From: a virus
Lineage: Duplodnaviria; Heunggongvirae; Uroviricota; Caudoviricetes
Strand: one strand, 5' to 3'
DNA length: 64,000 nt
IMG/VR virus record: IMGVR_UViG_3300010401_000032
Coordinates: 26,145-90,144 of that record
Shown: piece after piece, positions 1-64,000 of the stretch
How positions within the stretch are numbered: position 1 is the stretch's first letter
Layout of the letters: every line of letters begins with the position of its first letter
Notes under the pieces: generated by a model
The model's input: only the letters and a program-made list of their open reading frames with translations
Database searches by the model: none
What the model was told of the DNA's origin: nothing
Made by a program: the position numbers and the translations under genes

Positions 1-181
1 TGTTTGCTTTAAATACCACAAAGAGTTTAAGAGGCTGCCATCGGGCATATGTTGTGTATTCGTTCCATTAAATGCAAAGTGGGGAATTAAAACTTATCCC
101 TATAAGTCGACCGCCAATAAGGCACTAAGAATTCAAAAAAGAGCCTATAGACTCGGCCTCGGTCCTAAGTGCGGGCGACTA

Positions 182-418
182 TTGAAATTCTATTCAGATG
201 GCAACCCTATCTGGGGGTTTGTCACGCGGCGAGCCACGCTCGTCAATATCACAGTAGATTACGATAGTCTACGAGACCAGTTTGTCAGTAATTCAAAGCA
301 GTACACGGAATTGTTCGATATGCTTAAAAAGAATAGGTTTCCAGTCTGGGACTTACATACAGGTAATATAGGTACTATTGACGGCAAGTTAGTGTGTATA
401 GATTTTGTGGCGGATTAA
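182..418 (+). CDS. hypothetical protein
   Basis: 78-aa ORF in track; no recognisable motif. Confidence 0.3.
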   Translation: MKFYSDGNPIWGFVTRRATLVNITVDYDSLRDQFVSNSKQYTELFDMLKKNRFPVWDLHTGNIGTIDGKLVCIDFVAD

Positions 419-572
419 ATGATAAAAAAGAAATATCCAATTGATTATATTGTACTCGGCGGCCTAACAATAATTTGAGTGCCAGTTATAGTACTTTTAT
501 CACCAGTGCTTATCCCATGTTATCTTATAGGTAAACTTATGTCTAAAACTAAAATAGGACGAGAATATTCTC

Positions 573-743
573 ATGATGAACTATAAGCAAATCGCTCGCC
601 GTATGTCTGCTGATAATGGAGTAGAATTAACTCCCGACGAAGTTAAACAAACCATTCAAAGCATCGCCGCAAAATTCCGGGCGGTAGATCCTAATCTACC
701 AAAAGATGACGACGAACTAATCATACAAATACTAGGACTATGA
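573..743 (+). CDS. small hypothetical protein (56 aa)
   Basis: ATGATG start at 573; stop TGA overlaps next ATG (ATGA at 740-743), suggesting translational coupling. Confidence 0.3.
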   Translation: MMNYKQIARRMSADNGVELTPDEVKQTIQSIAAKFRAVDPNLPKDDDELIIQILGL

Positions 744-925
744 TCTTCTATTTTCTAGCCTATATATTCATTGGCCTCTTTGTCAGTATCATTTCTGATA
801 AGGGCGGCGAGGGTGCCGGACTGCCCCCAATGGACAAAACAGAGTACGCCATCGGTACGTTTATGTGGCCCGCGATTTTAATTGCGGCAGGTTATTGTAT
901 TTTTTCGCGGACAAGACAAAAATAA
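740..925 (+). CDS. small membrane protein
   Basis: 61 aa with two hydrophobic segments (FYFLAYIFIGLFVSII; GTFMWPAILIAAGYCIF). Confidence 0.35.
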   Translation: MIFYFLAYIFIGLFVSIISDKGGEGAGLPPMDKTEYAIGTFMWPAILIAAGYCIFSRTRQK

Positions 926-937
926 TCCGAAATCGGC

Positions 938-966
938 TTGACAAAACTAGCGAAGAGCGGTATCAT
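938..966 (+). promoter_or_regulatory. sigma70-type promoter TTGACA-17-TATCAT
   Basis: TTGACA 938-943, 17-nt spacer, TATCAT 961-966; predicted TSS ~973. Confidence 0.6.
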
Positions 967-972
967 GTACCT

Positions 973-1320
973 GATCGAAGCGGGGAAACTCAGTTACTTC
1001 ATACTTTGGCTGAAATGTGGGGCAACCCACTATCTGAGTCCAGTATTCTCGATCATTACAATATAAGTCGATGCGGGTGAAACGGTTACTTCGGTTTAGT
1101 GAGGCGAAAGCTTCGGCAGGTTCAAATCCTGCATCCGTCCACAGTATTCTCGACTGTTCTTTAGAATACCATCGATGCGGTAGATACAGTTACTTCCATG
1201 TTAAGGACGTGATGAAGGTTCGAGTCCTTCTAGGTCGCGTAAGTGGCCTATAGCTTAATGGCAAAGCACGTAATAATACTGTTCTTATATTCTCGGTGGG
1301 TTAACCTCCTTTTGAAAGAA
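973..1320 (+). ncRNA. structured tRNA-like noncoding RNA upstream of rsr (Y-RNA-like candidate)
   Basis: About 350 nt with no ORF, between a consensus promoter and rsr. Nested stems GATCGA(973-978)/TCGATC(1048-1053), AACTCAG/CTGAGT, and GTGGG-GCAA-CCCAC. Tandem duplicated modules (1041-1140 and 1141-1245) each begin CAGTATTCTCGA...TCGATGCGG...GTTACTTC and carry a canonical T-arm (GCAGG-TTCAAAT-CCTGC; GAAGG-TTCGAGT-CCTTC). A tRNA-like 5' half (GTGGCCT..GCTT-AATGGCA-AAGC) sits at 1248-1275. Confidence 0.45.
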
Positions 1321-1325
1321 GTAAA

Positions 1326-2855
1326 ATGGCTTTAAATAAGAAAAGACAAACGGTAGCAACTCGGGCGAAGCCTCACGTTAACCATGAGGGCGGAATTTCT
1401 TACGATATTAAGGATCCGTTTACTCAGTTACGTATCGTGGCCACGTCTTGTTTCTTTGGCGAACCGGCCTTCTACGTTAGTGGCGAAAGTAAAAAGTCCC
1501 CTTCTTTTGCCATATATGACCATCAGCGTCTTTACACCGAGGAAGGATATGGCAAGTCACTACTGCCGATCTCAAGAAATAAGACTACTCGCCAACTGAT
1601 GGAAGCCGCGATTGATGCGGCTTTAAATGTAGATATCGAACGCACTCTGCAATTTGCGGTAGAACTTCGCCGCGATTGGAATATTCGGGCAACGCCGCAA
1701 GTCATCATGGTTCGTGCTGCGATGCACCCGAAGATCAAGAATACCGGGCTTTTAAAGCTTTATTCGGACAGCATCATGACTCGCCTTGATGAAGTCATGA
1801 ATCAAATGGCGTACTTTGAATCTGTACAAGGCTCGCTTAAGCGTATTCCAAGCCGCCTCAAGAGAGTTTGGGCCGCTCGCCTTTCGCAAGCGAATGAGTA
1901 CGAGCTTGCGAAGTATAAGATGATGGATCGCAGCGTCAATGTATTTGATGCCGTGAGACTAACTCACCCAAACGGTGAAGCTATCGATAAGCTAATTGAA
2001 GGTAAGGTTTCTCTTTCAAATGAGAATACTGAAACCTGGGAATCGATTCGTTCTGGCGGTGGCACCTGGACCAACGCCGCGAAAGTCATGGGTCATATGG
2101 CCCTGTTGCGTAATCTTCGCAACCTACATGAGGATGGATCTCTTTCCGATAAGCTGTTAGATAAGCTGCTCGACGGGGTAGAAAACGGCAAGCAACTTCC
2201 GTTTAGATATTTTTCAGCTTTTAAAGCTATTGGTGCTCAAAGCGGTAAGGTTGCGGACACGCTAGAAGAATGCCTTGAACGCAGTATTAAATACTCCGTC
2301 CCTCGTTTCGAGGGACGAGGACTGACAATTTGCGACGTGTCTGGATCGATGGACGGCGGCAGAATCAGTGAAAGTAGCGACATGACATTTAAGGAAATTG
2401 CAGTACTTATGTCGGCCGTTACTACTAGAGCGTTCGAAGATGGCGGGGATACCTTGCTATTCGCAAGTACAACTGAATTCTACGAGCCTCGCCGCAAGAC
2501 TTCCATCTTTACAGAAATGGAAAAGATGTTTGAAGCTGGAAATCGTCTTGGAGGCGGCACGAACATCGTTAATGCCTTCTACGAAATCATCAAACACAAA
2601 AAGAAGTATGATACGATCTTCGTGTATTCCGACATGCAATGCGGATACGAAACGAACGTTCCGAAGCTTGTAAAGGAATACAGACAAAACGTCAATCCAG
2701 ACGTACAAATCTTCTTTGTGAATCTCGCCGGCTATCAAGACGCCCTCGTTCCTGAATTCTTTGAGAATACATATCTTTTAGGAGGCTGGAGCGACAAGAT
2801 GCTGCAATTCGCAGATAAGATCATTGGCCTGACGACCAATGAAAAAGTCATATAA
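1326..2855 (+). CDS. rsr: Ro60/Rsr orthologue (TROVE domain + C-terminal vWA domain)
   Basis: 509 aa; C-terminal vWA MIDAS motif CDVSGSM (DxSxS) preceded by a long alpha-rich TROVE-like region; size and architecture of bacterial Rsr. Confidence 0.75.
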   Translation: MALNKKRQTVATRAKPHVNHEGGISYDIKDPFTQLRIVATSCFFGEPAFYVSGESKKSPSFAIYDHQRLYTEEGYGKSLLPISRNKTTRQLMEAAIDAALNVDIERTLQFAVELRRDWNIRATPQVIMVRAAMHPKIKNTGLLKLYSDSIMTRLDEVMNQMAYFESVQGSLKRIPSRLKRVWAARLSQANEYELAKYKMMDRSVNVFDAVRLTHPNGEAIDKLIEGKVSLSNENTETWESIRSGGGTWTNAAKVMGHMALLRNLRNLHEDGSLSDKLLDKLLDGVENGKQLPFRYFSAFKAIGAQSGKVADTLEECLERSIKYSVPRFEGRGLTICDVSGSMDGGRISESSDMTFKEIAVLMSAVTTRAFEDGGDTLLFASTTEFYEPRRKTSIFTEMEKMFEAGNRLGGGTNIVNAFYEIIKHKKKYDTIFVYSDMQCGYETNVPKLVKEYRQNVNPDVQIFFVNLAGYQDALVPEFFENTYLLGGWSDKMLQFADKIIGLTTNEKVI

Positions 2856-2858
2856 AGA

Positions 2859-3476
2859 ATGGAAGCCCATTGGAAAGAACTACTCGCCATCCTGAATTAT
2901 CAGGATGGCGAATCTATTTTAGACGTTGGTGGGGCCATGGATCCCGTACCTATAGCAGACCAAGTGATTGATATCATGAATCTTAATAGGGGTGGGAAAG
3001 CCTATACGCTTCTAGATTTATGCTGTGACGAATTTCCATTCGACGATAAATCGTTTGACATCTGTATTTGTTCTCAAACGCTAGAAGATCTTGCCTCACC
3101 ACGATTAGCCCTGAGAGAGATGGCTAGAGTTTGTAAACGCGGAATAATTGAAGTACCGCATCGTGGTCCAGAATCAATTAAAAACACATATTCTTTACAT
3201 GGCAAAAAACCAGATTGGGCTATGGATGAAACGTGGTGTTTCGGAACAGAACATCATAAGTGGCTAATTGAAGTCATAGACAATAAATTAATATTTACAG
3301 TAAAAAACTACTTACATCTAATGTACAACCCAATTCCACAATGGAAAGGACCCGGAGGAATTCGTTTTGTATGGTACGACACAATTCCGCATAATGTTAT
3401 GTATGACATCCATCCAGAATCTATGTTTGCGAACTATCAAGATTTTCGGGAACGCTCACGGTGCTACTGGGAATGA
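2859..3476 (+). CDS. class I SAM-dependent methyltransferase
   Basis: Motif I ILDVGGA; motif FDICICSQTLEDL; 4 nt after rsr in the same frame. Confidence 0.55.
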   Translation: MEAHWKELLAILNYQDGESILDVGGAMDPVPIADQVIDIMNLNRGGKAYTLLDLCCDEFPFDDKSFDICICSQTLEDLASPRLALREMARVCKRGIIEVPHRGPESIKNTYSLHGKKPDWAMDETWCFGTEHHKWLIEVIDNKLIFTVKNYLHLMYNPIPQWKGPGGIRFVWYDTIPHNVMYDIHPESMFANYQDFRERSRCYWE

Positions 3477-3510
3477 AAAAGTTGTGTAACGAGCTTGACT
3501 ACACCCCTGG

Positions 3511-3921
3511 ATGGAGTATACTCCATCCATGGGTTTTAATAAAGTCATATTCTGTCTGAACGACGCTCAAGGCGAAATTGACCGCAATCCTTCCGGATGG
3601 TGGGCTGCCTGTACAGCGGCGTTTTGGGAACTTTGGAATAAGCATCGCGATGCGAACGGCGATAAACAACCGCAGCCGTTCAGTTGCGGTAGCTATTCTC
3701 AGTATTGGCAGGCTGTTTGGGAAGAGCACGCGGATATTACCGGCGTGATCATGGTTGGTCGCAATTCCACAACAGTCATTGGAAGCTCTCTATACGGCGG
3801 CCATCATACCGAAGAGGGTCAAATCAAGATTCTGAAAGAGATCCTCGAAAAGAAAGGATATCGCATTGTTAAGAAGCCTAATCGAAAAGGAACTAGCAAG
3901 AGCGGAAGCCGTTCTATTTGA
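3511..3921 (+). CDS. hypothetical protein
   Basis: 136-aa ORF. Confidence 0.35.
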   Translation: MEYTPSMGFNKVIFCLNDAQGEIDRNPSGWWAACTAAFWELWNKHRDANGDKQPQPFSCGSYSQYWQAVWEEHADITGVIMVGRNSTTVIGSSLYGGHHTEEGQIKILKEILEKKGYRIVKKPNRKGTSKSGSRSI

Positions 3922-4077
3922 CGCTGAGAATGGAAAGAAAGCCCTACATGGTCCAACTGTGGATAACCACAAAGGGCAGCGGATCGCCTACCGCAAGGTA
4001 CTTTCCTATTTAGAGCTTGAAAAAATAACTCCTCCAATCAGATTTGAAATTTCCCGCACTCTTCACATGAACCTTAC

Positions 4078-4341
4078 GTGGCCCTGGCTTGCTTTTGCAG
4101 CCATTTGTATTATAATCTGGTACATAAAATGACCGAACATAACTCAGACATTAATATTGGAAGCAGCTTTCTCCCATCGCTTCTTCTGGTACTTTTCATT
4201 GGCCTCAAGCTGACTCATCATATTGATTGGTCGTGGTGGTGGGTCCTCTCGCCCGCTTGGATTCCACTTGTCATTTGCGTTTGTGCAATCATCGTCGTAT
4301 TCATGATCGTTGGATTTGATAGTACTTTGCGGAGCAAATGA
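4078..4341 (+). CDS. small membrane protein
   Basis: 87 aa, two TM-like segments; stop overlaps next ATG. Confidence 0.3.
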   Translation: MALACFCSHLYYNLVHKMTEHNSDINIGSSFLPSLLLVLFIGLKLTHHIDWSWWWVLSPAWIPLVICVCAIIVVFMIVGFDSTLRSK

Positions 4342-4739
4342 ATATTCTGATTCTGGAAGACAATCCAAATAGGATCGAAATATTCCTATTGGCACTTTCT
4401 AAGGACAATGTAATCACCATTGCAGAAACAGCCCAAGAGGCTATCGATCTAATAGCCCTAATGTCATTCGATGTTATTTTCCTGGATCATGATCTTGGAC
4501 TTCAACAATACGTCAGTGAAGATCTCGAAAATACGGGCAGTGGCGTGGTTCGATGGATGCTAGAGAAAAAAGAGTATTTGCTTGATCCGCATGGGCCACT
4601 GATTATCGTCCATTCACAAAACGAACCAGCCGCAAAGTCCATGGAATCAAAACTACAATCTGCCGATTTTAACGTTCGCAGGGTATCGTTCTATAGTCTA
4701 TGTAAGAATAATTTCAATGAAGTGCCTAATACTAGGTGA
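4338..4739 (+). CDS. stand-alone receiver (REC/CheY-like) domain protein
   Basis: ILILEDN (acidic pair), FDVIFLDHDLG (phospho-Asp position), downstream Ser and Lys in REC order. Confidence 0.45.
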   Translation: MNILILEDNPNRIEIFLLALSKDNVITIAETAQEAIDLIALMSFDVIFLDHDLGLQQYVSEDLENTGSGVVRWMLEKKEYLLDPHGPLIIVHSQNEPAAKSMESKLQSADFNVRRVSFYSLCKNNFNEVPNTR

Positions 4740-5445
4740 CGTACACTGCGAGTGGGATCATTTGAACGCGACCATTGCGAAGGCTCTGCGTCGTCACCCG
4801 GATATTACGCATATTGTCCAAGTGGGCGATTTTGGCTACGGCTGGCCGCAGACCAAGCCTTTCAAGATCAGCCATGGCTATTACGAGACGGACGAACTGT
4901 TTGAACGAGCTTTAAAAATGCCGTTCTTCTGGCTCGATGGAAATCACGAGAACCACGATCTATTGGAAGCCGATCATGGTGCTTCTCAATCGAACACGTT
5001 CTATTGCCCACGTGGCAGCGTAATCGAATTCAAGCTTCCTACCCGCGAGGTCCGCCGAGCGATGTTCTTTGGCGGTGCGTCATCCATTGATAAGAAGTAT
5101 AGAATCGAAGGTGTCACGTGGTGGCCGCAGGAGAGTATCACTTACTCCCAGACCCAAAGGGCAATCGAAAGCCATAATGAAGTGGATATTGTGTTCTCGC
5201 ACGAGCGTCCATCCGCATTCAATTACAAGCACAATTTCAAAGAAGGCTTCGGAGAATCAGACAAAAACGCTCTAGAGGCAATCAGAGAAGTCTTTAAGCC
5301 ACCGTTTTGGTGCTTTGGTCATTATCATGATTACGACAGAGGCGAACATGATGGAACTCAGTGGGTATGTTGTCCAATTATAGACGATCGCAGTTATACA
5401 ATATGGGATGGAGATTCGTTAGAATATTACCCAAATAATGGATAA
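4717..5445 (+). CDS. calcineurin-like metallophosphoesterase
   Basis: Motifs LILGDVHC, VGDFGYG, GNHENHD, FGHYH (GDxHG/GDxxD/GNHE/GH). Confidence 0.7.
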   Translation: MKCLILGDVHCEWDHLNATIAKALRRHPDITHIVQVGDFGYGWPQTKPFKISHGYYETDELFERALKMPFFWLDGNHENHDLLEADHGASQSNTFYCPRGSVIEFKLPTREVRRAMFFGGASSIDKKYRIEGVTWWPQESITYSQTQRAIESHNEVDIVFSHERPSAFNYKHNFKEGFGESDKNALEAIREVFKPPFWCFGHYHDYDRGEHDGTQWVCCPIIDDRSYTIWDGDSLEYYPNNG

Positions 5446-5866
5446 GTCTCCAAAACGAATATTACTATTTCTTAAGAAGTTTTACAAGACTTCTAAATGT
5501 TGGATATGGACAGGAGCAGTCAATAGTTGTGGTTATGGAAACTTTTGGGACGGCGAACACTACTGCAATGCTCATAATTATTCGTACAGATTATTTGTTG
5601 GTCCTATTGAAAAAGGACTGCATGTAGATCATTTATGTAGAAATAGAATATGTGTTAATCCAGATCACCTAGAGGCCGTTACACAAAGAGAAAATCTGTT
5701 ACGTGGAAATACACTAGTCTCAAAAGAGAGTAAACAGACTCATTGTATTAACGACCATGAATTCAACTTTAAAAATACATACATCGATAAAAGAAATAGA
5801 AGACATTGTAGAAAATGTAGATGTATAAGATTAAAAAAGCATAGAAATAGAAATAAAAATGATTGA
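5438..5866 (+). CDS. HNH endonuclease
   Basis: [29 protein letters not shown] motif. Confidence 0.7.
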
Positions 5867-6374
5867 GTTTACTCAAGAAACGATTGATAAGCAAGATGCC
5901 CGCCGCTGTCCACTAGTTACGGTGGACATTATCATTGAAATTCTCGACTGGTTCCCATTGGCCATATTTGGGAATACACTGGAACCAATGAAGAGTCAAA
6001 ATGGCATCGTTCTCATTGAACGCAAGAATGAACCGCATGGGTATGCACTTCCTGGAGGTTTCGTAGATATCGGCGAAACTACCGCCGCAGCCGCCGCCCG
6101 CGAAGCTTTAGAAGAAACTCAATTGCATGTTACGCAATTGGAGCAATTTCACACTTATTCCGATCCGGCCCGCGATGCACGTGGGCACGCAATTAGCATT
6201 GTCTATATTGGTAAAGCAATCGGGGAACCACTAGCAGCAGACGATGCTAAAAACGCATTTATTATTAACCCGGCACAAATGGGCGACTGGAACACAAAAG
6301 AACTATGTTTTGATCATCGTCAAATTCTAACCGACTATTTAATTTTCAAACAAACTGGAAAGCGACCACTATGA
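5859..6374 (+). CDS. Nudix hydrolase
   Basis: Nudix box [24 protein letters not shown]. Confidence 0.7.
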
Positions 6375-6679
6375 TTATTACTGGCCATATAAATATAGAA
6401 ACGGCTAGAAAGGATACTGACCTTAATGGCAATCCTCTTGAGGATGGCATGGTATCAGAATGGGCCATGGCAATTACATTAGCTCGATATAAAATTGGAG
6501 AAGAAGTAGAGCAAGAGGAGCTTGAAAGACAATTAGAACTTGCTCGCACACAACAAATACTTGATAAAATGATTGAAGATGGTTTAATAGATCAAGTTTG
6601 GAGTGAGGAAAAACAAGAGTTTGCTTACAAGCTTACTGAAAAAGGCGTAAAGGCGGCAGAGGATATCATTCATGAGTGA
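6371..6679 (+). CDS. hypothetical acidic protein
   Basis: 102-aa ORF, overlapping start/stop with neighbours. Confidence 0.4.
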
Positions 6680-8093
6680 GTTTAATTTAATTGCCCACGG
6701 CACAGATTCATATAAGGGATCTCACTGGAATCTATATCCGCCCGGAACCGAAATTGTATATTCATATTGCGAACCCCGTAAGGGAGCACGCTTTGGTCCT
6801 ACTACATTCTTCGGCTTGCAATACATTTTAAAGAAATATTTGACGGGTCAAGTTGTGACTCGTGAGAAGATCGAAGAAGCCGCTAAACTATATGCGGCCC
6901 ACTTTGGTAATGATAAAATATTCAATCGTGAAGGCTGGGAATACATTCTCAGTGCTTATGGCGGATTACTTCCCGTTCGCATTAATGCTATTCCAGAAGG
7001 TACGTCGGTCAAAACCGGTACTTGTCTTTTCACAATAGAAAATACAGATCGTAAGGTTCCTTGGCTTACTAATTATCTTGAAACGCTTTTAATGCAAGTC
7101 TGGTCGCCAATTACCGTTTGCACAAGTAGTCGTCAGATTAAAGACATTATTTCTGGATATCTAGATCTTACTGGCGATTCTGCCGGCCTATCTTTTAAGC
7201 TTCACGATTTTGGTTATCGTGGTGTTTCTTCTGTAGAAACCGCCGCTCTTGCTGGAGCCGCACATCTTGTGAACTTCAAAGGCACGGACACCATGGCTGC
7301 ACTCGCATTAGTGAGAGATTATTATCACGAACCCATGGCGGGCTATTCTATTCCAGCCACAGAGCACAGCGTCATGACCGCCGAAGGTCCCGAAGGTGAA
7401 GTTAATATTGTTCGCCGTATATTGGCGACTTATCCAACAGGATTGGTCGCCATGGTAATCGACTCTTTCGATACATTTAATTTTATCGAGAATGTAATTG
7501 GCGGTAACCCCGACATCCTATCGGCGATTCGCAATCGCCAAGGCACGGTAGTATTCCGGCCCGACAGTGGTAAGCTTCCCGGTATCGATCTAGATGTCTT
7601 CCACTCACTTGCGAAGGTATTTGGAGTTGAAAGGAATTCAAAGGGATTCGACGTTCTTCCTTCGCAAGTGAGAATGATTCAAGGCGACGGCATCAAATGG
7701 CTTGAGCCTCGCTTTAACGAAGATTCGCATCACAGTGTGAGCGATATTCTGGAACTATTTCACACGAATAAAATCTCTGCCGACAACATTGCATTCGGCT
7801 CAGGTGGCGGATTGCTCCAAAGCTTCAATAGAGACACACAGCGATTTGCTATTAAATGCTCATGGATGCAAGTAAATGGCCAGCCTCGCGACGTATACAA
7901 GCAACCTTCTACAGATAAGGACAAGACTTCAAAAAGAGGAAGACTGGTTGTAATTCAAGACGACGATGGTAGCATCTACACGTTGCCGGAAGGAAGCGGC
8001 GGCAAGAATATACTTGAAGAAGTTTTTATGAACGGCTATCTTGTACGCGACCAGACTTTCGAAGATATCCGCGAAAGGGCTACGCTATGTTAG
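6672..8093 (+). CDS. nadV: nicotinamide phosphoribosyltransferase (NAMPT/NadV)
   Basis: 473 aa; NAMPT-family length and motifs (FKLHDFGYRGVSS, GTDT). Confidence 0.8.
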   Translation: MSEFNLIAHGTDSYKGSHWNLYPPGTEIVYSYCEPRKGARFGPTTFFGLQYILKKYLTGQVVTREKIEEAAKLYAAHFGNDKIFNREGWEYILSAYGGLLPVRINAIPEGTSVKTGTCLFTIENTDRKVPWLTNYLETLLMQVWSPITVCTSSRQIKDIISGYLDLTGDSAGLSFKLHDFGYRGVSSVETAALAGAAHLVNFKGTDTMAALALVRDYYHEPMAGYSIPATEHSVMTAEGPEGEVNIVRRILATYPTGLVAMVIDSFDTFNFIENVIGGNPDILSAIRNRQGTVVFRPDSGKLPGIDLDVFHSLAKVFGVERNSKGFDVLPSQVRMIQGDGIKWLEPRFNEDSHHSVSDILELFHTNKISADNIAFGSGGGLLQSFNRDTQRFAIKCSWMQVNGQPRDVYKQPSTDKDKTSKRGRLVVIQDDDGSIYTLPEGSGGKNILEEVFMNGYLVRDQTFEDIRERATLC

Positions 8094-8359
8094 AACGGTT
8101 AGCAGAACTAGAACATATTCAGTGGGCTCATTGGACAAAGTACATGCTCGACAATATTACGGCAGATAATATAGCGAGATGGCGGCGTCAGATTGATACG
8201 CCTTATTGTGATCTTTCTGAAAAAGAAAAAGAAAGCGATCGTGAATGGGCACGAAAAGTAATGGAAATTACGAGCGGAAGCAAGCCGGCGACTGAAATAC
8301 ATCATTATTACGATGGTCGTCCGTATAGTTACGACAGCTTTGGAGATCCACTAGGATAA
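8087..8359 (+). CDS. hypothetical protein
   Basis: 90-aa ORF. Confidence 0.4.
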   Translation: MLERLAELEHIQWAHWTKYMLDNITADNIARWRRQIDTPYCDLSEKEKESDREWARKVMEITSGSKPATEIHHYYDGRPYSYDSFGDPLG

Positions 8360-8361
8360 TT

Positions 8362-8748
8362 ATGCTTTCAAATAAAGATATCGAATCTATTTTGAGTCAA
8401 ATTAGTATTGGCGATCTAAAACTCAATCTTCGTTACGACGGAAAGCGTCCTTATCTACAGGTCGCATGCAATAATGGCACGGACACGAAGACGGGTAATC
8501 CGGCGTCATGGACGGGCCGTAAGCGGATGCTTTCTCGCTTTATGTGTAGAACTGAGATCGTACGTACAGCTTATAAAGCTTATATGGCAGCGATCAAGCA
8601 TGAGGCTCAGGAGCTATTCAAATATAAGAATGCAGCCATTTATAGCCCTCATTTTAACGTCGAGGTATTGGCTGATATTTATAGTCATGGCGAACAATTA
8701 TATCCAAATATAGAGGATACTCGCGAGAACGGAATGTTAGCCGAATGA
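8362..8748 (+). CDS. hypothetical protein
   Basis: 128-aa ORF. Confidence 0.4.
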   Translation: MLSNKDIESILSQISIGDLKLNLRYDGKRPYLQVACNNGTDTKTGNPASWTGRKRMLSRFMCRTEIVRTAYKAYMAAIKHEAQELFKYKNAAIYSPHFNVEVLADIYSHGEQLYPNIEDTRENGMLAE

Positions 8749-9926
8749 TTATTCAAGAACTTCACGATAGCCCCTATCGTGGAGTATTCCATGAGGTTGG
8801 CGTCGGTATGGAAGTCACGGCTTCTCTATTACGTGTTCCGGGAGCTTCGAAAACAGTTATCGGAGCACATTGTGACTACGCTGGACTTCATAAGCCCAAA
8901 GATATTAGGGCGGTATCATTAGATTACGCCCGAAGGCTCGCATATGAGTGCTTAGAAGCAGCTACGCTAACATTAAAGGATAGCGAGCCCTCGGATCAAG
9001 TATTCGGTATGGCAGTTACGGCAGTAGATTATCCTGATCGTACGTCGCACGCCTGGATTTATATTTCTCGCCTGGGAAAAGATACTAGATACGATCAAGA
9101 CGCTTATATGCACATCAATTTTCTGCCTAATTGCTTCGATCGTGAGCAATTAGGCAGAGAGCTTGCAAATCAAGCACTAAAGTTTCTACATAATGTTCTT
9201 TTAAGAAAAATACCTTGGAGCAAATTCTGTCGTGAGTTCAATGTAACGTGTGGTCCAGGAATTACAGGTATGCTTTATGCAGACGTTATCTATGCTCCTG
9301 GCATAAGCGATATCGAAAGATTATTTACATTAACAGATAATGCTTCACTAGTATTCCACCAAGGAAAATTTCATCGCGTTGTAGATTATCTACGTAAATA
9401 TCATCGAATCTATGGCGGTTCATTTGATCCGCCGCACGACGATCATATGAAGGCCGGCAAAGATTCACTATTCCTGCTTTCAACGAACCACTGTTATAAG
9501 GGTGGCCTTTCTATGGAAGATATCTATCATAGAATGCGAATGCTGGATATTTTTGGCGTTCCCGTCCTTATTATGAAGGATCGCCCTATGTTCTGGCAAA
9601 AGCACAAGCTATTGAATGATTTATGGCCCCAGACGTATAAATATATATTAGGATCAGACGCTTGGAATACAATGATTGCGGCTCACCAATATCCGACCGA
9701 AGATTTCATGCGTAATCATTTCCAAGATGCAATCTTTGAGATTATTCTGCGAAAAAACGAAACCATTAGTAGTAATCAAATTAGTAACGGATTAATACTA
9801 AAGGAATCAGAATTAAAAACAGGTTCAATGTCCAGTACTTCTATTCGAGGCGGCAATTACAAAGGATTGGACTCACGAATAGTGAATTACATTAAGACAA
9901 ACAAACTTTACTCAGAAGGTACTTGA
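8745..9926 (+). CDS. NMN adenylyltransferase-domain protein (cytidylyltransferase-like C-terminal half, unknown N-terminal half)
   Basis: GGSFDPPHDDH = nucleotidyltransferase (H/T)xGH motif of NMNAT/NadM; N-terminal ~250 aa unassigned. Confidence 0.55.
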   Translation: MIIQELHDSPYRGVFHEVGVGMEVTASLLRVPGASKTVIGAHCDYAGLHKPKDIRAVSLDYARRLAYECLEAATLTLKDSEPSDQVFGMAVTAVDYPDRTSHAWIYISRLGKDTRYDQDAYMHINFLPNCFDREQLGRELANQALKFLHNVLLRKIPWSKFCREFNVTCGPGITGMLYADVIYAPGISDIERLFTLTDNASLVFHQGKFHRVVDYLRKYHRIYGGSFDPPHDDHMKAGKDSLFLLSTNHCYKGGLSMEDIYHRMRMLDIFGVPVLIMKDRPMFWQKHKLLNDLWPQTYKYILGSDAWNTMIAAHQYPTEDFMRNHFQDAIFEIILRKNETISSNQISNGLILKESELKTGSMSSTSIRGGNYKGLDSRIVNYIKTNKLYSEGT

Positions 9927-18446: not shown

Positions 18447-18873
18447 AAGCGGCAAGACACTTCAACGAGGCCCATGCGGCGGGCCGACCGAGGAGTAACG
18501 GTAGTTCGCCAGTTTAAAGACTGATTAATAGGGGTATAGTAGCAACGGCAAAATAATTCTCTCCAAAAGAAAAGTTCTAAGTTCGAATCTTAGTGCCCCT
18601 GCCATTAGAACCTTCCCTTAATCCGGAAGTACAAGACGGAGATAGCTGCCGTCTTGGCAGGAAATGTAAAACCGTAAGCACGGCAATGAATAAATTCTAT
18701 TTGGTTGCAACATTATAGAATATACTGCTGATACTCGGGACTTGATTAGGTTTGCAACCTCTCAAGTACATTATTCTGTTTTAGCACAATGCTTAGAACT
18801 GAAAGTAGTTGGACAATGCTTCTAGTAAGCATCGGTCGACACATGGCCATTCTAAGCATTATTGTCTCTGTAG

Positions 18874-18940
18874 CTCAGTTAGTAGTAGCGTCCGGTTGAA
18901 ACCCGGAAGGTCGTCGGGGCGGAACCGACTGGAGACACCA
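18874..18940 (+). tRNA. tRNA-Phe(GAA) with unusual T-loop GGCGGAA
   Basis: Acceptor GTCTCTG/TGGAGAC. D-stem GCT(C)/(T)AGC. Anticodon stem TCCGG/CCGGA, loop TTGAAAC. T-stem GTCGG/CCGAC. CCA encoded. Confidence 0.5.
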
Positions 18941-18942
18941 TT

Positions 18943-19019
18943 GCAGCATTCGTCTACGATAGCTAGGATAGGTCCCTTTCAAGGACCGGAAGAGAGGGCG
19001 GCACTCTCATGCTGTACCA
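18943..19019 (+). tRNA. tRNA-Glu(TTC)-like with unusual T-loop GGCGGCA
   Basis: Acceptor GCAGCAT/ATGCTGT. Anticodon stem GGTCC/GGACC, loop CTTTCAA. T-stem GAGAG/CTCTC. Discriminator A, CCA encoded. The ATG at 19009 in the ORF track lies inside this tRNA. Confidence 0.45.
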
Positions 19020-19050
19020 TTTCGTTTTAACCATAGGAGCAACGCGACTA

Positions 19051-19593
19051 ATGAGATTTAAGAAATATGTTTGTACTTCGGACAAGGCCATTAAGGACAA
19101 GTGGAATCCTTGTGGGTGCCTCTACGAATGGCATCCTGGCACCGAATTTGAGGAAGAGGGCTGCGTCCATTGTGGCGTGCCGCACGAAAATACTGTTTGG
19201 TATAATCTTTATCTCATGATGCCGTACTGGCTTCGTCAAAATCACATTCGAAATCTTAGGCGAAGCATAAGACACTTATATCAGCGTCGCACTCGCGGCT
19301 TTGATGATTCCGATCTATGGAATCTTGATTGCACAATTGGTCACTTTGTTGCTCCTAGACTCCGGGCTTTTATTGATCAATATGGCGATAAGGCAGTTCC
19401 CAGTGGATTAGCTGGCGGCTCTCTCGAAGAGAGAAGTCAAGAGTGGATTGCTATCCTTGAGAAAATACATGAGGCGTTCCGCCTCATGAAGGAAGATGAT
19501 TGGGACACAGTAGAAGATTGGGAAAAACAAAAGAGAACAATTGAAGAAGGACTTGAACTTTTTAAGGAATGGCATAGAGCAATTTGGGACTAA
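19051..19593 (+). CDS. hypothetical protein (start moved to Met15 of track ORF to clear tRNA)
   Basis: Track ORF 19009..19593 overlaps tRNA 3' end; internal ATG at 19051. Confidence 0.4.
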   Translation: MRFKKYVCTSDKAIKDKWNPCGCLYEWHPGTEFEEEGCVHCGVPHENTVWYNLYLMMPYWLRQNHIRNLRRSIRHLYQRRTRGFDDSDLWNLDCTIGHFVAPRLRAFIDQYGDKAVPSGLAGGSLEERSQEWIAILEKIHEAFRLMKEDDWDTVEDWEKQKRTIEEGLELFKEWHRAIWD

Positions 19594-19604
19594 CAACAAA
19601 ACAC

Positions 19605-19691
19605 GCCGGTTTGGCTCAGTAGCGACAGCACCGCTTTTGTAAAGCGGCGAGAGAAATCTCCTCGGGGGTGCGAGTCCTCCAATCGGCTCCA
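19605..19691 (+). tRNA. tRNA, anticodon TGT (Thr-like), carrying a type-II-like extra arm with GAAA tetraloop
   Basis: Acceptor GCCGGTT/AATCGGC. D-stem GCT/AGC. Anticodon stem CCGCT/AGCGG, loop TTTGTAA. Variable arm GAGA-GAAA-TCTC. T-arm GGGGG-TGCGAGT-CCTCC. CCA encoded. Confidence 0.5.
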
Positions 19692-19699
19692 ATTCAATT

Positions 19700-20020
19700 A
19701 TGATTGATTTAGTTAAGAACGACGTATACGATTTTATTAAGTATGCAAGAGGCATGCAGCATTGGCATCCAGAACATGCTGAAAAATATAAAACGGCAGA
19801 AATAGAACTTCTGTTCGAAGCACTGGAAGCACAATCCTGTCAAATCAAGCGTGGCGAACTAGAAAGTCGCTTAAAAGAATTGGGCATTTTGGATCGCCAG
19901 GAACGAAAGAAACGTTGGTCCGCATTTTTCAAGAGTAGAATTCAGAACAAAATTGCGGCAGTCATTAAGACTCATCCATTGAAAGCAAAACGCCTAATCG
20001 AAAGACTAAAGAAAATTTAA
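19700..20020 (+). CDS. hypothetical protein
   Basis: 106-aa ORF. Confidence 0.45.
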   Translation: MIDLVKNDVYDFIKYARGMQHWHPEHAEKYKTAEIELLFEALEAQSCQIKRGELESRLKELGILDRQERKKRWSAFFKSRIQNKIAAVIKTHPLKAKRLIERLKKI

Positions 20021-20021
20021 T

Positions 20022-20095
20022 TCTCCCTTGGTGTAATGGTAGCACGTCGAGCTTTGAACTCGAAAATCTACGTCCGATTCGTGGCGGGAGAACCA
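20022..20095 (+). tRNA. tRNA-Gln(TTG)
   Basis: Acceptor TCTCCCT/CGGGAGA (one mismatch). D-stem GTGT/GCAC. Anticodon stem TCGAG/CTCGA, loop CTTTGAA. T-arm CTACG-TCCGATT-CGTGG. CCA encoded. Confidence 0.5.
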
Positions 20096-20100
20096 AACAT

Positions 20101-20190
20101 GGAAGATTGGCAGAGAGGTTTAATGCAGACGGTTGCTAACTGTCCGGGGCTTCAAAACTCCCATAGGTTCAAATCCTATATCTTCCTCCA
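20101..20190 (+). tRNA. tRNA-Ser(GCT), type II
   Basis: Acceptor GGAAGAT/ATCTTCC. D-stem GCA/TGC, 11-nt loop. Anticodon stem GACGG/CTGTC, loop TTGCTAA. 18-nt variable arm. T-arm ATAGG-TTCAAAT-CCTAT. CCA encoded. Confidence 0.7.
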
Positions 20191-20197
20191 AATAAAC

Positions 20198-20285
20198 GGT
20201 AGGCATCCGGCTGGATGAGGAGCTTGTCCTGAAAACAAGTATAGGTTAATAGCCTTTTGGGGTTCGAGTCCCTAGCCTACCGCCA
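20198..20285 (+). tRNA. tRNA-Ser(TGA), type II, with C33 in anticodon loop
   Basis: Acceptor GGTAGGC/GCCTACC. Anticodon stem CTTGT/ACAAG, loop CCTGAAA. Long variable arm. T-arm TGGGG-TTCGAGT-CCCTA. Discriminator G, CCA encoded. Confidence 0.55.
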
Positions 20286-20293
20286 GAATTTAG

Positions 20294-20322
20294 TTGACAA
20301 TGAATGGTGAGTATCGTATAAT
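20294..20322 (+). promoter_or_regulatory. consensus sigma70 promoter TTGACA-17-TATAAT
   Basis: TTGACA 20294-20299, TATAAT 20317-20322; overlaps 5' part of putative tRNA-His. Confidence 0.6.
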
Positions 20323-20385
20323 GGGAGTATGCTGGCTTGTGACGCCATAGGCGAGAGATCGAAACTCTCTATTCACCCCAACACA
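20306..20385 (+). tRNA. tRNA-His(GTG)-like with G-1 and C73
   Basis: G-1 at 20306. Acceptor GTGAGTA/TATTCAC. Anticodon stem TGGC/GCCA, loop TTGTGAC. T-arm GAGAG-ATCGAAA-CTCTC. Discriminator C then CCA. D-arm irregular and overlapped by the promoter -10. Confidence 0.4.
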
Positions 20386-20387
20386 TT

Positions 20388-20636
20388 ATGAAATTAAGAT
20401 TATACCCTATATATTTCTTTGGTTTGTTTCTAGCGTCTGCAACGACCGGGATTATTCTTCATGCCTTTGAATGCAATAGATTTGATCGTGGTATTGCTGC
20501 CCTAATGCTGGTTGGCATGTTAGGCGGCATCCTTGGAGGAGCATACGAAAGCCGCAGGATGACATATTTTAGATCCAAAATGACAGATGAAGAACTTGGG
20601 CCTTACTACGCCGCAAAACGAAAGTATCCAGGATAA
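20388..20636 (+). CDS. small membrane protein
   Basis: 82 aa, two TM-like segments. Confidence 0.4.
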   Translation: MKLRLYPIYFFGLFLASATTGIILHAFECNRFDRGIAALMLVGMLGGILGGAYESRRMTYFRSKMTDEELGPYYAAKRKYPG

Positions 20637-20638
20637 AT

Positions 20639-20712
20639 GCTCGATTGGTCTAATGGCAGCACTCTCGGTTTACATCCGAGCGGCGGGAGTTCGATTCTCT
20701 CATCGAGTACCA
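20639..20712 (+). tRNA. tRNA-Val(TAC)
   Basis: Acceptor GCTCGAT/ATCGAGT. Anticodon stem CTCGG/CCGAG, loop TTTACAT. T-arm GGGAG-TTCGATT-CTCTC. CCA encoded. D-arm irregular. Confidence 0.5.
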
Positions 20713-20719
20713 AAAACAT

Positions 20720-20795
20720 GGGTCCGTCGTTCAACAGACTAGGACTTCTCTCTACGAAAGAGACAATCAGGGTGCGATTCCTTGCGGACCTACCA
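20720..20795 (+). tRNA. tRNA-Arg(ACG)
   Basis: Acceptor GGGTCCG/CGGACCT. Anticodon stem TCTCT/AGAGA, loop CTACGAA. T-arm CAGGG-TGCGATT-CCTTG. CCA encoded. Confidence 0.55.
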
Positions 20796-20821
20796 TGCAT
20801 CTTCGGTGCAGAAAGTGTAAT

Positions 20822-20962
20822 ATGAGTGGAGACAGAAGCGATTGGTTTTGCAGCAAATGTGGAAAATATCAAGACCCACAATATTTAGATTATAATACAG
20901 GCGAGTGTTGGGATTGTCAAGAAAACGATCTTCCGGAATCATCAGATGCAAGTTCTATTTAG
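20822..20962 (+). CDS. small zinc-ribbon protein (46 aa)
   Basis: MSGDRSDWFCSKCGKYQDPQYLDYNTGECWDCQEN..; CxxC-x17-CxxC; overlaps start of next ORF. Confidence 0.3.
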   Translation: MSGDRSDWFCSKCGKYQDPQYLDYNTGECWDCQENDLPESSDASSI

Positions 20963-21731
20963 AACATCGTTTGATTTTGATGATGAATTAGCTATCGCAA
21001 AACAATATTGCGATGTAAAAGAATATCGTAGTCAGTGCGGTAATGATCTCGTAGTTGGTCGTTATTCAGTTTTACCATACTATAGAGAGCTTGAAAAAGA
21101 TCTGGCGTCGCACAACGCCAAACTAATCAATAGTTATGCGGAGCATAGATGGATCGCCAACTTTGATTACTACGAAACTTTGCATCAATATACGTTTCTA
21201 ACCTGGACAGATGATAACTTCTATAAATGTCCTATAAATGGACCGTTCGTAGTTAAAGGACGAACAAACTCTAGAAAGCATCAATGGAAAACTCATATGT
21301 TTGCCAAGGATAAGGAGGCGGCAATAAATATTGCAAATGAGTTAAACAACGATCCGCTATTAGGCGAGCAGGGAATTTTATATCGCGAATATATTCCATT
21401 AGAGGTCTTTGAAGTAGGAGTTAACGATATTCAATTTACGAACGAATGGCGTTTCTTCTTTTTCAAGCAGAACATACTTACTTATGGATATTATTGGTCA
21501 CAAGCGGATAAAGCAGACGAATATAAGATTCCAGAAGGCGGTATAGAGTTTGCACAAACAATAGCCAATGCGATTGGAGATAACGTTCAATTTTTCGTTG
21601 TCGATATTGCTAAGACGCTGGCTGGCGAATGGATTTTAGTAGAACTTAATGACGGTCAAATGTCCGGGCTTGGAATGGCAAGTCCGCATGACCTATATAG
21701 AAATCTTGCAAAAATAAACACTCCAGGGTAG
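20946..21731 (+). CDS. ATP-grasp-fold enzyme (substrate unknown)
   Basis: C-terminal FFVVDIAKTLAGEWILVELNDGQMSGL typical of ATP-grasp Mg/ATP-binding end; YREYIPLE motif. Confidence 0.5.
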   Translation: MQVLFRTSFDFDDELAIAKQYCDVKEYRSQCGNDLVVGRYSVLPYYRELEKDLASHNAKLINSYAEHRWIANFDYYETLHQYTFLTWTDDNFYKCPINGPFVVKGRTNSRKHQWKTHMFAKDKEAAINIANELNNDPLLGEQGILYREYIPLEVFEVGVNDIQFTNEWRFFFFKQNILTYGYYWSQADKADEYKIPEGGIEFAQTIANAIGDNVQFFVVDIAKTLAGEWILVELNDGQMSGLGMASPHDLYRNLAKINTPG

Positions 21732-21810
21732 GCGACGTTGGTAAAGCCATTTGACTGTTAATCAAACGCGAGCAATCGCACCGTGGGTTCAATTCCTACC
21801 CCTGGAGCCA
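21722..21810 (+). tRNA. tRNA, anticodon GTT (Asn-like), with type-II-like extra arm (GCGA-GCAA-TCGC)
   Basis: Acceptor TCCAGGG/CCCTGGA. D-stem GGC/GCC, 12-nt loop. Anticodon stem TTTGA/TCAAA, loop CTGTTAA. Extra arm with GCAA tetraloop. T-arm GTGGG-TTCAATT-CCTAC. CCA encoded. 5' end overlaps stop of upstream ORF. Confidence 0.5.
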
Positions 21811-21819
21811 ATACAAAAA

Positions 21820-21897
21820 CTGAGTGTGGGAAAGCTTGGAGTTTCCGGCTGGCTTGGAACCAGCAGACCGCAGGTTCAAATCCTGCCACTCAGACCA
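21820..21897 (+). tRNA. tRNA-Pro(TGG)
   Basis: Acceptor CTGAGTG/CACTCAG. D-stem GGAA/TTCC. Anticodon stem GCTGG/CCAGC, loop CTTGGAA. T-arm GCAGG-TTCAAAT-CCTGC. CCA encoded. Confidence 0.7.
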
Positions 21898-21898
21898 T

Positions 21899-21990
21899 GC
21901 TTTCGTGTATCGAGTCCGGCCGAAGATACTTCGCTCTTAACGAAATGTGGGCAACCACCATCCCAGGTTCGAATCCTGGCGAAAGCACCA
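21899..21990 (+). tRNA. tRNA, anticodon CTT (Lys-like), with type-II-like extra arm (GTGG-GCAA-CCAC)
   Basis: Acceptor GCTTTCG/CGAAAGC. D-stem TATC/GATA, long D-loop. Anticodon stem (C)TTCG/CGAA(A), loop CTCTTAA. Extra arm with GCAA tetraloop. T-arm CCAGG-TTCGAAT-CCTGG. CCA encoded. Confidence 0.45.
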
Positions 21991-22028
21991 CCTTACAGAC
22001 CTTTTACTTGTAAGCTTGAAAAAGTTTT

Positions 22029-22057
22029 TTGACTTGCCTCACTTAACGTGCTATAAT
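22029..22057 (+). promoter_or_regulatory. sigma70-type promoter TTGACT-17-TATAAT, leaderless to ATG 22064
   Basis: TTGACT 22029-22034, TATAAT 22052-22057, ATG 7 nt downstream. Confidence 0.6.
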
Positions 22058-22063
22058 GTCAGA

Positions 22064-22279
22064 ATGAAGCCTACTAAAAAGCTTGAAATTGCAGATGGTC
22101 TTGATTTTTCAGTCGTCCTTTGTCAGTATGATAATGGCGATGATAATCCCGAAGGAAAATTCTACCAATTGCACATTGATCACGATTCCGATACTGGCGT
22201 GTCACATAAAATCGTCTTTCCTATAGATTCATTCGATCCGGAAAGTATCGGTGCTCAATTAATTAGGATGATTGAATGA
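22064..22279 (+). CDS. hypothetical small acidic protein
   Basis: 71 aa from ATG 22064 (track ORF 21947 start overlaps tRNA). Confidence 0.4.
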   Translation: MKPTKKLEIADGLDFSVVLCQYDNGDDNPEGKFYQLHIDHDSDTGVSHKIVFPIDSFDPESIGAQLIRMIE

Positions 22280-22284
22280 ACGAT

Positions 22285-22362
22285 TGGCCCTGTAGACCAA
22301 TTGGCAGAGTCAACAGACTTAAAATCTGTCAAGTGTGGGTTCGACTCCCACTAGGGCTACCA
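22285..22362 (+). tRNA. tRNA with Leu anticodon TAA but class I (short variable arm)
   Basis: Acceptor GGCCCTG/TAGGGCT. D-stem GAC/GTC, 11-nt loop. Anticodon stem ACAGA/TCTGT, loop CTTAAAA. Variable CAAGT. T-arm GTGGG-TTCGACT-CCCAC. CCA encoded. Confidence 0.55.
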
Positions 22363-22373
22363 ACATAATACAA

Positions 22374-22451
22374 GTCCGGGTGACGGAATTAGGCATACGT
22401 ATCACGCTTAGAACGTGAGTTTTGTGGGTTCGATTCCCACCTCGGACACCA
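22374..22451 (+). tRNA. tRNA with Leu anticodon TAG but class I (short variable arm)
   Basis: Acceptor GTCCGGG/CTCGGAC. D-stem ACG/CGT, 12-nt loop. Anticodon stem TCACG/CGTGA, loop CTTAGAA. Variable GTTTT. T-arm GTGGG-TTCGATT-CCCAC. CCA encoded. Confidence 0.55.
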
Positions 22452-22458
22452 ATACAAT

Positions 22459-22803
22459 ATGAAAAATATCGAAGAACTAGCAAAGGCTCCTGGCGTAGAG
22501 CTTTCAAAGCTCAAGCTCGGCACGAAGCTTTACATCCAAACGCAGCAAACGCTTTACACTGTCGTTGTTGTACCAAACGACAAGTTTGTAGTAAGTGACG
22601 AAGGTAAGCGATTTGTCATGCCCAAGGAAATCTACATTAATGGTTCTACGTATGGTGGAGCTATGCTTAGAATGAATTGGATTGGAATCGGCATGTGCGT
22701 GGAGATGGAACACCCCGATCCTTCAAAGCAAGTCTTGACGACCAGCCCGGTTAAGGGTATCAAAGTTGTTGCCCCAGACGAAAGCTGGTATTACGAACTA
22801 TGA
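22459..22803 (+). CDS. hypothetical protein
   Basis: 114-aa ORF. Confidence 0.45.
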   Translation: MKNIEELAKAPGVELSKLKLGTKLYIQTQQTLYTVVVVPNDKFVVSDEGKRFVMPKEIYINGSTYGGAMLRMNWIGIGMCVEMEHPDPSKQVLTTSPVKGIKVVAPDESWYYEL

Positions 22804-23909
22804 AACTGCCCATTCTATATCACAAGGCAAAAGGCGGAGATCTACGCCAATGGCGAACGTGGACAGAGGGGCCGCATATTCTCACCGAGCACGGACAGGT
22901 CGGCGGGAAGCTTCAAATCAGTAGTAAGACCGCCGAAGGCAAGAACATTGGCCGAGCTAACGAAACGTCGCCCGAAGAGCAGGCCATCTTGGAAGCGAAT
23001 AGCCTTCATAAGTATAAGCTTGACCGAAAGTACTCTCTGACGCCCGAAGAGGCATCCGAGGAGCTATTGCTTCCGATGCTTGCCCACAAGTATGACGGCT
23101 CGAAAAAGAACAAGATCCAACTACCCGCCGACGTGCAACCCAAGCTAGACGGCGTTCGCTGCCTAGCCGTTCGCGAAGGCAAGTCCATCAATCTTATTTC
23201 AAGGTCTGGAAAGCCTTACAATGTTCCGCATATCGCAGCGTCGCTAGATTATTGGCTTCCAAATGGAACAATGCTGGACGGCGAGCTATATATCCATGGC
23301 GAATCCTGCCAACGTATTACCTCATTGGTAAAGTCGGCGGATCAGTCTGGCAAGTCTTACAAGCCCGAGAGTTTGCAGCTTTCTTATTATATTTATGACG
23401 TGCCCGTCGTAGATGGAAACGACTCCCTTACTTGGGAAGAACGTTCCAAGCGTCTTCATGATCTTCGAACAGGTTACAATATCGAAGTTGTGATCCATCG
23501 CGAAGTTAAAAACGATAAGGAAATTTGGGACGCTCACGGTGCCTATATTCAAGATGGATACGAGGGAGCTATTTTAAGAGGCCGCAACGGTCTTTATCTA
23601 TGGGGTTATCGATCGAGCGACCTCTTAAAGGTAAAGTCATTCCAGGACGCAGAGTTTCGCGTTATGGACGCACGCGACGGAAAAGGTAAGATGGAAGGGT
23701 GCGTCGTTTGGATTTGCAAAAATGATTTGACGGACGCCACCTTTGAATGCACAATGAAAGTGACGATGAATGAGCGTGCCAGAATGTACAGCGAACGCAA
23801 GCATTACATTGGACGACAATTGACAGTAAGGTTCTTTGATAGGACTGACGATTCACTCCCTAGATTTCCTGTAGGAATTCTTTTTAAAGACGAAAAGGAC
23901 ATTTCATGA
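22800..23909 (+). CDS. ATP-dependent DNA ligase
   Basis: Motif I KLDGVRC, motif IV EGAILRG, motif V DLLKVK. Confidence 0.8.
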   Translation: MKLPILYHKAKGGDLRQWRTWTEGPHILTEHGQVGGKLQISSKTAEGKNIGRANETSPEEQAILEANSLHKYKLDRKYSLTPEEASEELLLPMLAHKYDGSKKNKIQLPADVQPKLDGVRCLAVREGKSINLISRSGKPYNVPHIAASLDYWLPNGTMLDGELYIHGESCQRITSLVKSADQSGKSYKPESLQLSYYIYDVPVVDGNDSLTWEERSKRLHDLRTGYNIEVVIHREVKNDKEIWDAHGAYIQDGYEGAILRGRNGLYLWGYRSSDLLKVKSFQDAEFRVMDARDGKGKMEGCVVWICKNDLTDATFECTMKVTMNERARMYSERKHYIGRQLTVRFFDRTDDSLPRFPVGILFKDEKDIS

Positions 23910-24106
23910 ATACATCATCAGAAGCATTTCTATTATTTGTAATTGGCTTACTTTTTGGCGGTTTGGTCGGCTATGTCGTTTGTAGGTCAAATATGAAAGA
24001 TGAGGCTATAGCTAATGGTGCGGCAAGATGGGAACATATAACGTATATTGATTCATATGGTCATCAAGCTCAAATGACTGATTTCGCTTGGAATAACAAA
24101 AAATAA
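23906..24106 (+). CDS. small membrane protein
   Basis: 66 aa with N-terminal TM segment. Confidence 0.35.
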   Translation: MNTSSEAFLLFVIGLLFGGLVGYVVCRSNMKDEAIANGAARWEHITYIDSYGHQAQMTDFAWNNKK

Positions 24107-24181
24107 GGTCTATTAGTTTACCAGCTAAAACACCCGACTGTCGATCGGGAAAAGCGGGAGCGTCACCCGCATGGACCGCCA
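24107..24181 (+). tRNA. tRNA-Asp(GTC) with atypical T-loop AGCGTCA
   Basis: Acceptor GGTCTAT/ATGGACC. D-stem GTTT/AAAC. Anticodon stem CCCGA/TCGGG, loop CTGTCGA. T-stem GCGGG/CCCGC. Discriminator G, CCA encoded. Confidence 0.6.
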
Positions 24182-24182
24182 A

Positions 24183-24258
24183 CCGTGGGTAGCTTAATCA
24201 GTGAAGCATCCGTCTGATACGCGGAAGAGTGATGGTGCAAGTCCATCCCCACGGACCA
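24183..24258 (+). tRNA. tRNA-Ile(GAT)
   Basis: Acceptor CCGTGGG/CCCACGG. D-stem GCTT/AAGC. Anticodon stem TCCGT/GCGGA, loop CTGATAC. T-arm GATGG-TGCAAGT-CCATC. CCA encoded. Confidence 0.6.
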
Positions 24259-24276
24259 CCTTTCTTGAAAAAGATC

Positions 24277-24305
24277 TTGACACGATAACTTTTGTAGTAT
24301 ATGCT
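24277..24305 (+). promoter_or_regulatory. sigma70-type promoter TTGACA-N15-17-TATATG/TATGCT
   Basis: TTGACA 24277-24282; -10-like hexamers at 24298-24305; ATG 24313. Confidence 0.4.
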
Positions 24306-24312
24306 TTGAACG

Positions 24313-24759
24313 ATGAACATCACACAAGAACAGGCTACGCAAATTCACGATCTTGAGTCGTACACGACGATAACCGGAGCCAAACGTTTCAAGCGAACGA
24401 AGGCCGAAATGGACGCCGGCTACTCGCCGGAGGAAGCTCTTCAAAAACGCTTACAAGAACTTTCTGGCAACGAACCTAGACCGACCAGCATAAAGGAAAC
24501 TTCTAAGCGTGCCACAAAAAACGGAGATCTCACGATTCGGCCCATGAAGGGCGTTAGCCCTGATTATTTTGAGCACGTCCCCGGATCTCCCATCCAAGTC
24601 ACTCTCGATGATAAGTGGTATGGATGGTTCGACACACTGGCCAACGGCCCGTATCAAGGTGACGTAAACAAACTGATTCAGCACATTCTTGACATGGGTA
24701 TTGGAGAAGTCATTACGAAAATTCACTTTCCTGGAGATATTGTAGAATATGAAAAATAA
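24313..24759 (+). CDS. hypothetical protein
   Basis: 148-aa ORF. Confidence 0.45.
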   Translation: MNITQEQATQIHDLESYTTITGAKRFKRTKAEMDAGYSPEEALQKRLQELSGNEPRPTSIKETSKRATKNGDLTIRPMKGVSPDYFEHVPGSPIQVTLDDKWYGWFDTLANGPYQGDVNKLIQHILDMGIGEVITKIHFPGDIVEYEK

Positions 24760-25102
24760 GCGAAGAGCTATTAGAATTGACCGAACTAAATGGCAAAGAG
24801 GACCTCACGATGGAAGAACATACCTTTGGAATAAATACAGACAAGAGGGTTGTTGTTTGGGGCACGTGATTCATCAGACACAAAAGCATTCTTGGAATTC
24901 ATTGGACTTAAAGGCTGACCCCTTTGAGGTCCTTAAGAAGCAAGATGTTTGCAAGTTAGTTACCGATCAAGATATTAATTCCGAATTTGCAAACAAGGCT
25001 ATAGAAATTAACGATAGTATTTATCTGACAGAATATGAGCGTGAAGAGCAACTAATCGAGCTTTTCAAGAAAAATAAGATTAAGCTTTCGTTCCATACTT
25101 AA
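24749..25102 (+). CDS. hypothetical protein
   Basis: 117-aa ORF. Confidence 0.4.
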   Translation: MKNKRRAIRIDRTKWQRGPHDGRTYLWNKYRQEGCCLGHVIHQTQKHSWNSLDLKADPFEVLKKQDVCKLVTDQDINSEFANKAIEINDSIYLTEYEREEQLIELFKKNKIKLSFHT

Positions 25103-25303
25103 ATGAAGTATATCAATCGTTATACGATTCAGGACGAGAATCAGATCGAGTATGCCTCATTCATTGATTACAAAAAGGCTTTTGAGTGTCTTGAAATTGC
25201 AAACATGGGGCAAATGCTGAAATCTAACTGGCAAGGTAAACATTACGCAGTCGTCGAAAAATCGGTCGAAGTTTCCAAGAATATTCGCACGCTTACCTTT
25301 TGA
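25103..25303 (+). CDS. hypothetical protein
   Basis: 66-aa ORF. Confidence 0.35.
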   Translation: MKYINRYTIQDENQIEYASFIDYKKAFECLEIANMGQMLKSNWQGKHYAVVEKSVEVSKNIRTLTF

Positions 25304-25320
25304 TGTAGTATAGTACGGGC

Positions 25321-25713
25321 ATGAAACGGTCTCTCCTCCAGGAAGCCCTGCGGATTGCCATCCGCAAGAACACTCCTGAAACTCACGAAGAGTGGAAAAA
25401 TTACGCCCACTTTACGTTCGTTGTGCAAGGAAATAAAATCGTAGAATGGGGAACAAACCGAAAAGGTGAAGCGTCTATCGTGTTTGGATTTGATCCCTCC
25501 CGACATAAGACCCACGCTGAGATCGATGCTTATCAAAAGGCTCGCGGACTCTTGAAAAAGAACAAACCTTTTGAAGTAATTAACGTGCGACTTAATCGAA
25601 CAAATGATACTCGTCTTTCGGCACCTTGTAAATGCTGCACGGCATTCCTTAATTCAATTGGCTGTAGAAAGACGTGGTTTACTACTGACCTTGGATGGGC
25701 AGTAACAGGATAA
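25321..25713 (+). CDS. cytidine/deoxycytidylate-deaminase-fold zinc enzyme (possibly tRNA adenosine deaminase-like)
   Basis: HAEIDA (H[AC]E) and PCKCC (PCxxC) zinc-binding motifs at correct spacing; 130 aa. Confidence 0.55.
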   Translation: MKRSLLQEALRIAIRKNTPETHEEWKNYAHFTFVVQGNKIVEWGTNRKGEASIVFGFDPSRHKTHAEIDAYQKARGLLKKNKPFEVINVRLNRTNDTRLSAPCKCCTAFLNSIGCRKTWFTTDLGWAVTG

Positions 25714-25721
25714 CTTAGTAC

Positions 25722-25799
25722 CCGCAAGAAGCATAATCGGTATATGCTCCGAGCTTATATCTCGGCGACAGGTGGGTTCGAATCCTCCCTTGCGGACCA
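25722..25799 (+). tRNA. tRNA with anticodon TAT (Ile2-like, AUA-reading)
   Basis: Acceptor CCGCAAG/CTTGCGG (perfect 7 bp). D-stem GCAT/ATGC. Anticodon stem CCGAG/CTCGG, loop CTTATAT. T-arm GTGGG-TTCGAAT-CCTCC (one mismatch). CCA encoded. A8 instead of U8. Confidence 0.5.
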
Positions 25800-25811
25800 A
25801 TACACAAAAAT

Positions 25812-25934
25812 ATGGACGACACAATTATTCAGGAAGTAATGGAATTCGGATGCAAAGTCTGCGGCGAGCCTATTGAAGAATACGGTATTTGCCAGGATTG
25901 TATTGAAGCACACGTAGATAGCGATGGAAACTGA
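25812..25934 (+). CDS. small zinc-ribbon protein (40 aa)
   Basis: MDDTIIQEVMEFGCKVCGEPIEEYGICQDCIEAHVDSDGN; CxxC-x10-CxxC. Confidence 0.3.
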   Translation: MDDTIIQEVMEFGCKVCGEPIEEYGICQDCIEAHVDSDGN

Positions 25935-26297
25935 GGGCGAGTATTTCATTAAACACTGGCCAAGCTCGATCGGCTGGCTTGCGTTAAATGCTCCACTAGA
26001 AGTCCTCCACTGTATTGATATTTTAAGCACAGATTATCAATGGATAGCTAGGCAATATGATCTGCTTAAAACAGAGTATAATCTGGGTCTAAAGTATTAT
26101 TCTCCAAATTAAATGTCCGCTGTTCCCGATACCGGTCTTCTAAACCGATGGCTTTAAATAATTGGGTGGAGCCGTAATGTTCAATTCATTCAGCGGATGC
26201 CAATATAGTCTAATTAATTAGATTTCTGTAGACCGACTAAGACGTTAGGGGTGTACTATCCATAGGGTAGATCCTACATCTTAGAGGAGGAAATCTA

Positions 26298-27953
26298 ATG
26301 AAATTTTTGACAACTGTGGTTTTAGCATGTATTTTAAGTTTAAATGCGTTTGGGCAACAGGTCCAAATGGGGAACGGCCGAGACGCCCAAGGCTGGACGA
26401 CATTTACAGCAAGTGCAGATACCCGCACTATCTATGTAAGTAGCTCGACCGGTAATGACGCTAACGATGGACTAACTCCCTCGACTCCCAAGCGTACGAT
26501 CGCGACAGGCAAGGCATTATTACGTAATACGTTTCCAGACTGGTTGCTTTTAAAGAGAGGCGACACTTGGCACGAAAATTTCGGCCAATGGAAAACCGGC
26601 GGACGTTCTCCGCAAGAGATGATGGTAGTAGGAGCCTATGGAGACGGCGAACGCCCACTATTGCTAACAGGAGCACAAGATGGTATTTACGCTTTTGCCA
26701 ATAACGGGACTCCAAATAGAATTAGCAATATTGCTTTCGTGAGCTTATCATTTATAGCAGATACCTATGACGGCAGCCAATCATGCCAAGGTATTGAATG
26801 GTTACTAACCGGCACAAACATGTTGGTCGAAGACCTTAGCGTTCAAGGATATAATGGCGGAATAGTTGTTTCATCTACCTCTGGCGATAACAACGATTTA
26901 ATGAGTCATAACCTTGTCATTAGACGTAACGAAGTGCTTGATTGTTATGCTTTAAATAATGTAAGCAATAGCGAAGGCATGTTCATCTGGCATGTCGAGG
27001 GCATTCTCATTGAAGAGAACGTACTCGATCACAACGGATGGAACGACAACGTTCCTGGTGCCGGTGCGACAATGTTTAATCAAAACGTTTATATCCAAAA
27101 CGGATGTCTCAACGCGACTTTCATTAACAACATTTCATGTCGTGCAGGATCGCACGGACTACAACAACGCTGCGGCGGTCTGACCCAGAATAACCTATTT
27201 ATAGGTAATTCACTCGGTCTAATGAGCGGCGGCGGATCTTTCCCAGAGCACGATGGCGTGCAATGTATCGTAGATAGAAATATTATCACTGAACCAAAAG
27301 ATATTTCGCCGAGCCTTCCAAGAGGATGCTCGCTTGAAATATCAAATATCACAAACGGTAGCGTAACTAATAATCTAATCTTTAGAAACTTAGACGCTCA
27401 CGATCCTCGTGGTATTTATATTCACGGAACTGCTGTTGCTAATGACGGGACACCCACGATCGGCGTTCACAATGTTCTACTTTCTAGAAATGTGATTTAC
27501 AATATGCCTCAACCCTTTTTAATTGAGGGTAACGCAACGCAAATTACTGGTATCACTATGAGGGGTAATGACGCCCAGGATCACGTAGGTCTATTGCAAT
27601 GGATTCACTTGTGGAACCAAATGAACGCATCGGCTGCTGCCAATATTCAAAGCACAAATAATACGTTCTGGAGTGATCACTTGCCAGCAGGCGATTGGAT
27701 GTATGTAGGTACACCAATGAACTTTGCTCAATGGCAAGCGGCATTACATGACAATTCTTCTACGGTTGTCAATAAAGGATATTTCGACAGTAACGCGACG
27801 ATTGCGTCATACAACGCATTCGCTGGCGGACAAGCTACGTTGGCCGATTTCTATACTCAAATCAGAGCACAGAGAAAAGGTCACTGGAATGCATTCTACA
27901 CAACTGCGGTTATTAATCGCTGGCTGAGAAGAGCATTCGATATGCAGAAGTAA
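26298..27953 (+). CDS. secreted right-handed beta-helix (pectate-lyase-fold) protein
   Basis: RBS GGAGG. N-terminal signal peptide MKFLTTVVLACILSLNAFGQQ. Repeated NN(L/I)xxxN beta-helix rungs (NNLIFRN, NNISCRAGSHG, NNVSNSEG). Confidence 0.55.
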   Translation: MKFLTTVVLACILSLNAFGQQVQMGNGRDAQGWTTFTASADTRTIYVSSSTGNDANDGLTPSTPKRTIATGKALLRNTFPDWLLLKRGDTWHENFGQWKTGGRSPQEMMVVGAYGDGERPLLLTGAQDGIYAFANNGTPNRISNIAFVSLSFIADTYDGSQSCQGIEWLLTGTNMLVEDLSVQGYNGGIVVSSTSGDNNDLMSHNLVIRRNEVLDCYALNNVSNSEGMFIWHVEGILIEENVLDHNGWNDNVPGAGATMFNQNVYIQNGCLNATFINNISCRAGSHGLQQRCGGLTQNNLFIGNSLGLMSGGGSFPEHDGVQCIVDRNIITEPKDISPSLPRGCSLEISNITNGSVTNNLIFRNLDAHDPRGIYIHGTAVANDGTPTIGVHNVLLSRNVIYNMPQPFLIEGNATQITGITMRGNDAQDHVGLLQWIHLWNQMNASAAANIQSTNNTFWSDHLPAGDWMYVGTPMNFAQWQAALHDNSSTVVNKGYFDSNATIASYNAFAGGQATLADFYTQIRAQRKGHWNAFYTTAVINRWLRRAFDMQK

Positions 27954-28018
27954 TTACTCTTCGTAAATAGGCTTTTAGGGAGATCGGAAGAACTTTTTCC
28001 GGCCTCCCGAATTTTTAC

Positions 28019-28047
28019 TTGACACGCTCCTCGCGATAGGGTATAAT
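28019..28047 (+). promoter_or_regulatory. consensus sigma70 promoter TTGACA-17-TATAAT, near-leaderless to ATG 28056
   Basis: TTGACA 28019-28024, TATAAT 28042-28047, ATG 8 nt downstream. Confidence 0.65.
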
Positions 28048-28055
28048 ACGGCGGT

Positions 28056-28316
28056 ATGACTATCAAAGAAGAGATCGAAAAACTAAACGTACAAATTCGT
28101 GGATTGTACGACGAAATCAAAAAACTACAGGATCAGTGTCTTCATCCGAAGTTTGTTCGGGGACTCACTATGGTTGCCTGCGTGCAATCTTGCTACATTT
28201 GTGAAGATTGTGGTTTTACAAAACCCATGCCAATCGAAGACATGACAGAATCGACCGATAAGACCTACTGGGAGTTTAACGGAAGCATTTTTCCCCTTGA
28301 CGGATCGGCAGGATAG
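28056..28316 (+). CDS. hypothetical Cys-containing small protein
   Basis: 86-aa ORF. Confidence 0.4.
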   Translation: MTIKEEIEKLNVQIRGLYDEIKKLQDQCLHPKFVRGLTMVACVQSCYICEDCGFTKPMPIEDMTESTDKTYWEFNGSIFPLDGSAG

Positions 28317-28414
28317 GGTATAATAGAGCACATTGGGTCCGAAGCATTAACAGTGATGCTCTCGCCTTTTAAGCCTGAGAAGAAGGGGCAGTACCTTCCG
28401 GACTCACCAAAACA

Positions 28415-28639
28415 ATGAAGATGACAGAAATTCCCATCGGTAAGCCTTTCAGGATTATCGATAATCAATGGTATAACCAATTTGTATTTGAGCGTCTAGA
28501 CCACGCTCAAATCCGAAATTTGGATACAGGTGACGTTGGAGAAATCAATCATTTTCTTGAAATAGAAGAGGTCGCGGAGTACATTCCTGGCGACCCCGAA
28601 CGAATCAAGCGATATCTGGCAAAGAAGGTGACACAATGA
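28415..28639 (+). CDS. hypothetical protein
   Basis: 74-aa ORF. Confidence 0.35.
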   Translation: MKMTEIPIGKPFRIIDNQWYNQFVFERLDHAQIRNLDTGDVGEINHFLEIEEVAEYIPGDPERIKRYLAKKVTQ

Positions 28640-29109
28640 CCCACACGAACCGCGATCTATTACAAGCAATCAACCTAGCGTTGCTGGCACACGGTTCGCA
28701 ATTGGACAAGGCGGGAATGCCCTATATTCTACACCCCCTGTATGTCATGGGGCAGGTAGATTCGACCGATGCAAAAATTGTAGCAGTATTGCATGACGTT
28801 ATTGAAGACACCGCAGTAACATTTGTTTACAATCGAATCTGCGAACTTGTAGGTATCAGTCTTTGGGGAACCACTTATTTCTTCGAAGATAAGATTCTGC
28901 ACGCCTTAGAAGCGATCACACATCGTAAGGGCGAGACGAACATACAGTATTGGACCCGCGTTAAGGCTAACCCGCTCGCCCTTACGGTGAAGCTGGCAGA
29001 CATCGCACACAACTCTTCGGAAGGGCGGCTAGCTGCCCTTCCGAAGGGTGAACAAGAGCGTTTACGTGCCAAGTATCACATGGCAAGAGAATATCTACTG
29101 GAAACTTAA
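28636..29109 (+). CDS. HD-domain small alarmone hydrolase (RelA/SpoT hydrolase-like)
   Basis: HGSQLDKAGMPYILHPLYV ... LHDVIEDT matches SpoT/Mesh1 hydrolase HD motifs. Confidence 0.6.
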   Translation: MTHTNRDLLQAINLALLAHGSQLDKAGMPYILHPLYVMGQVDSTDAKIVAVLHDVIEDTAVTFVYNRICELVGISLWGTTYFFEDKILHALEAITHRKGETNIQYWTRVKANPLALTVKLADIAHNSSEGRLAALPKGEQERLRAKYHMAREYLLET

Positions 29110-29111
29110 AT

Positions 29112-29750
29112 ATGCGACGTAACAAAGATCTATGTGTTAAGATTGCCCGCGACGTTCTTTTACAGCTTAAAAAAGGACGCTACGATCCCGTTCCCGGTAT
29201 TTATATTGAAGTAAATCTTGGTAGTCTTTTTGAAGACCATAATGGCGATATCATTGAAACCGTGAATGATCCGTTTGATGAAAGTGACGATCCTGAAATA
29301 AAGATTGTTGCAAAACCAGGCGGTTCTTTTAAGAAATTATTTAAAGAAGAAAAAGAGATTACTTGTACCGTCTGTGCCCTGGGAGCAGCTTTCATATCGT
29401 TAATCAACGTAAGAAATCGGTGTTCCAATGGCGAAGTAATAAATAATTCTCCTGAGAATATGTTCGATCGACTGGAAAAGGTCTTCGGTCAGCGTAATAT
29501 AGGTTTAATGGAAACGGCATTTGAAACAGAACCAATGCGGTTCGCTATGGGATTATCTCAAGTAGACATTGAGGCCGCTATTGAATATGGCGACCAATAT
29601 AAGAACGACACAGAACGCCTTCGTATGATTATGCGTAACGTTATTCGTAACAAGGGAGACTTTATTCTTCCACAGAAAATTGTTAAGCGTGTCGAGATGG
29701 AGTTGAGTGGAAAAAGGCAACGTATTATCCCGTATGACATGTACTATTAA
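29112..29750 (+). CDS. hypothetical protein
   Basis: 212-aa ORF. Confidence 0.45.
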   Translation: MRRNKDLCVKIARDVLLQLKKGRYDPVPGIYIEVNLGSLFEDHNGDIIETVNDPFDESDDPEIKIVAKPGGSFKKLFKEEKEITCTVCALGAAFISLINVRNRCSNGEVINNSPENMFDRLEKVFGQRNIGLMETAFETEPMRFAMGLSQVDIEAAIEYGDQYKNDTERLRMIMRNVIRNKGDFILPQKIVKRVEMELSGKRQRIIPYDMYY

Positions 29751-29752
29751 TT

Positions 29753-29836
29753 GGCCCCGTGGTGGAATGCAGACACAATAGACTCAAAATCTATCGCCCT
29801 TAAAGCGTGCCGGTGCAAGTCCGGCCGGGGCTACCA
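29753..29836 (+). tRNA. tRNA-Leu(CAA), type II
   Basis: Acceptor GGCCCCG/CGGGGCT. D-stem GTG/CAC. Anticodon stem ATAGA/TCTAT, loop CTCAAAA. 14-nt variable arm. T-arm GCCGG-TGCAAGT-CCGGC. CCA encoded. Confidence 0.65.
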
Positions 29837-29853
29837 AACCCTAGCGAAGAGCT

Positions 29854-30015
29854 ATGAAAGCACAGAAATTTAAACTAATCATCGAAAGCGATAAAAAGAT
29901 CACGACGAGTGATGTCCTTGATTTACTTCAAAAGCACCTCCAGGTCACAATCACCTCGTTAGCGGTAGTCGACTGGGACACGAAAGAAGCAGAAGGGATC
30001 TATTCACTAGAATGA
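29854..30015 (+). CDS. small hypothetical protein (53 aa)
   Basis: ATG 29854; stop TGA overlaps ATG of RNA ligase (ATGA). Confidence 0.3.
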   Translation: MKAQKFKLIIESDKKITTSDVLDLLQKHLQVTITSLAVVDWDTKEAEGIYSLE

Positions 30016-31082
30016 GCGATCTATTAGTTAGAGTAGTAAAAGTAGACGAAGTGAATCGGCATCCGAATGCTGATAAGCTTGAAATAGTTAAAGTTGGAGG
30101 CTGGCAGATTGTGTCTGGCCTTGGCAATTACAAGGTCGGCGATCTAGTGGTTCACGTGCCGCCCGAGTGTCTCGTGCCCAAAGAGTGGGCCGATAAGTGG
30201 TCCGTGACTCCCTATCTATCGTGGAAGTCCAACGCGGCCAAGGGCAGAGTGAAGGCGGTAAAACTTCGCCAAGCGGCGAGCTATGGATTTCTAGCTCCCA
30301 ACGAATCTGGAGCGGAAATTGACACAAACGTTGCCGACTTCTATGGAATTGAGAAATACGAAGAGCCCGAACCGCTCGATTTTGGCCAAGCGGCCCGTCA
30401 ACATCCATACTTCCATAAATACACTGATATTGCGAGCCTCCGGAACTTTCCAAAAAGCTTAAAATATGATGAACCAGTTTGGGTAACTGAAAAGCTGCAT
30501 GGAACAAACTCAAGGGTCGGATGGATAAAATCTCAAGATGAAAATGGGACCCCATACCTTGAAAAAGTCATCGGCACTCATCGCACTCAGCGTAAACTTG
30601 AGAATGCCGGTGTCTATGGGCTGCCGTTTGAATTATACGGCGACGGGCTTGAAAAAGCGAAGAGCTTAATAGAAGACGTAATGAAAACGCCGATAGATTC
30701 AATTATTTTCTTTGGCGAAATCTTTGGTCCCGGCGTTCAAGATCTACAATACGGTCTAAAAGACAAGGACTGGAGACTATTCGATATTGCTGTAAATGGC
30801 GAATATTTTCCTTATGACTACATAAGAGAGGTTTCTAGTCAGTGCAATATACCGATCGTGCCTAATTACGCTCCCTATATGTACAGCTTTGAGCAATTGT
30901 GCGAACTAGCAGAAGGTAAATCCGCATTAGCGGAAGGACAAATAAAAGAAGGTATTGTGGTCCGTCCAATGCGAGAACTTACATGGGGAAAGGGTGAACT
31001 TGATCCCAATCCAAAACGAATGATTTTCAAGCTTATAAACTCAGATTACCTATGCCGAAAAGGCGGAACAGAAAAACACTAA
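30012..31082 (+). CDS. RNA ligase (Rnl2/Rnl5-like nucleotidyltransferase) with N-terminal tRNA-binding OB (EMAP/Myf-like) domain
   Basis: N-terminal VVKVDEVNRHPNADKLEIVKVGGWQIVSG resembles the MetRS/PheRS-beta tRNA-binding domain; ligase motif I KLHGTN. Confidence 0.65.
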   Translation: MSDLLVRVVKVDEVNRHPNADKLEIVKVGGWQIVSGLGNYKVGDLVVHVPPECLVPKEWADKWSVTPYLSWKSNAAKGRVKAVKLRQAASYGFLAPNESGAEIDTNVADFYGIEKYEEPEPLDFGQAARQHPYFHKYTDIASLRNFPKSLKYDEPVWVTEKLHGTNSRVGWIKSQDENGTPYLEKVIGTHRTQRKLENAGVYGLPFELYGDGLEKAKSLIEDVMKTPIDSIIFFGEIFGPGVQDLQYGLKDKDWRLFDIAVNGEYFPYDYIREVSSQCNIPIVPNYAPYMYSFEQLCELAEGKSALAEGQIKEGIVVRPMRELTWGKGELDPNPKRMIFKLINSDYLCRKGGTEKH

Positions 31083-31177
31083 TATGCATGACGAAAAGCG
31101 ACCTGTCCCGAGAGGCAGGAGAATTGTAAAGGCTGGAATAGTCGGCCTCGTAATTATCCTAATTATTATCATCGGAA

Positions 31178-31402
31178 TTGATAACGACCTGTTCGAGGGA
31201 TTCGATGATTGAACTACTAAAAGATCCGCGTTATCTTTGGTTTTTATTTAACTGCCAATTACTTGGATTAAACTTTGGACTTCTTATATCGTCATTCTTT
31301 AAACACGAGTACGTCTTTATTGCTATTCTCGCCCTGGGAACAATAGCTGGAATATATAATGTCATTGTTTCGAGAGCAAAATGGCTTAATTCATATGAAT
31401 AA
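31178..31402 (+). CDS. small membrane protein
   Basis: 74 aa, two TM segments. Confidence 0.3.
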   Translation: MITTCSRDSMIELLKDPRYLWFLFNCQLLGLNFGLLISSFFKHEYVFIAILALGTIAGIYNVIVSRAKWLNSYE

Positions 31403-31583
31403 CATATTCATCAAACTTTTCGTGGTGCTAATTATAGTGCCAACATTAGCATTCGTGGGCATCGACGCCGGATTTTGGCTACTTAATCAGCCGTCCGACC
31501 TAGCGGACTTCGGCGGTTTAATCGTTCTCTTTATCACCGCAATCTCCTGTTTTTCAATTTTAAGGAAAGTATTTAAGCAATGA
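31359..31583 (+). CDS. small membrane protein
   Basis: 74 aa, two TM segments. Confidence 0.3.
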   Translation: MSLFREQNGLIHMNNIFIKLFVVLIIVPTLAFVGIDAGFWLLNQPSDLADFGGLIVLFITAISCFSILRKVFKQ

Positions 31584-32428
31584 AAGCATTTTTCACATTT
31601 CTAACCGTTATCAGCCTTTGTGCATGTACTAAGGTTGAACCGGGATATGTCGGCATTAAAGTTAACCAATACGGAAGCCAGAAGGGCGTAGAGGATTTCC
31701 CTATGCAAACTGGTATGGTATGGTATAACTTCTTTACAACAGAAGTATATAAGTGGCCTACCTTCCGCCAAAATATCATTTGGACAAAGGGTCACGACGA
31801 AGGCTCACCGAACGACGATAGTATTACTTTCAATTCTATTGAAGGCTCTGTTGTCAACGCAGACATTGGCCTTTCGTATTCTCTTCGTGCAGCAGAAGTG
31901 CCCCTCGTTTTCGTAACTTTTAGACAAGATATCGAACATATCACTCATGTCTATATTCGCTCCGAAGTACGAGACGCTATTTCACGTCATGCCAGCACTA
32001 TGAAGGTTATCGACATTTTCGGCTCGAAAAAGCAAGAGCTACTTGAAGCCGTCAAGCGAGACCTCAATGAGCATCTTGGTAAGGTTGGCTTTGAATTTGA
32101 AATGGTGTCATTTATTGGTGGATTGCGTTGCGACGAAAACGTTATGACATCGATTAATGCAACAATCCAGGCTACTCAGCTTGCTATTTCTGCTCAAAAT
32201 AAGATTGTACAATCTAAGGCCGAAGCCGACCAAGCAATTGAACGTGCTCGCGGCGAAGCTCAATCTATCATCGCGGTCGCCAAAGCACAGGCCGAGGCCA
32301 ATGATCTAGTTAATAAGTCCCTCACGCCTAATCTAGTACTATGGCGTGGAATAGATAAGTGGAATGGCACTGCACCGCAAGTACTTGGTGGAAATCTGCC
32401 GATACTGACCATGCCGGTTAAACAGTGA
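31580..32428 (+). CDS. SPFH/band-7 (HflK/prohibitin-like) domain lipoprotein
   Basis: N-terminal signal with LCAC lipobox-like Cys. Central SPFH-like region and C-terminal coiled coil (QSKAEADQAIERARGEAQSIIAVAKAQAEAN). Confidence 0.55.
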   Translation: MKAFFTFLTVISLCACTKVEPGYVGIKVNQYGSQKGVEDFPMQTGMVWYNFFTTEVYKWPTFRQNIIWTKGHDEGSPNDDSITFNSIEGSVVNADIGLSYSLRAAEVPLVFVTFRQDIEHITHVYIRSEVRDAISRHASTMKVIDIFGSKKQELLEAVKRDLNEHLGKVGFEFEMVSFIGGLRCDENVMTSINATIQATQLAISAQNKIVQSKAEADQAIERARGEAQSIIAVAKAQAEANDLVNKSLTPNLVLWRGIDKWNGTAPQVLGGNLPILTMPVKQ

Positions 32429-32513
32429 AAGTACTGGACAACTACAACCTTTAAATCACTATTTTCAAAATTTCTGTTTACAGTCCTCTAAATAGCGTCA
32501 TAATAGAACTATC

Positions 32514-32888
32514 ATGGCAACACAACTAACACTAGAAAACTTTACAAAAGAAACCGGCCTGAGATTTCGTGTCTCGTTAGCTCAACAACAAGCTATTAAA
32601 AGCGGTACGTTAACACGCGAGCAGGCTTTTAATGACTTCCTAGCAAATGGCGGTCTCGAAAAATTGAAGAACAAGAGTCGTCCAGAAGTACCGGATGAGG
32701 TCTACCATATGGATGGCCTTACGCTGGAAAACTTCGGCGAGTTCGTAGAGAAGAAGATCGGCGTCAGTCGTCGCTTCCGCGTATCCCGCGAACAAGCAAA
32801 GCGTATTGACGAAGGTACATTAACACGTGAGCAAGCATTACAGGAAACTATTGCCGCAAAACGGCAGGAAATGGCTAACAAAGTATGA
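32514..32888 (+). CDS. hypothetical protein with internal duplication
   Basis: Two repeats ...TLENF..FRVS..Q...GTLTREQA. Confidence 0.4.
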   Translation: MATQLTLENFTKETGLRFRVSLAQQQAIKSGTLTREQAFNDFLANGGLEKLKNKSRPEVPDEVYHMDGLTLENFGEFVEKKIGVSRRFRVSREQAKRIDEGTLTREQALQETIAAKRQEMANKV

Positions 32889-33280
32889 GTAATTTGAATT
32901 CGGTAGTACTACAGGGGCGTCTCACTGACAACCCCACTATTCACGGAGCGGAGCAAAACGTTGCACGATTTACATTGGCCGTAAATGACGGCTTTGGTGA
33001 AAAAGAAGAAGTTTCTTTCATCGATTGTGTTGCGTTCGGCAAGCAGGTTCCCGTAATCGGTAAGCACCTTGTAAAAGGTAAGCAAATCGTTGTTCGTGGC
33101 AAGATTGTTCAAAATCGCTGGGAAACGCCAGAAGGTGGGAAGCGTTCCAAGCTAGAAGTCAGACTAGAGAATTTCGAAGGCTTCTACTTCATCGGTCAGA
33201 ATAAGACTGGCGAAGCGGCTTCGACGACACCGGAAGAGCCGGTCGCAGCAGAAGTTACAAAGGGCGAAAAGCTCTTCTAA
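32885..33280 (+). CDS. ssb: single-stranded DNA-binding protein
   Basis: OB-fold SSB pattern VVLQGRLTDNP...RFTLAVN...FIDCVAFGKQ...VVRGKI..RWETPEG. Confidence 0.65.
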   Translation: MSNLNSVVLQGRLTDNPTIHGAEQNVARFTLAVNDGFGEKEEVSFIDCVAFGKQVPVIGKHLVKGKQIVVRGKIVQNRWETPEGGKRSKLEVRLENFEGFYFIGQNKTGEAASTTPEEPVAAEVTKGEKLF

Positions 33281-33334
33281 TTAGCCTTTTTCATCATATC
33301 AAGGGCCAGCGGTAAAGTTTTTTACTGTTGGCCC

Positions 33335-33362
33335 TTGACATTATGTAAAGGTGTGCTATACT
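33335..33362 (+). promoter_or_regulatory. sigma70-type promoter TTGACA-16-TATACT, leaderless to ATG 33369
   Basis: TTGACA 33335-33340, TATACT 33357-33362, ATG 6 nt downstream; preceded by 10-bp inverted repeat 33301-33336. Confidence 0.55.
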
Positions 33363-33368
33363 ATAGAG

Positions 33369-33836
33369 ATGAAGCTAGTTATTCTACGTGGACCTAGTGG
33401 GTCGGGCAAGAGCACAATAAGTGGACATATTTGGTGGAATATTATTCCTAAGGAATGGAGCGTCGTACACGAAGCTGATCAATTCTTTACTAAGACACTA
33501 GGGAGTGGAGATACATACAAATTTAACCAAACAATGCTCTCGAAGGCTCATGACTGGTGTAGATTAAACGTAGAACGAAGCATGTATGTAGGTGAAAACG
33601 CAATTGTTGCTAACACAAACATGAGCCTTCGAGAGATCGAGCCCTATATCGAGCTAGCAGACCAATATAATTACGAAACAGAGATTTGGCGTACTCCAGG
33701 CCCGTGGGATCCCGAAATACTTTTCCAACGGAACGTTCATAATGTTCCGTTGGAAGTGCTCAAGCGACAAATCGCCCGCTATCAACCTCATGCAGAAGAA
33801 AAGGAATGGTCGGACTTGACCATATTCAATGCTTAA
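33369..33836 (+). CDS. polynucleotide 5'-kinase (T4 Pnk kinase-domain-like), kinase domain only
   Basis: MKLVILRGPSGSGKST P-loop; VANTNMSLRE and NVPLEVLKRQIARY match T4 Pnk ISDTNLNPE / VPIDVLRSMYKSM. Confidence 0.6.
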   Translation: MKLVILRGPSGSGKSTISGHIWWNIIPKEWSVVHEADQFFTKTLGSGDTYKFNQTMLSKAHDWCRLNVERSMYVGENAIVANTNMSLREIEPYIELADQYNYETEIWRTPGPWDPEILFQRNVHNVPLEVLKRQIARYQPHAEEKEWSDLTIFNA

Positions 33837-34116
33837 TGCTCAAAATAGTAAGTGCTGGACATGTCTCCATGGTATTTGCTTACAAGAAAGTGAACAAGAA
33901 GAAATCAGTGGTATCCCGATAGAAGATGACGGCGAGCAACAAAAATATCCGTTCGCTATCGATGATCAAGACGAGGAAAACGAAGAGGAAGAGGGCAGTG
34001 CTATAATCGAAAGGGCACGAGTCAAGGCTATTTGTTTCTGGCGTCCGGAAGGTCTACAGTCACCGCCTATTCTTGTTGGGCAAGTAAAGGAATGCAGTAG
34101 ATACGAAGCAAAATGA
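33829..34116 (+). CDS. hypothetical acidic protein
   Basis: 95-aa ORF. Confidence 0.35.
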   Translation: MLNAQNSKCWTCLHGICLQESEQEEISGIPIEDDGEQQKYPFAIDDQDEENEEEEGSAIIERARVKAICFWRPEGLQSPPILVGQVKECSRYEAK

Positions 34117-34556
34117 TTACATCATTTCATACTCCTGAAACAGAATTCTTAAGTAATTTCTATCTTTGTTGCGTGCCGTATGAGGGTTTCATATATCCGT
34201 CAGCAGAAAACGCTTATCAAGCTGCCAAGACTTTAAATATAAAAGCCAGAAGTGCATTTACTCTTGAAGAAATGACTCCGGCTATGGCGAAGCACTTGGG
34301 TAAAATCATAAAGATTAGATCCGATTGGGACCAAGAGAAACTCCAGGTCATGTGGGATATCTTAAGTTCTAAGTTTGAAGATCATGATTTGAAGCGACTA
34401 TTACTAGCAACTGGTGATCAAGAATTAGTAGAAGGAAACAATTGGGGAGATGTATACTGGGGAGTATGTAAAGGTAAGGGTGAAAATAATCTCGGAAGGC
34501 TTTTAATGAATCTCCGTAAGAAACTCAACGATGAACAGTTCACTAACAATCTGTAG
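34113..34556 (+). CDS. NADAR (YbiA-like, DUF1768) domain protein
   Basis: FLSNFY..EN.YQA.K...W....ELVEGNNWGD.YWGV...GENNLGRLLM pattern of NADAR family. Confidence 0.65.
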   Translation: MITSFHTPETEFLSNFYLCCVPYEGFIYPSAENAYQAAKTLNIKARSAFTLEEMTPAMAKHLGKIIKIRSDWDQEKLQVMWDILSSKFEDHDLKRLLLATGDQELVEGNNWGDVYWGVCKGKGENNLGRLLMNLRKKLNDEQFTNNL

Positions 34557-35775
34557 CCAGATAAGAGATGCGGGAGGCACTCCGTACATAGTCGGGGGCT
34601 ATGTCCGAGATACGATCATGGGCAAGTGTCCGAAGGACACTGATATTGTCGTAGTTGGTTTTAGCTTTCCTCAACTAACTAATCTATTTGCAGCCAGTAA
34701 GATTATTGGTAAAGATTTTCCGGTAATACAGGTAGACGGAATTGAAATTGCACTAGCTAGAAAAGAAAGAAAAATTGATACTGGCCATACCGGATTCATA
34801 TGTGACACGCTAGGGGTTTCGCTGGAAGAGGACCTATTCCGCCGCGATTTAACTATAAATGCGATGGCAATGGACCCGTTCACGGAACAAATCACGGATC
34901 CATTTGGAGGAAGGGCGGATATCAATAACAAGATGATCCGGCCGGTCAGCATCCATTTCAAGGAAGATCCACTTAGGGTTTTACGAGCAGCACGATTTGC
35001 AGCACAATTCGATATGGATCTCTGCTTGCAGGTAAGCATAATGGCACAAGAGATGATGGCCGAGCTAACTACACTGACACCTGAGCGTGTTTGGGGAGAA
35101 ACTCTAAAGGCTCTCAAAACCGACAATCCTCAACGCTTTTTCGAAGCTTTGAATGAGATGGAGGTTTTGGAGATTGTATTCCCCGAAATCGCCGCACTCA
35201 AGGGACGCATTCAGCCGGAGAAGTATCATCCGGAGGGTTGCGTATTTACGCATTTCTTACAGGTGTTAGAACGTGCTAGAAATTTAGGTGCCGACGAAGA
35301 AACAATGTTCGCCGCCATGTGTCACGATCTAGGTAAGGCTGTTACTCCAGATGAGGATCTTCCTAGACATATAAATCATGAAGCGTTGGGAGTGCCGATC
35401 GTTGAAAGTCTTTGCGAAAGATTGAAAATTCCCAATTCTTTTAGACATGTGGCCGTGCTAACAGCTAGAGAGCATTTAAACATACATCGTTTTCAAGAAT
35501 TGAAGCCCGTAACTCAGGTACGTCTTATTACTAGACTTAATGGTATTCATGATGACATTACTCTAAAAAGGATTTGTATGGCATCTATGGCAGATGCTAG
35601 AGGACGTGGACCAGTCTATTGGAATAAAGAATATCCACAAGCAGATGCAGTATTAAAAGCGGCAGAAATTATCCGGTCCGTTCGTGGCGACCAATTTGCA
35701 CATTTAAAGGATGGCAATATTATCGCTCAAAAATTAGAGCAGGCGAGAACAAAGGCACTTGGATCCACTAGATAG
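34531..35775 (+). CDS. cca: tRNA nucleotidyltransferase (CCA-adding enzyme) with C-terminal HD domain
   Basis: Head-domain motif YIVGGYVRD-x8-DTDIVV (GGxVRD..DxD); length 414 aa. Confidence 0.7.
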   Translation: MNSSLTICSQIRDAGGTPYIVGGYVRDTIMGKCPKDTDIVVVGFSFPQLTNLFAASKIIGKDFPVIQVDGIEIALARKERKIDTGHTGFICDTLGVSLEEDLFRRDLTINAMAMDPFTEQITDPFGGRADINNKMIRPVSIHFKEDPLRVLRAARFAAQFDMDLCLQVSIMAQEMMAELTTLTPERVWGETLKALKTDNPQRFFEALNEMEVLEIVFPEIAALKGRIQPEKYHPEGCVFTHFLQVLERARNLGADEETMFAAMCHDLGKAVTPDEDLPRHINHEALGVPIVESLCERLKIPNSFRHVAVLTAREHLNIHRFQELKPVTQVRLITRLNGIHDDITLKRICMASMADARGRGPVYWNKEYPQADAVLKAAEIIRSVRGDQFAHLKDGNIIAQKLEQARTKALGSTR

Positions 35776-36241
35776 ATTTTGGATAAAAGTTAATAAGAAC
35801 TCTGGTACATTCGGAGCAAATGGACTATTTGAAACCGAATGTTGGGAATGGACTGCAAGTTTAACTGCCAAAGGTTATGGAAGATTTTGGCCAATTGGTA
35901 GACGCGGTTATCATGCACATAGATATTCTTGGATTATACATTTTGGAAAAATAGACGACGAAGTAAACGTTTGTCATAAATGTGATAATAGAAAATGTAT
36001 ACGACCAGATCATTTGTTTATAGGAACGCAAATAGAAAACATTAAAGATATGGACCTTAAGGGCAGGCGTCAACCAGCTAGAGGCCCGTCTCACGGGAAT
36101 GTTAAATTAACTCCAGGTGAAGTTCTTACAATTCGTTCGCTATGGCCAAGTACAAGATATTGTGATATAGCTCGTGATTTCAATATTAGTCATGGAACAG
36201 TAATGGATATTGTTAAACGACGCAGTTGGAAACACATATGA
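35759..36241 (+). CDS. HNH endonuclease
   Basis: HAHRYSW..NVCHKCDNRKCIRPDHLFIGTQIEN. Confidence 0.7.
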   Translation: MDPLDRFWIKVNKNSGTFGANGLFETECWEWTASLTAKGYGRFWPIGRRGYHAHRYSWIIHFGKIDDEVNVCHKCDNRKCIRPDHLFIGTQIENIKDMDLKGRRQPARGPSHGNVKLTPGEVLTIRSLWPSTRYCDIARDFNISHGTVMDIVKRRSWKHI

Positions 36242-37308
36242 AGAATCCCATCCTTTTAAAGCAAATGCTAAAAGAGGTAGAAGCTGGAAATGTAACAGCT
36301 TCGAAGTCTGGGGATCTAACTATATTCAAGTACTCACAGGACTGTCATATAGAAGGTAGATGGAATTCTGTCAACAGGATTGCCCGTGGCTTGATCATGA
36401 AAGACGATGGAACAATCGTCGCTCGACCATTTGCTAAATTCTTTAACCTTGGTGAAGTAGCCGAAACACAAATAGGCGAACTCCCGTGGAGTGAGTCTGT
36501 TGAAGTCTACGAAAAGGTAGACGGAAGCTGCGGGATTGGATACCTAGATCAAGACGGATGCTGGAAATTGGCAACTCCTGGGAGTATGGAATCTACACAG
36601 GCAGTTGAAGGTACTCTAATACTGCGTCAGATGTATAGTAAAGGTTTACAATTATTACCACGTGATTGTACTCCGGTATTCGAAATTATATTTCCAGCGA
36701 ATAGAATTGTTGTCGACTATAAAGGCGAAATATTTCTAGCTTTGTTGGCAATATTCGAAAAGAACGGCGAAGAGTGGCATCCTCGCCGCGTCGATCAAAT
36801 TGCTCAAGCCTGCGGCTTTCGCAGACCTAAGCGTTATGATATTGACCTACGCGGAGACATTCCGTTTAATGACAATGAAGAGGGCTACGTTGCTCGCTTT
36901 GAAAGTGGTCTCCGCGTAAAGGTCAAGTCTCCTGCGTACTTAAGAGTCCATAGACTCTTAAACTACATGAGTCCTAAAGGCGTAATCGAATTGATACGCG
37001 GGAAAGAATACGGCGTTACTCTATTACAACTGCCGAAGGGAATCCAACAGGACTTTGACGACATTAGGGCATCGGTTCAAAATTCATACGATGCTCTAAA
37101 GATATCGGTCGAAGACGTAGCACGTCGTATACCAGACGGCGACCGCAAAACAAAGGCCCTATGGATCCAAGCTAACGCTCCAAACCGCCTGAGCGGGCTA
37201 GTATTCGCCTCGATGGATGGCAAGTCCATCGAAGATAAGCTCTGGAGAATTGTTTCGGACGATCTTAAAGAAAAAACAGCACCTATTATTTCGCAGGAAG
37301 CGATATAG
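36226..37308 (+). CDS. ATP-dependent RNA/DNA ligase-family nucleotidyltransferase (Rnl1-like)
   Basis: Motif I EKVDGS (KxDG), motif IV EGYVAR, motif V KVKS. Confidence 0.55.
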   Translation: METHMKNPILLKQMLKEVEAGNVTASKSGDLTIFKYSQDCHIEGRWNSVNRIARGLIMKDDGTIVARPFAKFFNLGEVAETQIGELPWSESVEVYEKVDGSCGIGYLDQDGCWKLATPGSMESTQAVEGTLILRQMYSKGLQLLPRDCTPVFEIIFPANRIVVDYKGEIFLALLAIFEKNGEEWHPRRVDQIAQACGFRRPKRYDIDLRGDIPFNDNEEGYVARFESGLRVKVKSPAYLRVHRLLNYMSPKGVIELIRGKEYGVTLLQLPKGIQQDFDDIRASVQNSYDALKISVEDVARRIPDGDRKTKALWIQANAPNRLSGLVFASMDGKSIEDKLWRIVSDDLKEKTAPIISQEAI

Positions 37309-37310
37309 CT

Positions 37311-37544
37311 ATGAAAAACCCCGATAATAAACATCTTAGAATAACGCCGCCAAGATTTGCAGCTAGTGGTCTACCAATAACGGAGGCCGCAACCGGCTAC
37401 GCTATAGTACTTTCTAATTTGGCAATTGCTGAATCTAATTTGGTAAAAGCTGGCAAAGACAGTGCTTTACCCCATTTTATAGCAATCGTGAAAGAGATTG
37501 AAAGAATGTATGGATTCAAGTTCGAGATAGCAGAGGACGTATGA
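37311..37544 (+). CDS. hypothetical protein
   Basis: 77-aa ORF. Confidence 0.35.
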   Translation: MKNPDNKHLRITPPRFAASGLPITEAATGYAIVLSNLAIAESNLVKAGKDSALPHFIAIVKEIERMYGFKFEIAEDV

Positions 37545-37837
37545 GATGGCGAACAAAGGTCGTTCCAAGACCAGAATTAGTTCAAAAGGGTTGCCTGAGA
37601 ACGGTTGATCATTTTGCTTGGATACCAACTATTGCTAATGACGGTTATACGTATTGGCTTGAAAAGTTAATATATACCTATAGCTGTCTAGAGGACACGA
37701 CCATTCCTCCTGGATATCAAGAAATTTCATATTCGTACGAAGATGTCTATAGTATGGATGGCCCAGGTGTAGTCGATATAAAGGCAGTGAAACACGTAAA
37801 AGATGTTTGGAAGTTGATAGGTATTACTAAAATATGA
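37541..37837 (+). CDS. hypothetical protein (paralogue of next ORF)
   Basis: Shares FAWIPT...YWL...Y..LEDT pattern with 37834..38091. Confidence 0.4.
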   Translation: MRWRTKVVPRPELVQKGCLRTVDHFAWIPTIANDGYTYWLEKLIYTYSCLEDTTIPPGYQEISYSYEDVYSMDGPGVVDIKAVKHVKDVWKLIGITKI

Positions 37838-38091
37838 AATGGAAAACTAGAAAACCTAAGCCTATTCCTCAGTCATTTTGGAAGAAGGGTGAGTCTGTAA
37901 CCGTTAGAAAATTTGCCTGGATTCCAACCGCCTGCCAACATGGTGAAACCTATTGGTTAGACTATCTGTATTTTAATTATACCGCACTAGAAGATACGTT
38001 TGTTTCTCCGGGATGTTGTGTAGATTACGAAGATCAAATGACTAGAGAAATATGGCAATTAAATTTCATAGTTCCTTGGAATACTAAATGA
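37834..38091 (+). CDS. hypothetical protein (paralogue of previous ORF)
   Basis: See previous. Confidence 0.4.
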   Translation: MKWKTRKPKPIPQSFWKKGESVTVRKFAWIPTACQHGETYWLDYLYFNYTALEDTFVSPGCCVDYEDQMTREIWQLNFIVPWNTK

Positions 38092-38711
38092 TCCACTATA
38101 ACTTACAAGAATTTATAGCACGTACTAATCACCCAAACGCCGAATACCCGCTTCGCTTTCAAGAGATCATCAGCGGACAAGGACTAGGCATTGTATTCTC
38201 AATAGAAAAGGGACCCTGGTTAGCGGGCGGTGCAGTGCGTCGGTTGTTCGACGGCAGCAATAAAGAAAGTGACTTTGATATTTTCTTTAAAAGCGAGCAG
38301 CAACTAAACGACTTCAAGGCTCAGCTACTAACCTTAGGAGATAAGGTTCTATATGAGAACGATCTTAATGTTACAATGTTGTCTAATAGAGCCGGAATGA
38401 AGCCTTTTAAAGTACAGCTTATAAAGTTCTATTTCGAGAATCCGGAAGATGTATTAAATTGGTTTGACTATACCATCTGCCAGTTTCTAACAGATGGATT
38501 TACATTAATGGTTGGTAACTACACGCTATATGATGTTGGCAGTAAGCGTCTTGCTCTAAATACAGTTCACCACGGACTGTCTACAGTACGACGCATGCTG
38601 AAATACGCCAATCAAGGTTATAGCGTTTGTGACGGAACAATCGTAAATATTCTCAATAGAATAATTAGTAATCCGGAAATTATTAATAGCGGTATTATTT
38701 CTATTGACTAG
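38088..38711 (+). CDS. pol-beta-superfamily nucleotidyltransferase (minimal CCA/poly(A)-type head domain)
   Basis: WLAGGAVRRLFDG-x6-DFDIFF (GGxVR..DxD). Confidence 0.45.
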   Translation: MIHYNLQEFIARTNHPNAEYPLRFQEIISGQGLGIVFSIEKGPWLAGGAVRRLFDGSNKESDFDIFFKSEQQLNDFKAQLLTLGDKVLYENDLNVTMLSNRAGMKPFKVQLIKFYFENPEDVLNWFDYTICQFLTDGFTLMVGNYTLYDVGSKRLALNTVHHGLSTVRRMLKYANQGYSVCDGTIVNILNRIISNPEIINSGIISID

Positions 38712-38783
38712 TAATCAACTTCTCCGAGGCCCCCTGAAATTTAAAGCCTATGACCGAAGGTCAATATTATTCTCGGAACTTGA

Positions 38784-38812
38784 TTGCCAGATTTACTATC
38801 GCGTGGTATAAT
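38784..38812 (+). promoter_or_regulatory. sigma70-type promoter TTGCCA-17-TATAAT
   Basis: TTGCCA 38784-38789, TATAAT 38807-38812; leader ~28 nt to ATG 38848. Confidence 0.5.
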
Positions 38813-38847
38813 TATCCTGCTTAGAATATAAACTCAAGGCACCCCAT

Positions 38848-39339
38848 ATGACAAATAAGGCAATCTATTTAGCTGGCGGAATAAGTGGACTTACTTATGA
38901 CGAAGCAACACAGTGGCGAATTGCGACGAAAGCAGCCCTCGAACCATTAGGTATCAAGTGTCTAAGTCCATTGCGAGCGGCCGTGCATTTACGCAATAAC
39001 CAGGGACTTCTAACAGACTGTGAAATAGTTGACGGCATGCAGCCTGAAAACTATGCGGCTCTCACAATGAGCACACCGAGAGGCGTAGTAACACGCGATA
39101 AGTTTGACTGTACTCATTGCGACATGCTTATAGTTAATCTATTGAATGCAAAAAGAGTTTCTATTGGCACGATGGTTGAAATAGGTTGGGCTAGCATGCG
39201 TAATATTCCTATTGTGCTTGTAATTGAAAAAGAAGGCAATATTCATGAGCACGCTTTCGTAAAAGAATCGGCGACCTTTAGAACAGACTCAATCAGCGAA
39301 GCAATCGAAATAGCAAAAGCTATCCTTGGAGATTATTGA
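38848..39339 (+). CDS. nucleoside 2-deoxyribosyltransferase-fold protein (Ndt/DNPH1/LOG-like)
   Basis: N-terminal IYLAGGISG Rossmann-like motif; ~160 aa. Confidence 0.45.
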   Translation: MTNKAIYLAGGISGLTYDEATQWRIATKAALEPLGIKCLSPLRAAVHLRNNQGLLTDCEIVDGMQPENYAALTMSTPRGVVTRDKFDCTHCDMLIVNLLNAKRVSIGTMVEIGWASMRNIPIVLVIEKEGNIHEHAFVKESATFRTDSISEAIEIAKAILGDY

Positions 39340-39965
39340 TGACAAGATTTATAGCATTTTCCGGCAAGAAGCAGGTCGGTAAAGATACTGCCACCGCTAT
39401 GCTGGTTGACGTTTTAAAGGATAGAGGTATTTCGGTCTCTGTAACGGCCTTCGCCGAATCGCTTAAGAGAATGTGTATCGAAATTCTCGGCCTTAAATAT
39501 GAGGGCGTTTATGGTTCGAATGAACAAAAGAATGCCCTGACTAATATTCTGTGGGACAACTTTCCTGAAACTGTCAGAATGAAATACGCGACCGAACGCG
39601 ATCCCACTATGGGAGATTGGTTCCCGCGTTGTGGTCCGATGAGCAGCCGCGAAGTTTTGCAAGTTATGGGATCTGATATTTTCAGGATGATGATTGATAA
39701 CGACGTTTGGGCCAGAGCACCTTTTAATAAGCAATGGGATACCGATGTTGTTATCTTGACCGACTGTCGCTTCCCAAATGAGAAGGCTATCGTCGAAGAA
39801 AAGGACGGCGTAGTTATTCGACTTGAAAGAAATACCGGCTTGCACGATGATCATATCAGCGAGACCGCATTAGATAATGCGGCGTTCGGTATTAAATACC
39901 ATAACAATGGAACTTTAGAAGACCTCAAAGAATTCGTAATCTCATTAGCAAATAAAATCATATGA
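39336..39965 (+). CDS. deoxynucleoside monophosphate kinase (T4 gp1-like)
   Basis: FIAFSGKKQVGKDT P-loop at extreme N-terminus; VVILTDCRFPNE. Confidence 0.6.
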   Translation: MMTRFIAFSGKKQVGKDTATAMLVDVLKDRGISVSVTAFAESLKRMCIEILGLKYEGVYGSNEQKNALTNILWDNFPETVRMKYATERDPTMGDWFPRCGPMSSREVLQVMGSDIFRMMIDNDVWARAPFNKQWDTDVVILTDCRFPNEKAIVEEKDGVVIRLERNTGLHDDHISETALDNAAFGIKYHNNGTLEDLKEFVISLANKII

Positions 39966-40122
39966 ATAAAGAAAACAATTTCTGTATGTCGGGTAACGAA
40001 GCCCGAATTTTAATGGCAGCACTTAGTTCATCCTCGCTGTCTTTACCTGCCGCCATTACATTACAACTTTACGCCCGTTTAAACGAAATCAGTTCTGTAC
40101 AACCTCCTACAAATCAACCACA

Positions 40123-40566
40123 ATGAGCGAATTAATTTTTTCACACAGACCTAAGATTGGTGCAACAGTTGGTGCATTTTCAGAAAATGGAAAGCTATTC
40201 CTAGCTGTATCACTAGTTAATAACGGTACGAGTAGCAATGGTTTATTCCATGCGGAGCGTCGTGACGCATTCTCAAGACAAAAGGGTAGAGCTATTGTCC
40301 AAGGACGTATAGAATCTATGCGTGCTAATCCCGACAGGATCTATTCATTTGGCCTAGTTCTGAATACCGATATGGATTCTCGCGGTTTCATGGCTCAATT
40401 CCGCAAGGTTTTCAAGCCGACTGTCGACGAATCAGACAATCAACTCTTTATGGTAGAAAGCTTTGGCGGTGTAGAAAGTCGACAACGCCCTCAGGCTGCA
40501 AACATACAAGACGCGATTTTTGATATGGCACTAAACATTACTTCAAACAAGAACGCGAGCGTTTGA
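40123..40566 (+). CDS. hypothetical protein
   Basis: 147-aa ORF. Confidence 0.45.
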   Translation: MSELIFSHRPKIGATVGAFSENGKLFLAVSLVNNGTSSNGLFHAERRDAFSRQKGRAIVQGRIESMRANPDRIYSFGLVLNTDMDSRGFMAQFRKVFKPTVDESDNQLFMVESFGGVESRQRPQAANIQDAIFDMALNITSNKNASV

Positions 40567-40567
40567 C

Positions 40568-41167
40568 ATGCGAGTAATGGTAGCGGACACGGAAACGGGC
40601 GGATTAAATCCCAAAGAACATTCTGTGTTCTCTGTCGGTGCCCTTGTCGGCGATCTTGATACGGGCGAAATCATTGAGCAATTCGAAGCCCTGCATCAAT
40701 TACCCTCGATAGCCGACTATAAATATACTCCCAAAGCTATTGAAATACACGGCATCACGCCAAGCAAAGCTTTTGAAGATGGGATTCCAACGCAAGAGAT
40801 TTGCGACAAGCTTGTAGATCTATGGCATAATCATGGAGCAGCCATCATCGGAGGTCATAATTTCGATTATGATGTGAAGATGCTATCGCACCAGATATTT
40901 CATATTGAGACTCAAGAATTTGAGAGTAACTTTACTTATCGCAAATTAGATACTCTGCCGGTCATCAGACTATTTACTGGGAACGATAATGTATCTTCCG
41001 GAGCTAGCCTTACTCAGGCGGCAAAGCTTCTTAATATAGATATGTCCGAGTTTGGCAAGAATAAATTCCACGCGGCTTTATTCGACTCTATTGTTTGCTT
41101 TAAAATCATGTGTAAATTCCGCAAGGTGCTTACTATGCAAGACGTAGTAGATAGGTTGACAGCATGA
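40568..41167 (+). CDS. DEDDh 3'-5' exonuclease (DnaQ-like)
   Basis: Exo I VMVADTETGGL; Exo III HNFDYDVKML. Confidence 0.6.
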   Translation: MRVMVADTETGGLNPKEHSVFSVGALVGDLDTGEIIEQFEALHQLPSIADYKYTPKAIEIHGITPSKAFEDGIPTQEICDKLVDLWHNHGAAIIGGHNFDYDVKMLSHQIFHIETQEFESNFTYRKLDTLPVIRLFTGNDNVSSGASLTQAAKLLNIDMSEFGKNKFHAALFDSIVCFKIMCKFRKVLTMQDVVDRLTA

Positions 41168-41177
41168 ATGTTCTTAA

Positions 41178-41456
41178 TTGGATGTCAGATCATCCCATTC
41201 TGACGTGCGTACTGATAATGATAGTTCTTGTATTCGTATACGAAGTTTTGAAGCTCTTCAAAGGAAAAGAATGAAATTTAACGATTCAAATAAACCGCGT
41301 CGCGATAAAGAGCGTCGCATTTTACAAGGTGCCGGATGGAAAGCCGTCTGGGCATTAAAAGATAACGGATCCTGGTATTGGAAATGGATTCGCAAGGATC
41401 GCAAGAAAGCATATTCTCGCCAACAGGCATTGGAGATTGTTCGTAGAGGTCGATAG
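41178..41456 (+). CDS. hypothetical basic protein
   Basis: 92-aa ORF, Arg/Lys/Trp-rich. Confidence 0.4.
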   Translation: MDVRSSHSDVRTDNDSSCIRIRSFEALQRKRMKFNDSNKPRRDKERRILQGAGWKAVWALKDNGSWYWKWIRKDRKKAYSRQQALEIVRRGR

Positions 41457-41944
41457 TGGGTAACTATCGGTTTGATGGGCGTTCCAAGAAGCAATTTGAA
41501 CGCGATATTAAATCGCGTACGATGGAGGAACGTTCTCTATTCTTAATGTGGTTAGATTTGCTTGAAAAGCAAACAGGCAAACGGCCAGCTTATAAGGACA
41601 CCGGCTGCGGAAAGAATGGCGAGCTTCTAGAAGAGAATGAGGTCTCCACTAGTCCAGACTTCGACGTTGAAGGCTATGGAAGAGTGGAAGTAAAGTTTAG
41701 CAAGCCAATGCTAACTAAATGTTTTCATTTAAAGGTCAATCAAGTCAAACAATATACAAAGACTGACGTGACCATACTGATGATTAATGGGGCGGATAAC
41801 GATATTCCAACTTTTACCATGCTTAAGCCGCCAGCTTTAAAAGCTATCATTAAAGACTGCGAAGTGGTTGAATGGGTAGGCTTTGGGTTTAAGAGTTCGT
41901 TCAAAATCCCGATCAGTAAGTTTGTGTGGAGGCCATTGAAATGA
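41456..41944 (+). CDS. hypothetical protein
   Basis: 162-aa ORF. Confidence 0.45.
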   Translation: MGNYRFDGRSKKQFERDIKSRTMEERSLFLMWLDLLEKQTGKRPAYKDTGCGKNGELLEENEVSTSPDFDVEGYGRVEVKFSKPMLTKCFHLKVNQVKQYTKTDVTILMINGADNDIPTFTMLKPPALKAIIKDCEVVEWVGFGFKSSFKIPISKFVWRPLK

Positions 41945-42381
41945 ATTATCCTTCGGACGATACATTTGAGGAAGCTCGACGAAATCGTATGCCTCCTGGT
42001 TTCAAAGAATATACTAATGAAAATTCATATCAAAATGTTATAAACTATATTCGTCACAATATGGAGTATTATGAGACGCATGTTCATTCGTGTTGTGAAG
42101 ATTTTAGGCCAGGGATAACGGCTCAGGGTGCTGTGATGGCACTAAAAGAAATACTAGAGCATTTTAATGCGGATTTTTCTGGCCATAAACTTAAATGCAA
42201 TAGTGGTGACTTACAATGTAGATGTGGTATTTCACAATTTATAGTTACTAAAGTAGAAAAGTCGCTCGCTTATTACGAATGCAAGTGTGGAAACAAATGG
42301 ACCGACGACGAATATCCTTTTGCTACATATTGTTATTGTCCGGCCTGTAAAAAGAAGATCGATGGCACGCAATATGAATAA
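41926..42381 (+). CDS. Cys-rich (zinc-binding) hypothetical protein
   Basis: HSCCEDF, CNSGDLQCRCG, CKCGNKW, CYCPACKKK. Confidence 0.45.
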   Translation: MEAIEMNYPSDDTFEEARRNRMPPGFKEYTNENSYQNVINYIRHNMEYYETHVHSCCEDFRPGITAQGAVMALKEILEHFNADFSGHKLKCNSGDLQCRCGISQFIVTKVEKSLAYYECKCGNKWTDDEYPFATYCYCPACKKKIDGTQYE

Positions 42382-42384
42382 TAT

Positions 42385-42990
42385 TTGGGATGCACTAGCC
42401 TAATGCGATTCAATATTATATTACCGACAATAGGACGTGACTCACTGTCACAGACGGTGGCATCTGTTCTTGGTCAAGACTATGATAATTGGCGACTTTT
42501 TATTATAGGTGACGGTATAAATATAGAAACTCTCCATCCTTACTTTGAAATGGATGGACGTATAGAAGCGTCCGTTATTGTTGAAAGAGGATATGATTCT
42601 GGTGCATGGGCAAGAAACAGTGCTATATTACAAGGCCACAGTGAATGGATTGCTTATATAGACGATGACGACGTTTGGCTGCCTAGCCATCTGTCAACAA
42701 TAGTACATGCAATCAACAATAATCCGGGCGTTAACATGGTTCGCACCGCCGGCCAGCCTTTCTATTGGAAGCACAAAAGTCCTCGAAGCAGTAAGTTGGT
42801 TCGTAAACTAGGGCAAGTAAATGATAGTGATATTTTCACTGTCGGTATGGCTCACACTAGAGAACTATTCAAGAAAACAAAAGGCTGGCAACCCGGAGAG
42901 GCACACGATAGAGACCTATGGAACGAAATGTTAAGAGTTGGCGGCAATCCCTTTGTGTCAGATATTGTAACTTTCGAGTTTGAACGATGA
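42385..42990 (+). CDS. family-2-like glycosyltransferase
   Basis: FNIILPTIGRDSL...YIDDDDVWLPSHL (DxD). Confidence 0.5.
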   Translation: MGCTSLMRFNIILPTIGRDSLSQTVASVLGQDYDNWRLFIIGDGINIETLHPYFEMDGRIEASVIVERGYDSGAWARNSAILQGHSEWIAYIDDDDVWLPSHLSTIVHAINNNPGVNMVRTAGQPFYWKHKSPRSSKLVRKLGQVNDSDIFTVGMAHTRELFKKTKGWQPGEAHDRDLWNEMLRVGGNPFVSDIVTFEFER

Positions 42991-43286
42991 AAAATAGAGA
43001 AGCAGAAATAGATGCACAAATAAAGATCTTGTCGGAAGAAAAGGAAAAAATTCGCCGCAATAAGCTTTGGCACTGTCCTTTTTGTAAGAAGAAAACAATG
43101 ATCAAAAATTTGAGTCTCGTAATGCACTATAAATATCATTATGAAGACTACGATCCAACGGGGTTAATTTCTATAACCTGTCCTAAATGTTCAAAATTAT
43201 CTAATGGTTACTGCACTGACAACAATTGGGAAAAATTCTATAATCTACAATTATACTTTAGGAACGTAAAACGTATTTCGGAATGA
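42987..43286 (+). CDS. zinc-ribbon protein
   Basis: CPFCKKK ... CPKCSKLSNGYC. Confidence 0.4.
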   Translation: MKNREAEIDAQIKILSEEKEKIRRNKLWHCPFCKKKTMIKNLSLVMHYKYHYEDYDPTGLISITCPKCSKLSNGYCTDNNWEKFYNLQLYFRNVKRISE

Positions 43287-43416
43287 AATTACACTGGTAT
43301 TATATGATTCATATTTGTTGTCCGGTATGTGGTAGTGAAAATATATATAGAGAAAGACGCTATCATTCACGACCGATCGAATATAACGATAGACATAAAT
43401 TCGAAGAACAATATGA

Positions 43417-44676
43417 TTGGTGCAACGCATGAAAATTATTCAATTATACGCCGAGAATATCAAACGCTTAAAAGCAGTTGAGATAACACCCACCGATAAT
43501 ACAATTATCATTAGTGGTAAGAATGAAAATGGCAAGTCGTCTGTCATCGACTCTATCTGGTTAGCACTAGAGTATCGCGAGGCCGTCAAAGAAAATAAGG
43601 TTCCCCTTCGTATTGGTGAGCAAAAAGGTATTGTCACACTTGACCTGGGTGACTATATTGTTACTCGTAAGTTCACCGAGAATGACAGTACGCTTGAAAT
43701 AAGAACGCCAGACGGCAGCAAGATAACGTCGCCGCAAAAGCTTCTTGACGGCATGATAGGTGATCTATCTTTTGACCCTTGGGCCTTCTGCAAGAAGACG
43801 GAGGAGGAACAACGACAAATACTTGCCGATGTTTTATTCAAGATTACCGGCGGCAAGCTCGATCTCGCTTCCTATGATCAGAAATATAAAGAAGCATTTG
43901 ATACAAGAACCGAAATAAATAGGGAAAAGAAAAGGCTTGCGGCCCTGCTTACGACTATCAAGCCACCGAGCAAAGATGATCCAACCGAAGAAAAATCTTC
44001 CGAATCTCTGACGGCCGCAATTACCGAAGCGGTCGAAGCTAAGACTCTTAATAGCTCATTAACAACGAAATATTTTTCGCTTGAAAAAGAAGTACAAGCA
44101 TACGAAGAGAAGTTGCGGGCTCTTGTGGCTGAATTCGCCGACGTTAGAGCTAAGCTTGCGTCGGTACAAGCAAACAATAAGTCGCAGGACGTGACTGTCC
44201 TTAATGAAGAGTTGAGGAATCTCGAATCCAATAATAAGAGAGCCCGCGAAGTTAAGGAATATACCAAGATCACGGATGGCCTTAGGCTTCTGGATGAAGA
44301 AGTAACTAAATTGAATAATACAATGGAGTTGCTTGAAATAGAAAAAGCAGAAGCACTTGAGTCATCGCCGTTGCCCGTTAAGGGTTTACGTATCTCGGCC
44401 GAAGGCGTCGGCGTTATGTCAGAGAATGGCGAGTTCGTTCCGTTTGCCCAAGGGTCTTCTGCACAGAAGCTAAAGATATCCATGGGTATAGCTGTAGCGG
44501 CAAATCCCAAACTAAGAGTTATTAGAATATCTGATGGCTCTTTATTAGATGATAGCAGTATGCAAATACTAAAAGACATTGCAAATAGCGAAGATTTTCA
44601 GATCTGGGTAGAGTTTACTAGTAGAAATGAAAATGATAGAGTCGGTGTTTATATAGAAGATGGATTGGTCAAATAG
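43417..44676 (+). CDS. SbcC/Rad50-like SMC-family ATPase
   Basis: N-terminal IIISGKNENGKSSVIDSIWLAL Walker A; long coiled-coil middle; C-terminal ..LLDD.. Confidence 0.55.
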   Translation: MVQRMKIIQLYAENIKRLKAVEITPTDNTIIISGKNENGKSSVIDSIWLALEYREAVKENKVPLRIGEQKGIVTLDLGDYIVTRKFTENDSTLEIRTPDGSKITSPQKLLDGMIGDLSFDPWAFCKKTEEEQRQILADVLFKITGGKLDLASYDQKYKEAFDTRTEINREKKRLAALLTTIKPPSKDDPTEEKSSESLTAAITEAVEAKTLNSSLTTKYFSLEKEVQAYEEKLRALVAEFADVRAKLASVQANNKSQDVTVLNEELRNLESNNKRAREVKEYTKITDGLRLLDEEVTKLNNTMELLEIEKAEALESSPLPVKGLRISAEGVGVMSENGEFVPFAQGSSAQKLKISMGIAVAANPKLRVIRISDGSLLDDSSMQILKDIANSEDFQIWVEFTSRNENDRVGVYIEDGLVK

Positions 44677-44709
44677 GGCTTAGTGTATTTTCAAATGTAG
44701 GAGGCTCTT

Positions 44710-45093
44710 ATGATGGCCATAAACATTGATTGGACTAAGTTGAAAGCAATATATAAAAGCCTATGTGAAGACAAGCAGTTGTCACCACACTCAGAAATCG
44801 TTTTTATATTAACGTTTAACAATAATAAAGTTAAAAAATCCGCAATAAGACTTAAGGGATTTTTAGATTTCTTTTGGCTCTTAGAGAACAATCCTGACCT
44901 ACATATTAAGAGCATCGTTGTCCAAGATAAGGGTGGCAAGACCTTATATCGCCACAAGCAAACGAACAACGGTAATGAAGAGATACCAGAAGGCGGACAC
45001 GAATACATAGTTCGCAATTGGAATACATTTAAAGAGACCGAAAAAGAGTTGATCCTTAAAATAATGATCGCACAAATACAAGGATATGAATAA
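44710..45093 (+). CDS. hypothetical protein
   Basis: 127-aa ORF. Confidence 0.45.
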   Translation: MMAINIDWTKLKAIYKSLCEDKQLSPHSEIVFILTFNNNKVKKSAIRLKGFLDFFWLLENNPDLHIKSIVVQDKGGKTLYRHKQTNNGNEEIPEGGHEYIVRNWNTFKETEKELILKIMIAQIQGYE

Positions 45094-45604
45094 GAACCCC
45101 CTCAACGATCTTCCGCAAAACGAATGGGACGCATTAATAAATAGTATTCTTAAGCCGTTTTATTCATTATGCAAAAAAGACATGCTATTAACGCCAGAGG
45201 ACTTGCAACAGGAAGCTTGGTTAGGTCTGCTAGACGCATGCAGTAAGTACGATCCCAATAAGGGAAAGTTTATCACCTTTGGGTACTCCTATATTCGTGG
45301 TCACGTCATGAGATTTATAGCTCAAAAAACCATTAATAAACCAACTCAATTTGAAGTGAGCGAAGAGAATGTCGAGAGTAGATTTTATAACGAAGATACT
45401 GCCGAACGTAAAGACGTTATGCAAACTATCATGAGTAAAATCTCAGACCAAGAACACGCCTTCCTATTAGAAGAACACTTCGTGAACGGTAAATCTCTCA
45501 GACAAATAGCTAGAGAGCGACACGTATCTCACGAAGCCATTTCAACTCGTGTACGCAAATTATTAGATATTCTAGAGTTGAGATTAAATCATGCCAATAG
45601 CTAA
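45086..45604 (+). CDS. sigma-70-family RNA polymerase sigma factor
   Basis: Region 2-like QEAWLGLLDACSKYDPNKGKFITFGYSYIRGHVMRFI; region 4 HTH LRQIARERHVSHEAISTRVRKLL. Confidence 0.65.
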   Translation: MNKNPLNDLPQNEWDALINSILKPFYSLCKKDMLLTPEDLQQEAWLGLLDACSKYDPNKGKFITFGYSYIRGHVMRFIAQKTINKPTQFEVSEENVESRFYNEDTAERKDVMQTIMSKISDQEHAFLLEEHFVNGKSLRQIARERHVSHEAISTRVRKLLDILELRLNHANS

Positions 45605-45803
45605 AACGCTGATTCTGATAGAGTGTAGATGTTGCGGCGGATCTTATTTCGGCGGCGACCAAAAACTCATCTTACATCCTGGCACAGAAAATCAATTGCC
45701 AGATGAAATAGCTTTCGTTGTTAGAAAAGTTGCACGTTGTTTATCATGCAAGGACAAAGAAGATAGAACTTATGGCGGCAAAAGAAAACGTTTCGAGCGT
45801 TGA
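45591..45803 (+). CDS. small Cys-rich protein
   Basis: CRCCGGSYFGG ... CLSCKDKED. Confidence 0.35.
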   Translation: MPIAKTLILIECRCCGGSYFGGDQKLILHPGTENQLPDEIAFVVRKVARCLSCKDKEDRTYGGKRKRFER

Positions 45804-46737
45804 AACATATTTACCTATTAAGAACCTCCAAGAAGGTTTTCAATACGAGCAAATATTTCTAATTGATAGTGTAACCCATAACGAGAATATGATAACGGCA
45901 AAGAATCAGCCGTTCGCAGAAATTGTTATCAAGGATATTACTGGCAGCCTTAGTGGCAAGGTCTGGAATTACGAAGGCGGAATCCAAGAAGGTCAGTACG
46001 CCGTCATTAAGATAGACCTAAAGAAATATAAAGACCAACTAACGTTTCAGTGTCAGTACGAGAATATTGAAATAGTTGACAAGCCATTAAACATATTTGA
46101 CTATGTGGACGGCATGAGTGAAAGTGCCCTCATGCAGTATGCCGGCGAAATTGAATCCGCCATTATGAGCATAGTAGACGAGTCCTATAGAAACATTATG
46201 TATTATGCTATAAATACATTGGATCTCATGCAGGCATTAAAAGAATCGCCGTACGGATTACAAGGCAGTATGTCTTATCCTGGCGGTCTACTTGTTCATA
46301 CAGCCCACGCCTTAAGATTTGCAAAGATCGCCAATCAACAGGCGAAAGAAACCGAGATACCGTTCTCGTCTTCTCTAGTAATCGCTGGATGTATTCTTAG
46401 AAATATAGGTTGGTATACCACTACCAAGTTTCACGGCGACAAACTAAGATCGAGGGACGCCTATTACATGATAGGTATCCAAAGGGCGAGCACTCGTTAT
46501 ATCGACCATTTAATGCTTTCTGCCGAATCAGACGTACAAATGACCGTGCCGGAATCAAAGCGTCAGGCACTAGAAAATGTTTGTAATAAGCAAGCTGATA
46601 TCAATACGCTCGAAGGACAAATCATAGCGTGCTCTGATAACATGGCCGACATTCTAGACTTTGGAGCAACGGCCCTTGGAAAGAAAAAGATTGGAAATTG
46701 GGCAGAAGAATTATTCATCGGACACTTACATGAATGA
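45772..46737 (+). CDS. hypothetical protein
   Basis: Track ORF 45718..46737; internal ATG 45772 avoids most overlap with previous ORF. Confidence 0.45.
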   Translation: MAAKENVSSVETYLPIKNLQEGFQYEQIFLIDSVTHNENMITAKNQPFAEIVIKDITGSLSGKVWNYEGGIQEGQYAVIKIDLKKYKDQLTFQCQYENIEIVDKPLNIFDYVDGMSESALMQYAGEIESAIMSIVDESYRNIMYYAINTLDLMQALKESPYGLQGSMSYPGGLLVHTAHALRFAKIANQQAKETEIPFSSSLVIAGCILRNIGWYTTTKFHGDKLRSRDAYYMIGIQRASTRYIDHLMLSAESDVQMTVPESKRQALENVCNKQADINTLEGQIIACSDNMADILDFGATALGKKKIGNWAEELFIGHLHE

Positions 46738-47311
46738 ACTACTAGAATTAGAGCAGAAAATGCTCGCATGCGAGGCATGCGATTTATTTAGAACAAGAAC
46801 AAAAGTAGTATTCGGTTCGGGTTCTACGAGTCCCAAAGTTATGCTCGTCGGAGAAGCTCCCGGCGAAGACGAAGACCTCAGTGGGCAACCCTTCGTTGGT
46901 AAGGCTGGCAAGAAATTAGATAGTATGTTAGGTTATGCCGGCTTAAAAAGGGAAGATGTATACATCAGCAATAGCGTTTTATGTCGCCCTCCGCTGAATA
47001 GAAATCCCAGCCGTCAAGAATTGAATGCTTGTAAATGGCGTCTTGATCTCCAAATCAAACTTTTAAAGCCAAAACTTATTATAGTGTTGGGCAAGATCGC
47101 AGCCGAACAGATTAAGGGTGAACAAATCAAAGGTCCACTCAAGCAACTCTTTCCAGAAAATTTACAGAGTCCTTGGATCGATTATAACAATGAAACAAAA
47201 ATGATCGTCACGTATCACCCAAGCTTTCACCTACGTTCTCCCGAACAAGCCTATAAGATCACGCTACCGCATTGGACCCAGATTAAAGAATGGGTTACCA
47301 ATGGATCATGA
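46730..47311 (+). CDS. uracil-DNA glycosylase, family 4
   Basis: CEACDLF, GEAPGEDEDLSGQPFVGKAGKKLD; start ATG 46730 overlaps upstream stop (ATGAATGA). Confidence 0.75.
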   Translation: MNELLELEQKMLACEACDLFRTRTKVVFGSGSTSPKVMLVGEAPGEDEDLSGQPFVGKAGKKLDSMLGYAGLKREDVYISNSVLCRPPLNRNPSRQELNACKWRLDLQIKLLKPKLIIVLGKIAAEQIKGEQIKGPLKQLFPENLQSPWIDYNNETKMIVTYHPSFHLRSPEQAYKITLPHWTQIKEWVTNGS

Positions 47312-48083
47312 ATCAATGGAATACGCCGGCAAGATCAATCTTGCGGCAATAGAGCTTGGTTTTAAGACGGCCATTCCAGGAACAACGCTCCTAGATATAA
47401 GTAATGAAATTGAGAAATTTCTATTAGCGTCTAATTGTACGCCAGCTTTTAAAGACTATCAGCCGAATGGGGCCTCTAGTCCTTTTCCTGGAGCGGTCTG
47501 CTTAAGCCCTAATGACGTAGTAGTTCATGGTGTTCCAAACACTTATACTTTAAAAGATGGTGACCTTCTAACCATTGATCTGGGCACTAAGTATAAAGAC
47601 TGTTTTGTTGACGCGGCACGCTCCCGCATTATTGGCGATAAATCAATTAATCCTATTGCTAATCAATTAATAGAGGCAACGGAAGCCATATTAGAAGCAC
47701 AGCTAAAAACGGTTAAGCATAATAGTACATTTTTAGAGCTAGTTGAGGCTGCCGAAAACGAAGCGTTATGTCATAATGTAAATATCGCCTCGAAGTGGGG
47801 CGGTCATCGTATAGGAGAAGCCATTCATATAGATCCATTTGTGCCTAATGCTATTAATAGAGATTTAAGCACAATGAGACAAACCCTTCAAAGACACTTA
47901 TATGATAGGCAAACATTTCAGGCTGGAAATTATTATTGCATAGAGCCCGTGGTGGTCCGTGGAACAACCGATATCACAATCGATGAAGATGGCTGGACCG
48001 TCAGAACAAAAGACGGCGGATGGGCCTGTCACACGGAGAGGTGCCTTTTAATAACCGATAACGGCTATCAAATTATATCTTAG
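47301..48083 (+). CDS. map: methionine aminopeptidase, type I
   Basis: VVVHGVPNTYTLKDGDLLTIDLG; C-terminal CIEPVVV..GWTVRTKDGGWACHTERCLLITDNGYQII aligns with E. coli MetAP. Confidence 0.8.
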   Translation: MDHESMEYAGKINLAAIELGFKTAIPGTTLLDISNEIEKFLLASNCTPAFKDYQPNGASSPFPGAVCLSPNDVVVHGVPNTYTLKDGDLLTIDLGTKYKDCFVDAARSRIIGDKSINPIANQLIEATEAILEAQLKTVKHNSTFLELVEAAENEALCHNVNIASKWGGHRIGEAIHIDPFVPNAINRDLSTMRQTLQRHLYDRQTFQAGNYYCIEPVVVRGTTDITIDEDGWTVRTKDGGWACHTERCLLITDNGYQIIS

Positions 48084-48104
48084 TGTATTTTTAACAGGAA
48101 AATC

Positions 48105-48731
48105 ATGAACGAACAAGAACCCAGTGTACCGCAAAGTGAAATTCGTAATCCGATCATTACATTCAATGATCAACAGAGATGGCCAATCTTAGAAACCATT
48201 TCAAAGCCATGTTCATTTCCTCTCTCGCAAGAAGATGAAGAGGTTATAGTTTTCATGGATTCTATTCTGGACCAACTAGATGCCGAAGCGGCCGGATTAG
48301 CGGCGGTCCAAGTTGGCTACGCGAAACAAATATTTCTTCTAAGAAATAAAGTCAGTGAAGATGGCAAGCCAGAGAATAATGCTTACATCAACCCCATTCT
48401 TCTAAAAAAGAGCATGGAACAAAAACGCGATGGCGAAGCTTGTTTGTCATTGCCGGGAATGGGCGTCGCAATTAAAAGACCAAAGAGTGTGACGATATCT
48501 TATACGGATATCAGTGGCGAACAAAAAGTTGAAACATTTAATGGCTTCTGGGCAAGAGCGGTTAGTCATGAATTGGACCACCTAAATGGTGTCATGATAC
48601 TAAACCATTTACAGAAGGTCGCAAGCAAAACAGTAAGGCGATCCAAGTGCGGAATGGTACTAGATGCAGCAGCACAAAAAAGAATTGCAAAAAGACGTGC
48701 AAAGAAAAAATTCGCCAAACACAATAGATAA
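48105..48731 (+). CDS. def: peptide deformylase
   Basis: GLAAVQVG, EACLSLPG, HELDHLNG motifs I-III. Confidence 0.85.
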   Translation: MNEQEPSVPQSEIRNPIITFNDQQRWPILETISKPCSFPLSQEDEEVIVFMDSILDQLDAEAAGLAAVQVGYAKQIFLLRNKVSEDGKPENNAYINPILLKKSMEQKRDGEACLSLPGMGVAIKRPKSVTISYTDISGEQKVETFNGFWARAVSHELDHLNGVMILNHLQKVASKTVRRSKCGMVLDAAAQKRIAKRRAKKKFAKHNR

Positions 48732-48760
48732 CTCCCCCTCATTTTTTGGAGGGTATATAA

Positions 48761-49441
48761 GTGTTGAGAAATTTTATTCCACCTAAGGTACAACCTGGAC
48801 AAGAAGAATACGTTAAGTCAATACGAGAGAATCAGATAACTATCTGTACCGGGCTCGCGGGCACCGGTAAGACATTTTTAGCTCTTAGTGAAGCTATTGA
48901 TATGTTAATGAAATCTCAAAAACGTGGAGGAATACAGCGAATTGTGATTGTGCGACCTTATATTCCCAGCAATACGGGAGAAAAAATAGGGGCACTCCCC
49001 GGCACTTTGGATGAAAAAGTTGCCCCTTATGTACTATCTATAAGAGATAATATGAGACAGCTTGGAATGAATGAACAGGACATTCAGGACATGCTCGGAA
49101 GACAGTTTGAATTTACAGTTTTAAGTATGTGCAGAGGACGTTCTTTTAGCAATTGCTTTGTTATCGTGGAAGAGGCACAGAATGTGCCGCTCTCTGGCGA
49201 CGCAATGAAGATGTTACTAACTCGCGTCGGCAAAGATTGCAAAATGGTTATTCAGGGTGATATCGATCAAGTAGACATACCAACTGAAAACAGTGCGTTG
49301 CCCGAAACCATTAATATATTAAGCGGCGTTCACGGCGTTGGTATCGTAGACATGAACAATATCGAGACCGTCCAAAGATCCGGTATAGTAAAGCGTATAT
49401 TAACAGCTTATAAACAACACGAAGAAGGATATAATGGGTAA
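48761..49441 (+). CDS. phoH: PhoH-like ATPase
   Basis: ICTGLAGTGKTFLAL Walker A; VIVEEAQN Walker B. Confidence 0.8.
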   Translation: MLRNFIPPKVQPGQEEYVKSIRENQITICTGLAGTGKTFLALSEAIDMLMKSQKRGGIQRIVIVRPYIPSNTGEKIGALPGTLDEKVAPYVLSIRDNMRQLGMNEQDIQDMLGRQFEFTVLSMCRGRSFSNCFVIVEEAQNVPLSGDAMKMLLTRVGKDCKMVIQGDIDQVDIPTENSALPETINILSGVHGVGIVDMNNIETVQRSGIVKRILTAYKQHEEGYNG

Positions 49442-49979
49442 AAGACTAATCGTTGAATGCGACCTCACGAAGCAAGAATATAATCCGGAAGAAACGGTTA
49501 CGCTAACCTTTAAGAAGGACGGCAAAAAGTCTGGACGCACTTACGAACTTAGTGCAAAGGCCGCCGAAAAACTAGAACAACAATTGGTTGCCGGCCCAGA
49601 GGCAAAGCTACCGTCCGATTGGACATTTAGCGGATCACCAGAACGTAAAAAGGCAGTCACGCTAGAGACTCTAGAAGATTCAATCGAAGACGATAGCGAA
49701 TTTGTCGCGGCTAAAAAGATGGAACTGCGAGACATAGGCATTATCTCTGATGAAGCACGAGAGACTGTCGAGAATCCAATTCTATTTGAAGAAACAGACG
49801 GATGCCGACATATCAACAAGGGTAGAATACAAACTACATTAAAAAATAAGAAAAGATTTATCTATCAAACATGTAGAGATTGTGGAAAGAAAATTGAAGC
49901 AAAGACAATGGAAGAAAAAACCAGCTATATGAATAGCAAATTACCGCCAGACGTAAATATGCAGGAGAAAATATCATGA
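49434..49979 (+). CDS. hypothetical protein with C-terminal zinc ribbon
   Basis: CRHINKG ... CRDCGKK. Confidence 0.45.
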   Translation: MGKRLIVECDLTKQEYNPEETVTLTFKKDGKKSGRTYELSAKAAEKLEQQLVAGPEAKLPSDWTFSGSPERKKAVTLETLEDSIEDDSEFVAAKKMELRDIGIISDEARETVENPILFEETDGCRHINKGRIQTTLKNKKRFIYQTCRDCGKKIEAKTMEEKTSYMNSKLPPDVNMQEKIS

Positions 49980-50521
49980 AGAAGTTAGCAATTTTAGTTT
50001 TAGGTTTAGTTTGTGCATTTGGAACAATGCAAGGATGTTCAAGTACCGGCGAGGGGCAAGGAATTCAAGCCCTCGAACAGATGCCGGAAGTCGACTACAG
50101 TAAGTGGAAATTATATATTCAATTAGGTGTAAAGATTTCCGCCAATAGACTTCTAAGGGAAGGCTCTGTAACCGCAAAAGAGCTAGAACTTGTAGCGACA
50201 GCAATTGAAACGGCACGCGATCAAACCGTTATCCCTGGTGCGACCGGCATTATCAAGCCAGCACTGGACAAGATCGGTTTCACTAATGACGAAATTGAAT
50301 TAGTTCTTATGGTAGCGGAACAAGAACTATTGTCTCGTGGTGCTTTAAATTGGATTAATCCTACGACAGGCGTTGTTGACCTATCACCACGCACTAAGGA
50401 CATCCTTACTGTAGTTGCAAGCTCACTAAGAGCCGCAACGAAGGTTACGGAAGAAGAGCATCAACAAAATGCTCAGTTGCAAGACCAGTTTGGATATAGA
50501 TTTGTCAAACTAAGTCAATGA
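49976..50521 (+). CDS. putative lipoprotein
   Basis: MKKLAILVLGLVCAFGTMQGCSS signal/lipobox-like. Confidence 0.45.
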   Translation: MKKLAILVLGLVCAFGTMQGCSSTGEGQGIQALEQMPEVDYSKWKLYIQLGVKISANRLLREGSVTAKELELVATAIETARDQTVIPGATGIIKPALDKIGFTNDEIELVLMVAEQELLSRGALNWINPTTGVVDLSPRTKDILTVVASSLRAATKVTEEEHQQNAQLQDQFGYRFVKLSQ

Positions 50522-51018
50522 TTCGAGTTTTCTTTAACGAAAACGGATACTATATAAATGGGGAGGGCGTCGAAATTACGCGGCGTCTCTCCCCCGCTCT
50601 CACTGAAAGAGGCGATAGAATTTTTCAAGTCATTCATCATACATATAAAGTCCTAGTGATGGCTCTGAAAGATCTACAAATCAATAACGTAAAAGAAGAC
50701 GTTATAGTATATAACGATAGTCGAATTATCGACGAGATCAATGGACTTACGAAACCACTAGATGAGACATGTGAGCAGTGGTTGCAAGGCATCAGAAGAT
50801 CAATAGTTCCCTCTATCAAGCCGGTCGTGTTCTTTCGCAAAAAGACCTCTGATTATGTAGCGGAACAAATAAGAATAGCACACGCCAATATACAGAAGGT
50901 AGATAACCAGAAATTGGCAGAAGAATATTTAAAGCAACGAGAAGAGAAGATAAATGGCGGCAAGAAGAAACGCCTAAATAAATTACGAAAAAATTGGTTC
51001 GGAGACAAACATGAGTGA
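50518..51018 (+). CDS. hypothetical protein
   Basis: 166-aa ORF. Confidence 0.45.
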   Translation: MIRVFFNENGYYINGEGVEITRRLSPALTERGDRIFQVIHHTYKVLVMALKDLQINNVKEDVIVYNDSRIIDEINGLTKPLDETCEQWLQGIRRSIVPSIKPVVFFRKKTSDYVAEQIRIAHANIQKVDNQKLAEEYLKQREEKINGGKKKRLNKLRKNWFGDKHE

Positions 51019-51259
51019 TCACAGTACAGATATTAGCGTAACAATGGATCGTCTATTAAGAGAACGCCTAGAACAATACGGTGTCCCCGTCGAAGTGCGT
51101 TCTAGCCTCAGGGACGATATCTTAGGCTTCCTACAACGGCCAGAAAAGAAGCCGCATGGTGCTTGTGTCATGACGCCGGCCGCATCAATGGCGTCAGATC
51201 AAGCAAAGAAGAATAAAGAAGTGCAGAAGAAGGGCACTTCAACGCCCGAAGTTATTTGA
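51011..51259 (+). CDS. hypothetical protein
   Basis: 82-aa ORF; last plus-strand gene, converges on minus-strand block. Confidence 0.4.
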   Translation: MSDHSTDISVTMDRLLRERLEQYGVPVEVRSSLRDDILGFLQRPEKKPHGACVMTPAASMASDQAKKNKEVQKKGTSTPEVI

Positions 51260-53117
51260 GTAGTTTTACCGCTGATTCATATCCAGCGAATTGTGCTCTC
51301 TGCCAAAGCTTCGGATAATTTTGCAAGAAGCCTTTTCTTTCGGCAATGGACGCCACCGGCGTCCAGTGTTTTAAGCTGGTGCGAATAACAGAAACATTAT
51401 TCGTAAGACGATAAGCTTCTCCAAGCACTGCTAATGTATGGATAATATCTCCATCCACACTAGCATTCACATTATTGATTATAATTGGATTACCGTTTAC
51501 ATGCGTCCATACCCAATGCGGAGGACCAAATTGATTGGGTCCGTAGGTATATGGAATCAAATGCAATGTCTGTGAATTGTAGAATCGATCACAGAATCTT
51601 AATAATGTAGCTTTAGCTAACGTAGCGTCAGCTATATGTCTCATTGCTGCCGAAGCTCCGAATGCTATAATGGCAGAGTGGAAGCTCTGCGTACCTTCTA
51701 CGCCGGTGGGCAAAAACGGCTGATGGAATTCTTTTTGCACAACGCCGTTACTATCGGCGGCGGCCACATAAACCCACATTGCTTTTTCAAGCCAAGATAA
51801 AGAATATCCCGGCTTGACAATGTTTGCGAGAGCGGCGTGATATAATCCCCAGCCAAATGCACGATCGGCATTAATACCATCATTAGGATTCAAAGATACT
51901 AAATACATTGTACGCATCAATGATGGATATAGATATGTTGGATTATGATTGTCATCTTGGTGAACAATTTCGTCATTTCTATCGCTCCATCCACATTGGC
52001 AAATATACTCAAATGCCATAATTAGATCGTCTCCCGCCATAGGGTTCTGTTCATAATGCCAGAGTGGTTCAGCATTAATTGACATGCGGCGTACGTGAGC
52101 GGGATCGTGAGCACGATAAGCTGTCAATGCCGCTTCGTAAGAACAGGTATTGCCGGGATTGAAAACTCGATAATGATAATTATTGTAGTTGCCATCTAAG
52201 AAGGCAATTAACTCTACATCGGATTCTCTTCCTTCTTCACCCTTCATTAGCTCGGCATGAATGAGATGGTTGTAAGTCCATTCTGCTGCTCTAATAGGTT
52301 CGCCCGTGTTAATATTATAACAGGCAAACGGCATTCTATCCATGTTCGCTATATGTAATAGCGAATTCATATAGACAGATTCGGGCACTTGAGCAAATCC
52401 AGTATAAGGATTAATATTTAGACCGCCAAAAGAATATCCGGCACTGTTGCCTTCTGGATGCCAGGGGCCAACATTGGGCGTCTCAATACTCAATAGGTCT
52501 GCAACGTATCCTTCTATACCCTGTTGTAATGAAGTCTCGATAATACCGATTGCTTGTAATGAAAGTTGACTATAAGCTTCTCGATTAACAACGGGCATCA
52601 TCATATCCAGTGGACCATAATGGTTCACGACATCTGGAATGCGAAGACTGACACGTCTTAAAACAGCCGTGGCTTCGTTTACAACCTGGGGAGCACAAAT
52701 GCAAAATTCTCTTTCAAGAATTGCTCTAGGCAACATAACGTGATTATCATTAGGTATGGCGGCGGCTATAATCCACTGTCTCGGTAAAACTGATTCATCT
52801 TTGCGGACAGTAGTAACCACGCGATCATCAGTATCCCAACTTAATACTAATGACTTAAAGTATGTCTTGCCGCAGAAACCTGTTCCGTCTGGATTGACTG
52901 CACCGTTAGATAATCTAAATTTGAGGGCGATTATGTTTCTTGAAATAAACTTATAATAGAAATGCACGCCCAAGATATCTGGCTGTCCAACGCACGACAA
53001 ACGCTTCCAAACCTTGTTCCATCGTCCCATAAAAACTAAAGGGGTTTCGCAAACAAGCTTTGTTGAAAAGACGCCCTTGTCAGGCACGTCCATCGTTAGC
53101 GTAAGGTTAATTTTCAT
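51252..53117 (-). CDS. large hypothetical protein (621 aa), first gene of minus-strand late block
   Basis: Long uninterrupted ORF; no motif recognised. Confidence 0.5.
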   Translation of the reverse strand: MKINLTLTMDVPDKGVFSTKLVCETPLVFMGRWNKVWKRLSCVGQPDILGVHFYYKFISRNIIALKFRLSNGAVNPDGTGFCGKTYFKSLVLSWDTDDRVVTTVRKDESVLPRQWIIAAAIPNDNHVMLPRAILEREFCICAPQVVNEATAVLRRVSLRIPDVVNHYGPLDMMMPVVNREAYSQLSLQAIGIIETSLQQGIEGYVADLLSIETPNVGPWHPEGNSAGYSFGGLNINPYTGFAQVPESVYMNSLLHIANMDRMPFACYNINTGEPIRAAEWTYNHLIHAELMKGEEGRESDVELIAFLDGNYNNYHYRVFNPGNTCSYEAALTAYRAHDPAHVRRMSINAEPLWHYEQNPMAGDDLIMAFEYICQCGWSDRNDEIVHQDDNHNPTYLYPSLMRTMYLVSLNPNDGINADRAFGWGLYHAALANIVKPGYSLSWLEKAMWVYVAAADSNGVVQKEFHQPFLPTGVEGTQSFHSAIIAFGASAAMRHIADATLAKATLLRFCDRFYNSQTLHLIPYTYGPNQFGPPHWVWTHVNGNPIIINNVNASVDGDIIHTLAVLGEAYRLTNNVSVIRTSLKHWTPVASIAERKGFLQNYPKLWQRAQFAGYESAVKLLK

Positions 53118-53422
53118 TTTTGTGTAAACCTATCTATCGTTTCTTTCATAGCACGGAGGCATGAAGTAAGGTCAGATAAGACTTGCGTATTATGCTTAAC
53201 GAGATCAACATATTGATTGATAGTCTCTTTTAAAGCTTCAATATTCTTAATATGTTGTTCGTCGTTAGATTCTTCTAATTGTTCGATTCTTTTGCTTGCC
53301 GCTTTATTTTGTCTTAGAATTAGCGTTAATAAAACGCCAAAGACAAGACCCATGATGCCATATTGTTGTAATAGTGTGCCTAGAATACCGGGATCTGCAT
53401 TCTGAACCTCAAGAAACATCAT
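53114..53422 (-). CDS. small membrane/coiled-coil protein (holin-like candidate)
   Basis: TM segment GIMGLVFGVLLTLIL followed by charged coiled coil. Confidence 0.4.
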   Translation of the reverse strand: MMFLEVQNADPGILGTLLQQYGIMGLVFGVLLTLILRQNKAASKRIEQLEESNDEQHIKNIEALKETINQYVDLVKHNTQVLSDLTSCLRAMKETIDRFTQK

Positions 53423-54723
53423 GAGCCTGCCGCTCCTCTCTTGGGGCCAATTTTTTCTATAACAATTACCGCACCGTTGACTGGAATTTCACAGTTATTA
53501 CCACCCGAGCTAGTCGAGTTTATTCGAAGTCTCAGAGTATCTCCAGCATCGAGGTTCACTATATGAACATTAGTAGCTGTGTTATTAATAACGCTTGCAC
53601 CCACCGCACCGTGTGCAGAACTGATAGTCGTGCCTGCAAGACCAGTACCACTACTATTCTTTTCTAGTCTTGACGTACACGTTTGAAGAGTAGTACCAAC
53701 AGTCTTAGAAGCTGTAATGTGATAGCTAACCTTATATAGTCCTGGTGAAAATACCTTTAAAATACCGCTACTAAGTCCAGTACCGATGCCATAATTTTGG
53801 TCAGCAACTTCTAATGGGACGTTAATACTGACGGTTTCCATAGCTGTCGTAATCTTCTGTATCGTATCGTTAGAGAATATAGCGATACCAGAACCGACAG
53901 AAACATTAATCATACCAGAGCCGGTATGTATTACTGGAGTACCATGACCTAATGCTTTTGCAGCAACGACAGCGGCCGTATCTGTTCCGACAATACCACT
54001 AATAACACTGTGGTTCATCATGAACATATCACCTAGACCTAAATTAGCCAATGTCGGCGGCTGATATAGACCAGAAAGATTAAGTTCCGGTTGAGTGCCA
54101 AACGTACTGAATATCGGGTGAGCGGTGTTAGAAACTAATTGTAAATCACCGGGCGACGTTGTTATTACAGCAATACGTCCAGCGGTATAAGCACCTTGCA
54201 GACCGTGCCGTCCAATCATTTCCTTGATATTGCCAGAGTGTGCGATAGGCCAGAAGCCGTCGTTGGCGGGTCCGCCCGTATCCCAAACATTACTTATGGC
54301 CCAAGCTTCAAAAGGACCGCCGCGATACTGCATCTCGCCGCTAAAACTAAAAGCAGAAAGATATAATTGATCTTGGGCACTGATCGTTAAGTCGTGCTTC
54401 GATAATATCTGAAATCCTACGTTCGGGAGATAGGAACCAAGTTCAATATTATTGCTCGCATCTATTTTACTTAGTTGAAAGCCATAGGTTTTACCGCCAT
54501 CAAGCGAAAAGCTAAAGCCACCGAAGGGAGATTCTGTATTAAAAGAAGGTTCAAATCTTATAATACCCGACAAACTATTTATCGAAGAATGCCATACGCC
54601 ACTGTTCATGTGAACGTGGGCAAATGGTCGAATTTCTCTACCAAATCCGCCGTTAGTCATTTCTGCACCTAGCGATGCAGAGCCACTAGCCTGAGGCCAA
54701 AGATCACCTACTTCTCTTGCCAT
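53419..54723 (-). CDS. fibre-like structural protein
   Basis: N-terminus PFAHVHMNSGVWHS paralogous to 54725..55366 (PFGHIHLVSGVFHD); Gly/Ser/Thr-rich beta-type composition. Confidence 0.45.
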   Translation of the reverse strand: MAREVGDLWPQASGSASLGAEMTNGGFGREIRPFAHVHMNSGVWHSSINSLSGIIRFEPSFNTESPFGGFSFSLDGGKTYGFQLSKIDASNNIELGSYLPNVGFQILSKHDLTISAQDQLYLSAFSFSGEMQYRGGPFEAWAISNVWDTGGPANDGFWPIAHSGNIKEMIGRHGLQGAYTAGRIAVITTSPGDLQLVSNTAHPIFSTFGTQPELNLSGLYQPPTLANLGLGDMFMMNHSVISGIVGTDTAAVVAAKALGHGTPVIHTGSGMINVSVGSGIAIFSNDTIQKITTAMETVSINVPLEVADQNYGIGTGLSSGILKVFSPGLYKVSYHITASKTVGTTLQTCTSRLEKNSSGTGLAGTTISSAHGAVGASVINNTATNVHIVNLDAGDTLRLRINSTSSGGNNCEIPVNGAVIVIEKIGPKRGAAGS

Positions 54724-54724
54724 A

Positions 54725-55366
54725 TTAGAATCCTACTATAATAACTCTTCCAGCCTGTGCCACGTTCCAGGTAATGGTAACCGTATTAGAATTTGTAACT
54801 GCTATAGCATCCGGTATGATACAAAGACGTGGAGAGTTAGCGTCATATGTTTCAACTTGCACATCGGTTGTACCGAGGTTGTGAGTTACTGTCCAAGTAA
54901 CAGCAGCACCAAACGTTTGAGCAAACGTTTTCGGCATGCCTGCGAATCCTTGAGTTGGGAATCCATATAGACCAGAAAGTGCCCAAACGTCAACGGAGAA
55001 TGTAACGGGAGATGCACCACCTGTATCTCCAATAACTATGAAGCCGCTTGTTGTCGGAGACAGATCAACGTCGCCAGTAAGATTGGCACCGCCGATTACG
55101 CCGACAGACGTTACTACGGTTGCACCGGTAGCAATATCATTGAATGTTAATCCGCCATCAACGCTAACCTGGAAGGATGCACGCTGACGGTTGTATCTTA
55201 GAACACCTGATTGACCCATGATAGGATCATGGAACACACCACTCACTAAGTGAATGTGACCAAACGGTGCTAATGTCGTAATGTCAAATGCATCACCAAG
55301 GCTTCCGTTAACGCCAAGGTGAGATTGACCACTAATGCCCGGTATTAAATCGCCATTTATCTTCAT
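54725..55366 (-). CDS. fibre-like structural protein (paralogous N-terminus)
   Basis: See previous. Confidence 0.45.
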   Translation of the reverse strand: MKINGDLIPGISGQSHLGVNGSLGDAFDITTLAPFGHIHLVSGVFHDPIMGQSGVLRYNRQRASFQVSVDGGLTFNDIATGATVVTSVGVIGGANLTGDVDLSPTTSGFIVIGDTGGASPVTFSVDVWALSGLYGFPTQGFAGMPKTFAQTFGAAVTWTVTHNLGTTDVQVETYDANSPRLCIIPDAIAVTNSNTVTITWNVAQAGRVIIVGF

Positions 55367-55388
55367 AGTTGACCCCCACTAAAGTACA

Positions 55389-55799
55389 CTAAATAATAAC
55401 TACTTTTCCGTCTTGGGGGGTATTAAAGATTAATGAGACGCTGTTGCTGTCTTCTATTATGATATCATCTGGCAATATATTTTTCGCACCACCGCCTGGA
55501 GCATCAAATACTTGAACAAGAACATCTAAACTGTTTAAGTTATGAACAAATAGGCCGCTTGTAATAGAAGAAAAAGTTGCGGCAAATTTCGAGACGGACG
55601 ATGAGCCTGAACCCGGACCAATAATTGTGATGATATTGCCGGCTGATAGAATCGTGATTCCGCTGAGGCCAACGATATTGATGAATGGCCCGAGTTGACC
55701 GTTGATAGCAATAATACCGCTAGTGGATCCGCCACCTCCGAATGATCCACTCTGGCTGCCACCGCCGAGAGATACTATACCGCCAATTCCTAAACTCAT
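55389..55799 (-). CDS. Gly-rich structural protein
   Basis: GGGSQSGSFGGGGSTSG. Confidence 0.4.
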   Translation of the reverse strand: MSLGIGGIVSLGGGSQSGSFGGGGSTSGIIAINGQLGPFINIVGLSGITILSAGNIITIIGPGSGSSSVSKFAATFSSITSGLFVHNLNSLDVLVQVFDAPGGGAKNILPDDIIIEDSNSVSLIFNTPQDGKVVII

Positions 55800-55800
55800 G

Positions 55801-56238
55801 TTATGACAATTCTAATATTCGTACGTCAGCGATCGCGTTTGAAACACCATAGATGATTGTATTAGGAGTACCAACAATATCGAAAGCAATTTTTTCGCCA
55901 ACATTAATTGGTAGACCGTCAGACGTAGTGACGTTGACATCGCCAATGTAAAGAATGCCGGGTCCATCATTATGTAGCACAAGGGCTCGACGATATTCCA
56001 ATGGAGTTTGAGGAAGTGCTATTCCTGTTCCCCCAACAGAAATCATTTGTTGCCTTAATCCAATGGAGACACTAAAGTCTTCTGGATTAAGAACTACGAC
56101 ACCTTCGGATAGCCGATTGCGGAGCGAGTGACGTTGATCGGGTATAGGAAATGTACCCGGAGCTAGATCGTAGGGCGGCGAATTCGCTATACTCGGTATC
56201 GTACCGCTTCCAATTATTGAGTTGTAATCTTTAGGCAT
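55801..56238 (-). CDS. hypothetical structural protein
   Basis: 145-aa ORF with RBS AGGAGG. Confidence 0.45.
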   Translation of the reverse strand: MPKDYNSIIGSGTIPSIANSPPYDLAPGTFPIPDQRHSLRNRLSEGVVVLNPEDFSVSIGLRQQMISVGGTGIALPQTPLEYRRALVLHNDGPGILYIGDVNVTTSDGLPINVGEKIAFDIVGTPNTIIYGVSNAIADVRILELS

Positions 56239-56262
56239 AAGTGCCTCCTAAGAAGAGACACT

Positions 56263-56745
56263 TTAGAAGATCAGCATCCTCACTTGAGAACCAGCACTTG
56301 CTACAGCCCATATTTCTACGCAATCTAAAACCGGTAAGTCAACATAAGAACGCGGAGTAGCGGCTCCAGCGTTTGTTAGCTGCCAACCTTCTGGAGTTTT
56401 TGCAGCACTATTAGCAATGGTTACTGTAGTGCTATCGGTCGCGTTTTGGATACGGACTAATCTTGCTCTCGGAAGCGGACTTTGCCTTGCACCCCAAATC
56501 TTGATTGGTGTAGTCGAGACAGTAATACCGCTAACGGCAAAAGCATCAACCGAAGTTAAATCTTCGGGATTAGCTATAACTACTTGTAAGCCGGTACGTT
56601 CACCTTGACCGAGAGGCTCGTAACCACGTTGACCGGAAGGTAAGATACCACGAGTATAGGGAATTGTACCGCTGCCTACGGCGGTTGCTACTAAAGGTGC
56701 AGCCATAATTAAACTCCTAAAAGAGACGAAACGAGACGGAACCAT
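56263..56745 (-). CDS. hypothetical structural protein
   Basis: 160-aa ORF with RBS AGGAG. Confidence 0.45.
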   Translation of the reverse strand: MVPSRFVSFRSLIMAAPLVATAVGSGTIPYTRGILPSGQRGYEPLGQGERTGLQVVIANPEDLTSVDAFAVSGITVSTTPIKIWGARQSPLPRARLVRIQNATDSTTVTIANSAAKTPEGWQLTNAGAATPRSYVDLPVLDCVEIWAVASAGSQVRMLIF

Positions 56746-56758
56746 AGATAAAATACAC

Positions 56759-56784
56759 TAAGGGCCGCTAAAAAGCGGCCCTTA
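56759..56784 (-). terminator. 10-bp GC-rich hairpin TAAGGGCCGC-n6-GCGGCCCTTA downstream of thyX
   Basis: Perfect inverted repeat; on minus strand followed by GTGTATTTTATC. Confidence 0.45.
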
Positions 56785-56813
56785 GAAAAGGATGACGACC
56801 TACTAATTAAAGT

Positions 56814-57512
56814 TTATTCTTCTATAAGTTTCCACTTATATTTTGCCCTAGCCTCGGCACACCATGGATATAGTTCTTTAAATATAGTGTCCATGGCATT
56901 TGCTATCTCTCTCATTTCAAGCTGTGCGTGGGGATCTTGTCGTAGATTCAAGAAATGCATCAGATTATGTACATCTACATTTACGTAAATTTCAGTGAAT
57001 AGGGCAACTGGTAATACTATTCTTGCGAGCTCTTTAGCTACGCCCCGAGCAAGAAGTCCTTGATAGCCGTCATATGTAAAGGCAAAACATTCTTTAGCAA
57101 TTTGCTCGCTTTCGTCGTGAAAGTCTTCAAGACCAGTCTCCTCTGGTACAATACTGCCCTGTTTGTTTTTCGTATCCTGGAGACGCCACTCTGTGGGCAA
57201 ATAAAATTCGTCTGCAAGTTCGCTATATCGACCAGACCATTCGTTCAAACGCATAGTACGATGTCGAACAAATTGCCGCATGCAAAAGATCGGCATCTTT
57301 ATATTAAAGGTTATGTTGCAAGCTTCAAATGGGGACGTGTGCCGATTCTTAAAGAGATAAAACAAAAGCTTCTTATCTGCATCTTCACCCTTTGAAGGGG
57401 ATTTATAAGATATACGTGCCGTCTCAACAATACGTTGATCTGTCCCAAGATGATCAATATAACGTACGTACCCTGCTCCGAGTACCGGGACCTCAAAACC
57501 TTTTTCAATCAT
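56814..57512 (-). CDS. thyX: flavin-dependent thymidylate synthase ThyX
   Basis: RHRTMRLNEWSGR = ThyX RHRx7SxR signature. Confidence 0.85.
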   Translation of the reverse strand: MIEKGFEVPVLGAGYVRYIDHLGTDQRIVETARISYKSPSKGEDADKKLLFYLFKNRHTSPFEACNITFNIKMPIFCMRQFVRHRTMRLNEWSGRYSELADEFYLPTEWRLQDTKNKQGSIVPEETGLEDFHDESEQIAKECFAFTYDGYQGLLARGVAKELARIVLPVALFTEIYVNVDVHNLMHFLNLRQDPHAQLEMREIANAMDTIFKELYPWCAEARAKYKWKLIEE

Positions 57513-57826
57513 ACCACTAGCTTTGGTCTGATAATTTCGCTAAGTACCTCTTCATCAAGAGCCTTCTTAATCTCTTGAATGACTTCATCGGCATCGAACG
57601 TGCGGGCGATTATCATCTCAATAGAATACCAACTACCTCCGACACCAATGCCATCAATACCAACAATCTTACTGAAAGACTCCATAAGACGAGACCGAAC
57701 AGTACTCTCGTTATCTAGTTTTTCATTGAGCTTCTTGCTTAGAGTAAGCATAAAGCGATAATGCATTTCTTGACCGTTCTCATCTTTAGAGAAGGTTATT
57801 ACATACTTTTCTTTAGGTTGTGCCAT
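57509..57826 (-). CDS. hypothetical protein
   Basis: 105-aa ORF. Confidence 0.45.
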   Translation of the reverse strand: MAQPKEKYVITFSKDENGQEMHYRFMLTLSKKLNEKLDNESTVRSRLMESFSKIVGIDGIGVGGSWYSIEMIIARTFDADEVIQEIKKALDEEVLSEIIRPKLVV

Positions 57827-57859
57827 AGTATGTATATACTGACATATACCGGCAAATTG

Positions 57860-59824
57860 TCAGCTTATTTCGCAGACTTCTCCGTCACAGAATCGAGGAG
57901 CCACAGCTTCTTCTTTTGAAGAACTCAGCATTATAGGCTTAATGTTCTTCGTCATAGAATCGTACTGTTCCTTAGTAATAGACTCATATGGTGCTTGAAC
58001 ATAACCGTGATTTGAAATTGGTAAGAACGATATACTCTTAAGCGAGTCCTCGTAGAATTCCAAAATATGCTGAATATCCTCTTTTTCAGATTCTTTAAAT
58101 GTAACAGTTATACTAACCATGTTGTCGGCCCAGTATCTTTGGTAGGCGACGGCGTTAGCTACCTGTTCCCAAATCGTGACATCATTCTTAGAGCGAGTGA
58201 AATATTCCTCATGAATAGGAAACTCCACAACCATCGTAGATGATTCCTGTCCTACGGCCGCCTCGACTTTATGGCCGGCATCTTGAGCAAGCTTCCAAAG
58301 TGGCGAATGAATGCCCACGCGAATGCGACGAATATAGTATTCTGAATGTGGATAGTGAATGCCGGGCGGTTCGCCAGGAAGCAAGCTAACTGTTCCGCTA
58401 GGCTTAACAGAAGTTTTCTTAATAGACTTTGGAACACCAAGCCAGTTGGAATATTGAATATCCAATCCTAGAATAAATTCGTAAGACTTATCGCACCATA
58501 AAAGAACTTCTCTTCTGCCGTGCTTGCCAAATGCTTTGATAATGCCGCTTTGACTTAATCCAATTCTACGATTCTTTGTCATTACAGCATTCGTCTCGGG
58601 CCAGTGCGTAGGTACGAGTGTAACCGTTTTAGCGTAAAGATATGCAATCTTTATAGTTTCAAGATATTCATCTAATGAATCGTGGCGTGCTGGGAATGTT
58701 TCACAGAGTGTGCATAATTCGTAATTATGAAGAGTTTGCTCAGAACACGGATTGCAGCCGACGGCATCTTTATCGTTCCAATTTGGAGCGTCTTTCATGC
58801 GGCCATAAGCCCTGGCATTATCCAACCACTGAATTCCCGGCTCTCCATTTTTAGCAATCTGTTCGGCGTGCCAAGAATAGTCCATGCCTATTTCTGCTAT
58901 AACAGAATTATTTGAAGCCCATCTATACTTCATTAATTTTTCTTTGTCTTGCTTTAAAAGAACAAAGTCTGTGTCGTTAAATTGCCCTAGGGCTAACTCG
59001 GCACTTCGTCTTGTGTTTCCAGCAACAACACAGCGACCAATCATATTCATTATATCGACTATAATAGTTGACGTTACAGCTTGTCCAATATGATCGTTTA
59101 AAAGAGAGGCTACATTATCTAACATTTCTTTAAGTGGTCCAGGACCACTAGATGTGCCGCCGAACGTTTTAATAGGAGCACCCGCTGGACGTATTTGCGA
59201 GTAATCAAATTGTGGTATAAAATCACCCTTTAAATAGCCATCGATGATTAAACCCAACGCCTCAACCCAGCCTTCGCGGGTATCTGGAATAGCATGAATT
59301 ACTAATGGGTCTATAGATGATGGATGTTGAATGGTTACTTTTCCAGCACCTTCTGTTCCAAATCCACAACCAACTCCTAACATGGACATATCCATAACGA
59401 ATCTGAACGGCTTACTAAATTCGTGATCAATATTAGAAGTAGAAACATAGGCACAATTATTGAGTGCCGCCCCGCCTTTTGTTTGAACAATATCAGTTCC
59501 TAGGCTCCACAGGCCCCGGCCGGGGGGTAGGAAGCGAAACGTCCACATAAGTTCGAACATTCGCCTTGCGGTACGTTGAGCCTTCTTTTCGTCCCATGGC
59601 AAATGATTACGCTTGCAGTGATTTTTTTGTATACTAAAAGTACCTTCAACCACACGCAGGCAGGTTTCCCAATATTCTTCTGTGCGATCCTCGTCTGCAA
59701 TTTGACGAGCGTATGTTCGCTTAAAAGTAAAGAAGCCTAGTGGTCCCCAGTCAGGTTGTTTGCCCTTATAGATTCTGACGAAGGACTCCGGTAGATCAAA
59801 TGAATGTTTAGCAATATCAAACAT
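57860..59824 (-). CDS. ribonucleotide reductase catalytic subunit (likely class II)
   Basis: Active-site NxCxE as GCNPCSEQ; C-terminal Cys pair CDGEVCEIS; no beta-subunit gene nearby; no ATP cone. Confidence 0.65.
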   Translation of the reverse strand: MFDIAKHSFDLPESFVRIYKGKQPDWGPLGFFTFKRTYARQIADEDRTEEYWETCLRVVEGTFSIQKNHCKRNHLPWDEKKAQRTARRMFELMWTFRFLPPGRGLWSLGTDIVQTKGGAALNNCAYVSTSNIDHEFSKPFRFVMDMSMLGVGCGFGTEGAGKVTIQHPSSIDPLVIHAIPDTREGWVEALGLIIDGYLKGDFIPQFDYSQIRPAGAPIKTFGGTSSGPGPLKEMLDNVASLLNDHIGQAVTSTIIVDIMNMIGRCVVAGNTRRSAELALGQFNDTDFVLLKQDKEKLMKYRWASNNSVIAEIGMDYSWHAEQIAKNGEPGIQWLDNARAYGRMKDAPNWNDKDAVGCNPCSEQTLHNYELCTLCETFPARHDSLDEYLETIKIAYLYAKTVTLVPTHWPETNAVMTKNRRIGLSQSGIIKAFGKHGRREVLLWCDKSYEFILGLDIQYSNWLGVPKSIKKTSVKPSGTVSLLPGEPPGIHYPHSEYYIRRIRVGIHSPLWKLAQDAGHKVEAAVGQESSTMVVEFPIHEEYFTRSKNDVTIWEQVANAVAYQRYWADNMVSITVTFKESEKEDIQHILEFYEDSLKSISFLPISNHGYVQAPYESITKEQYDSMTKNIKPIMLSSSKEEAVAPRFCDGEVCEIS

Positions 59825-61034
59825 GAAAACGCCCTGGATTAAATAAATTACAACTCGATGAACCCTTAATTAACAAGTCTCTAATAATCAAACTACTATT
59901 TAAAGCATGACTAAAACCATATCCTCCAAATCCACACATAACATATTCATGAGGGCGGTTAGGAAGTTGACCAACCAAAGGAAGTTTGTCTGTCGTTGTG
60001 CATACTACATTAGACCATGTAAACTCGTACTTGATGCCACTGAACATTGGCATGTAATCAGTTATGAAGCTGCGAATTCTATCGTAGACAACGGGACTAA
60101 TTTCTCCGTCGTCTAGTACGCCGACTTGCTTATTTCTGACGGCGTGTCTCATGCCGCCAACTAATAAACGATTGTCGTGTAATCTCATATATTCAAAGCC
60201 GTAATTGCACGAAATACTCATTTGCGGAAATGTTTTAACTAAATCATCAGGTAATATTTCGGTAGCAATAATTTGGTTTCTGTGACCAATAATATTAGGT
60301 GCTAACTCAGGAACTAACTCACTTGTATAGACATTGGTACAATACACTACAGATTTCGTTTTGATAATACCTTTGTGACGAATTGAAACACTAAAACTGT
60401 CGTCGGTATTGCGTTGTACTTTTGACACGCAACAGTTGGTTAATATTCTAGGTCCTTTGCATTCAACAAGTTCGCGTAATCCATTGATAATTTTGTATGG
60501 GTTAAATAAAGCCTCTGTAGGAACAAACATTCCGCCAACAAATTGACTTCCCGGAAATAGGACTTGAACGTCGTTTTGCGATAACATCAAACATTTTAAG
60601 TTCTGATGAACATCTATGAAGTCAGATTCGCGTTGTAAATCTTCTAGCTCGTTGGCAGACAGAGCCAATCTGATACCGCCAGTATCAAGTAAACCATCAT
60701 TAAACTTAATGGCACGTAGACCTCCAACAAGTTTCTTATTGTTGTCGGCAATAAAAGAAAGGTATGCAGACCCAATATCTTTATCCATCTTGTGGAATAA
60801 GTTATTTGTGCCCAAAAATAATTGACCATTGTTTCGACCAGATGCATGACTGCCAACAGAAGATTCTTCAACTAGATAACAATTAGTAATACCGGCATTG
60901 ATTAACTGATGTAATAAAGTAATACCGGCAATGCCGCCGCCGATAATAAGAACGTCTATATTACGCACAAGGCCCGACGTAACGTTGTTTTTAGTCGGGC
61001 AAGTGGAAAACCAATAATTACTGTGCTGAGCCAT
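59817..61034 (-). CDS. FAD-dependent oxidoreductase (DAO family)
   Basis: N-terminal VLIIGGGIAGITL dinucleotide-binding motif; 405 aa. Confidence 0.6.
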   Translation of the reverse strand: MAQHSNYWFSTCPTKNNVTSGLVRNIDVLIIGGGIAGITLLHQLINAGITNCYLVEESSVGSHASGRNNGQLFLGTNNLFHKMDKDIGSAYLSFIADNNKKLVGGLRAIKFNDGLLDTGGIRLALSANELEDLQRESDFIDVHQNLKCLMLSQNDVQVLFPGSQFVGGMFVPTEALFNPYKIINGLRELVECKGPRILTNCCVSKVQRNTDDSFSVSIRHKGIIKTKSVVYCTNVYTSELVPELAPNIIGHRNQIIATEILPDDLVKTFPQMSISCNYGFEYMRLHDNRLLVGGMRHAVRNKQVGVLDDGEISPVVYDRIRSFITDYMPMFSGIKYEFTWSNVVCTTTDKLPLVGQLPNRPHEYVMCGFGGYGFSHALNSSLIIRDLLIKGSSSCNLFNPGRFHV

Positions 61035-61322
61035 TTAAAGCAATTCTTCTATAGATTGATTCGGAAGTGCCGCCTGTTCCTTAATGGCTTTCATAATTTG
61101 TTTTACGTTATTTGGTTTGGGGTCAAAATATTTCTTTTGATTATTGCCTCGGCAAAAATCGCAAATGTCTATTAGAAGCTCAATAGATTCCGTATCAGAA
61201 ATTTTATATTCCTGAGTTTTCATGGATACAACGTGATCTAATGGCCTAGACATTCTCGGCTTGTCGCACTGGGGACAAGCAAATAAACGTTTGTCAGTAG
61301 AAGAACGATTAATGCGTTTCAT
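61035..61322 (-). CDS. hypothetical protein
   Basis: 95-aa ORF, CPQC...C..C. Confidence 0.4.
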   Translation of the reverse strand: MKRINRSSTDKRLFACPQCDKPRMSRPLDHVVSMKTQEYKISDTESIELLIDICDFCRGNNQKKYFDPKPNNVKQIMKAIKEQAALPNQSIEELL

Positions 61323-61696
61323 CTGTTATCGCCGCTACCACTAAGAGTTCCTTTAGCTGCCCGTGCAGCTAATTTATCTAAATTAGCCTGAGCCACTTCA
61401 CCCATATCAAGATTGAATTCCTTGCATAATGCAGCGATATACCACAGGACGTCGCCGAGTTCTTTGGCGATGGCAGCACAGTCGGCATCTTCAACAAGGC
61501 CGTCTTTATCGCGAATAAGCTTCTTAATTTTTTCGGCTACTTCGCCAGCTTCACCACAGAGACCAAGAGCCGGATAAATCCAACCAAGATTTCCAGAACT
61601 GCCAGTCTCAAGAGATGGATAGACGGCAGTAACAACAGCTTTTCGCTGGTATTCATTAAATGTCAATGTCATCGCGTCACATCCTTTACTGCCCAC
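61319..61696 (-). CDS. mazG: MazG-like nucleotide pyrophosphohydrolase
   Basis: GEAGEVAEKIKK...ELGDVLWYIAALC (EExxE..ELGDxLW). Confidence 0.7.
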   Translation of the reverse strand: MGSKGCDAMTLTFNEYQRKAVVTAVYPSLETGSSGNLGWIYPALGLCGEAGEVAEKIKKLIRDKDGLVEDADCAAIAKELGDVLWYIAALCKEFNLDMGEVAQANLDKLAARAAKGTLSGSGDNR

Positions 61697-61902
61697 ATGA
61701 TTGCTTCTTCAAGCTTGGTCTTAGCTAATGAAATTTCTCGTGATGTACGGACTGTTGGCAGTAAAGTATTAGGATCCGTTTCTATTAGCTCGTACAATTC
61801 TTGAGCTTTATCCTTGAGGGCTTCAAGATGTGCTTGTTCAAGTGAACCAAGTGTACGATATTCTTTTCTAAAAACATTCATGATTGTGCCTTTGGGGTCC
61901 AA
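61669..61902 (-). CDS. hypothetical protein
   Basis: 77-aa ORF. Confidence 0.4.
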   Translation of the reverse strand: MDPKGTIMNVFRKEYRTLGSLEQAHLEALKDKAQELYELIETDPNTLLPTVRTSREISLAKTKLEEAIMWAVKDVTR

Positions 61903-62252
61903 ACAGACCAGCCATTATTTGGTAGATACTTGCCTTCTGCATCCTTACGCTTCGGGAATAGAGTACCTTCTTTTCCTTTGTGTTGACCAAAGGCTAGTTT
62001 AGCTCTACAGTGTCGGGCGGTATGCGGCGGACTAGTTTCAAAATGAACGATAGACTGACAATGTAATTCATAGAAATCATTATCTTCAACGGTCCTTACG
62101 ACAAATCTTAGATCGTCACCGCCGCACACTCCACACTTTTGTTCTTCGAAAACCTCTTGCAGTGCTGACAATTGACGGAATACATCCTTTTGTGTTTCAC
62201 CCTCTGCAAAGATTTCAATTCTACCGTTTGATGATTTATGACTTACTTTCAT
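61878..62252 (-). CDS. hypothetical protein
   Basis: 124-aa ORF; CGVCGG. Confidence 0.4.
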   Translation of the reverse strand: MKVSHKSSNGRIEIFAEGETQKDVFRQLSALQEVFEEQKCGVCGGDDLRFVVRTVEDNDFYELHCQSIVHFETSPPHTARHCRAKLAFGQHKGKEGTLFPKRKDAEGKYLPNNGWSVWTPKAQS

Positions 62253-62944
62253 TTACTAGACTCCAATTCTTTCTTACGTTGGTCTCTTTGTTCTTGTGCT
62301 GACAATTTCTTCTTGGAAACCTTCTGTTCGTTTAGATAGGCCAAGGCACGCTGGGCTTCTTCCGCAGTCAATTCTAATAGCTCGCAAATAGATTCGGCTC
62401 TCGCCTTATCGGTTACGACTTCTTCTATGACTTGTACCGGATCTATATTTCGAGTCTCGCACAGTTTTTCAATCGCGGCAATGACCTGTGAGTCAGCCTT
62501 ACCTCCGGGATTGACTTCCAATGAAGCTATACCCTCTCGCAATCCAATTTCTTCTGATGAAAGCATTCGGATACCAAGAGCTTTGCGTAAACTGCGTGCC
62601 TCCGCACGGGACTCAGCAACGGCCGTTGGATAATTAAAGAATTTGCCAGAAGTATTCTTACTACTGGCGTCCGCAGTGCCAACGAACCTAACGATATAAG
62701 GACCGTCTGGTTTGCCATCGTCTACAATAAATGAAGAGGTAAATATGGCCTGTATGAGCGTATCAGAAGGCGTGAGTATCTCAACCTTCTGTTCAACTAT
62801 CCCGGCTTCTCTGGCAAGTCTCTGTAAGCCGGCCAAGAGAACAACCTTCATCTCGTCTTCGCCTTCTTTGCGAAGATCAGTTTCATCTACGTGCAGTAGA
62901 CTTTCCCAGTTTGTAGTAAACAAATTTTTGATATCTCTGGACAT
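62249..62944 (-). CDS. hypothetical protein
   Basis: 231-aa ORF. Confidence 0.45.
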   Translation of the reverse strand: MSRDIKNLFTTNWESLLHVDETDLRKEGEDEMKVVLLAGLQRLAREAGIVEQKVEILTPSDTLIQAIFTSSFIVDDGKPDGPYIVRFVGTADASSKNTSGKFFNYPTAVAESRAEARSLRKALGIRMLSSEEIGLREGIASLEVNPGGKADSQVIAAIEKLCETRNIDPVQVIEEVVTDKARAESICELLELTAEEAQRALAYLNEQKVSKKKLSAQEQRDQRKKELESSK

Positions 62945-62951
62945 ATGTAAA

Positions 62952-63674
62952 TTATGACACTATGTGTATTTTTTGTAAGTGGACATCCTGAAAAAACTGT
63001 GTGAGTTGCTCGTATATACGTTGGCAGCGAGCGTTCGAAATTGAATTCGATAGATCTTCCACGATCATCACGCGATAGCCCAAGTCATTCAATTCGTCTG
63101 ATAAACGATTGTACCTTGTCTCAATACGATTCTCTTGCTTCTCGCCATAAATGTGAGTGGGCAGAAGAAGCTCAATAACGACCTTATGATCTGGCAAGAT
63201 AATGTCGGACGTATGATTAGCGGATAACTTTACGCCTACCTTGACGGTCTCTTTCTTTTCCAAAAACGAGGCTAGTTTTTTACCAAACTTTGACAAGCTG
63301 CCTGGACCCGGTTTCTCTCCTGTTTGAAGCCGGGCTAAAATCTCAGTCTTATATTTAGAGGAACCATTTTCCCATTCGGCCTTTCGTAATTCGCCGAGCT
63401 TCTGTTTCTGCTCTAGTCCTTTGTCAGATTCCCAAAAGACACGAGTGCCGTTAGAGATCTTATTCTTTGTATCTTCTGAGTGTTCTTTGCCAAGTCTTTG
63501 ATGATCTGAGTGCTTCAAATGGACTTTCTGTGCTTCGCTCTTAGATCTTCTTGTAACACCAAGCTTCTTCATATTATAATATAAAGTAGACTTAGCCATC
63601 TTAAGATGTAAGGCCATGTCGTCTATAGACATTTCCTGATACATTTTCTCAAGATATTCTTTGGTCAGTTTCAT
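62952..63674 (-). CDS. hypothetical protein with N-terminal HTH-like segment
   Basis: 240-aa ORF; SIDDMALHLKMAKSTLYYNMKKLGV. Confidence 0.45.
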   Translation of the reverse strand: MKLTKEYLEKMYQEMSIDDMALHLKMAKSTLYYNMKKLGVTRRSKSEAQKVHLKHSDHQRLGKEHSEDTKNKISNGTRVFWESDKGLEQKQKLGELRKAEWENGSSKYKTEILARLQTGEKPGPGSLSKFGKKLASFLEKKETVKVGVKLSANHTSDIILPDHKVVIELLLPTHIYGEKQENRIETRYNRLSDELNDLGYRVMIVEDLSNSISNARCQRIYEQLTQFFQDVHLQKIHIVS

Positions 63675-63985
63675 CGCTTAACTAAATCCCAATTAATCTT
63701 GAGACCTAATCTGTTGGCTTCAAATTTGATTTGTTGTTTTGTTGCACCGTACTTCTTAACACAGAATGTATAGCCGCGATAAACAACGTCTTTTCTGAAA
63801 GCGTCAACGTCAGCGTCCGAAGTTTCTGGCAGACACCATTTAACGTCGGGCTCATCGACTTGCTTCAAAGCGTCGTCCAATTGCTTCTGACTCTTAGCTG
63901 CCTTCTTCCTGATAGCATCCACGTCAATAACTTTTGCCGGCCGATTCATTCTCTCTTGAACTTTTTTATTTTCAAGATCAATCAA
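63671..63985 (-). CDS. hypothetical protein (partial, runs off window)
   Basis: 104 aa in track; continues beyond 64000. Confidence 0.35.
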   Translation of the reverse strand: MIDLENKKVQERMNRPAKVIDVDAIRKKAAKSQKQLDDALKQVDEPDVKWCLPETSDADVDAFRKDVVYRGYTFCVKKYGATKQQIKFEANRLGLKINWDLVKR

Positions 63986-64000
63986 ACGGCGATTCGCGAC

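Follow-up and report, generated by a model that had tools for sequence, protein, structure and literature searches.

The Y RNAs characterised so far tether or gate Ro60 (PMC4201824), and the functional model is the RYPER complex of D. radiodurans (Yrn1/Yrn2, Rsr and PNPase), in which the Rsr ring is linked to an exoribonuclease through a Y RNA. In M. smegmatis, YrlA and YrlB both lie upstream of rsr and are cut from a single precursor, YrlB having a T-arm only (PMC4201824). Phages carry comparable systems. The Ro60 of Thermus phage phiLo binds two upstream Yrl RNAs and the host PNPase in vitro, where the Ro60-Yrl complex attenuated PNPase and gave no stimulation, and Yrl1, with its two CGAA hairpins, forms higher-order Ro60 complexes (PMC12135203). 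CGAA motifs and RNAfold served to define the phiLo Yrl1 and Yrl2 RNAs, for which no tRNA-like domain was reported (PMC12135203). Listeria phage CKA15 has three highly transcribed regions upstream of an Rsr-like gene (PMC12282133).

The locus described here lies in a phage DNA stretch of 64,000 nt, which was analysed as a whole and is referred to as the window, and it extends a system described before in bacteria and in a few phages. With a probability of about 0.8, we read it as a phage Ro60/Rsr RNP locus in which one promoter drives a precursor of three Y-RNA modules together with the rsr mRNA. As in phiLo, a phage-encoded Ro60 is accompanied by Y-like RNAs in the upstream non-coding region, but here one module is a predicted full tRNA mimic and the structure is backed by covariation. 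The YrlA/YrlB pair of M. smegmatis, yrlB-yrlA of S. Typhimurium and the present array all place at least two Y RNAs side by side near rsr; in contrast to the two bacterial loci, this array has three modules with near-identical platform sequence and a promoter set so that the predicted transcript starts at the first module. No sequence relationship to D. radiodurans Yrn1/Yrn2 is detectable, and a PNPase partner is proposed here purely by analogy. The first-pass annotation, made from the letters of the DNA, had suggested that the duplicated modules may be a new Y-RNA variant. This does not hold, since multiple Y RNAs beside rsr have been published, and the M. smegmatis precursor (PMC4201824) and the two phiLo RNAs (PMC12135203) make the array an extension of a known kind of organisation.

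The phage Rsr and its genomic neighbours

1326 to 2855, + strand: rsr, 509 aa, Ro60/Rsr orthologue combining a TROVE HEAT-repeat ring with a vWA domain
2859 to 3476, + strand: class I SAM-dependent methyltransferase ORF of 205 aa (Pfam Methyltransf_11, E = 6e-9)

The ORF at 1326-2855 had been assigned a Ro60 architecture, a TROVE-like region plus a vWA domain with DVSGSM, and a search for TROVE/Ro60 homology had been proposed as a check; domain models, profile and fold all agree with the assignment. With Pfam HMMs, TROVE (PF05731) scores 32.9 bits against a cut-off of 23 and DUF7788 scores 34.5 bits (cut-off 27.1), while vWA_Ro60, at 26.1 bits, is slightly below its cut-off of 27.7. The MIDAS motif DVSGS (DxSxS type) occupies aa 337-341, and the protein matches the 'RNA-binding protein' family phrog_850 of PHROGs (E = 3.5e-41). 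A profile built from 30 homologues retrieves phiLo Ro60 (9KOP, 9L5Y) from the PDB with E = 4e-37, as well as D. radiodurans Rsr (2NVO), Xenopus Ro60 (1YVP) and human RO60 (9NEN) at E ~2-3e-6. The AlphaFold2 model (pLDDT 80.9, pTM 0.79) gives a consistent picture along its full length in Foldseek searches of the PDB, matching 9KOP with E = 1e-18 and TM 0.69/0.75, 2NVO with TM 0.55/0.57, and 1YVP and 9NEN with TM 0.54-0.59 over ~500 columns; structures of vWA domains are also among the matches. The phiLo Ro60 is the best PDB match in both sequence and fold, at an identity of ~22-27%. The TROVE domain, the profile match to solved structures and the predicted fold together identify the ORF as a Ro60/Rsr orthologue. 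A DNA-level search of 50,697 phage records returned a single match, a 138-nt patch of the rsr of Bacillus phage G, and an exact-protein look-up of the window's Rsr found no record.

The methyltransferase ORF begins 3 nt past the rsr stop codon, and the two genes had been described as parts of the same operon. The adjacency stands for this phage, but the methyltransferase is ruled out as a conserved operon member, as tblastn found a homologue near rsr in none of 131 related rsr loci (0/131). In close relatives the place after rsr is taken by an AAA ATPase or small ORFs, and PHROGs gave no match for the methyltransferase; its linkage to rsr is peculiar to this phage. The description of the genome as rich in tRNA and RNA-repair genes agrees with the content of the window, which includes 20-21 tRNAs, two RNA ligases, an enzyme of the CCA-adding type encoded at 34531-35775, and a cREC and phosphoesterase.

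Promoter and modules upstream of rsr

938 to 966, + strand: sigma-70-type promoter, TTGACA at 938-943, 17-nt spacer, TATCAT at 961-966
973 to 1054, + strand: M1, Y-RNA-like module of 82 nt (repeats, motif scan, model R1)
1066 to 1155, + strand: M2, Y-RNA-like module of 90 nt (repeats, motif scan, model R1)
1170 to 1298, + strand: M3, predicted YrlA-type Y RNA module of 129 nt (Rfam YrlA, model R1, covariation)

In a pattern scan, the promoter agrees with 11/12 consensus positions. The pattern alone is not above chance (4 sites seen, 5.5 expected in shuffles); its placement is conserved, with the -35/-10 pair ending 5-7 nt before the first RNA module in 13/13 close homologous loci, and exactly 6 nt before it in 10 of the 13. 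The consensus promoter of the first-pass annotation is thus present at its stated coordinates. Judged from where the promoter lies, transcription is predicted to start at ~973, the first base of M1.

The 359 nt between promoter and rsr hold three tandem Y-RNA-like modules separated by AU-rich spacers of 11-14 nt. Direct repeats at a spacing of 104 nt, TCGATGCGG..GTTACTTC, occur at 1068 and 1172. Two tandem modules of ~100 nt, each with a T-arm, had been described in this stretch: the repeats and the T-arms at 1116-1132 and 1214-1230 are indeed there, but the modules number three and M1 is without a T-arm. No terminator-like site was found between the array and rsr, and only 27 nt separate the end of M3 from the rsr ATG. 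In 9/10 close contigs, no genes were called in the corresponding region. Small mechanical ORFs run through the leader at 938-1066 and 1071-1253.

The elements of M1 and M2, all on the + strand, are as follows.

973-978 with 1049-1054: M1 closing stem, GAUCGA with UCGAUC
5' side AGCGG, 3' side AUUC: M1 internal loop
989-994 with 1034-1039: M1 stem 2, ACUCAG with CUGAGU
1017-1030: M1 apical hairpin, GUGGG-GCAA-CCCAC; M1 also has GUUACUUC
1066-1071 with 1150-1155: M2 closing stem, AGUCGA with UCGACU
1082-1085 with 1135-1138: M2 stem 2, ACGG with CCGU
1101-1114: M2 hairpin, GAGGC-GAAA-GCUUC; M2 also has GUUACUUCGG
1116-1132: M2 T-arm, GCAGG-UUCAAAU-CCUGC

Common to M1, M2 and M3 is the series GA-NGCGG...GUUACUUC...AUUCUC, and each of the three is closed by a stem between its own two ends, next to a conserved internal loop. 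These closing stems (GAUCGA/UCGAUC, AGUCGA/UCGACU and CAUCGA/UCGGUG) differ from one another by compensatory changes only. The published motif GNCGAAN0-1G, located near the 5' end in YrlA, is present as variants only, AUCGAAG in M1, GUCGAUG in M2 and AUCGAUG in M3, and the family consensus at the presumed Rsr-contact motif is GA-(U/A)GC(G/A) or AGUGA. Searched with model R1, 1 kb of sequence gave exactly three matches, all on the + strand: M3 at 121.5 bits, M2 at 29.9 bits (E = 8e-6) and, with filters off, M1 at 28.1 bits (E = 1.8e-5), the next best scoring 6.3.

The closing stem and stem 2 of M1 are backed by ten homologous modules. Among 25 non-YrlA modules, stem 2 is 87% paired with 3/4 pairs covarying in a stem-only alignment, and the closing stem is 99% paired, partly by construction, helix 1 in alignment A7 being partly circular because module boundaries were chosen by closing-stem complementarity. 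The folding energies of the single modules and of the whole leader do not differ significantly from shuffles (z = -1.5 to -2.1), and structural support for the leader RNA comes from covariation rather than thermodynamic stability. Of the nested helices described earlier for this leader, the pairing is borne out by covariation, and the stability is unremarkable.

tRNA-like domains of M3 and M2

1170-1175 with 1293-1298, + strand: M3 closing stem, CAUCGA with UCGGUG
~1183-1189 with 1279-1284, + strand: M3 stem 2
1190-1193, + strand: YUAY motif, UUAC
1195-1207, + strand: V hairpin with the 7-nt loop AUGUUAA
1214-1230, + strand: T-arm
1231-1250, + strand: acceptor-like hairpin of 8 bp with a GUAA loop, followed by UA at 1251-1252
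1253-1267, + strand: D-arm

In its predicted structure, M3 is a tRNA mimic of the YrlA type whose arms (V, T, acceptor-like and D) follow a circularly permuted order, and it is the only one of the three modules with the full mimic. The T- and D-arms with the acceptor-like (AS) hairpin between them and a V arm after YUAY, the set by which YrlA is recognised, occur together in M3 only; M2 has the T-arm only and M1 none of them. Like YrlA (RF02553; Chen et al. 2014, PMC4201824), M3 lies beside rsr on the same strand, within the ~2 kb used to define such RNAs, has a 5'/3' stem with a presumed Rsr-binding motif and YUAY, and keeps the same permuted arm order of V, T, AS and D. It differs in its 5' motif, which is YGA-NGCGG instead of GNCGAA(N)G, in a longer stem 2, and in an AS hairpin of 8 bp with a GNRA loop. 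The 'tRNA-like 5' half' noted earlier corresponds to the acceptor-like strand plus D-arm at 1243-1267.

An Rfam scan for YrlA had been proposed, and its outcome is mixed. In a permissive scan YrlA was the best model in the leader (1191-1305, 29.8 bits, E = 1.7e-4), matching M3 along the entire model, partly out of register on the 5' side, but the score is below the Rfam gathering score of 69 bits. At the gathering threshold, the window and 40 related loci yielded tRNAs, one group I intron and no YrlA, so that, unlike known YrlA RNAs, 0/40 related loci reached the threshold. This YrlA-type family is visible only below the Rfam threshold or with a custom model.

Covariation, the other check suggested for the leader, revealed conserved structure. 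A covariance model from 12 homologous modules has the YrlA architecture, with 23/32 pairs covarying (RNAalifold). Across 69 sequences of the M3 family, 94.2% of cells are paired, compared with 61% when shuffled and <=49% in slid registers, and 32/32 pairs covary with double-sided changes in all, in an alignment (A5) that was fitted to the model and whose pair counts are biased toward structure. M3 bears the tRNA-invariant nucleotides A14, the D-loop GG and the T-loop UUCGA; A14 is kept in 66/66 family sequences, and the Levitt 15:48 pair is G:C in 32 and A:U in 29, together 61/66 (Fisher p = 7e-17, uncorrected for phylogeny). The earlier proposal of a Y-RNA/YrlA-like candidate upstream of rsr is thereby strengthened by the top Rfam match, the covariation and the permuted tRNA arms of M3.

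Two details of M3 were revised. The pairing UAAGGAC/GUUCUUA aligned by Rfam was dropped in favour of stem 2, GAUACAG/CUGUUC, because only the latter covaries in homologues. The V hairpin was no longer read as an 'anticodon arm', as it equals the V stem-loop of Chen et al. As a separate observation, the V loop resembles an anticodon loop, 26/39 seven-nt loops having the form N-U-N-N-U-A-A. By analogy with M. smegmatis (PMC4201824), the 8-bp acceptor-like stem would make RNase P cleavage of M3 plausible.

M2 has a reduced tRNA-like domain made up of a hairpin and a T-arm in unpermuted order. With its T-arm only, it resembles YrlB of M. smegmatis, and its order of stem, hairpin, T-arm and stem resembles the orientation described for Yrn1 (both PMC4201824). 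Modules of the M2 class occur in three related loci (L100, L128 and L129), with compensatory changes in T-stem and stem 2. The internal hairpin is given tentatively as the GNRA form: with four sequences, RNAalifold favours an invariant UUCG/CGAA helix, and it is the GNRA hairpin that shows compensatory changes. The match of M2 to the Rfam tRNA-Sec model is weak (16.2 bits, E = 2.1).

Array conservation and the proposed role of the modules

The promoter-array-rsr layout with 2-4 modules is also found in 12 close phage loci, and in 13/13 close loci the 2-4 modules sit in a gap upstream of rsr that contains no genes. More distant phage loci contain up to six modules, and three or more were counted in 21/118 loci (maximum 6). 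In R1 scans, arrays of two to six modules appeared almost only in viral and metagenomic contigs, the bacterial relatives in the same Rsr clade having mostly one YrlA-type RNA. That tandem arrays are common beside phage rsr suggests phage diversification of the effector end of the Y RNA.

We infer the following pathway. Transcription from 938-966 would start at ~973 and run through M1-M3 into rsr. Each module would carry the same Rsr-binding platform, consisting of a 6-7-bp 5'/3' stem and the internal loop GA-NGCGG/AUUCUC, continued by a second short stem and GUUACUUC; this platform would correspond to the GNCGAA(N)G / GGUCCGA motif contacted by Ro60 in known Y RNAs. The distal, effector-facing domains would differ, M3 presenting the tRNA mimic, M2 a hairpin with a T-arm and M1 a small GNRA hairpin. 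The modules would most likely be separated by cutting at the AU-rich spacers, bound and stabilised by the phage Rsr ring, and used to link Rsr with host exoribonucleases, for example PNPase, or with enzymes that recognise tRNA. Cutting, binding and tethering are all proposed on the model of D. radiodurans, S. Typhimurium, M. smegmatis and phiLo. During infection, the decay or quality control of structured RNA (tRNA, rRNA) would be reshaped, with the Rsr RNPs acting together with the phage's tRNAs, RNA ligases and CCA-adding-type enzyme. PNPase activity may be affected in either direction, given the attenuation by the phiLo complex in vitro (PMC12135203).

The modules could instead belong to one structured leader at the 5' end of the rsr mRNA that is not processed apart, a scaffold that loads up to three Rsr rings and/or through which Rsr autoregulates translation or mRNA stability. 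The short spacers, the proximity of M3 to the rsr start codon and the missing terminator-like site would suit such a leader, as would the higher-order Ro60 complexes on the two CGAA hairpins of phiLo Yrl1 (PMC12135203). A cis-acting leader nevertheless fits poorly with modules that each have their own 5'/3' stem with independent compensatory changes, whose number and order vary freely among close relatives (2-4 modules), which lie downstream of rsr in many loci (e.g. L032 and L038) and which are separated by ORFs in one (L130); the upstream Y RNAs of M. smegmatis, moreover, are processed from a precursor (PMC4201824). We regard the unprocessed leader as improbable.

Very improbable, in our estimate, is that the main task of the tRNA-like modules is to decoy or sense host defences directed at tRNA (anticodon nucleases, tRNA-modifying or tRNA-cleaving toxins), with Rsr merely stabilising them and no exoribonuclease tethered. 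M3 mimics the tRNA elbow, its 7-nt V loop is anticodon-like, and 20-21 tRNAs with a tRNA-repair toolkit are typical of phages under tRNA-targeting defences (PMC7824862). The proposal is, however, purely inferential; M1 and other short modules that have no tRNA-like part retain the Rsr platform, the length of the V loop varies in 30/69 sequences, and characterised Y RNAs tether or gate Ro60. That the modules are decayed tRNA genes or chance intergenic repeats without function, as the T-arm and D-arm sequences, the tRNA-rich phage and the weak folding z-scores might suggest, is already contradicted by the covariation, with the permuted arm order kept through extensive compensatory change in 69 sequences, and by strand bias (221/221 R1 matches over 709 kb of related loci on the rsr strand; 131 modules on that strand and 8 on the opposite one with a regex finder), and is also opposed by the conserved positioned promoter and by ARAGORN and the Rfam tRNA model, which call no tRNA gene in 930-1325.

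Under the preferred reading of a processed Y-RNA array with its own Rsr, the Ro60/Y RNA system gains a well-supported branch in phages, which escapes detection at current Rfam thresholds and which offers a covariation-backed structure, a defined promoter, a predicted start and clear module boundaries. The neighbouring tRNA genes, RNA ligases and CCA-adding-type enzyme connect Ro60 RNPs with the conflict between phage and host over the integrity of tRNA and RNA, and the modules are a compact set of natural variants for questions of Rsr recognition and of recruitment by tRNA-like domains. A possible but doubtful generalisation is that in large phages the Y RNA has grown into an array of 2-6 modular adaptors, in which a shared Rsr-docking platform is combined with differing distal domains, be it a complete tRNA mimic in permuted order, a small mimic of the T-arm or simple hairpins. 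If this is true, one Rsr ring could be steered in parallel to several host or phage enzymes, among them PNPase, other exoribonucleases and tRNA repair or modification enzymes, or the array could act as a decoy of tRNA-targeting defences.

The rsr gene and its leader

The ORF at 1326-2855 encodes a Ro60/Rsr orthologue, in agreement with the first-pass annotation. Pfam detects TROVE (32.9 bits, cut-off 23), DUF7788 (34.5 bits) and vWA_Ro60 (26.1 bits), residues 337-341 form the MIDAS motif DVSGS, and PHROGs assigns the protein to phrog_850 'RNA-binding protein' (E = 3.5e-41). The Ro60 of Thermus phage phiLo was the sole PDB match in a single-sequence search (E = 7e-22); a 30-homologue profile recovered it at 4e-37, together with D. 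radiodurans Rsr (2NVO), Xenopus Ro60 (1YVP) and human RO60 (9NEN) at E 2-3e-6. The AlphaFold2 model (pLDDT 80.9) aligns with the solved Ro60 structures across ~500 columns, with TM-scores of 0.69/0.75 for phiLo Ro60 (9KOP) and 0.54-0.59 for the other three. Among more than 2,300 homologues, the nearest protein from a named phage is gp540 of Bacillus phage G (35% identity), and none from the bacterial genomes searched is closer than ~42%. That the window derives from a large tailed phage is confirmed by rIIA-like and rIIB-like genes at 10726-13672 (phrog_612, E = 4e-125; phrog_609, E = 7e-68).

The 359 nt between the promoter-like site and rsr hold no credible gene. The previously reported coordinates and repeats are real: TCGATGCGG..GTTACTTC occurs as direct repeats at 1068 and 1172 (spacing 104 nt), CAGTTACTTC at 991, 1083 and 1187, and CAGTATTCTCGA at 1041 and 1142. 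The repeats had been read as two modules, and both the motifs and R1, a covariance model trained on homologous M3-type modules, give three (M1-M3).

Features of the leader, rsr and the ORF after it
938-966, +, promoter-like site TTGACA-17-TATCAT (11/12 consensus matches, pattern scan)
973-1054, +, M1, closing stem GAUCGA / UCGAUC
1017-1030, +, M1 GNRA-capped hairpin, its only distal element
1066-1155, +, M2, closing stem AGUCGA / UCGACU
1101-1114, +, M2 hairpin preceding the T-arm
1116-1132, +, M2 T-arm GCAGG-UUCAAAU-CCUGC
1170-1298, +, M3, closing stem CAUCGA / UCGGUG
1190-1193, +, M3 YUAY motif UUAC
1195-1207, +, M3 V stem-loop
1214-1230, +, M3 T-arm GAAGG-UUCGAGU-CCUUC
1231-1250, +, M3 acceptor-like hairpin, 8 bp, GUAA loop
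1251-1252, +, M3 UA
1253-1267, +, M3 D-arm GCUU-AAUGGCA-AAGC
1326-2855, +, rsr, ATG ORF, 509 aa
2859-3476, +, methyltransferase ORF, 205 aa, starting 3 nt after rsr

Structure and conservation of the modules

The 5' side of each module consists of a 6-nt stem strand whose last two bases are GA, then NGCGG, a short second stem and GUUACUUC. The 3' side closes with AUUCUC, and the module start is paired with the UC of this motif plus the four bases after it. The closing stems of M1, M2 and M3 differ from one another solely by compensatory changes. With filters off, R1 returned exactly M1-M3 on the + strand of 700-1700 (121.5, 29.9 and 28.1 bits); no further match scored above 6.3 bits.

The top Rfam match in the leader was YrlA (1191-1305, 29.8 bits, E = 1.7e-4), covering the whole model length, far under the gathering score of 69 and with its 5' side partly mis-registered. 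All architectural elements of YrlA (Chen et al. 2014, PMC4201824) are present in M3, its arms all nested inside the Y stem; M2 is without a D-arm. Judged from sequence, the YrlA-like character previously proposed for the leader thus applies in full to M3 alone, a predicted YrlA-type tRNA mimic. In the 69 YrlA-like modules aligned below, the V stem-loop carries a 7-nt loop in 39, of which 26 read N-U-N-N-U-A-A; the window loop is AUGUUAA. Anticodon loops that have U33 and U36-A37-A38 show this pattern. A few genes past rsr, the close relative L128 has a gene for a Thg1-family (tRNA-His guanylyltransferase-like) protein (5967-6494), an observation separate from the 8-bp acceptor-like stem of M3.

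Conservation was assessed in 68 viral, 53 metagenomic and 80 bacterial genome loci, plus the ten contigs whose Rsr proteins are closest to this one (59-73% identity). A gene-free gap containing 2-4 modules lies upstream of rsr in 13/13 close loci, with the same module classes as in the window in varying number and order. Covariation supports a conserved structure: RNAalifold predicted 32 pairs from 12 M3-type modules, 23 of them with compensatory changes, and in 69 model matches with E <= 1e-5 double-sided changes occurred in 32/32 pairs. In this larger set 94.2% of cells were paired; shuffles gave 61% and slid registers no more than 49%. The covariation score was 0.83, and no slid register exceeded 0.15; fitting the alignment to the model favours structure, but the margin is still very large. 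Of 66 sequences, 32 had G15:C48 at the tertiary Levitt pair and 29 had A15:U48, a covariation signature also reported for YrlA. For 25 M1-, M2- and short-type modules, whose stem parts were aligned with MAFFT, the closing stem was 99% paired, partly by construction since complementarity set the boundaries; stem 2, unused in detection, was 87% paired, with 3/4 pairs covarying. Folding energies alone were unremarkable (z = -1.5 to -2.1).

Similar modules are widespread. Across 709 kb of sequence centred on rsr, each of the 221 R1 matches (E <= 1) shared the strand of the gene. An independent regular expression combining platform motif and closing stem, whose counts are lower bounds, detected 131 modules in the orientation of rsr and 8 in the reverse orientation in 118 non-redundant loci, with at least one module in 50, at least two in 38, at least three in 21 and a maximum of six in tandem (L032, 4681-5580). 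The arrays lie upstream of rsr in some loci and downstream in others. Distant phage contigs carry arrays of 4-6 modules adjoining rsr (the same L032 array; L038, 4597-5369; L085, 1143-1964; L060, 1945-2939), several modules being full YrlA-type and some arrays downstream of the gene. For bacterial members of the same Rsr clade (67 genome loci, <=42% identity; including Sorangium, Polyangiales and Lachnospiraceae), R1 mostly gave one match beside rsr, and YrlA reached the Rfam threshold in none. Just upstream of rsr in two Sorangium/Myxococcota loci (L167, 2155-2289; L147, 2174-2306), the Rfam tRNA model calls odd 'tRNAs' of 133-135 nt that overlap YrlA-like R1 matches.

Transcription and gene neighbourhood

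As a bare pattern the promoter shows no excess over chance (4 sites in 3 kb, 5.5 expected). In 13/13 close loci the -10 element (TATAAT, CATAAT or TATCAT; -35 TTGACA, TTGCCA or CTGACA) ends 5-7 nt, and in 10/13 exactly 6 nt, before the closing stem of the first module, which places the predicted 5' end of the primary transcript at M1's first nucleotide. Given that 966-1326 contains no terminator-like site and that the spacers between modules are short (11 and 14 nt) and AU-rich, the simplest reading is that array and rsr would be co-transcribed and then processed, as demonstrated experimentally for M. smegmatis YrlA/YrlB (PMC4201824). A perfect 12-bp hairpin at 2884-2911 (TCGCCATCCTGA-ATTA-TCAGGATGGCGA, -22.2 kcal/mol) with a following T-rich tract lies 29 nt past the rsr stop, within codons 1-20 of the methyltransferase ORF, and may end the Y-RNA/rsr transcript as a terminator or attenuator.

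The methyltransferase (Methyltransf_11, E = 6e-9) had been linked to the system. No homologue was found in 131 rsr loci, and in its place relatives carry an AAA ATPase or small ORFs; the gene thus belongs to no conserved unit and is incidental. Downstream of rsr, close relatives keep the order cREC-Metallophos-NUDIX.

Other RNA-repair and NAD-related genes
4338-4739, cREC_REC, also downstream of rsr in close relatives
4717-5445, metallophosphoesterase, likewise
5859-6374, NUDIX, likewise
6672-8093, NAMPT
30012-31082, RNA ligase (PF09414)
34531-35775, CCA-adding-type nucleotidyltransferase with HD domain
36226-37308, Rnl1-like ligase

The last three, and a Band_7 protein encoded within 30012-37308, adjoin the tRNA array. 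With 20-21 tRNA genes, two ligases and the CCA-adding-type enzyme, the description of the genome as rich in tRNA and RNA-repair functions is borne out, and the set matches the jumbo-phage RNA-repair repertoire as reviewed (PMC7824862). The array includes an amber-suppressor-type tRNA with a CUA anticodon (16141-16217, labelled tRNA-Pyl by ARAGORN) that may point to stop-codon suppression or recoding. The calls for tRNA-Thr (19605-19691), tRNA-Asn (21722-21810) and tRNA-Lys (21899-21990) are unusually long for their isotypes (87-92 nt), suggesting inserts or long variable arms. Another tRNA-rich phage contig carrying rsr contains a group I intron (L012, 588-802; RF00028, 67.8 bits).

A probable phage Ro60-Y RNA system

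A phage Ro60-Y RNA ribonucleoprotein system is the best-supported account of the locus. Rsr would bind the common platform of each module, and the distal domains would recruit partners. The Rsr-Y RNA-PNPase machine of D. radiodurans and S. Typhimurium is a precedent. The phiLo Ro60 binds both host PNPase, which it slows in vitro, and two Yrl RNAs from upstream of its gene (PMC12135203). In Listeria phage CKA15, the 2 kb before an Rsr-like gene include three very highly transcribed regions (PMC12282133), and tRNA enzymes recognise YrlA (PMC4201824). The modules may stimulate decay, restrain it or act as decoys for tRNA-directed enzymes.

The first-pass interpretation was essentially right, amended to three modules, one full YrlA-type mimic and an incidental methyltransferase. 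The rsr/Y-RNA array belongs to a known kind of system; what is new is a phage branch of YrlA-like RNAs lying below the Rfam threshold and the frequency with which phage contigs carry expanded arrays of 3-6 modules.

Follow-up and report, generated by a model that had tools for sequence, protein, structure and literature searches.

We identified in this DNA of an uncultured large phage a three-gene cluster that probably constitutes an NAD+-restoring module of the NARP2 type with a non-orthologous last enzyme, in which a NadD-like adenylyltransferase domain is fused to a PncC-like domain that is itself probably nucleotide-binding and not a deamidase. The window analysed is a 64-kb stretch (64,000 nucleotides) of a phage genome of at least 161 kb. 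The cluster lies on the plus strand and comprises a stand-alone Nudix hydrolase of 171 aa (5859..6374), a NAMPT/NadV protein of 473 aa (6672..8093) and the fusion protein of 393 aa (8745..9926), all three present where the initial annotation had placed them. Its interpretation of the cluster as one for NAD+ salvage or reconstitution held in part: the NAMPT and Nudix family assignments are far beyond chance, while the enzymatic roles remain predictions from sequence. NARP1, NARP2 and NARP3 have recently been recognised as a general phage counter-measure to NAD+-depleting immunity, and the accessible surveys of phage NAD+ reconstitution name NadM- and NadR-type adenylyltransferases only. The present module suggests that the NMNAT step can also be filled by a non-orthologous NadD-like enzyme fused to a PncC-like domain.

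The 473-aa protein matched NAMPT_N (6e-36) and NAPRTase (4e-37) in Pfam, in agreement with its proposed identity as NAMPT (NadV), as well as NCBIfam PRK09198 (1e-161; 539 bits against a curated cutoff of 405) and phrog_448 (3e-143). It is 59-65% identical to its counterparts in the syntenic phage loci, its nearest cultured-phage homologs adjoin NadM-type NMNATs, i.e. the NARP2 type, and it appears to fall in the NadV/KVP40 clade, described as PRPP-using. The predicted Nudix protein upstream of it matched PF00293 (NUDIX; 5e-15); its Nudix box (residues 67-89 of the 171 aa) is intact and is kept in syntenic orthologs. Its best NCBIfam matches were NrtR (9e-13) and bifunctional NMNAT/Nudix (8e-10), and it aligned at 28% identity (E 9e-12) with residues 211-342, the Nudix half, of the NadM-Nudix protein of Phaeobacter phage MD18, the homology being confined to the Nudix half. 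Judged by these matches, the protein is of the ADP-ribose pyrophosphatase (NadM-Nudix/NrtR) type. NrtR itself is an ADPR-responsive repressor that consists of a Nudix domain, usually with a degenerate Nudix box, and a C-terminal wHTH. A split NrtR made up of the Nudix protein and the adjacent 102-aa ORF (6371..6679, plus strand; weak winged-helix similarity) was considered and rejected: the Nudix protein keeps a catalytically intact box and has no fused wHTH, the wHTH matches of the small ORF are sub-threshold (Pfam HTH_45 at 4e-4, under the cutoff), and in related phages (L001-L003) its homologs are placed elsewhere, behind an HD_4 gene. The 102-aa ORF is not among the conserved members of the module.

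The fusion protein carries the motif GGSFDPPHDDH at residues 224-234 (nt 9414-9446), as had been read from the sequence initially. The motif does not, however, sit in the C-terminal third; it lies at 57% of the protein, and the NMNAT domain makes up the C-terminal ~45% (residues 215-393; 9387..9926, plus strand). By fold and motifs this is a NadD-type NMN/NaMN adenylyltransferase domain: it has a Rossmann-like nucleotidyltransferase fold, NadD/NMNAT structures outrank all other nucleotidyltransferases, and it is structurally nearer NadD than the NMN-specific NadM and NadR. Its motifs are GxFxPxHxxH (225-234; nt 9417-9446), K252, R263, G303-x-D305 and SSTxxR (363-368; nt 9831-9848). G225, F227, P229, H234, S364 and R368 are each shared by 148-149 of the 149 family members, and the PPHK-type Lys252, Arg263 and the GxD are invariant; position 231 is His or Thr in 148 of the 149 members, S363 is found in 134, and position 365 is Thr in 107 and Ser in 38. 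The fold, (H/T)xxH, PPHK-type Lys, GxD and ISSTxxR are thus shared with bacterial NadD and eukaryotic NMNAT1-3, from which the fusion differs in its ~20% identity, its sub-cutoff HMM scores and its extra N-domain and linker. The assignment of 8745..9926 as an NMNAT-domain protein was supported by fold and motifs but not by profile scores, which reached 28-31 bits against NCBIfam NadD equivalog cutoffs of 112-315 (single-sequence HMM scoring) and 13-15.6 bits against the Pfam CTP_transf_like cutoff of 21. The fusion has neither a passing Pfam match nor a PHROG match, and BLASTP detected no relation to NadM enzymes. HMM-based NARP2 searches would therefore miss such an enzyme, and NAD+ reconstitution in uncultured phages may consequently be under-counted. 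NadD enzymes generally favour NaMN over NMN, their substrate specificity depends on backbone contacts, and ~20% identity is too low to infer it; use of NMN by the C-domain is here assumed from the NAMPT linkage only.

Residues 1-160 of the fusion (8745..9224, plus strand) have the CinA-C/PncC fold and retain its pocket residues, even though Pfam CinA (PF02464) did not match the window fusion at E<=10; six bacterial relatives match it weakly (best 8e-5). S35, Y45, T92 and R133, which correspond to the ligand phosphate/ribose contacts S48, Y58, T105-G106 and R145 of PncC/CinA, are kept and are invariant or nearly so in the family. The catalytic Ser/Lys dyad positions, in contrast, are Val18/Lys50; Val18 was placed at the Ser position by extending the HMM alignment by 3 residues without a gap. 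Among the 149 family members, the Ser nucleophile position (AtCinA S31) is Thr in 86, Val in 28, Ala in 17 and Ser in 5, and the Lys position (AtCinA K63 / TtCinA K301) is Leu in 84, Gln in 35, Met in 11 and Lys in 4, which means that Leu, Gln or Met occupies it in ~90% of the family; both dyad residues occur together in no member. Since the Lys50 position also varies (K/L/R/M) among syntenic orthologs with the same module, it appears not to be under conservation, the Lys of the window fusion being an exception. The fusion therefore departs from PncC/CinA-C proteins (AtCinA, 2A9S; TtCinA, 4CT8; E. coli YgaD) in having Val for the Ser nucleophile, in a family that mostly lacks the general-base Lys, and in pairing the domain with a nucleotidyltransferase in place of COG1058/MocF. 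By this pattern the catalytic residues appear to be gone from the N-domain, which is most likely not a deamidase. Catalytic-position substitutions in a CinA-fold domain are likewise found in E. coli YdeJ and YfaY, CinA paralogs shown or predicted to be without NMN deamidase activity (PMC3855486). In YdeJ-type decay, however, the phosphate-binding blocks and the Tyr are gone, whereas the fusion family keeps both and has lost the dyad alone, which suggests retained ligand binding and makes the family a clean case of an enzyme fold whose ligand pocket has outlasted its catalytic dyad. Within the phage clade, conservation is highest in the inter-domain linker or beta-hairpin region (residues 161-214; 9225..9386, plus strand), a portion of which also occurs in a natural stand-alone C-domain version (L012).

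If the N-domain were active, the module would follow a deamidating route, in which NMN made by NAMPT is converted to NaMN by the N-domain and to NaAD by the C-domain, and host NadE completes NAD+; the fusion would then channel NMN through NaMN to NaAD, with a C-domain of NadD-typical NaMN preference. Such a PncC and NadD pair would cover two successive steps in the NadV-PncC-NadD-NadE route reported from S. oneidensis (PMC4246079, PMC3855486), and the intact phosphate-binding residues and the structural proximity of the C-domain to NadD are in line with this. Moreover, an alternative water/Lys deamidase mechanism using Lys and Thr has been proposed for TtCinA (PMC4246079), and the window fusion carries both residues, Lys50 occupying the general-base position and Thr92 aligning with Thr340. 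On the other hand, the nucleophile is replaced by Val in the window and S31A abolishes activity in AtPncC, the Lys is variable among syntenic orthologs, the dyad is complete nowhere in the family, and CinA domains with such substitutions are non-functional by published criteria (PMC3855486). The route would also require host NadE and extra ATP, and NadE was not found in the 64-kb window. We therefore regard deamidation as unlikely. Another NMNAT or a NadE could be encoded elsewhere in the contig of at least 161 kb, of which these 64 kb were examined.

Our preferred reading is thus the direct, NARP2-type one. NAMPT would convert nicotinamide and PRPP into NMN, and the NadD-like domain of the fusion would convert NMN and ATP into NAD+. 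ADP-ribose is the other product of immune NADases; the Nudix protein would split it into AMP and ribose-5-phosphate, and host Prs could turn the latter back into PRPP. The PncC-like N-domain would probably act as a conserved mononucleotide binder, either handing captured NMN to the adenylyltransferase domain or regulating that domain, and, like PncC, it may in addition be responsible for dimer formation. A more specific version, in which the N-domain is a pseudo-deamidase feeding or gating the NadD-like domain in a new class of NMNAT that a lineage of large phages recruited to replace NadM-Nudix, is more tentative; if it is true, the conserved NAMPT neighbourhood in phages would give the fusion family as a whole its first hint of function.

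NARP2 is the NadV plus NatV pair of Vibrio phage KVP40, which overcomes NAD+-depleting systems and raises NAD+ also without a defence system (Osterman et al., bioRxiv 10.1101/2024.02.11.579819). The window resembles it in combining a homologous phage NAMPT with a predicted NMN adenylyltransferase and an ADPR-type Nudix and in lacking Adps, but its adenylyltransferase belongs to another class than the NadM-type Nmnat that defines NARP2. In addition, KVP40 NatV is of the type that joins NadM NMNAT and Nudix in one polypeptide, whereas the window Nudix is a separate protein; by its proposed hydrolysis of ADP-ribose it would be the counterpart of the Nudix portion of the bifunctional KVP40/NadM-type enzyme. 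NARP1 (Adps + Namat) and NARP3 (PnuC + NadR; PMC13464706) serve the same purpose of phage NAD+ restoration, yet neither fits. NARP1, with the NAMPT homolog acting as Namat, was rejected because of the strict NMNAT linkage and because no Prs-like Adps was found among the scanned ORFs of at least 140 aa in the window, and NARP3 because neither PnuC nor NadR (or an NadR/RNK domain) was found there.

The module might instead serve auxiliary metabolism, supplying a large phage with NAD+ for processes such as nucleotide metabolism, RNA repair and reactions that depend on NAD, while the Nudix would work as an NAD(H)/ADPR pyrophosphatase in a housekeeping or regulatory capacity. This is consistent with the position of the cluster in an early-type region of the window rich in RNA-repair and nucleotide-metabolism genes, with the defence-independent rise in NAD+ caused by KVP40-type NARP2, and with the proposal that viral NadM Nudix domains regulate NAD+ levels (PMC9503650). 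Still, NARP2 overcame NAD+-depleting systems experimentally, and the conserved linkage to an ADPR-type Nudix fits the recycling of NADase products. As a replacement for counter-defence we consider auxiliary metabolism improbable, although the two are compatible and not mutually exclusive. A non-NAD role for the fusion, as a nucleotidyltransferase for another phosphorylated ligand or as a sponge or binder of ADPR-derived immune signals, is very improbable in view of the top-ranking NadD/NMNAT structures, the invariant NadD-specific Lys252, Arg263 and GxD, the presence of SSTxxR and the synteny described below.

In every phage locus with a full-length fusion, this gene is strictly syntenic with NAMPT. 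Neither megablast with the cluster nor tblastn with the fusion matched any of 50,697 GenBank phages. The family is widespread in uncultured bacteria, including Patescibacteria, Planctomycetota, Chloroflexota and marine Gammaproteobacteria, a taxonomy that rests on source names, since a scan of genome contigs with a very narrow family pattern gave only 3 loci. The gene neighbourhoods of five cellular homologs contained no NAD-related genes, so that context leaves the general function of the family unconstrained; the NAMPT linkage in phages offers a testable functional context for this large unstudied cellular protein family.

The cluster ends a co-directional, tightly packed string of genes (3511-9926) in which successive ORFs overlap stop to start. 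Besides the 102-aa ORF, two small plus-strand ORFs are interleaved among the Nudix, NAMPT and fusion genes as variable inserts: one of 90 aa (8087..8359) with a weak sub-threshold RyR-domain match, and one of 128 aa (8362..8748) from a phage family (phrog_1540, 2e-25) that is missing between NAMPT and fusion in L001-L003. A promoter and terminator scan of the region yielded, overall, no more sites than shuffled sequence did; all that is suggestive is where the three best sites lie. Among the promoter-like sites on the plus strand, both weak evidence, one in an intergenic gap (3495..3522; 10/12 consensus match) could be the start of the gene string, and one directly 3' of the fusion gene (9923..9950; 11/12 match, extended -10 TG) likely marks the 3' boundary of the unit. 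Further away, the NADAR gene noted initially was recovered at 34113-34556 (Pfam 7e-24), and the putative alarmone hydrolase at 28636 is an HD-type metal-dependent phosphohydrolase (phrog_990, 3e-41). Downstream of the cluster, a plus-strand pair of rIIA-like (10726-12642; phrog_612, 4e-125) and rIIB-like (12644-13672; phrog_609, 7e-68) genes provides both a phage marker and a synteny anchor that is conserved in L001-L004 and L009-L011.

Six closely packed ORFs, whose stop and start codons mostly overlap, occupy the plus strand at 5859-9926 of the window. The first encodes a 171-aa Nudix hydrolase (5859-6374; Pfam 5e-15) with a Nudix box that is intact here and in its orthologs. Among curated models, the NrtR family, which binds ADPR, and the Nudix half of bifunctional NMNAT/Nudix enzymes matched it best, and it aligned with the Nudix half of the Phaeobacter MD18 NadM-Nudix protein at E 9e-12. 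After a 102-aa ORF with weak winged-helix matches (6371-6679) comes a 473-aa NAMPT (6672-8093), which matched NAMPT_N (6e-36), NAPRTase (4e-37), phrog_448 (3e-143) and NCBIfam PRK09198 (539 bits, cutoff 405). Two further small ORFs of 90 aa (8087-8359) and 128 aa (8362-8748) precede a 393-aa protein (8745-9926) with the motif GGSFDPPHDDH at residues 224-234. The initial annotation had given the coordinates and this motif correctly, and the stand-alone Nudix and the NAMPT that it proposed were both borne out by the HMM searches.

The 393-aa protein had no family match in single-sequence scans of Pfam and PHROG. NadD matches were sub-threshold only (best PRK07152, 8e-8), the NadD models giving 28-31 bits where their cutoffs are 112-315. 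In a word-indexed homology search we found six full-length relatives with 37-46% identity, as well as 362-aa bacterial proteins in which the N- and C-terminal signatures were both present. A profile of the relatives matched the solved NadD structures 2h29 and 1kam over their whole length (E 2e-6) and, weakly, the PncC domain of T. thermophilus CinA; in addition, Pfam CinA was detectable in six bacterial family members (best 8e-5). Because of these profile matches and the CinA hits in bacterial members, we assign the protein, on sequence grounds, a predicted CinA-C/PncC fold domain in its N-terminal half and a predicted adenylyltransferase of the NadD/NMNAT class. The N-terminal half is thus not novel, contrary to what had been thought, and the NMNAT assignment, which single-sequence HMM searches left below cutoff, was recovered with the family profile.

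Whether each half is CATALYTICALLY plausible was asked of the NMNAT and PncC-like halves residue by residue, with conservation counted over 149 representatives of the family (clusters at 50% identity). The NMNAT signature positions were kept throughout: G225, F227, P229, H234, K252 (the PPHK-type lysine), R263, G303, D305, S364 and R368 were near- or fully invariant (146-149/149), and all but one of the 149 had His or Thr at position 231. S363 (134/149) and position 365 (107 Thr, 38 Ser) were looser. For the PncC-like half, a profile of this domain only was aligned by residue to the CinA structures 4ct8 (E 9e-4) and 2a9s (E 3e-3; AtCinA). In AtCinA, S31 acts as nucleophile and K63 as general base, phosphate is bound by Y58 and R145, S48 and T105 are accessory, and the mutants S31A, K63A, Y58A and R145A are all inactive (PMC5384747); the TtCinA equivalents were taken from PMC4246079. 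The alignment equated S35, Y45 and position 50 of the fusion with S48, Y58 and K63, position 18 was mapped to S31 by ungapped extension, and T92 and R133 were paired with T105 and R145 on the basis of their position and pattern of conservation. The binding residues were near-invariant (S35 147/149, Y45 148/149, R133 148/149, Thr or Ser at 92 145/149). At the dyad positions we found T86/V28/A17/S5 at 18 and L84/Q35/M11/K4 at 50, and among the 149 representatives Lys at 50 never occurred together with Ser or Thr at 18. CinA domains with such substitutions are classed as non-functional deamidases under published criteria (PMC3855486). At the dyad positions the window protein carries Val18 and Lys50; since phage orthologs with the same gene order have K, L or R at position 50 (and V, T or A at 18), the function of the module should not depend on Lys50. 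The phosphate-binding blocks, which the E. coli paralog YdeJ lost in its decay, are retained in the fusion family, and the N-domain is conserved to the same degree as the C-domain, with mean pairwise identities of 41% versus 40% in the phage clade (31% versus 34% in the whole family). The most economical reading is that the N-domain would be a constrained PncC-like domain that binds ligand but is non-catalytic.

The window DNA is phage: rIIA-like and then rIIB-like genes lie directly 3' of the NAD cluster (phrog_612 4e-125; phrog_609 7e-68), relatives were found on IMG/VR contigs of 105-183 kb, and a 161-kb contig on record carries the identical 393-aa protein. The seven further phage loci with a full-length fusion (L001-L004 and L009-L011) all showed the order cREC (cyclic-phosphate-processing receiver domain) and/or calcineurin-like phosphoesterase, Nudix, NAMPT, fusion, rIIA, rIIB. 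Among these loci the NAMPTs are 59-65% identical and the fusions just 37-41%. In three of them (L001-L003) the Nudix, NAMPT and fusion genes are directly adjacent, and the 102-, 90- and 128-aa ORFs of the window are lineage-specific inserts. Homologs of the 102-aa ORF (37-38% identical; 13283-13555 in L001) occupy another position in the same three loci, 3' of an HD_4 gene, and the ORF is apparently a small mobile gene outside the NAD module. The HNH endonuclease gene between phosphoesterase and Nudix genes (5438-5866; phrog_826 2e-44) looks like a homing-endonuclease insertion. It is found at this junction in the window only; in L004 and L010/L011 the Nudix gene follows the phosphoesterase within about 30-80 bases with no HNH between, and L010 and L011 carry an HNH homolog elsewhere. 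The fusion ortholog of L009 (5986-7566 of IMG/VR contig 3300023223_000669) has 526 aa, with a C-terminus about 135 residues longer than in other members. In another large uncultured phage (L012, 4605-6588), a 199-aa protein consists of the adenylyltransferase half only, with 29% identity to residues 193-389; its gene lies two genes 3' of a Nudix gene and among glycosyltransferase-like genes, with no NAMPT within the 12.6-kb locus.

When 1.84 billion cluster representatives were searched exhaustively with a profile, 665 proteins matched at E<=1e-30 and 3108 at E<=1e-10, the best 150 matches being almost all 350-420 aa and aligned end to end. The 393-aa protein belongs to a large uncharacterised PncC-like/NadD-like fusion family that standard Pfam and PHROG annotation does not detect. 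Relatives came from Patescibacteria, Planctomycetota, Chloroflexota and Pseudomonadota MAGs under names such as "CinA family protein", "hypothetical protein", "NMN deamidase PncC" and "NaMN adenylyltransferase/NMN deamidase"; no NAD-related genes stood beside cellular members in five neighbourhoods examined. In viruses the fusion is rare: tblastn against 50,697 deposited phage genomes gave no match, 2.9 million IMG/VR contigs held four loci, and BFVD contained one uncultured Caudovirales protein of the same two-domain fold and possibly one Terrestrivirus protein. We found no paper describing such a fusion, and the phage NMNATs in the viral NAD+ survey (PMC9503650) and in the NARP papers are of NadM and NadR type only.

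The best supported reading, which we consider probable, is a NARP2-type pathway (phage NAMPT plus NMNAT) with mononucleotide binding by the PncC-like domain. NAMPT would convert nicotinamide and PRPP to NMN, the C-domain of the fusion would form NAD+ from NMN and ATP, and the Nudix enzyme would cleave ADPR to AMP and ribose-5-phosphate, feeding PRPP resynthesis; mononucleotide binding by the PncC-like domain may serve capture, hand-over, regulation or dimerisation. We observed the folds, motifs, residue pattern and synteny, and infer from them all activities and the anti-defence role. The salvage set of NAMPT, NMNAT and Nudix proposed initially looks right, apart from the supposed novelty of the N-terminal half. 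As judged from sequence, the module would be NARP2-like with its NMNAT step filled by a non-orthologous enzyme, the PncC-like/NadD-like fusion. The closest cultured-phage NAMPTs (Phaeobacter MD18, Myxococcus Mx1) adjoin NadM-Nudix or NMNAT genes, and the fusion had no BLASTP relation to the NMNATs of those phages. Prs-like Adps, NadM, NadR, PnuC and NadE were absent among the larger ORFs of the 64-kb window. The main rival, a Shewanella-like deamidating route from NMN via NaMN to NaAD with host NadE acting last, would suit the NadD-like C-domain and the Lys50/Thr92 pair of this particular protein, but it is unlikely given Val at the nucleophile position, a lysine that is not conserved among orthologs, and a dyad absent family-wide. 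A purely metabolic role of the cluster, which is compatible with counter-defence, seems similarly doubtful as the whole explanation. That the 393-aa protein is a non-NAD nucleotidyltransferase or has a signal-binding role is very improbable.

Four genes lie immediately 5' of the NAD cluster (1326-5445), encoding a Ro60/TROVE+vWA-like protein (1326-2855), a methyltransferase (2859-3476), the cREC protein (4338-4739) and the calcineurin-like phosphoesterase (4717-5445). In L004, L009 and L010 the latter two genes keep synteny with the Nudix gene, and the pair fits the RNA-repair neighbourhoods of PMC9503650. An ATP-grasp protein of the R2K clade (20946-21731; Pfam 6.5e-24) is encoded further along. 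RNA- and nucleotide-related early genes cluster at 28636-37308, with an HD phosphohydrolase (28636-29109; phrog_990), two RNA ligases (30012-31082 and 36226-37308), an SPFH/Band7 protein (31580-32428), an AAA_33 kinase-like protein (33351-33836), NADAR (34113-34556) and a CCA-adding/poly(A)-polymerase-HD enzyme (34531-35775); a nucleoside 2-deoxyribosyltransferase-like protein follows (38848-39339; 1.6e-9). Uracil-DNA glycosylase, methionine aminopeptidase (M24), peptide deformylase and PhoH genes stand side by side at 46661-49441; to our knowledge, such an N-terminal methionine-processing pair is uncommon in a phage. The coding strand switches near 51.2 kb of the window, where the sign of the GC skew flips, and the minus strand at 56814-61034 encodes ThyX, a ribonucleotide reductase (phrog_367 8e-129) and a DAO-type FAD-dependent oxidoreductase (Pfam 4e-45).

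Follow-up and report, generated by a model that had tools for sequence, protein, structure and literature searches.

Long variable arms are, in the textbook account, limited to tRNA-Leu, tRNA-Ser, bacterial tRNA-Tyr and tRNA-Sec. The nematode nev-tRNAs and the bacterial allo-tRNAs combine such an arm with anticodons other than those of Leu, Ser or Tyr; they either keep a Leu or Ser identity, with codon mis-assignment, or have an 8/4 or 9/3 acceptor/T-stem. The allo-tRNAs are named in PMC7590224, and a type I (short-loop) tRNA-Leu has been described in Streptomyces coelicolor (PMC6614811).

Phage tRNAs are also known as a means of escape from nucleases that cut tRNAs. [quoted passage not shown] T5 versions of tRNA-Lys, Thr and Asn neutralise PARIS (PMC12409363; T5 tRNAs against AriB also in PMC11464382). 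P2-OLD likewise cuts the anticodon stem and prefers tRNA-Thr(UGU), sparing two other Thr isoacceptors and cutting a third mildly (PMC12445682). The escapes described rely on point changes, placed in the D-loop or in the anticodon stem-loop, or on a shortened anticodon stem (PMC11464382, PMC12409363, PMC12445682), and anticodon-loop variants have been reported as a further route (PMC10264068). The variable region is not mentioned in these four papers.

The window, by which we mean the whole 64,000-nucleotide stretch of viral DNA that was analysed (IMGVR_UViG_3300010401_000032:26145-90144), carries the following tRNA genes and extra arms.

19605..19691, + strand: tRNA-Thr(UGU) (ARAGORN; Rfam tRNA model, 44.1 bits; segment parse)
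19649..19660, + strand: extra arm of tRNA-Thr, GAGA-GAAA-TCTC (sequence)
21722..21810, + strand: tRNA-Asn(GUU) (ARAGORN; Rfam tRNA model, 49.0 bits; minimum-free-energy fold)
21768..21779, + strand: extra arm of tRNA-Asn, GCGA-GCAA-TCGC (sequence)
21899..21990, + strand: tRNA-Lys(CUU) (ARAGORN; Rfam tRNA model, 41.6 bits; segment parse)
21947..21958, + strand: extra arm of tRNA-Lys, GTGG-GCAA-CCAC, followed by the spacer CAUC (sequence)

ARAGORN called the three genes as Thr(tgt), Asn(gtt) and Lys(ctt), with lengths of 87, 89 and 92 nt. Against the Rfam tRNA covariance model (RF00005, gathering score 29) all three align over their full length, model positions 1-71, the surplus nucleotides being treated as an insert within the variable region. 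Each has U33 and an anticodon loop of 7 nt, and the covariance model places the anticodons where they had been noted, with no shift to Leu or Ser. The anticodons and the three 4-bp, GNRA-capped hairpins of the preliminary description thus hold exactly as given. An intron or another anticodon register was ruled out: the covariance model and ARAGORN concur, and the inserted bases form a hairpin of 12 nt in the variable region. The variable regions measure 16 nt (Thr, Asn) and 17 nt (Lys), each made of a 4-bp stem and a tetraloop, the Thr arm being flanked by 1 unpaired nucleotide on its 5' side and 3 on its 3' side. Acceptor stems of 7 bp and T-stems of 5 bp are common to all three, and the minimum-free-energy fold of tRNA-Asn is a five-arm cloverleaf. 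CCA is encoded in each gene. The tRNA-Thr has G1-C72, C2-G71, U73 and the T-loop UGCGAGU; the tRNA-Asn has U1-A72, G73 and the anticodon arm U36-A-A-U39-C40-A41; the tRNA-Lys has A73 and a C-A mismatch at 27:43. Long D-loops had been noted together with 3-bp D-stems, and the former are present throughout (10 nt in Thr, about 11-13 nt in Asn, 13 nt in Lys, GAGTCCGGCCGAA), while only the Thr and Asn tRNAs have a D-stem of 3 bp, that of Lys having 4 bp.

Homologues testify that the extra arm is a selected helix, far beyond chance. In the Lys family it is 100% paired across 30 distinct sequences, each of the four pairs shows double changes, and the observed value was attained in none of 500 shuffles. 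Among long tRNAs for Lys, Asn and Thr, 82-88% have a stem of 3 bp or more next to the GNRA loop, whereas shuffled sequences reach 8-13%; the arms of these three isotypes use 33-59 distinct stem sequences. Since single-sequence folding z-scores are weak (-0.7 to -2.1), it is this covariation that we use as evidence for the helix. The Thr arm has counterparts in GAG-GAAA-CTC, GAGA-GTAA-TCTC, GGG-GTAA-CCC and GAC-GAAA-GTC; the Asn arm is found unchanged in locus L343, and related Asn arms read GCA-GAAA-TGC, GGA-GAAA-TCC, GTC-GAAA-GAC and GCC-GAAA-GGC. The orthologue of the window tRNA-Lys in L017 and L630-L634, which shares the Pro-Lys gene order, has GTGA-GCAA-TCAC, and GTGG/CCAC to GTGA/TCAC is a compensatory change of G-C to A-U. 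The anticodon, extra-arm and T helices of homologues are 91-100% paired, again with double changes, and the tertiary 18:55 pair co-varies too; helices kept in this way through compensatory change are those of functional genes, not pseudogenes.

Class II is defined structurally by a variable region of 10 nt or more that forms a stem-loop, and in this sense the three tRNAs belong to it, but the anticodons UGU, GUU and CUU and the cognate identity marks set them outside the class II isotypes. The preliminary description had read them as Leu/Ser-type bodies, either mis-assigned or chimeric and possibly altered in aminoacylation. Such class II bodies with swapped anticodons would be charged by SerRS, LeuRS or TyrRS, and the phage would recode its Thr, Asn and Lys codons, a reading for which the nematode nev-tRNAs offer a precedent and to which the long arm and class-II-like D-loop lend some plausibility. 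The arm geometry also resembles that of tRNA-Tyr, with which the Lys tRNA shares A73 and U35, and the Asn tRNA G34-U35. Nevertheless, among homologues long and short forms agree in their acceptor and discriminator marks (G1-C72 in 62/62 and C2-G71 in 61/62 long Thr tRNAs, G73 in 96/102 long Asn, A73 in 91/112 long Lys), marks that differ from those of the co-resident tRNA-Ser (G73, G2-C71) and tRNA-Leu (A73), and, for Asn and Thr, also from Tyr (A73). When the anticodon and the arm were removed, the remaining bodies had short tRNAs of their own isotype as the commonest nearest neighbour (32-44%, where chance would give 4-8%). Misreading of the Lys, Asn and Thr codons across the whole proteome would moreover be highly deleterious, yet the long-arm trait is common. 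We consider an identity swap very improbable. The window tRNAs appear to be neither mis-assigned nor chimeric, and to judge from their sequences retain the marks of their cognate identities; of the preliminary reading, what stands is that isotypes of class I bear a type-II-like arm with a class-II-like D-loop. An origin from tRNA-Tyr by a change of anticodon was considered for the Tyr-like geometry and D-loop, and was set aside as the acceptor marks and nearest-neighbour test favour the cognate isotypes.

Nor does the arm suit a Leu/Ser-type body, having 3-4 bp and 3-4 unpaired nucleotides on its 3' side. The arms of tRNA-Ser in the same phages have 5-7 bp and a single unpaired 3' base, and those of tRNA-Leu differ as well, so that the spacing and short stems again speak against a Ser-derived body. 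The tRNA-Tyr arms of these phages have the same plan as the long Lys, Asn and Thr arms (spacing of 1 nt, 3-4 bp, 3-4 nt), and the geometry is accordingly Tyr-like, neither Ser- nor Leu-like. Conserved among long arms are this geometry, the 3' spacer C-A-x-C and a co-varying D-loop. In these phages GNRA loops are common on the arms of tRNA-Ser, tRNA-Leu and tRNA-Tyr as well (11-39%), so that the tetraloop itself may merely stabilise a short stem.

Pattern scans of IMG/VR recovered at least 117 Lys, at least 111 Asn and at least 72 Thr(UGU) long-arm genes, against 3-4 for a Phe control of the same pattern design; the Lys, Asn and Thr counts are lower bounds, and all refer to real genes after classification, the Phe scan matching mainly tRNA-Ser(UGA) in a shifted register. 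The window genes belong to a widespread phage trait, and one concentrated on few anticodons: Lys UUU and CUU, Asn GUU, Thr UGU and Ile UAU, and less so Cys, Met and Trp. Among tRNAs not selected by the scans, the arm is present in 16/63 Thr(UGU) (25%) versus 1/67 Thr(GGU and CGU) (1.5%; p=3.6e-5), in 17/42 Ile(UAU) (40%) versus 5/113 Ile(GAU) (4%; p=1.3e-7), in 14/68 Asn versus 4/115 Asp (p=4e-4), and in 10/128 Lys, 1/91 Val and 0/92 Phe. The reverse condition also occurs, a short variable loop being found in the window tRNA-Leu(UAA) and tRNA-Leu(UAG) and in 43/99 tRNA-Leu of the Lys-scan loci.

The trait is found in the cultured phages phiKZ (tRNA-Asn) and phiCbK (tRNA-Lys), where it is annotated without comment, and we found no description of it in phages in the open-access literature. 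Solitary long-arm tRNA-Lys(UUU) genes also lie amid housekeeping genes in Frankiales-type genomes, which argues against an exclusive use of this architecture as a phage counter-measure; no long-arm tRNA-Lys was present in the complete E. coli genomes searched. A metagenome scan for the Lys family returned the L017 lineage only. Many of the 120 matches of a genome scan were archaeal and were excluded, as we read them as intron-bearing tRNA-Lys that ARAGORN missed or mis-read (as long-arm or stop-anticodon). The window phage itself has no close cultured relative: a megablast of the region against cultured phages gave no match, and a distant search with Asn-Pro-Lys gave weak partial tRNA matches only. 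No relatives were found through the ORF at 19009-19593, and none of the 14 loci found through the ATP-grasp protein beside tRNA-Asn has a comparable tRNA cluster.

Such a distribution bears on whether the arm is simply a stabilising or near-neutral insertion that persists where the cognate synthetase allows it. The variable region faces the solvent, and a GNRA hairpin with a larger D-loop may aid folding, perhaps of under-modified tRNAs; GNRA loops are generic stabilisers, as their frequency on Ser and Leu arms illustrates, and engineered tRNAs with aptamer hairpins reportedly remain active in translation (PMC5397188, PMC7590224). The trait is also patchy among relatives, tRNA-Lys(CUU) being short in L015 and L016 and long in L017 and the window, and long Lys and long Asn occur mostly in separate phages. 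However, the bias of the arm splits isoacceptors of one synthetase (Thr UGU from GGU/CGU, Ile UAU from GAU), so that synthetase tolerance alone cannot account for it, and it also separates the substrates of the homologous AsnRS and AspRS. Phe and Val almost lack the arm although Phe(GAA) and Val(UAC) have A/U-rich anticodons too, and an insertion of this kind would hardly be expected to conserve arm geometry, spacer and D-loop together. We regard this explanation as unlikely.

Less likely still is that the arm is a positive handle, a GNRA-capped element by which a phage or host factor would mark the tRNA as 'phage', the candidates being a modifying enzyme, one for processing or repair (an RNA ligase, for instance), or Ro60/Y-RNA quality control. 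Among the window genes are indeed a methyltransferase, an RNA ligase and Ro60, the last accompanied by a YrlA-like RNA; the Y-RNA-like region has GNRA-capped hairpins of its own, one lying immediately 5' to an element that resembles a T-arm, and the Ile(UAU) arms have a conserved CAGAUUA loop that resembles a sequence-specific site. Against such recognition, the stem sequences vary freely and the loops may be GAAA, GCAA, GUAA or non-GNRA, while the phages that bear the trait are very diverse, cellular genomes have it too, and no neighbouring gene was found to be shared among them. The preliminary description had also pointed to a GTGGG-GCAA-CCCAC hairpin near the Ro60 gene as a shared recognition element. 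The hairpin is indeed there, at 1017-1030 and with one pair more than the Lys arm, but by simple arithmetic chance alone should give about 40 hairpins of the form NNNN-GNRA-N'N'N'N' on each strand of 64 kb, and its resemblance to the Lys arm is therefore not beyond chance. A Pfam search of 20 neighbouring ORFs gave nothing tRNA-specific besides the RNA ligase and a DNA ligase.

The reading we prefer, tentatively and at a little less than even confidence, is that these are cognate tRNAs with a change of shape that blocks defence tRNases. The arm is frequent and concentrated on tRNAs that include the targets of defence enzymes, and may thus be a shield. Two of the window isoacceptors, Thr(UGU) and Asn(GUU), match nuclease targets exactly, while the Lys tRNA is CUU and not UUU; the preference of P2-OLD for Thr(UGU) mirrors the restriction of the arm to UGU among Thr tRNAs. 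The arm leaves the tRNA body 3-4 nt to the 3' side of the position that AriB cuts. The RNA ligase of the window and its Ro60 gene with the Y-RNA-like element may also speak for a link with defence. Long Lys tRNAs keep the canonical U39-C40 in 82/112 cases versus 29/85 short ones (p=5.5e-8), and a paired CNG stem motif in 105/122 versus 100/201 (p=1e-11) at equal GC content of the stem, which fits the arm as an alternative to the anticodon-stem mutations of short phage tRNAs. On the other side, long and short forms of Thr and Asn are alike in U39-C40, and those of Thr also in the CNG motif, and the small share of long forms among unselected Lys tRNAs (10/128) weighs against the shield as well. 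The window tRNA-Thr and tRNA-Lys have non-canonical bases at 39-41, and in these two the arm is therefore not a substitute for stem changes. Ile(UAU), Cys, Met and Trp are often armed, and none is listed as a prime target in the AriB and OLD papers (PMC12409363, PMC12445682).

Under the shield reading, these functional phage tRNAs would go on reading codons for Thr, Asn and Lys and being charged with the same amino acids, and a GNRA-capped helix of 3-4 bp with a larger, class-II-style D-loop makes them five-arm tRNAs of Tyr-like geometry. The arm, branching near the AriB cut site and adjoining the D-arm that a second AriB subunit is modelled to touch, would keep host nucleases off the phage copies, candidates being PARIS AriB and P2-OLD, both Toprim enzymes, and comparable nucleases that attack the anticodon arm; the steric exclusion is proposed from the position of the arm alone. 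Synthetases, EF-Tu and the ribosome would probably still work, because the synthetases concerned recognise their tRNAs by the anticodon and the acceptor end, and class II tRNAs already pass through the ribosome. A broader and more doubtful proposal is that phages switch the structural class of chosen tRNAs as a shape-based counter-defence, placing a Tyr-type arm and larger D-loop on Lys, Asn, Thr(UGU), Ile(UAU) and others and taking the arm off Leu. The arm would then be a portable module that hides a host-like anticodon arm from AriB/OLD and other tRNases, the amino acid remaining unchanged.

Whatever its role, an arm on Lys, Asn and Thr tRNAs departs from the textbook limit. If it blocks tRNA-cutting immunity, it would be a new and readily transferable escape mechanism beside the point-mutation escapes from PARIS and P2-OLD, would explain in part why phages carry their own tRNAs, and would provide a design rule for nuclease-proof tRNAs in phage therapy and orthogonal translation.

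Compared with known systems, the window tRNAs share with class II tRNAs a larger D-loop and a variable region folded into a stem-loop, but differ in their Thr, Asn and Lys anticodons and acceptor/discriminator marks and in an arm shorter than that of tRNA-Ser. With the nev- and allo-tRNAs they share a long arm on a foreign anticodon, and they differ by the 7-bp acceptor, the 5-bp T-stem and the cognate marks: none has the 8/4 or 9/3 arrangement of allo-tRNAs or the Leu/Ser body of nev-tRNAs. The type I tRNA-Leu of S. coelicolor represents the converse class switch, in another isotype and with the arm lost instead of gained, and the tRNA-Leu genes of the window are similar to it. The nuclease-resistant phage tRNAs, those of T5 against AriB and a phage tRNA-Thr against P2-OLD, belong to the same target isoacceptors, Thr(UGU), Asn(GUU) and Lys, but resist through point changes or a shortened anticodon stem, whereas the window tRNAs, known here from their sequences, gain a whole helix.

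Three of the 20 tRNAs that ARAGORN calls in the window are oversized, and the Rfam tRNA model supports each of them:

19605-19691, tRNA-Thr(tgt), 44.1 bits; extra arm GAGA-GAAA-TCTC at 19649-19660
21722-21810, tRNA-Asn(gtt), 49.0 bits; extra arm GCGA-GCAA-TCGC at 21768-21779
21899-21990, tRNA-Lys(ctt), 41.6 bits; extra arm GTGG-GCAA-CCAC at 21947-21958

The model (gathering score 29) covers all three over positions 1-71 and accommodates the surplus bases as an insert that follows the anticodon arm and precedes the T arm; all three genes encode CCA. The preliminary description was thus right about the tRNAs and their 4-bp, GNRA-capped hairpins, and the covariance model reads the same anticodons rather than placing them elsewhere. 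Of the 3-bp D-stems with long D-loops that it also reported, the long loops are found in all three genes and the 3-bp stem in Thr and Asn, but the Lys D-stem has 4 bp. Folding of the single sequences retains the extra hairpin in each, with the weak statistics usual for tRNAs.

The source phage is large and novel, and megablast against 50,697 cultured-phage records gave no match. ARAGORN and Rfam together find at least 21 tRNA genes in the window, which also encodes a Ro60/TROVE protein, NAMPT, a DNA ligase and an RNA ligase. Other elements are:

1191-1305, YrlA-like RNA (29.8 bits at E=1.6e-4, short of the gathering score of 69), immediately upstream of the Ro60/TROVE ORF (1326-2855)
16141-16217, CUA-anticodon tRNA labelled 'Pyl' by ARAGORN, a potential amber suppressor
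17064-17132, borderline tRNA-like Rfam match (29.7 bits)
20307-20377, GUG-anticodon tRNA (His by anticodon; Rfam 49.7 bits), missed by ARAGORN

The GTGGG-GCAA-CCCAC hairpin noted earlier in the Ro60-linked RNA region is present at 1017-1030. Within 960-1305, more tRNA-like modules lie upstream of the YrlA-like RNA, one with a GAGGC-GAAA-GCTTC hairpin immediately 5' of a T-arm-like element. T-loops with U54-G55-C56 instead of U-U-C occur in the tRNAs at 19605-19691, 20720-20795, 24183-24258 and 29753-29836. Over all loci, tgc T-loops accompany a D-loop AG replacing G18-G19 in 41 of 48 cases and ttc T-loops a GG in 2689 of 2715, so that the tertiary 18:55 pair appears to covary between the two loops.

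Comparison with the tRNAs of related phages, as proposed in the preliminary description, shows that the arm helix is kept by compensatory change. DNA-ligase relatives (59-66% identity) bear tRNA clusters. In the relative L017, where the Pro-Lys gene order is that of the window, the 91-nt tRNA-Lys(CUU) has the arm GTGA-GCAA-TCAC, a compensatory G-C to A-U change from the window arm, and a metagenome scan yielded four further contigs of this lineage with the same order. The tRNA-Lys(CUU) of the loci L015 and L016 is of ordinary length (74-76 nt), so the trait has been gained or lost among relatives. L016 also holds an 86-nt 'tRNA-Asn' (9067-9152), whose anticodon arm pairs poorly and which contains a 23-nt segment resembling an insert, and a 74-nt tRNA-Tyr (9565-9638) that would be class-I-like. 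The closest long Thr and Asn genes in other loci likewise preserve the helix, though its base pairs differ. Pairing of the extra helix is complete (100%) among 30 distinct Lys sequences whose variable region has 17 nt, and each of the four pairs shows double changes; none of 500 shuffles attains this covariation, and the helix has support equal to that of the anticodon and T stems. In sets of 112 long Lys, 102 long Asn and 62 long Thr(UGU) genes, 82-88% have a stem of 3 bp or more next to the GNRA loop, a proportion that falls to 8-13% when the 3' flank is shuffled. Each set holds 33-59 distinct stem sequences; with stems varying so freely and no common partner gene seen, it is quite unlikely that the arm serves some phage or host factor as a handle.

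Scanning IMG/VR with a pattern of Lys anticodon loop, GNRA at arm distance and T-loop gave at least 117 long tRNA-Lys (119 stretches listed), and the same design gave at least 111 long Asn and 72 long Thr(UGU). The corresponding Phe control found only 3-4 long tRNA-Phe among the matches listed, the remainder being 38 chance matches and 77 tRNA-Ser(UGA) in shifted register. Cultured phages also have extra-arm tRNAs, annotated plainly: phiKZ (NC_004629.1) carries an 89-nt tRNA-Asn with the arm GGC-GAAA-GCC (L629 14558-14646), next to a normal 78-nt tRNA-Asn (L629 16741-16818) and a tRNA-Thr of normal length, while phiCbK has an 84-nt tRNA-Lys(CUU) with the arm AGC-GAAA-GCT. Close matches occur in RcXuper, XacN1, Cp1R7A-A1, vB_RpoS-V10, X1 and DSS3P8. 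In bacterial genomes, long-arm tRNA-Lys is found within dense tRNA arrays. A Frankiales MAG (L175) has a lone long-arm tRNA-Lys(UUU) (2977-3061, arm CGCG-GAAA-CGCC) between thiolase and alcohol dehydrogenase genes, with no integrase found around it, and in five further loci (L167, L176, L191, L193, L235) such a gene is, as in L175, the sole tRNA within 8 kb. These look like cellular rather than phage copies; since the Frankiales gene stands alone among housekeeping-type neighbours, some cells also have long-arm tRNA-Lys.

Long and short forms of Thr, Asn and Lys share their isotype marks. Long Thr has G1-C72 in 62/62 and C2-G71 in 61/62, long Asn G73 in 96/102 and U1-A72 in 67/102, and long Lys A73 in 91/112. 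The marks of co-resident Ser (G73, G2-C71) and Leu (A73) differ from this set, and Tyr (A73) differs from long Asn and Thr. Once the anticodon and variable region are stripped out, 32-44% of the bodies have a short tRNA of their own isotype as nearest neighbour, against 4-8% by chance. Ser and Tyr bodies rank next, which reflects the class-II-like D-arm. In this test the window Thr and Asn are nearest to their own isotype and Lys is ambiguous. The arm consists of one unpaired nucleotide, 3-4 bp, the loop and 3-4 unpaired nucleotides, the last a conserved C compatible with a G15-C48 Levitt pair. Tyr arms in these phages have a similar layout, whereas Ser arms (5-7 bp, a single unpaired nt 3') and Leu arms (0 and 1 nt unpaired) do not. 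The D-loops of long Lys and Thr are enlarged 3' (GG-Y-CGAA, against GGTAGAG in short forms). The suggestion that these tRNAs are mis-assigned or chimeric is not supported, given the cognate acceptor and discriminator marks, the bodies most often nearest to their own isotype and the non-Ser/Leu arm layout. From these sequence features we conclude that the trio are probably cognate, not chimeric, and functional, with a conserved class-II-type arm, a reading much more probable than the defence role discussed below. Mis-acylation of long tRNAs conflicts with the identity marks and is highly improbable.

The window tRNA-Leu(UAA) (22286-22362) and tRNA-Leu(UAG) (22374-22451), both with A73, are class-I-like, as their variable loops have only 5 nt. 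Such short tRNA-Leu, 43 of 99 over the Lys-scan loci, the ligase/ATP-grasp relatives and the window, are the converse class switch.

The arm is unevenly distributed over anticodons in a pooled sample of tRNAs adjoining scanned genes, not chosen by length.

Long forms by isoacceptor (long/total, percentage)
Ile(UAU): 17/42, 40%, highest of all isoacceptors
Thr(UGU): 16/63, 25%
Asn(GUU): 14/68, 21%
Cys: 11/57, 19%
Met: 18/152, 12%
Trp: 9/79, 11%
Lys: 10/128, 8%
Ile(GAU): 5/113, 4%
Asp: 4/115, 3%
Thr(CGU): 1/34, 3%
Ala(UGC): 1/92, 1%
Val: 1/91, 1%
Phe: 0/92, 0%
Thr(GGU): 0/33, 0%

The long fraction differs between Thr UGU and GGU plus CGU (p=3.6e-5), between Ile UAU and GAU (p=1.3e-7) and between Asn and Asp, whose systems are homologous (p=4e-4). 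Because such contrasts are significant within one synthetase's substrate set, synthetase tolerance is not the whole story, and the selecting agent, whatever its nature, reads the anticodon arm. A merely tolerated or stabilising insertion would fit the patchy distribution and the generic GNRA loops but not this isoacceptor bias, and we consider it unlikely. Some Ile(UAU) genes (L065 6073-6165, L066 10774-10865, L067 903-993, L141 7744-7835) have a longer arm whose conserved loop is CAGAUUA or CAGAUCA instead of GNRA.

Correlation and inference point, tentatively but plausibly, to evasion of defence tRNases as the role of the arm. AriB cuts between positions 40 and 41, base modifications being unnecessary, and PARIS is neutralised by T5 versions of the tRNA-Lys(UUU), Thr(UGU) and Asn(GUU) that are the main AriB targets; in an AlphaFold 3 model C40-A41 is contacted by one AriB subunit and the D-loop U16-U17 by its partner, and U39A or U16C weakens cutting (Belukhina et al., PMC12409363). 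P2-OLD, also a Toprim nuclease, prefers tRNA-Thr(UGU), leaves two other Thr isoacceptors intact and cuts a third mildly, and phage Thr tRNAs evade it via stem changes (Govande et al., PMC12445682). The AriB targets are the trio of the window, except that the window Lys has CUU. The preference of P2-OLD within Thr is paralleled by the UGU-only distribution of the arm; the isoacceptors that it spares are GGU and CGU. The arm branches from the core at 44-45, on the strand that AriB cuts and 3-4 nt past the cut, and the D-loop, the second AriB contact in the model, is remodelled in long forms as well. If the arm replaced stem mutation as the escape route, long Lys would be expected to retain the target stem; U39-C40 is canonical in 73% of long against 34% of short Lys (p=5.5e-8), and a paired CNG motif is present in 86% against 50% (p=1e-11), the two groups having the same stem GC content. 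Against evasion stand the enrichment of Ile(UAU), Cys, Met and Trp, the lack of a motif difference between long and short Thr (for Asn, the CNG motif alone differs) and the existence of cellular copies.

Known phage tRNA escape proceeds by point changes in the anticodon loop, anticodon stem and D-loop, and the papers examined make no mention of the variable region (PMC12409363, PMC12445682, PMC10264068, PMC11464382). Full-text searches of open-access papers turned up no account of long arms on phage tRNAs of class-I isotypes, and an earlier mention elsewhere is possible. Nematode nev-tRNAs and allo-tRNAs change identity, whereas the long-arm phage trio are probably cognate. Together with these two, the nearest known case is the short tRNA-Leu of Streptomyces (PMC6614811), the converse of the arm gain in the phage tRNAs.

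Follow-up and report, generated by a model that had tools for sequence, protein, structure and literature searches.

A putative tRNA-centred RNA-repair module in the early/middle region of an uncultivated tailed phage

Results and discussion

A kinase, a CCA-adding enzyme and an RNA ligase share one gene chain

We analysed a 64,000-nucleotide stretch (the window) from the roughly 161 kb genome of an uncultivated tailed phage and conclude, by analogy with characterised systems, that its early/middle region probably encodes an RNA-repair module centred on tRNA, for which large phages already offer precedents. Three enzymes make up the operon-like core of this module (33369-37308): a kinase resembling Pnk, a CCA/HD enzyme of the E. 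coli type and a ligase of the Rnl1 type. A further ligase, of the Rnl5 type, is encoded 2.3 kb upstream of the core chain, where a tRNA array ends. The five ORFs that an earlier note had singled out (30012, 33369, 34531, 36226 and 38088) were found as placed, on the + strand like all features described here, with their domain calls upheld. That note had described a dispersed toolkit. We find instead that the core genes form a single overlapping, operon-like chain: between 33369 and 38711, nine ORFs overlap their neighbours or lie 2 nt apart. The chain runs kinase, acidic ORF, NADAR, CCA/HD, HNH, Rnl1, three small ORFs and a nucleotidyltransferase (NTase). The gaps flanking the chain hold promoter-like and terminator-like sites, in counts no higher than shuffled expectation.

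The tRNA array (15420..29836) holds 21, possibly 22, genes. ARAGORN detects 20 and Rfam 21, and their union gives 21 well-supported genes, the number claimed earlier, plus one marginal gene. Between them lie small ORFs and the gene for an ATP-dependent DNA ligase (22800-23909). As all 21 well-supported genes encode their 3' CCA (53 of 55 do so in related contigs), the role of the CCA enzyme would be repair and not maturation.

Using the biochemistry of homologues (T4 Pnkp and Rnl1, CthPnkp, E. coli Cca, NgrRnl and DraRnl), we can outline a pathway. A cyclic or 3' phosphate would be opened and removed by the HD domain of the CCA enzyme, the 5'-OH would be phosphorylated by the kinase, and the break in the loop would be sealed by Rnl1. 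Damaged 3' CCA ends would be restored by the CCA-adding domain, and nicks in duplex (stem) RNA would be sealed by Rnl5. It is pure inference that the nuclease being countered is PrrC, RloC, VapC or colicin-like. Of the earlier idea of a complete repair system, a heal-and-seal plus CCA-repair gene set beside the tRNA array is upheld; two of the proposed members, at 4717 and 38088, drop out for the reasons given below.

The kinase retains part of the T4 Pnk active site

The kinase gene (33369..33836, with an alternative GTG start at 33351) encodes a P-loop protein, 155 aa from its ATG, that has the Pnk/PSTK/Kti12 fold and consists of a kinase domain only. It matches PF13671 AAA_33 (7.7e-9) and, over the kinase half of the profile only, phrog_505 “polynucleotide kinase” (5.5e-12). 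Its family profile aligns with the T4 Pnk kinase domain at a probability of 98.7%, and fold comparison places it nearest CthPnk, PSTK and T4 Pnk. Fold and gene neighbourhood together bear out a kinase-only Pnk homologue. The attribution of T4 Pnk-like motifs stands in part: the P-loop, the Asp general base and the base pocket are retained, but counterparts of Arg38 and Arg126 are missing and Asn takes the place of Asp85. In T4 Pnk, the six essential residues include Arg126 and also Arg38, which binds the acceptor 3'-phosphate (PMC2831316). From its sequence, we propose that the protein is a 5'-OH polynucleotide kinase that would heal 5' ends. Alternatively, it could be a PSTK/Kti12-type kinase or ATPase that depends on tRNA, or could phosphorylate nucleotides or small molecules in the service of the nucleotide-metabolism genes nearby (a nucleoside deoxyribosyltransferase and a dNMP kinase). 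PSTK, Kti12 and small-molecule kinases come close behind in fold score, which we count against the Pnk reading; we nevertheless regard these other functions as distinctly unlikely.

The proposed Pnk assignment invites comparison with phage T4, where Pnkp and Rnl1 counter the PrrC anticodon nuclease. As in T4, the heal-and-seal logic would be phage-encoded, the kinase profile matches the Pnkp kinase domain and there is a ligase of the Rnl1 family that has the Lys of motif I. Unlike T4 Pnkp, the window kinase is a separate 155-aa protein without Arg38/Arg126 or the DxDxT (HAD) phosphatase domain, and 3' healing must come from another protein.

The CCA/HD enzyme is the better candidate for 3' healing

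The gene at 34531..35775 encodes a full-length E. coli-type multifunctional CCA-adding/repair enzyme, confirming the CCA enzyme plus HD domain reported at this position. Pfam recognises PolyA_pol, PolyA_pol_RNAbd and HD, corresponding to a class II NTase head and neck and a C-terminal HD phosphohydrolase. PRK10885, “multifunctional CCA addition/repair protein”, aligns with the enzyme from end to end (2.5e-113), with a score below the NCBIfam equivalog cut-off (379 vs 451 bits). Identity to E. coli Cca is 43% over the full length; GGxVRD..DxD, RRDLTINA, EDPLRV, HPE, HD, HxxH and D355 are invariant between the two, and the HD site is intact. In E. coli, Cca serves in repair, and its HD domain takes off 2',3'-cyclic phosphate; that domain has been characterised with mononucleotides and tRNA 3' ends, not anticodon-loop breaks, and CCA addition to nicked tRNA is reportedly about 1000-fold slower (PMC6961547). 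In both organisms the tRNA genes all encode CCA (PMC6961547). Unlike its E. coli relative, the window enzyme is phage-encoded and set between a Pnk-like kinase and an RNA ligase. By analogy, we propose that it rebuilds CCA ends and that its HD domain removes 2',3'-cyclic or 3' phosphates.

The 3'-healing role had previously been offered to a calcineurin-like metallophosphoesterase (4717..5445; PF00149 Metallophos, 1.7e-11). This protein has no sequence-level similarity to the CthPnkp phosphatase or to lambda phosphatase, and a PDB search returned only Dbr1, at E 0.07. It also gave no match to a profile of the small metallophosphoesterase (MPE) family that accompanies phage kinase-ligase pairs. 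Its gene lies 28 kb away, with HNH, NUDIX and NAMPT genes as neighbours. On sequence, profile and neighbourhood, we reject it as a member of the repair module and consider the HD domain of the CCA enzyme the better candidate.

Two RNA ligases of different families

The ligase of the core chain, an Rnl1-type (T4 RnlA-like) RNA ligase of 356 aa (36238..37308), answers to the Rnl1-like ligase described earlier; the gene call indicates that its start is probably the ATG at 36238 rather than 36226. It matches PF09511 (1.2e-16), phrog_562 (1.1e-56) and the T4 Rnl1 structure 2c5u (6.4e-12), and its EKVDGS, EGYVA and KVKS align with T4 motifs I, IV and V. By analogy with T4, we propose that it seals healed tRNA breaks.

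The upstream ligase (30012..31082, 356 aa) is an ATP-dependent RNA ligase of the Rnl5 (DraRnl/NgrRnl-like) type. PF21189 (PHA02142 OB fold) covers residues 5-96 (E 6.8e-12) and PF09414 (RNA_ligase) residues 154-340 (E 1.8e-15), giving an OB module at the N-terminus followed by an NTase domain; a C-terminal domain is lacking. TIGR02306, the DraRnl family, spans the whole protein (E 2.2e-35) with a score under its cut-off, and among solved structures the best match is Naegleria NgrRnl (5cot/6vt4, E 2e-6). Within the family, K161, E236, F257, E313 and K340 (motifs I-V) are invariant. DraRnl (Deinococcus) and NgrRnl share with it the plan of an OB fold and a C-terminal NTase domain, and every NTase motif; motif I differs, reading KxHGTN, with an Rnl2-like His, where NgrRnl has KLDGSS. 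The OB domain had been taken for a tRNA-binding module of the EMAP/Myf type. An N-terminal OB fold is indeed present, but its EMAP/Myf likeness falls below threshold (PF01588, 19.5 bits vs a 27-bit cut-off; pheT N-terminus, E 2.5e-4). In NgrRnl the OB domain touches the ATP gamma-phosphate and is required for adenylylation (PMC7261155). On these sequence relationships, the OB domain is the signature catalytic module of Rnl5, with no tRNA-binding role indicated, and the enzyme is predicted to seal nicks having an RNA 3'-OH strand.

Conserved gene order and kinase-ligase association

Eight related IMG/VR contigs, with protein identities of 45-70%, share the order Rnl5 ... SSB-kinase-acidic ORF-(NADAR)-CCA/HD-(HNH)-Rnl1. 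Within this clade, a phosphoesterase lies between kinase and Rnl1 each time: CCA/HD in the window, L002/L003, L004, L006/L007 and L008, a small MPE in L010, and both in L005. A gene order shared inside a single clade of phages may be inherited from an ancestor rather than selected for linkage. Outside the clade, an ATP-dependent RNA ligase occurs within 6 kb at 34 of 79 kinase-family loci vs 1 of 78 control loci (Fisher p = 2.8e-11), and 26 of those 34 loci also carry a small MPE. Four cultured phages from as many unrelated lineages, ACP17, River4, muut and C11, have the kinase homologue immediately beside an Rnl1-type ligase, and phosphoesterases are encoded close by. These split kinase/small-MPE/Rnl1 sets parallel Clostridium thermocellum Pnkp, which combines kinase, metallophosphoesterase and ligase. 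Unlike them, the window has no member of the small MPE family and places the CCA/HD enzyme between kinase and ligase. In one sense, then, gene co-location exceeds chance, both by the order kept in eight contigs and by the kinase-ligase enrichment across unrelated phages.

An alternative is that there is no integrated system, only independent housekeeping or auxiliary genes sharing an early-gene region, with kinase and Rnl1 as a minimal heal-and-seal pair. The CCA/HD enzyme would then maintain tRNA 3' ends against exonucleolytic turnover while the phage tRNAs boost translation, and Rnl5 would act in replication or DNA repair, sealing nicks at RNA-DNA junctions. Routine CCA turnover is among the tasks of E. 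coli Cca (PMC6961547). DraRnl has been linked to DNA repair, and Rnl5 ligases, for which a physiological RNA substrate is not established, have a role in the cell described as “uncharted” (PMC5397189). The Rnl5 gene abuts an ATP-dependent DNA ligase in L008 and L009, and is followed in the window by SPFH and SSB genes. The parts are also separable, since L010 (kinase-MPE-Rnl1) has no CCA enzyme and L009 (CCA-Rnl1) no kinase. Against this collection of unlinked genes stand the kinase-acidic ORF-CCA/HD adjacency in seven of the eight related contigs, another five kinase loci, from outside the clade, that have a CCA enzyme within 6 kb, and the tightly overlapping chain. We consider it unlikely and favour the repair module.

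RNA-repair toolkits have been described for jumbo phages (Iyer, Anantharaman, Krishnan, Burroughs, Aravind 2021; PMC7824862, section 3.4.9). Their inventory follows the logic seen here, with tRNA arrays, Rnl1/Rnl2-type ligases, PNK, phosphoesterases of the HD or calcineurin kind, a CCA-adding enzyme, a TROVE protein and NADAR. Unlike those phages, this one is uncultivated, falls under their jumbo threshold at about 161 kb, and has no RlaP, RtcB or HAD phosphatase.

The terminal nucleotidyltransferase resembles Gad2

The last gene of the overlapping chain (38088..38711) encodes a 207-aa protein with a fold like the head of class II CCA enzymes. The minimal NTase motifs reported for it are real, GG..R and DxD being invariant in the family alignment; its place in the toolkit is not upheld. 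A profile search of a Pfam copy gave no match, while Pfam itself places the protein in PF26128 Gad2, and its homology to the Gad2 NTase domain is evident by BLASTP (7e-12) and hhalign (98.3%). Gad2, Gabija anti-defence 2, is experimentally verified (Yirmiya et al., bioRxiv 10.1101/2023.05.01.538930), its mechanism still not being known (PMC12904381). Gad2 proteins measure 394-400 aa, and the window protein lacks their C-terminal ~220 residues. From this homology, it is probably a Gad2-like anti-defence gene and not a repair enzyme.

If it were instead a working toolkit member, it would be a second minimal CCA-like or RlaP-like enzyme extending damaged tRNA or RNA 3' ends. We find this very unlikely. 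The homology is to a validated anti-Gabija protein, no RlaP (PF10127) match was found in Pfam, and the body and tail domains by which CCA enzymes hold tRNA are absent. The gene is also missing from most relatives of the phage, and at 78 other viral loci of the family, 63 have no RNA-repair gene within 8 kb and only seven have a tRNA gene.

Additional genes in and near the chain

Directly 3' of the kinase, here and in the related contigs (L001-L010 syntenic), is an acidic, Cys-containing ORF of 95 aa (33829..34116), which may be a partner of the kinase; Pfam and PHROG profile searches gave no match for it. The NADAR-domain protein that follows (34113..34556; PF08719 6.9e-24, TIGR02464 over its cut-off) sits between kinase and CCA enzyme; of the relatives, L008 and L009 alone share it. 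We read it as an accessory insertion, with an uncertain role here in ADP-ribose or N-glycoside processing. The HNH homing-endonuclease-like ORF (35759..36241; PF13392 3.9e-10, phrog_59) has another position in L002 and is missing from the remaining relatives; it is a mobile insertion separating the CCA enzyme from Rnl1, outside the pathway.

Two genes upstream of the Rnl5 ligase lies a SpoT/RelA-type HD hydrolase, similar to small alarmone hydrolases (28636..29109; phrog_990 2.9e-41, TIGR00691 N-terminus 5e-10), which is a possible extra phosphoesterase. As a separate observation, HD genes like this one accompany the kinase-ligase modules of ACP17 (gp227) and C11 (gp030).

Predicted RNA-repair genes form a conserved block in a large tailed phage

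The window, with a GC content of 42.7%, clearly comes from a large tailed-phage genome. The phage is known from metagenomes only; contigs of about 161 kb match it (Logan SRR6184671, 160,995 bp), and a megablast search of GenBank phages returned no match to the region and no close relative. Also encoded are rIIA/rIIB, nicotinamide phosphoribosyltransferase (NAMPT), NUDIX, DNA ligase, SSB, dNMP kinase and ribonucleotide reductase, and genes run on the + strand to about 51.2 kb.

The earlier note had described the RNA-repair genes as dispersed. Instead, because their order is kept in eight related IMG/VR contigs (76-183 kb, with proteins 45-70% identical), we regard them as a conserved block. The shared order begins with the tRNA array, DNA ligase, Rnl5-type ligase, (SPFH), an unknown gene, SSB, the Pnk-like kinase and an acidic ORF, and continues with (NADAR), the CCA-adding enzyme with its HD domain (CCA/HD), (HNH), the Rnl1-type ligase, (NTase), deoxyribosyltransferase and dNMP kinase. 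From 33369 to 38711, nine ORFs form a chain in which neighbours either overlap by 4-26 nt or stand 2 nt apart. The top promoter-like match of the region (33335-33362) lies just 5' of this chain, which starts with the kinase, and a terminator-like hairpin and a second promoter-like site lie 3' of its final ORF. Site counts in the promoter and terminator scan did not exceed the shuffled expectation, and we take the flanking sites as weak support for an operon.

Several other genes accompany the repair enzymes. As an insertion, an HNH homing-type gene (35759-36241) separates the CCA enzyme from the Rnl1-type ligase. The acidic ORF, a putative small partner of the kinase, is followed by a NADAR gene (34113-34556) and then by the CCA enzyme. 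The acidic ORF itself (33829-34116, + strand; 95 aa) matches no family and shows the pattern CxxC...C...C...C; it is found directly 3' of the kinase in kinase-bearing related contigs at 26-46% identity, and possible roles of its product are those of zinc-binding partner or regulator. The nucleoside 2-deoxyribosyltransferase (PF05014) and dNMP kinase (phrog_139) genes (38848-39965, + strand), 3' of the chain and syntenic in relatives, are nucleotide salvage or modification genes unrelated to RNA repair. In one relative, L009 (IMGVR_UViG_3300036768_000279, locus 6054-8722), the block looks eroded: the Rnl5-type ligase is reduced to its last 28 residues, the DNA ligase match is in two pieces, the kinase is absent and NADAR is truncated, while CCA/HD, the Rnl1-type ligase and the Gad2-like NTase are intact.

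The block encodes two types of RNA ligase

The ORF at 30012-31082 had been called an RNA ligase with an N-terminal OB domain, and this assignment holds: PF21189 (PHA02142 OB fold; residues 5-96, E 6.8e-12, above cut-off) precedes an RNA_ligase NTase domain (PF09414, E 1.8e-15). All six sequences compared keep K161, G235-E236, F257, E313-G314 and F339-K340 (motifs I, III, IIIa, IV and V). The closest solved relative is Naegleria NgrRnl, whose residues 14-179 align by phmmer with residues 12-169 of the phage protein, placing K161 on the motif I lysine. The protein ends 16 residues past K340 (motif V), without a C-terminal appendage domain, and it matches TIGR02306 (DraRnl) over its full length with E 2.2e-35 and 122.2 bits, below the equivalog cut-off of 151.15 bits. 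By these comparisons it is a divergent member with Rnl5 (DraRnl/NgrRnl) architecture, predicted to seal duplex nicks that have 3'-OH(RNA) and 5'-PO4 ends.

A further proposal, that the OB domain is of the tRNA-binding EMAP/Myf type, fared less well. The resemblance is real but sub-threshold (PF01588 19.5 bits against a cut-off of 27; pheT N-terminus E 2.5e-4), and the OB call itself is based on Pfam and homology to NgrRnl. As the OB module of NgrRnl touches the ATP gamma-phosphate and is needed for adenylylation (PMC7261155), we regard the phage module as a catalytic accessory and not as evidence of tRNA targeting.

The Rnl1-like ligase proposed in the earlier note is borne out. The ORF at 36238-37308 scores 61.7 bits against PF09511 (cut-off 28.3) and matches T4 Rnl1 at E 6.4e-12, with EKVDGS, EGYVA and KVKS aligned (motifs I, IV and V). 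As to the C-terminal domain that gives Rnl1 its tRNA specificity, the phmmer match to 2c5u covers only residues 53-248 and the phrog_562 match covers residues 18-351; the score against TIGR02308 is 57.5 bits, compared with a cut-off of 242.

A stand-alone kinase family is associated with RNA ligases

The kinase gene (33369-33836) encodes 155 aa from the ATG at 33369 and carries no fused 3'-phosphatase domain, its phrog_505 match spanning only positions 2-147 of a 295-position profile. A profile of the family matches the T4 Pnk kinase domain with a probability of 98.7%. Invariant in the family are the P-loop, D37, Y50, H61, N82-T83, N122, H124 and V126; the P-loop residues G8, G11, S12, G13, K14 and S15, equivalent to T4 GxxGxGKS with Lys15 and Ser16, are conserved in all 29 sequences, and D37 aligns with the T4 general base Asp35. 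The Pnk-like fold and the Val-Pro-x-x-Val nucleobase pocket (T4 Val131, Pro132 and Val135) are retained, and R121 and N122 match T4 R122 and N123. In the T4 Pnk sequence used for this alignment, the numbering is consistent with all residues that PMC2831316 names.

Six T4 Pnk residues are essential (Lys15, Ser16, Asp35, Arg38, Asp85 and Arg126), of which Arg38 binds the acceptor 3'-phosphate (PMC2831316). The phage kinase keeps the first three. Arg38 aligns with F40, at a position without a conserved basic residue across the family, Asp85 is replaced by the invariant N82, and Arg126 falls in a 4-residue deletion (RNV----HNVP). Thus, the reading of this protein as a kinase-only enzyme with T4 Pnk-like motifs stands for the P-loop, the general base and the base pocket, but not for Arg38, Asp85 or Arg126. 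With only three of the six essential residues kept, the sequence by itself does not fix the substrate; gene neighbourhood narrows the choice.

In four unrelated lineages (Acidovorax phage ACP17, Vibrio phage River4, Escherichia phage muut and Pseudomonas phage C11), a homologue annotated as 'ATPase' directly adjoins an Rnl1-type ligase, and near the pair is a metallophosphoesterase of about 185 aa (the small MPE), often together with a SpoT-like HD hydrolase. Among 79 IMG/VR loci outside the window's clade, that is, the window phage and its relatives, 34 have a ligase of Rnl1 or Rnl5 type no more than 6 kb from the kinase, compared with one of 78 control viral loci (Fisher p = 2.8e-11). Thirteen of the Rnl1 genes abut the kinase, and the small MPE is also present in 26 of the 34 loci. 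This neighbourhood of kinase, ligase and small MPE is the CthPnkp domain set as separate genes. Thus, a stand-alone kinase family that widely carries the annotation 'ATPase' shows a strong association with RNA ligases and a small phosphoesterase in phages, and probably represents a split Pnkp 5'-kinase. For the window's protein we predict, with moderate confidence, a polynucleotide 5'-kinase.

The HD domain of the CCA enzyme is a candidate 3' healer

CCA/HD (34531-35775) is 43% identical end to end to E. coli Cca. The class II head motifs (GGxVRD..DxD, RRDxTxNA and EDxxR; EDPLRV) and the metal ligands H233, H241, H265-D266, H280, H283, H315, H319 and D355 are invariant between the two proteins, and the C-terminal HD phosphohydrolase matches PF01966 at 1.5e-9. 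The best NCBIfam family is 'multifunctional CCA addition/repair protein' (2.5e-113); the score against NF008137, 378.9 bits, is below the equivalog cut-off of 451 bits, and PcnB is far lower at 142 bits. These matches uphold the call of a CCA-adding enzyme with an HD domain, with a predicted specificity for CCA as opposed to poly(A).

Within the clade, the interval between kinase and Rnl1-type ligase always holds a phosphoesterase. The window and five other contigs have CCA/HD in this place, contig L010 has the small MPE and lacks the CCA enzyme, and contig L005 has both. Yakunin et al. (2004, as cited in PMC6961547) report that the E. coli Cca HD domain removes the 2',3'-cyclic phosphate of tRNA ends. 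From the seven contigs and the activity of the E. coli enzyme, we propose that the HD domain of the CCA enzyme would supply the 3'-healing activity here. An E. coli-type CCA/HD enzyme occupies the usual slot of the small phosphoesterase in this clade, and, more speculatively, its HD domain may have replaced the small MPE as the 3' healer of a split Pnkp-type pathway.

A calcineurin-like phosphoesterase at 4717-5445 had been put forward for this step, by analogy with Clostridium Pnkp. It has a generic PF00149 match only, and a PDB search returned nothing beyond a marginal match to Dbr1 (E 0.07). An hmmsearch with the small-MPE profile gave no window match better than E = 1, and no relatives of the protein were found in IMG/VR. 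Its gene lies 28 kb upstream of the kinase, flanked by HNH, NUDIX and NAMPT genes, and is absent from the flanks of the related repair loci. Lacking both specific similarity and genomic linkage, it was rejected as the healing enzyme, and the HD domain is the candidate that we favour.

The NUDIX hydrolase and NAMPT genes (5859-8093, + strand) adjoin the 4717-5445 gene, forming an NAD+-salvage or reconstitution-type cluster. The kinase-Rnl1 modules of phages C11 and River4 have NAMPT and Prs-like genes as direct neighbours, so that one counter-defence island, split in the window phage, may comprise both RNA-repair and NAD-salvage genes.

Encoded CCA ends point to a repair role for the CCA enzyme

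The window has 20-21 tRNA genes between 15420 and 29836 (ARAGORN; Rfam). A genomic CCA directly follows all 21 well-supported genes, and 53 of 55 in related contigs. As every one of the 21 encodes its own CCA, the enzyme is not needed for tRNA biogenesis, and maturation of the phage's own tRNAs is ruled out as its purpose. The same holds in E. coli, where tRNA genes encode CCA and the CCA-adding enzyme is unnecessary for biogenesis (PMC6961547). Its retention in the phage points to a probable role in 3'-end repair. We also considered tRNA splicing as the reason for a ligase: neither ARAGORN nor Rfam found introns that would require one, and the extra length of tRNA-Thr, tRNA-Asn and tRNA-Lys is due to long variable arms.

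These three tRNAs, tRNA-Thr(UGU) at 19605-19691, tRNA-Asn(GUU) at 21722-21810 and tRNA-Lys(CUU) at 21899-21990, measure 87-92 nt, and their long variable arms of 4-5 bp are class-II-like. tRNA-Leu(UAA) and tRNA-Leu(UAG), at 22286-22362 and 22374-22451, reach only 77-78 nt and lack a long arm. Such scaffolds are unusual for their anticodons. A tRNA with the anticodon CUA, of amber-suppressor type, lies at 16141-16217 on the + strand (ARAGORN label 'Pyl'; Rfam tRNA 53.8 bits). Stop codons of the 87 predicted genes are TAG in 12, TGA in 48 and TAA in 27; long ORFs are intact and wholesale recoding is not evident.

The small nucleotidyltransferase is related to Gad2

The NTase at 38088-38711 had been interpreted as a second, minimal nucleotidyltransferase for repair. 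Its precomputed Pfam label, for the exact protein, is PF26128 'Gad2'; a Pfam match to RlaP was not found. Gad2 is a 400-aa phage protein with a predicted NTase domain that neutralises Gabija defence (bioRxiv 10.1101/2023.05.01.538930). As reference we used the experimentally verified Brevibacillus laterosporus homologue from Supplementary Table 10 of that paper. The NTase domains are homologous: residues 44-189 of the phage protein match residues 28-172 of this reference by BLASTP (E 7e-12), and hhalign gives a probability of 98.3% (E 2.6e-14). The link was found only with this supplementary sequence; tblastn against GenBank phages, with the window NTase and a Firmicute member as queries, did not reach the SPbeta-like Gad2 genes. 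Unlike Gad2, the 207-aa NTase has no C-terminal half, the alignment stopping at about residue 172 of 394.

The short form is a large family in its own right; it counts at least 437 members, mostly about 200 aa long. No conserved neighbour was found in 78 other viral loci; 63 of them have no toolkit-gene homologue within 8 kb, and a tRNA gene is present in only seven. The place of the NTase at the end of the operon therefore does not argue for repair, and an anti-defence role is more likely. A very common phage 'hypothetical protein' of about 200 aa is thus annotated here as a short Gad2-like NTase with the CCA-enzyme head fold.

The mechanism by which Gad2 acts on Gabija is still unknown (PMC12904381). 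The family has the fold of a truncated class II CCA-adding-enzyme head, and its short form would be co-transcribed here with the Rnl1-type ligase, CCA/HD and the kinase. One improbable idea would join the two roles: Gad2-like NTases would act on tRNA or RNA 3' ends, linking anti-Gabija activity mechanistically to tRNA repair. If so, they could, for example, re-extend or cap ends made by OLD-family nucleases, and the operon would be a combined 'tRNA damage response' directed against more than anticodon nucleases. Cleavage of tRNA anticodon arms by P2 Old has recently been reported (Govande et al. 2025, as cited in PMC12904381). We continue to favour an anti-defence role separate from repair.

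Relation to repair systems of other phages

The general scheme is already described for jumbo phages, in which tRNA arrays occur with Rnl1- and Rnl2-class ligases, polynucleotide kinases, CCA-adding enzymes, HAD, calcineurin or HD phosphoesterases, TROVE proteins and NADAR/Macro domains, a set read as a counter to tRNA-cleaving host effectors (PMC7824862, section 3.4.9). More broadly, RNA-repair enzymes of phages counter bacterial immunity that targets tRNA, and this view now extends to tRNA arrays. To these systems the window adds an uncultivated and divergent example of sub-jumbo size, with details of its own: a kinase-only Pnk-like protein, CCA/HD in the small-phosphoesterase slot, and Rnl1- and Rnl5-type ligases together. 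The observation in the earlier note is confirmed and its interpretation partly supported; anticodon nucleases would be a plausible target of the repair. The kinase and Gad2-like NTase assignments are testable annotations, neither of which overturns current understanding.

Two further loci deserve mention. A SpoT/RelA-type HD hydrolase resembling small alarmone hydrolases (28636-29109, + strand; phrog_990 2.9e-41, TIGR00691 N-terminus 5e-10) lies two genes 5' of the Rnl5-type ligase, and similar genes are found near the kinase-Rnl1 modules of phages ACP17 and C11. One possible function is alarmone degradation; a more speculative one is reversal of the tRNA 3'-end pyrophosphorylation that toxSAS toxins carry out. 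At the other locus, a TROVE/Ro60-like ORF (1326-2855, + strand; PF05731, vWA_Ro60, phrog_850) is immediately preceded by a match to the Y RNA-like YrlA (RF02553; 1191-1305, + strand). This match is full-length and includes a tRNA-like module of T-arm and D-arm, but is sub-threshold (29.8 bits against a gathering score of 69; E 0.005 over 15 kb, 1e-4 locally). Together, the two features look like a phage-encoded Ro-Y RNA pair, which would add to the RNA quality-control or repair elements from a position outside the repair block.
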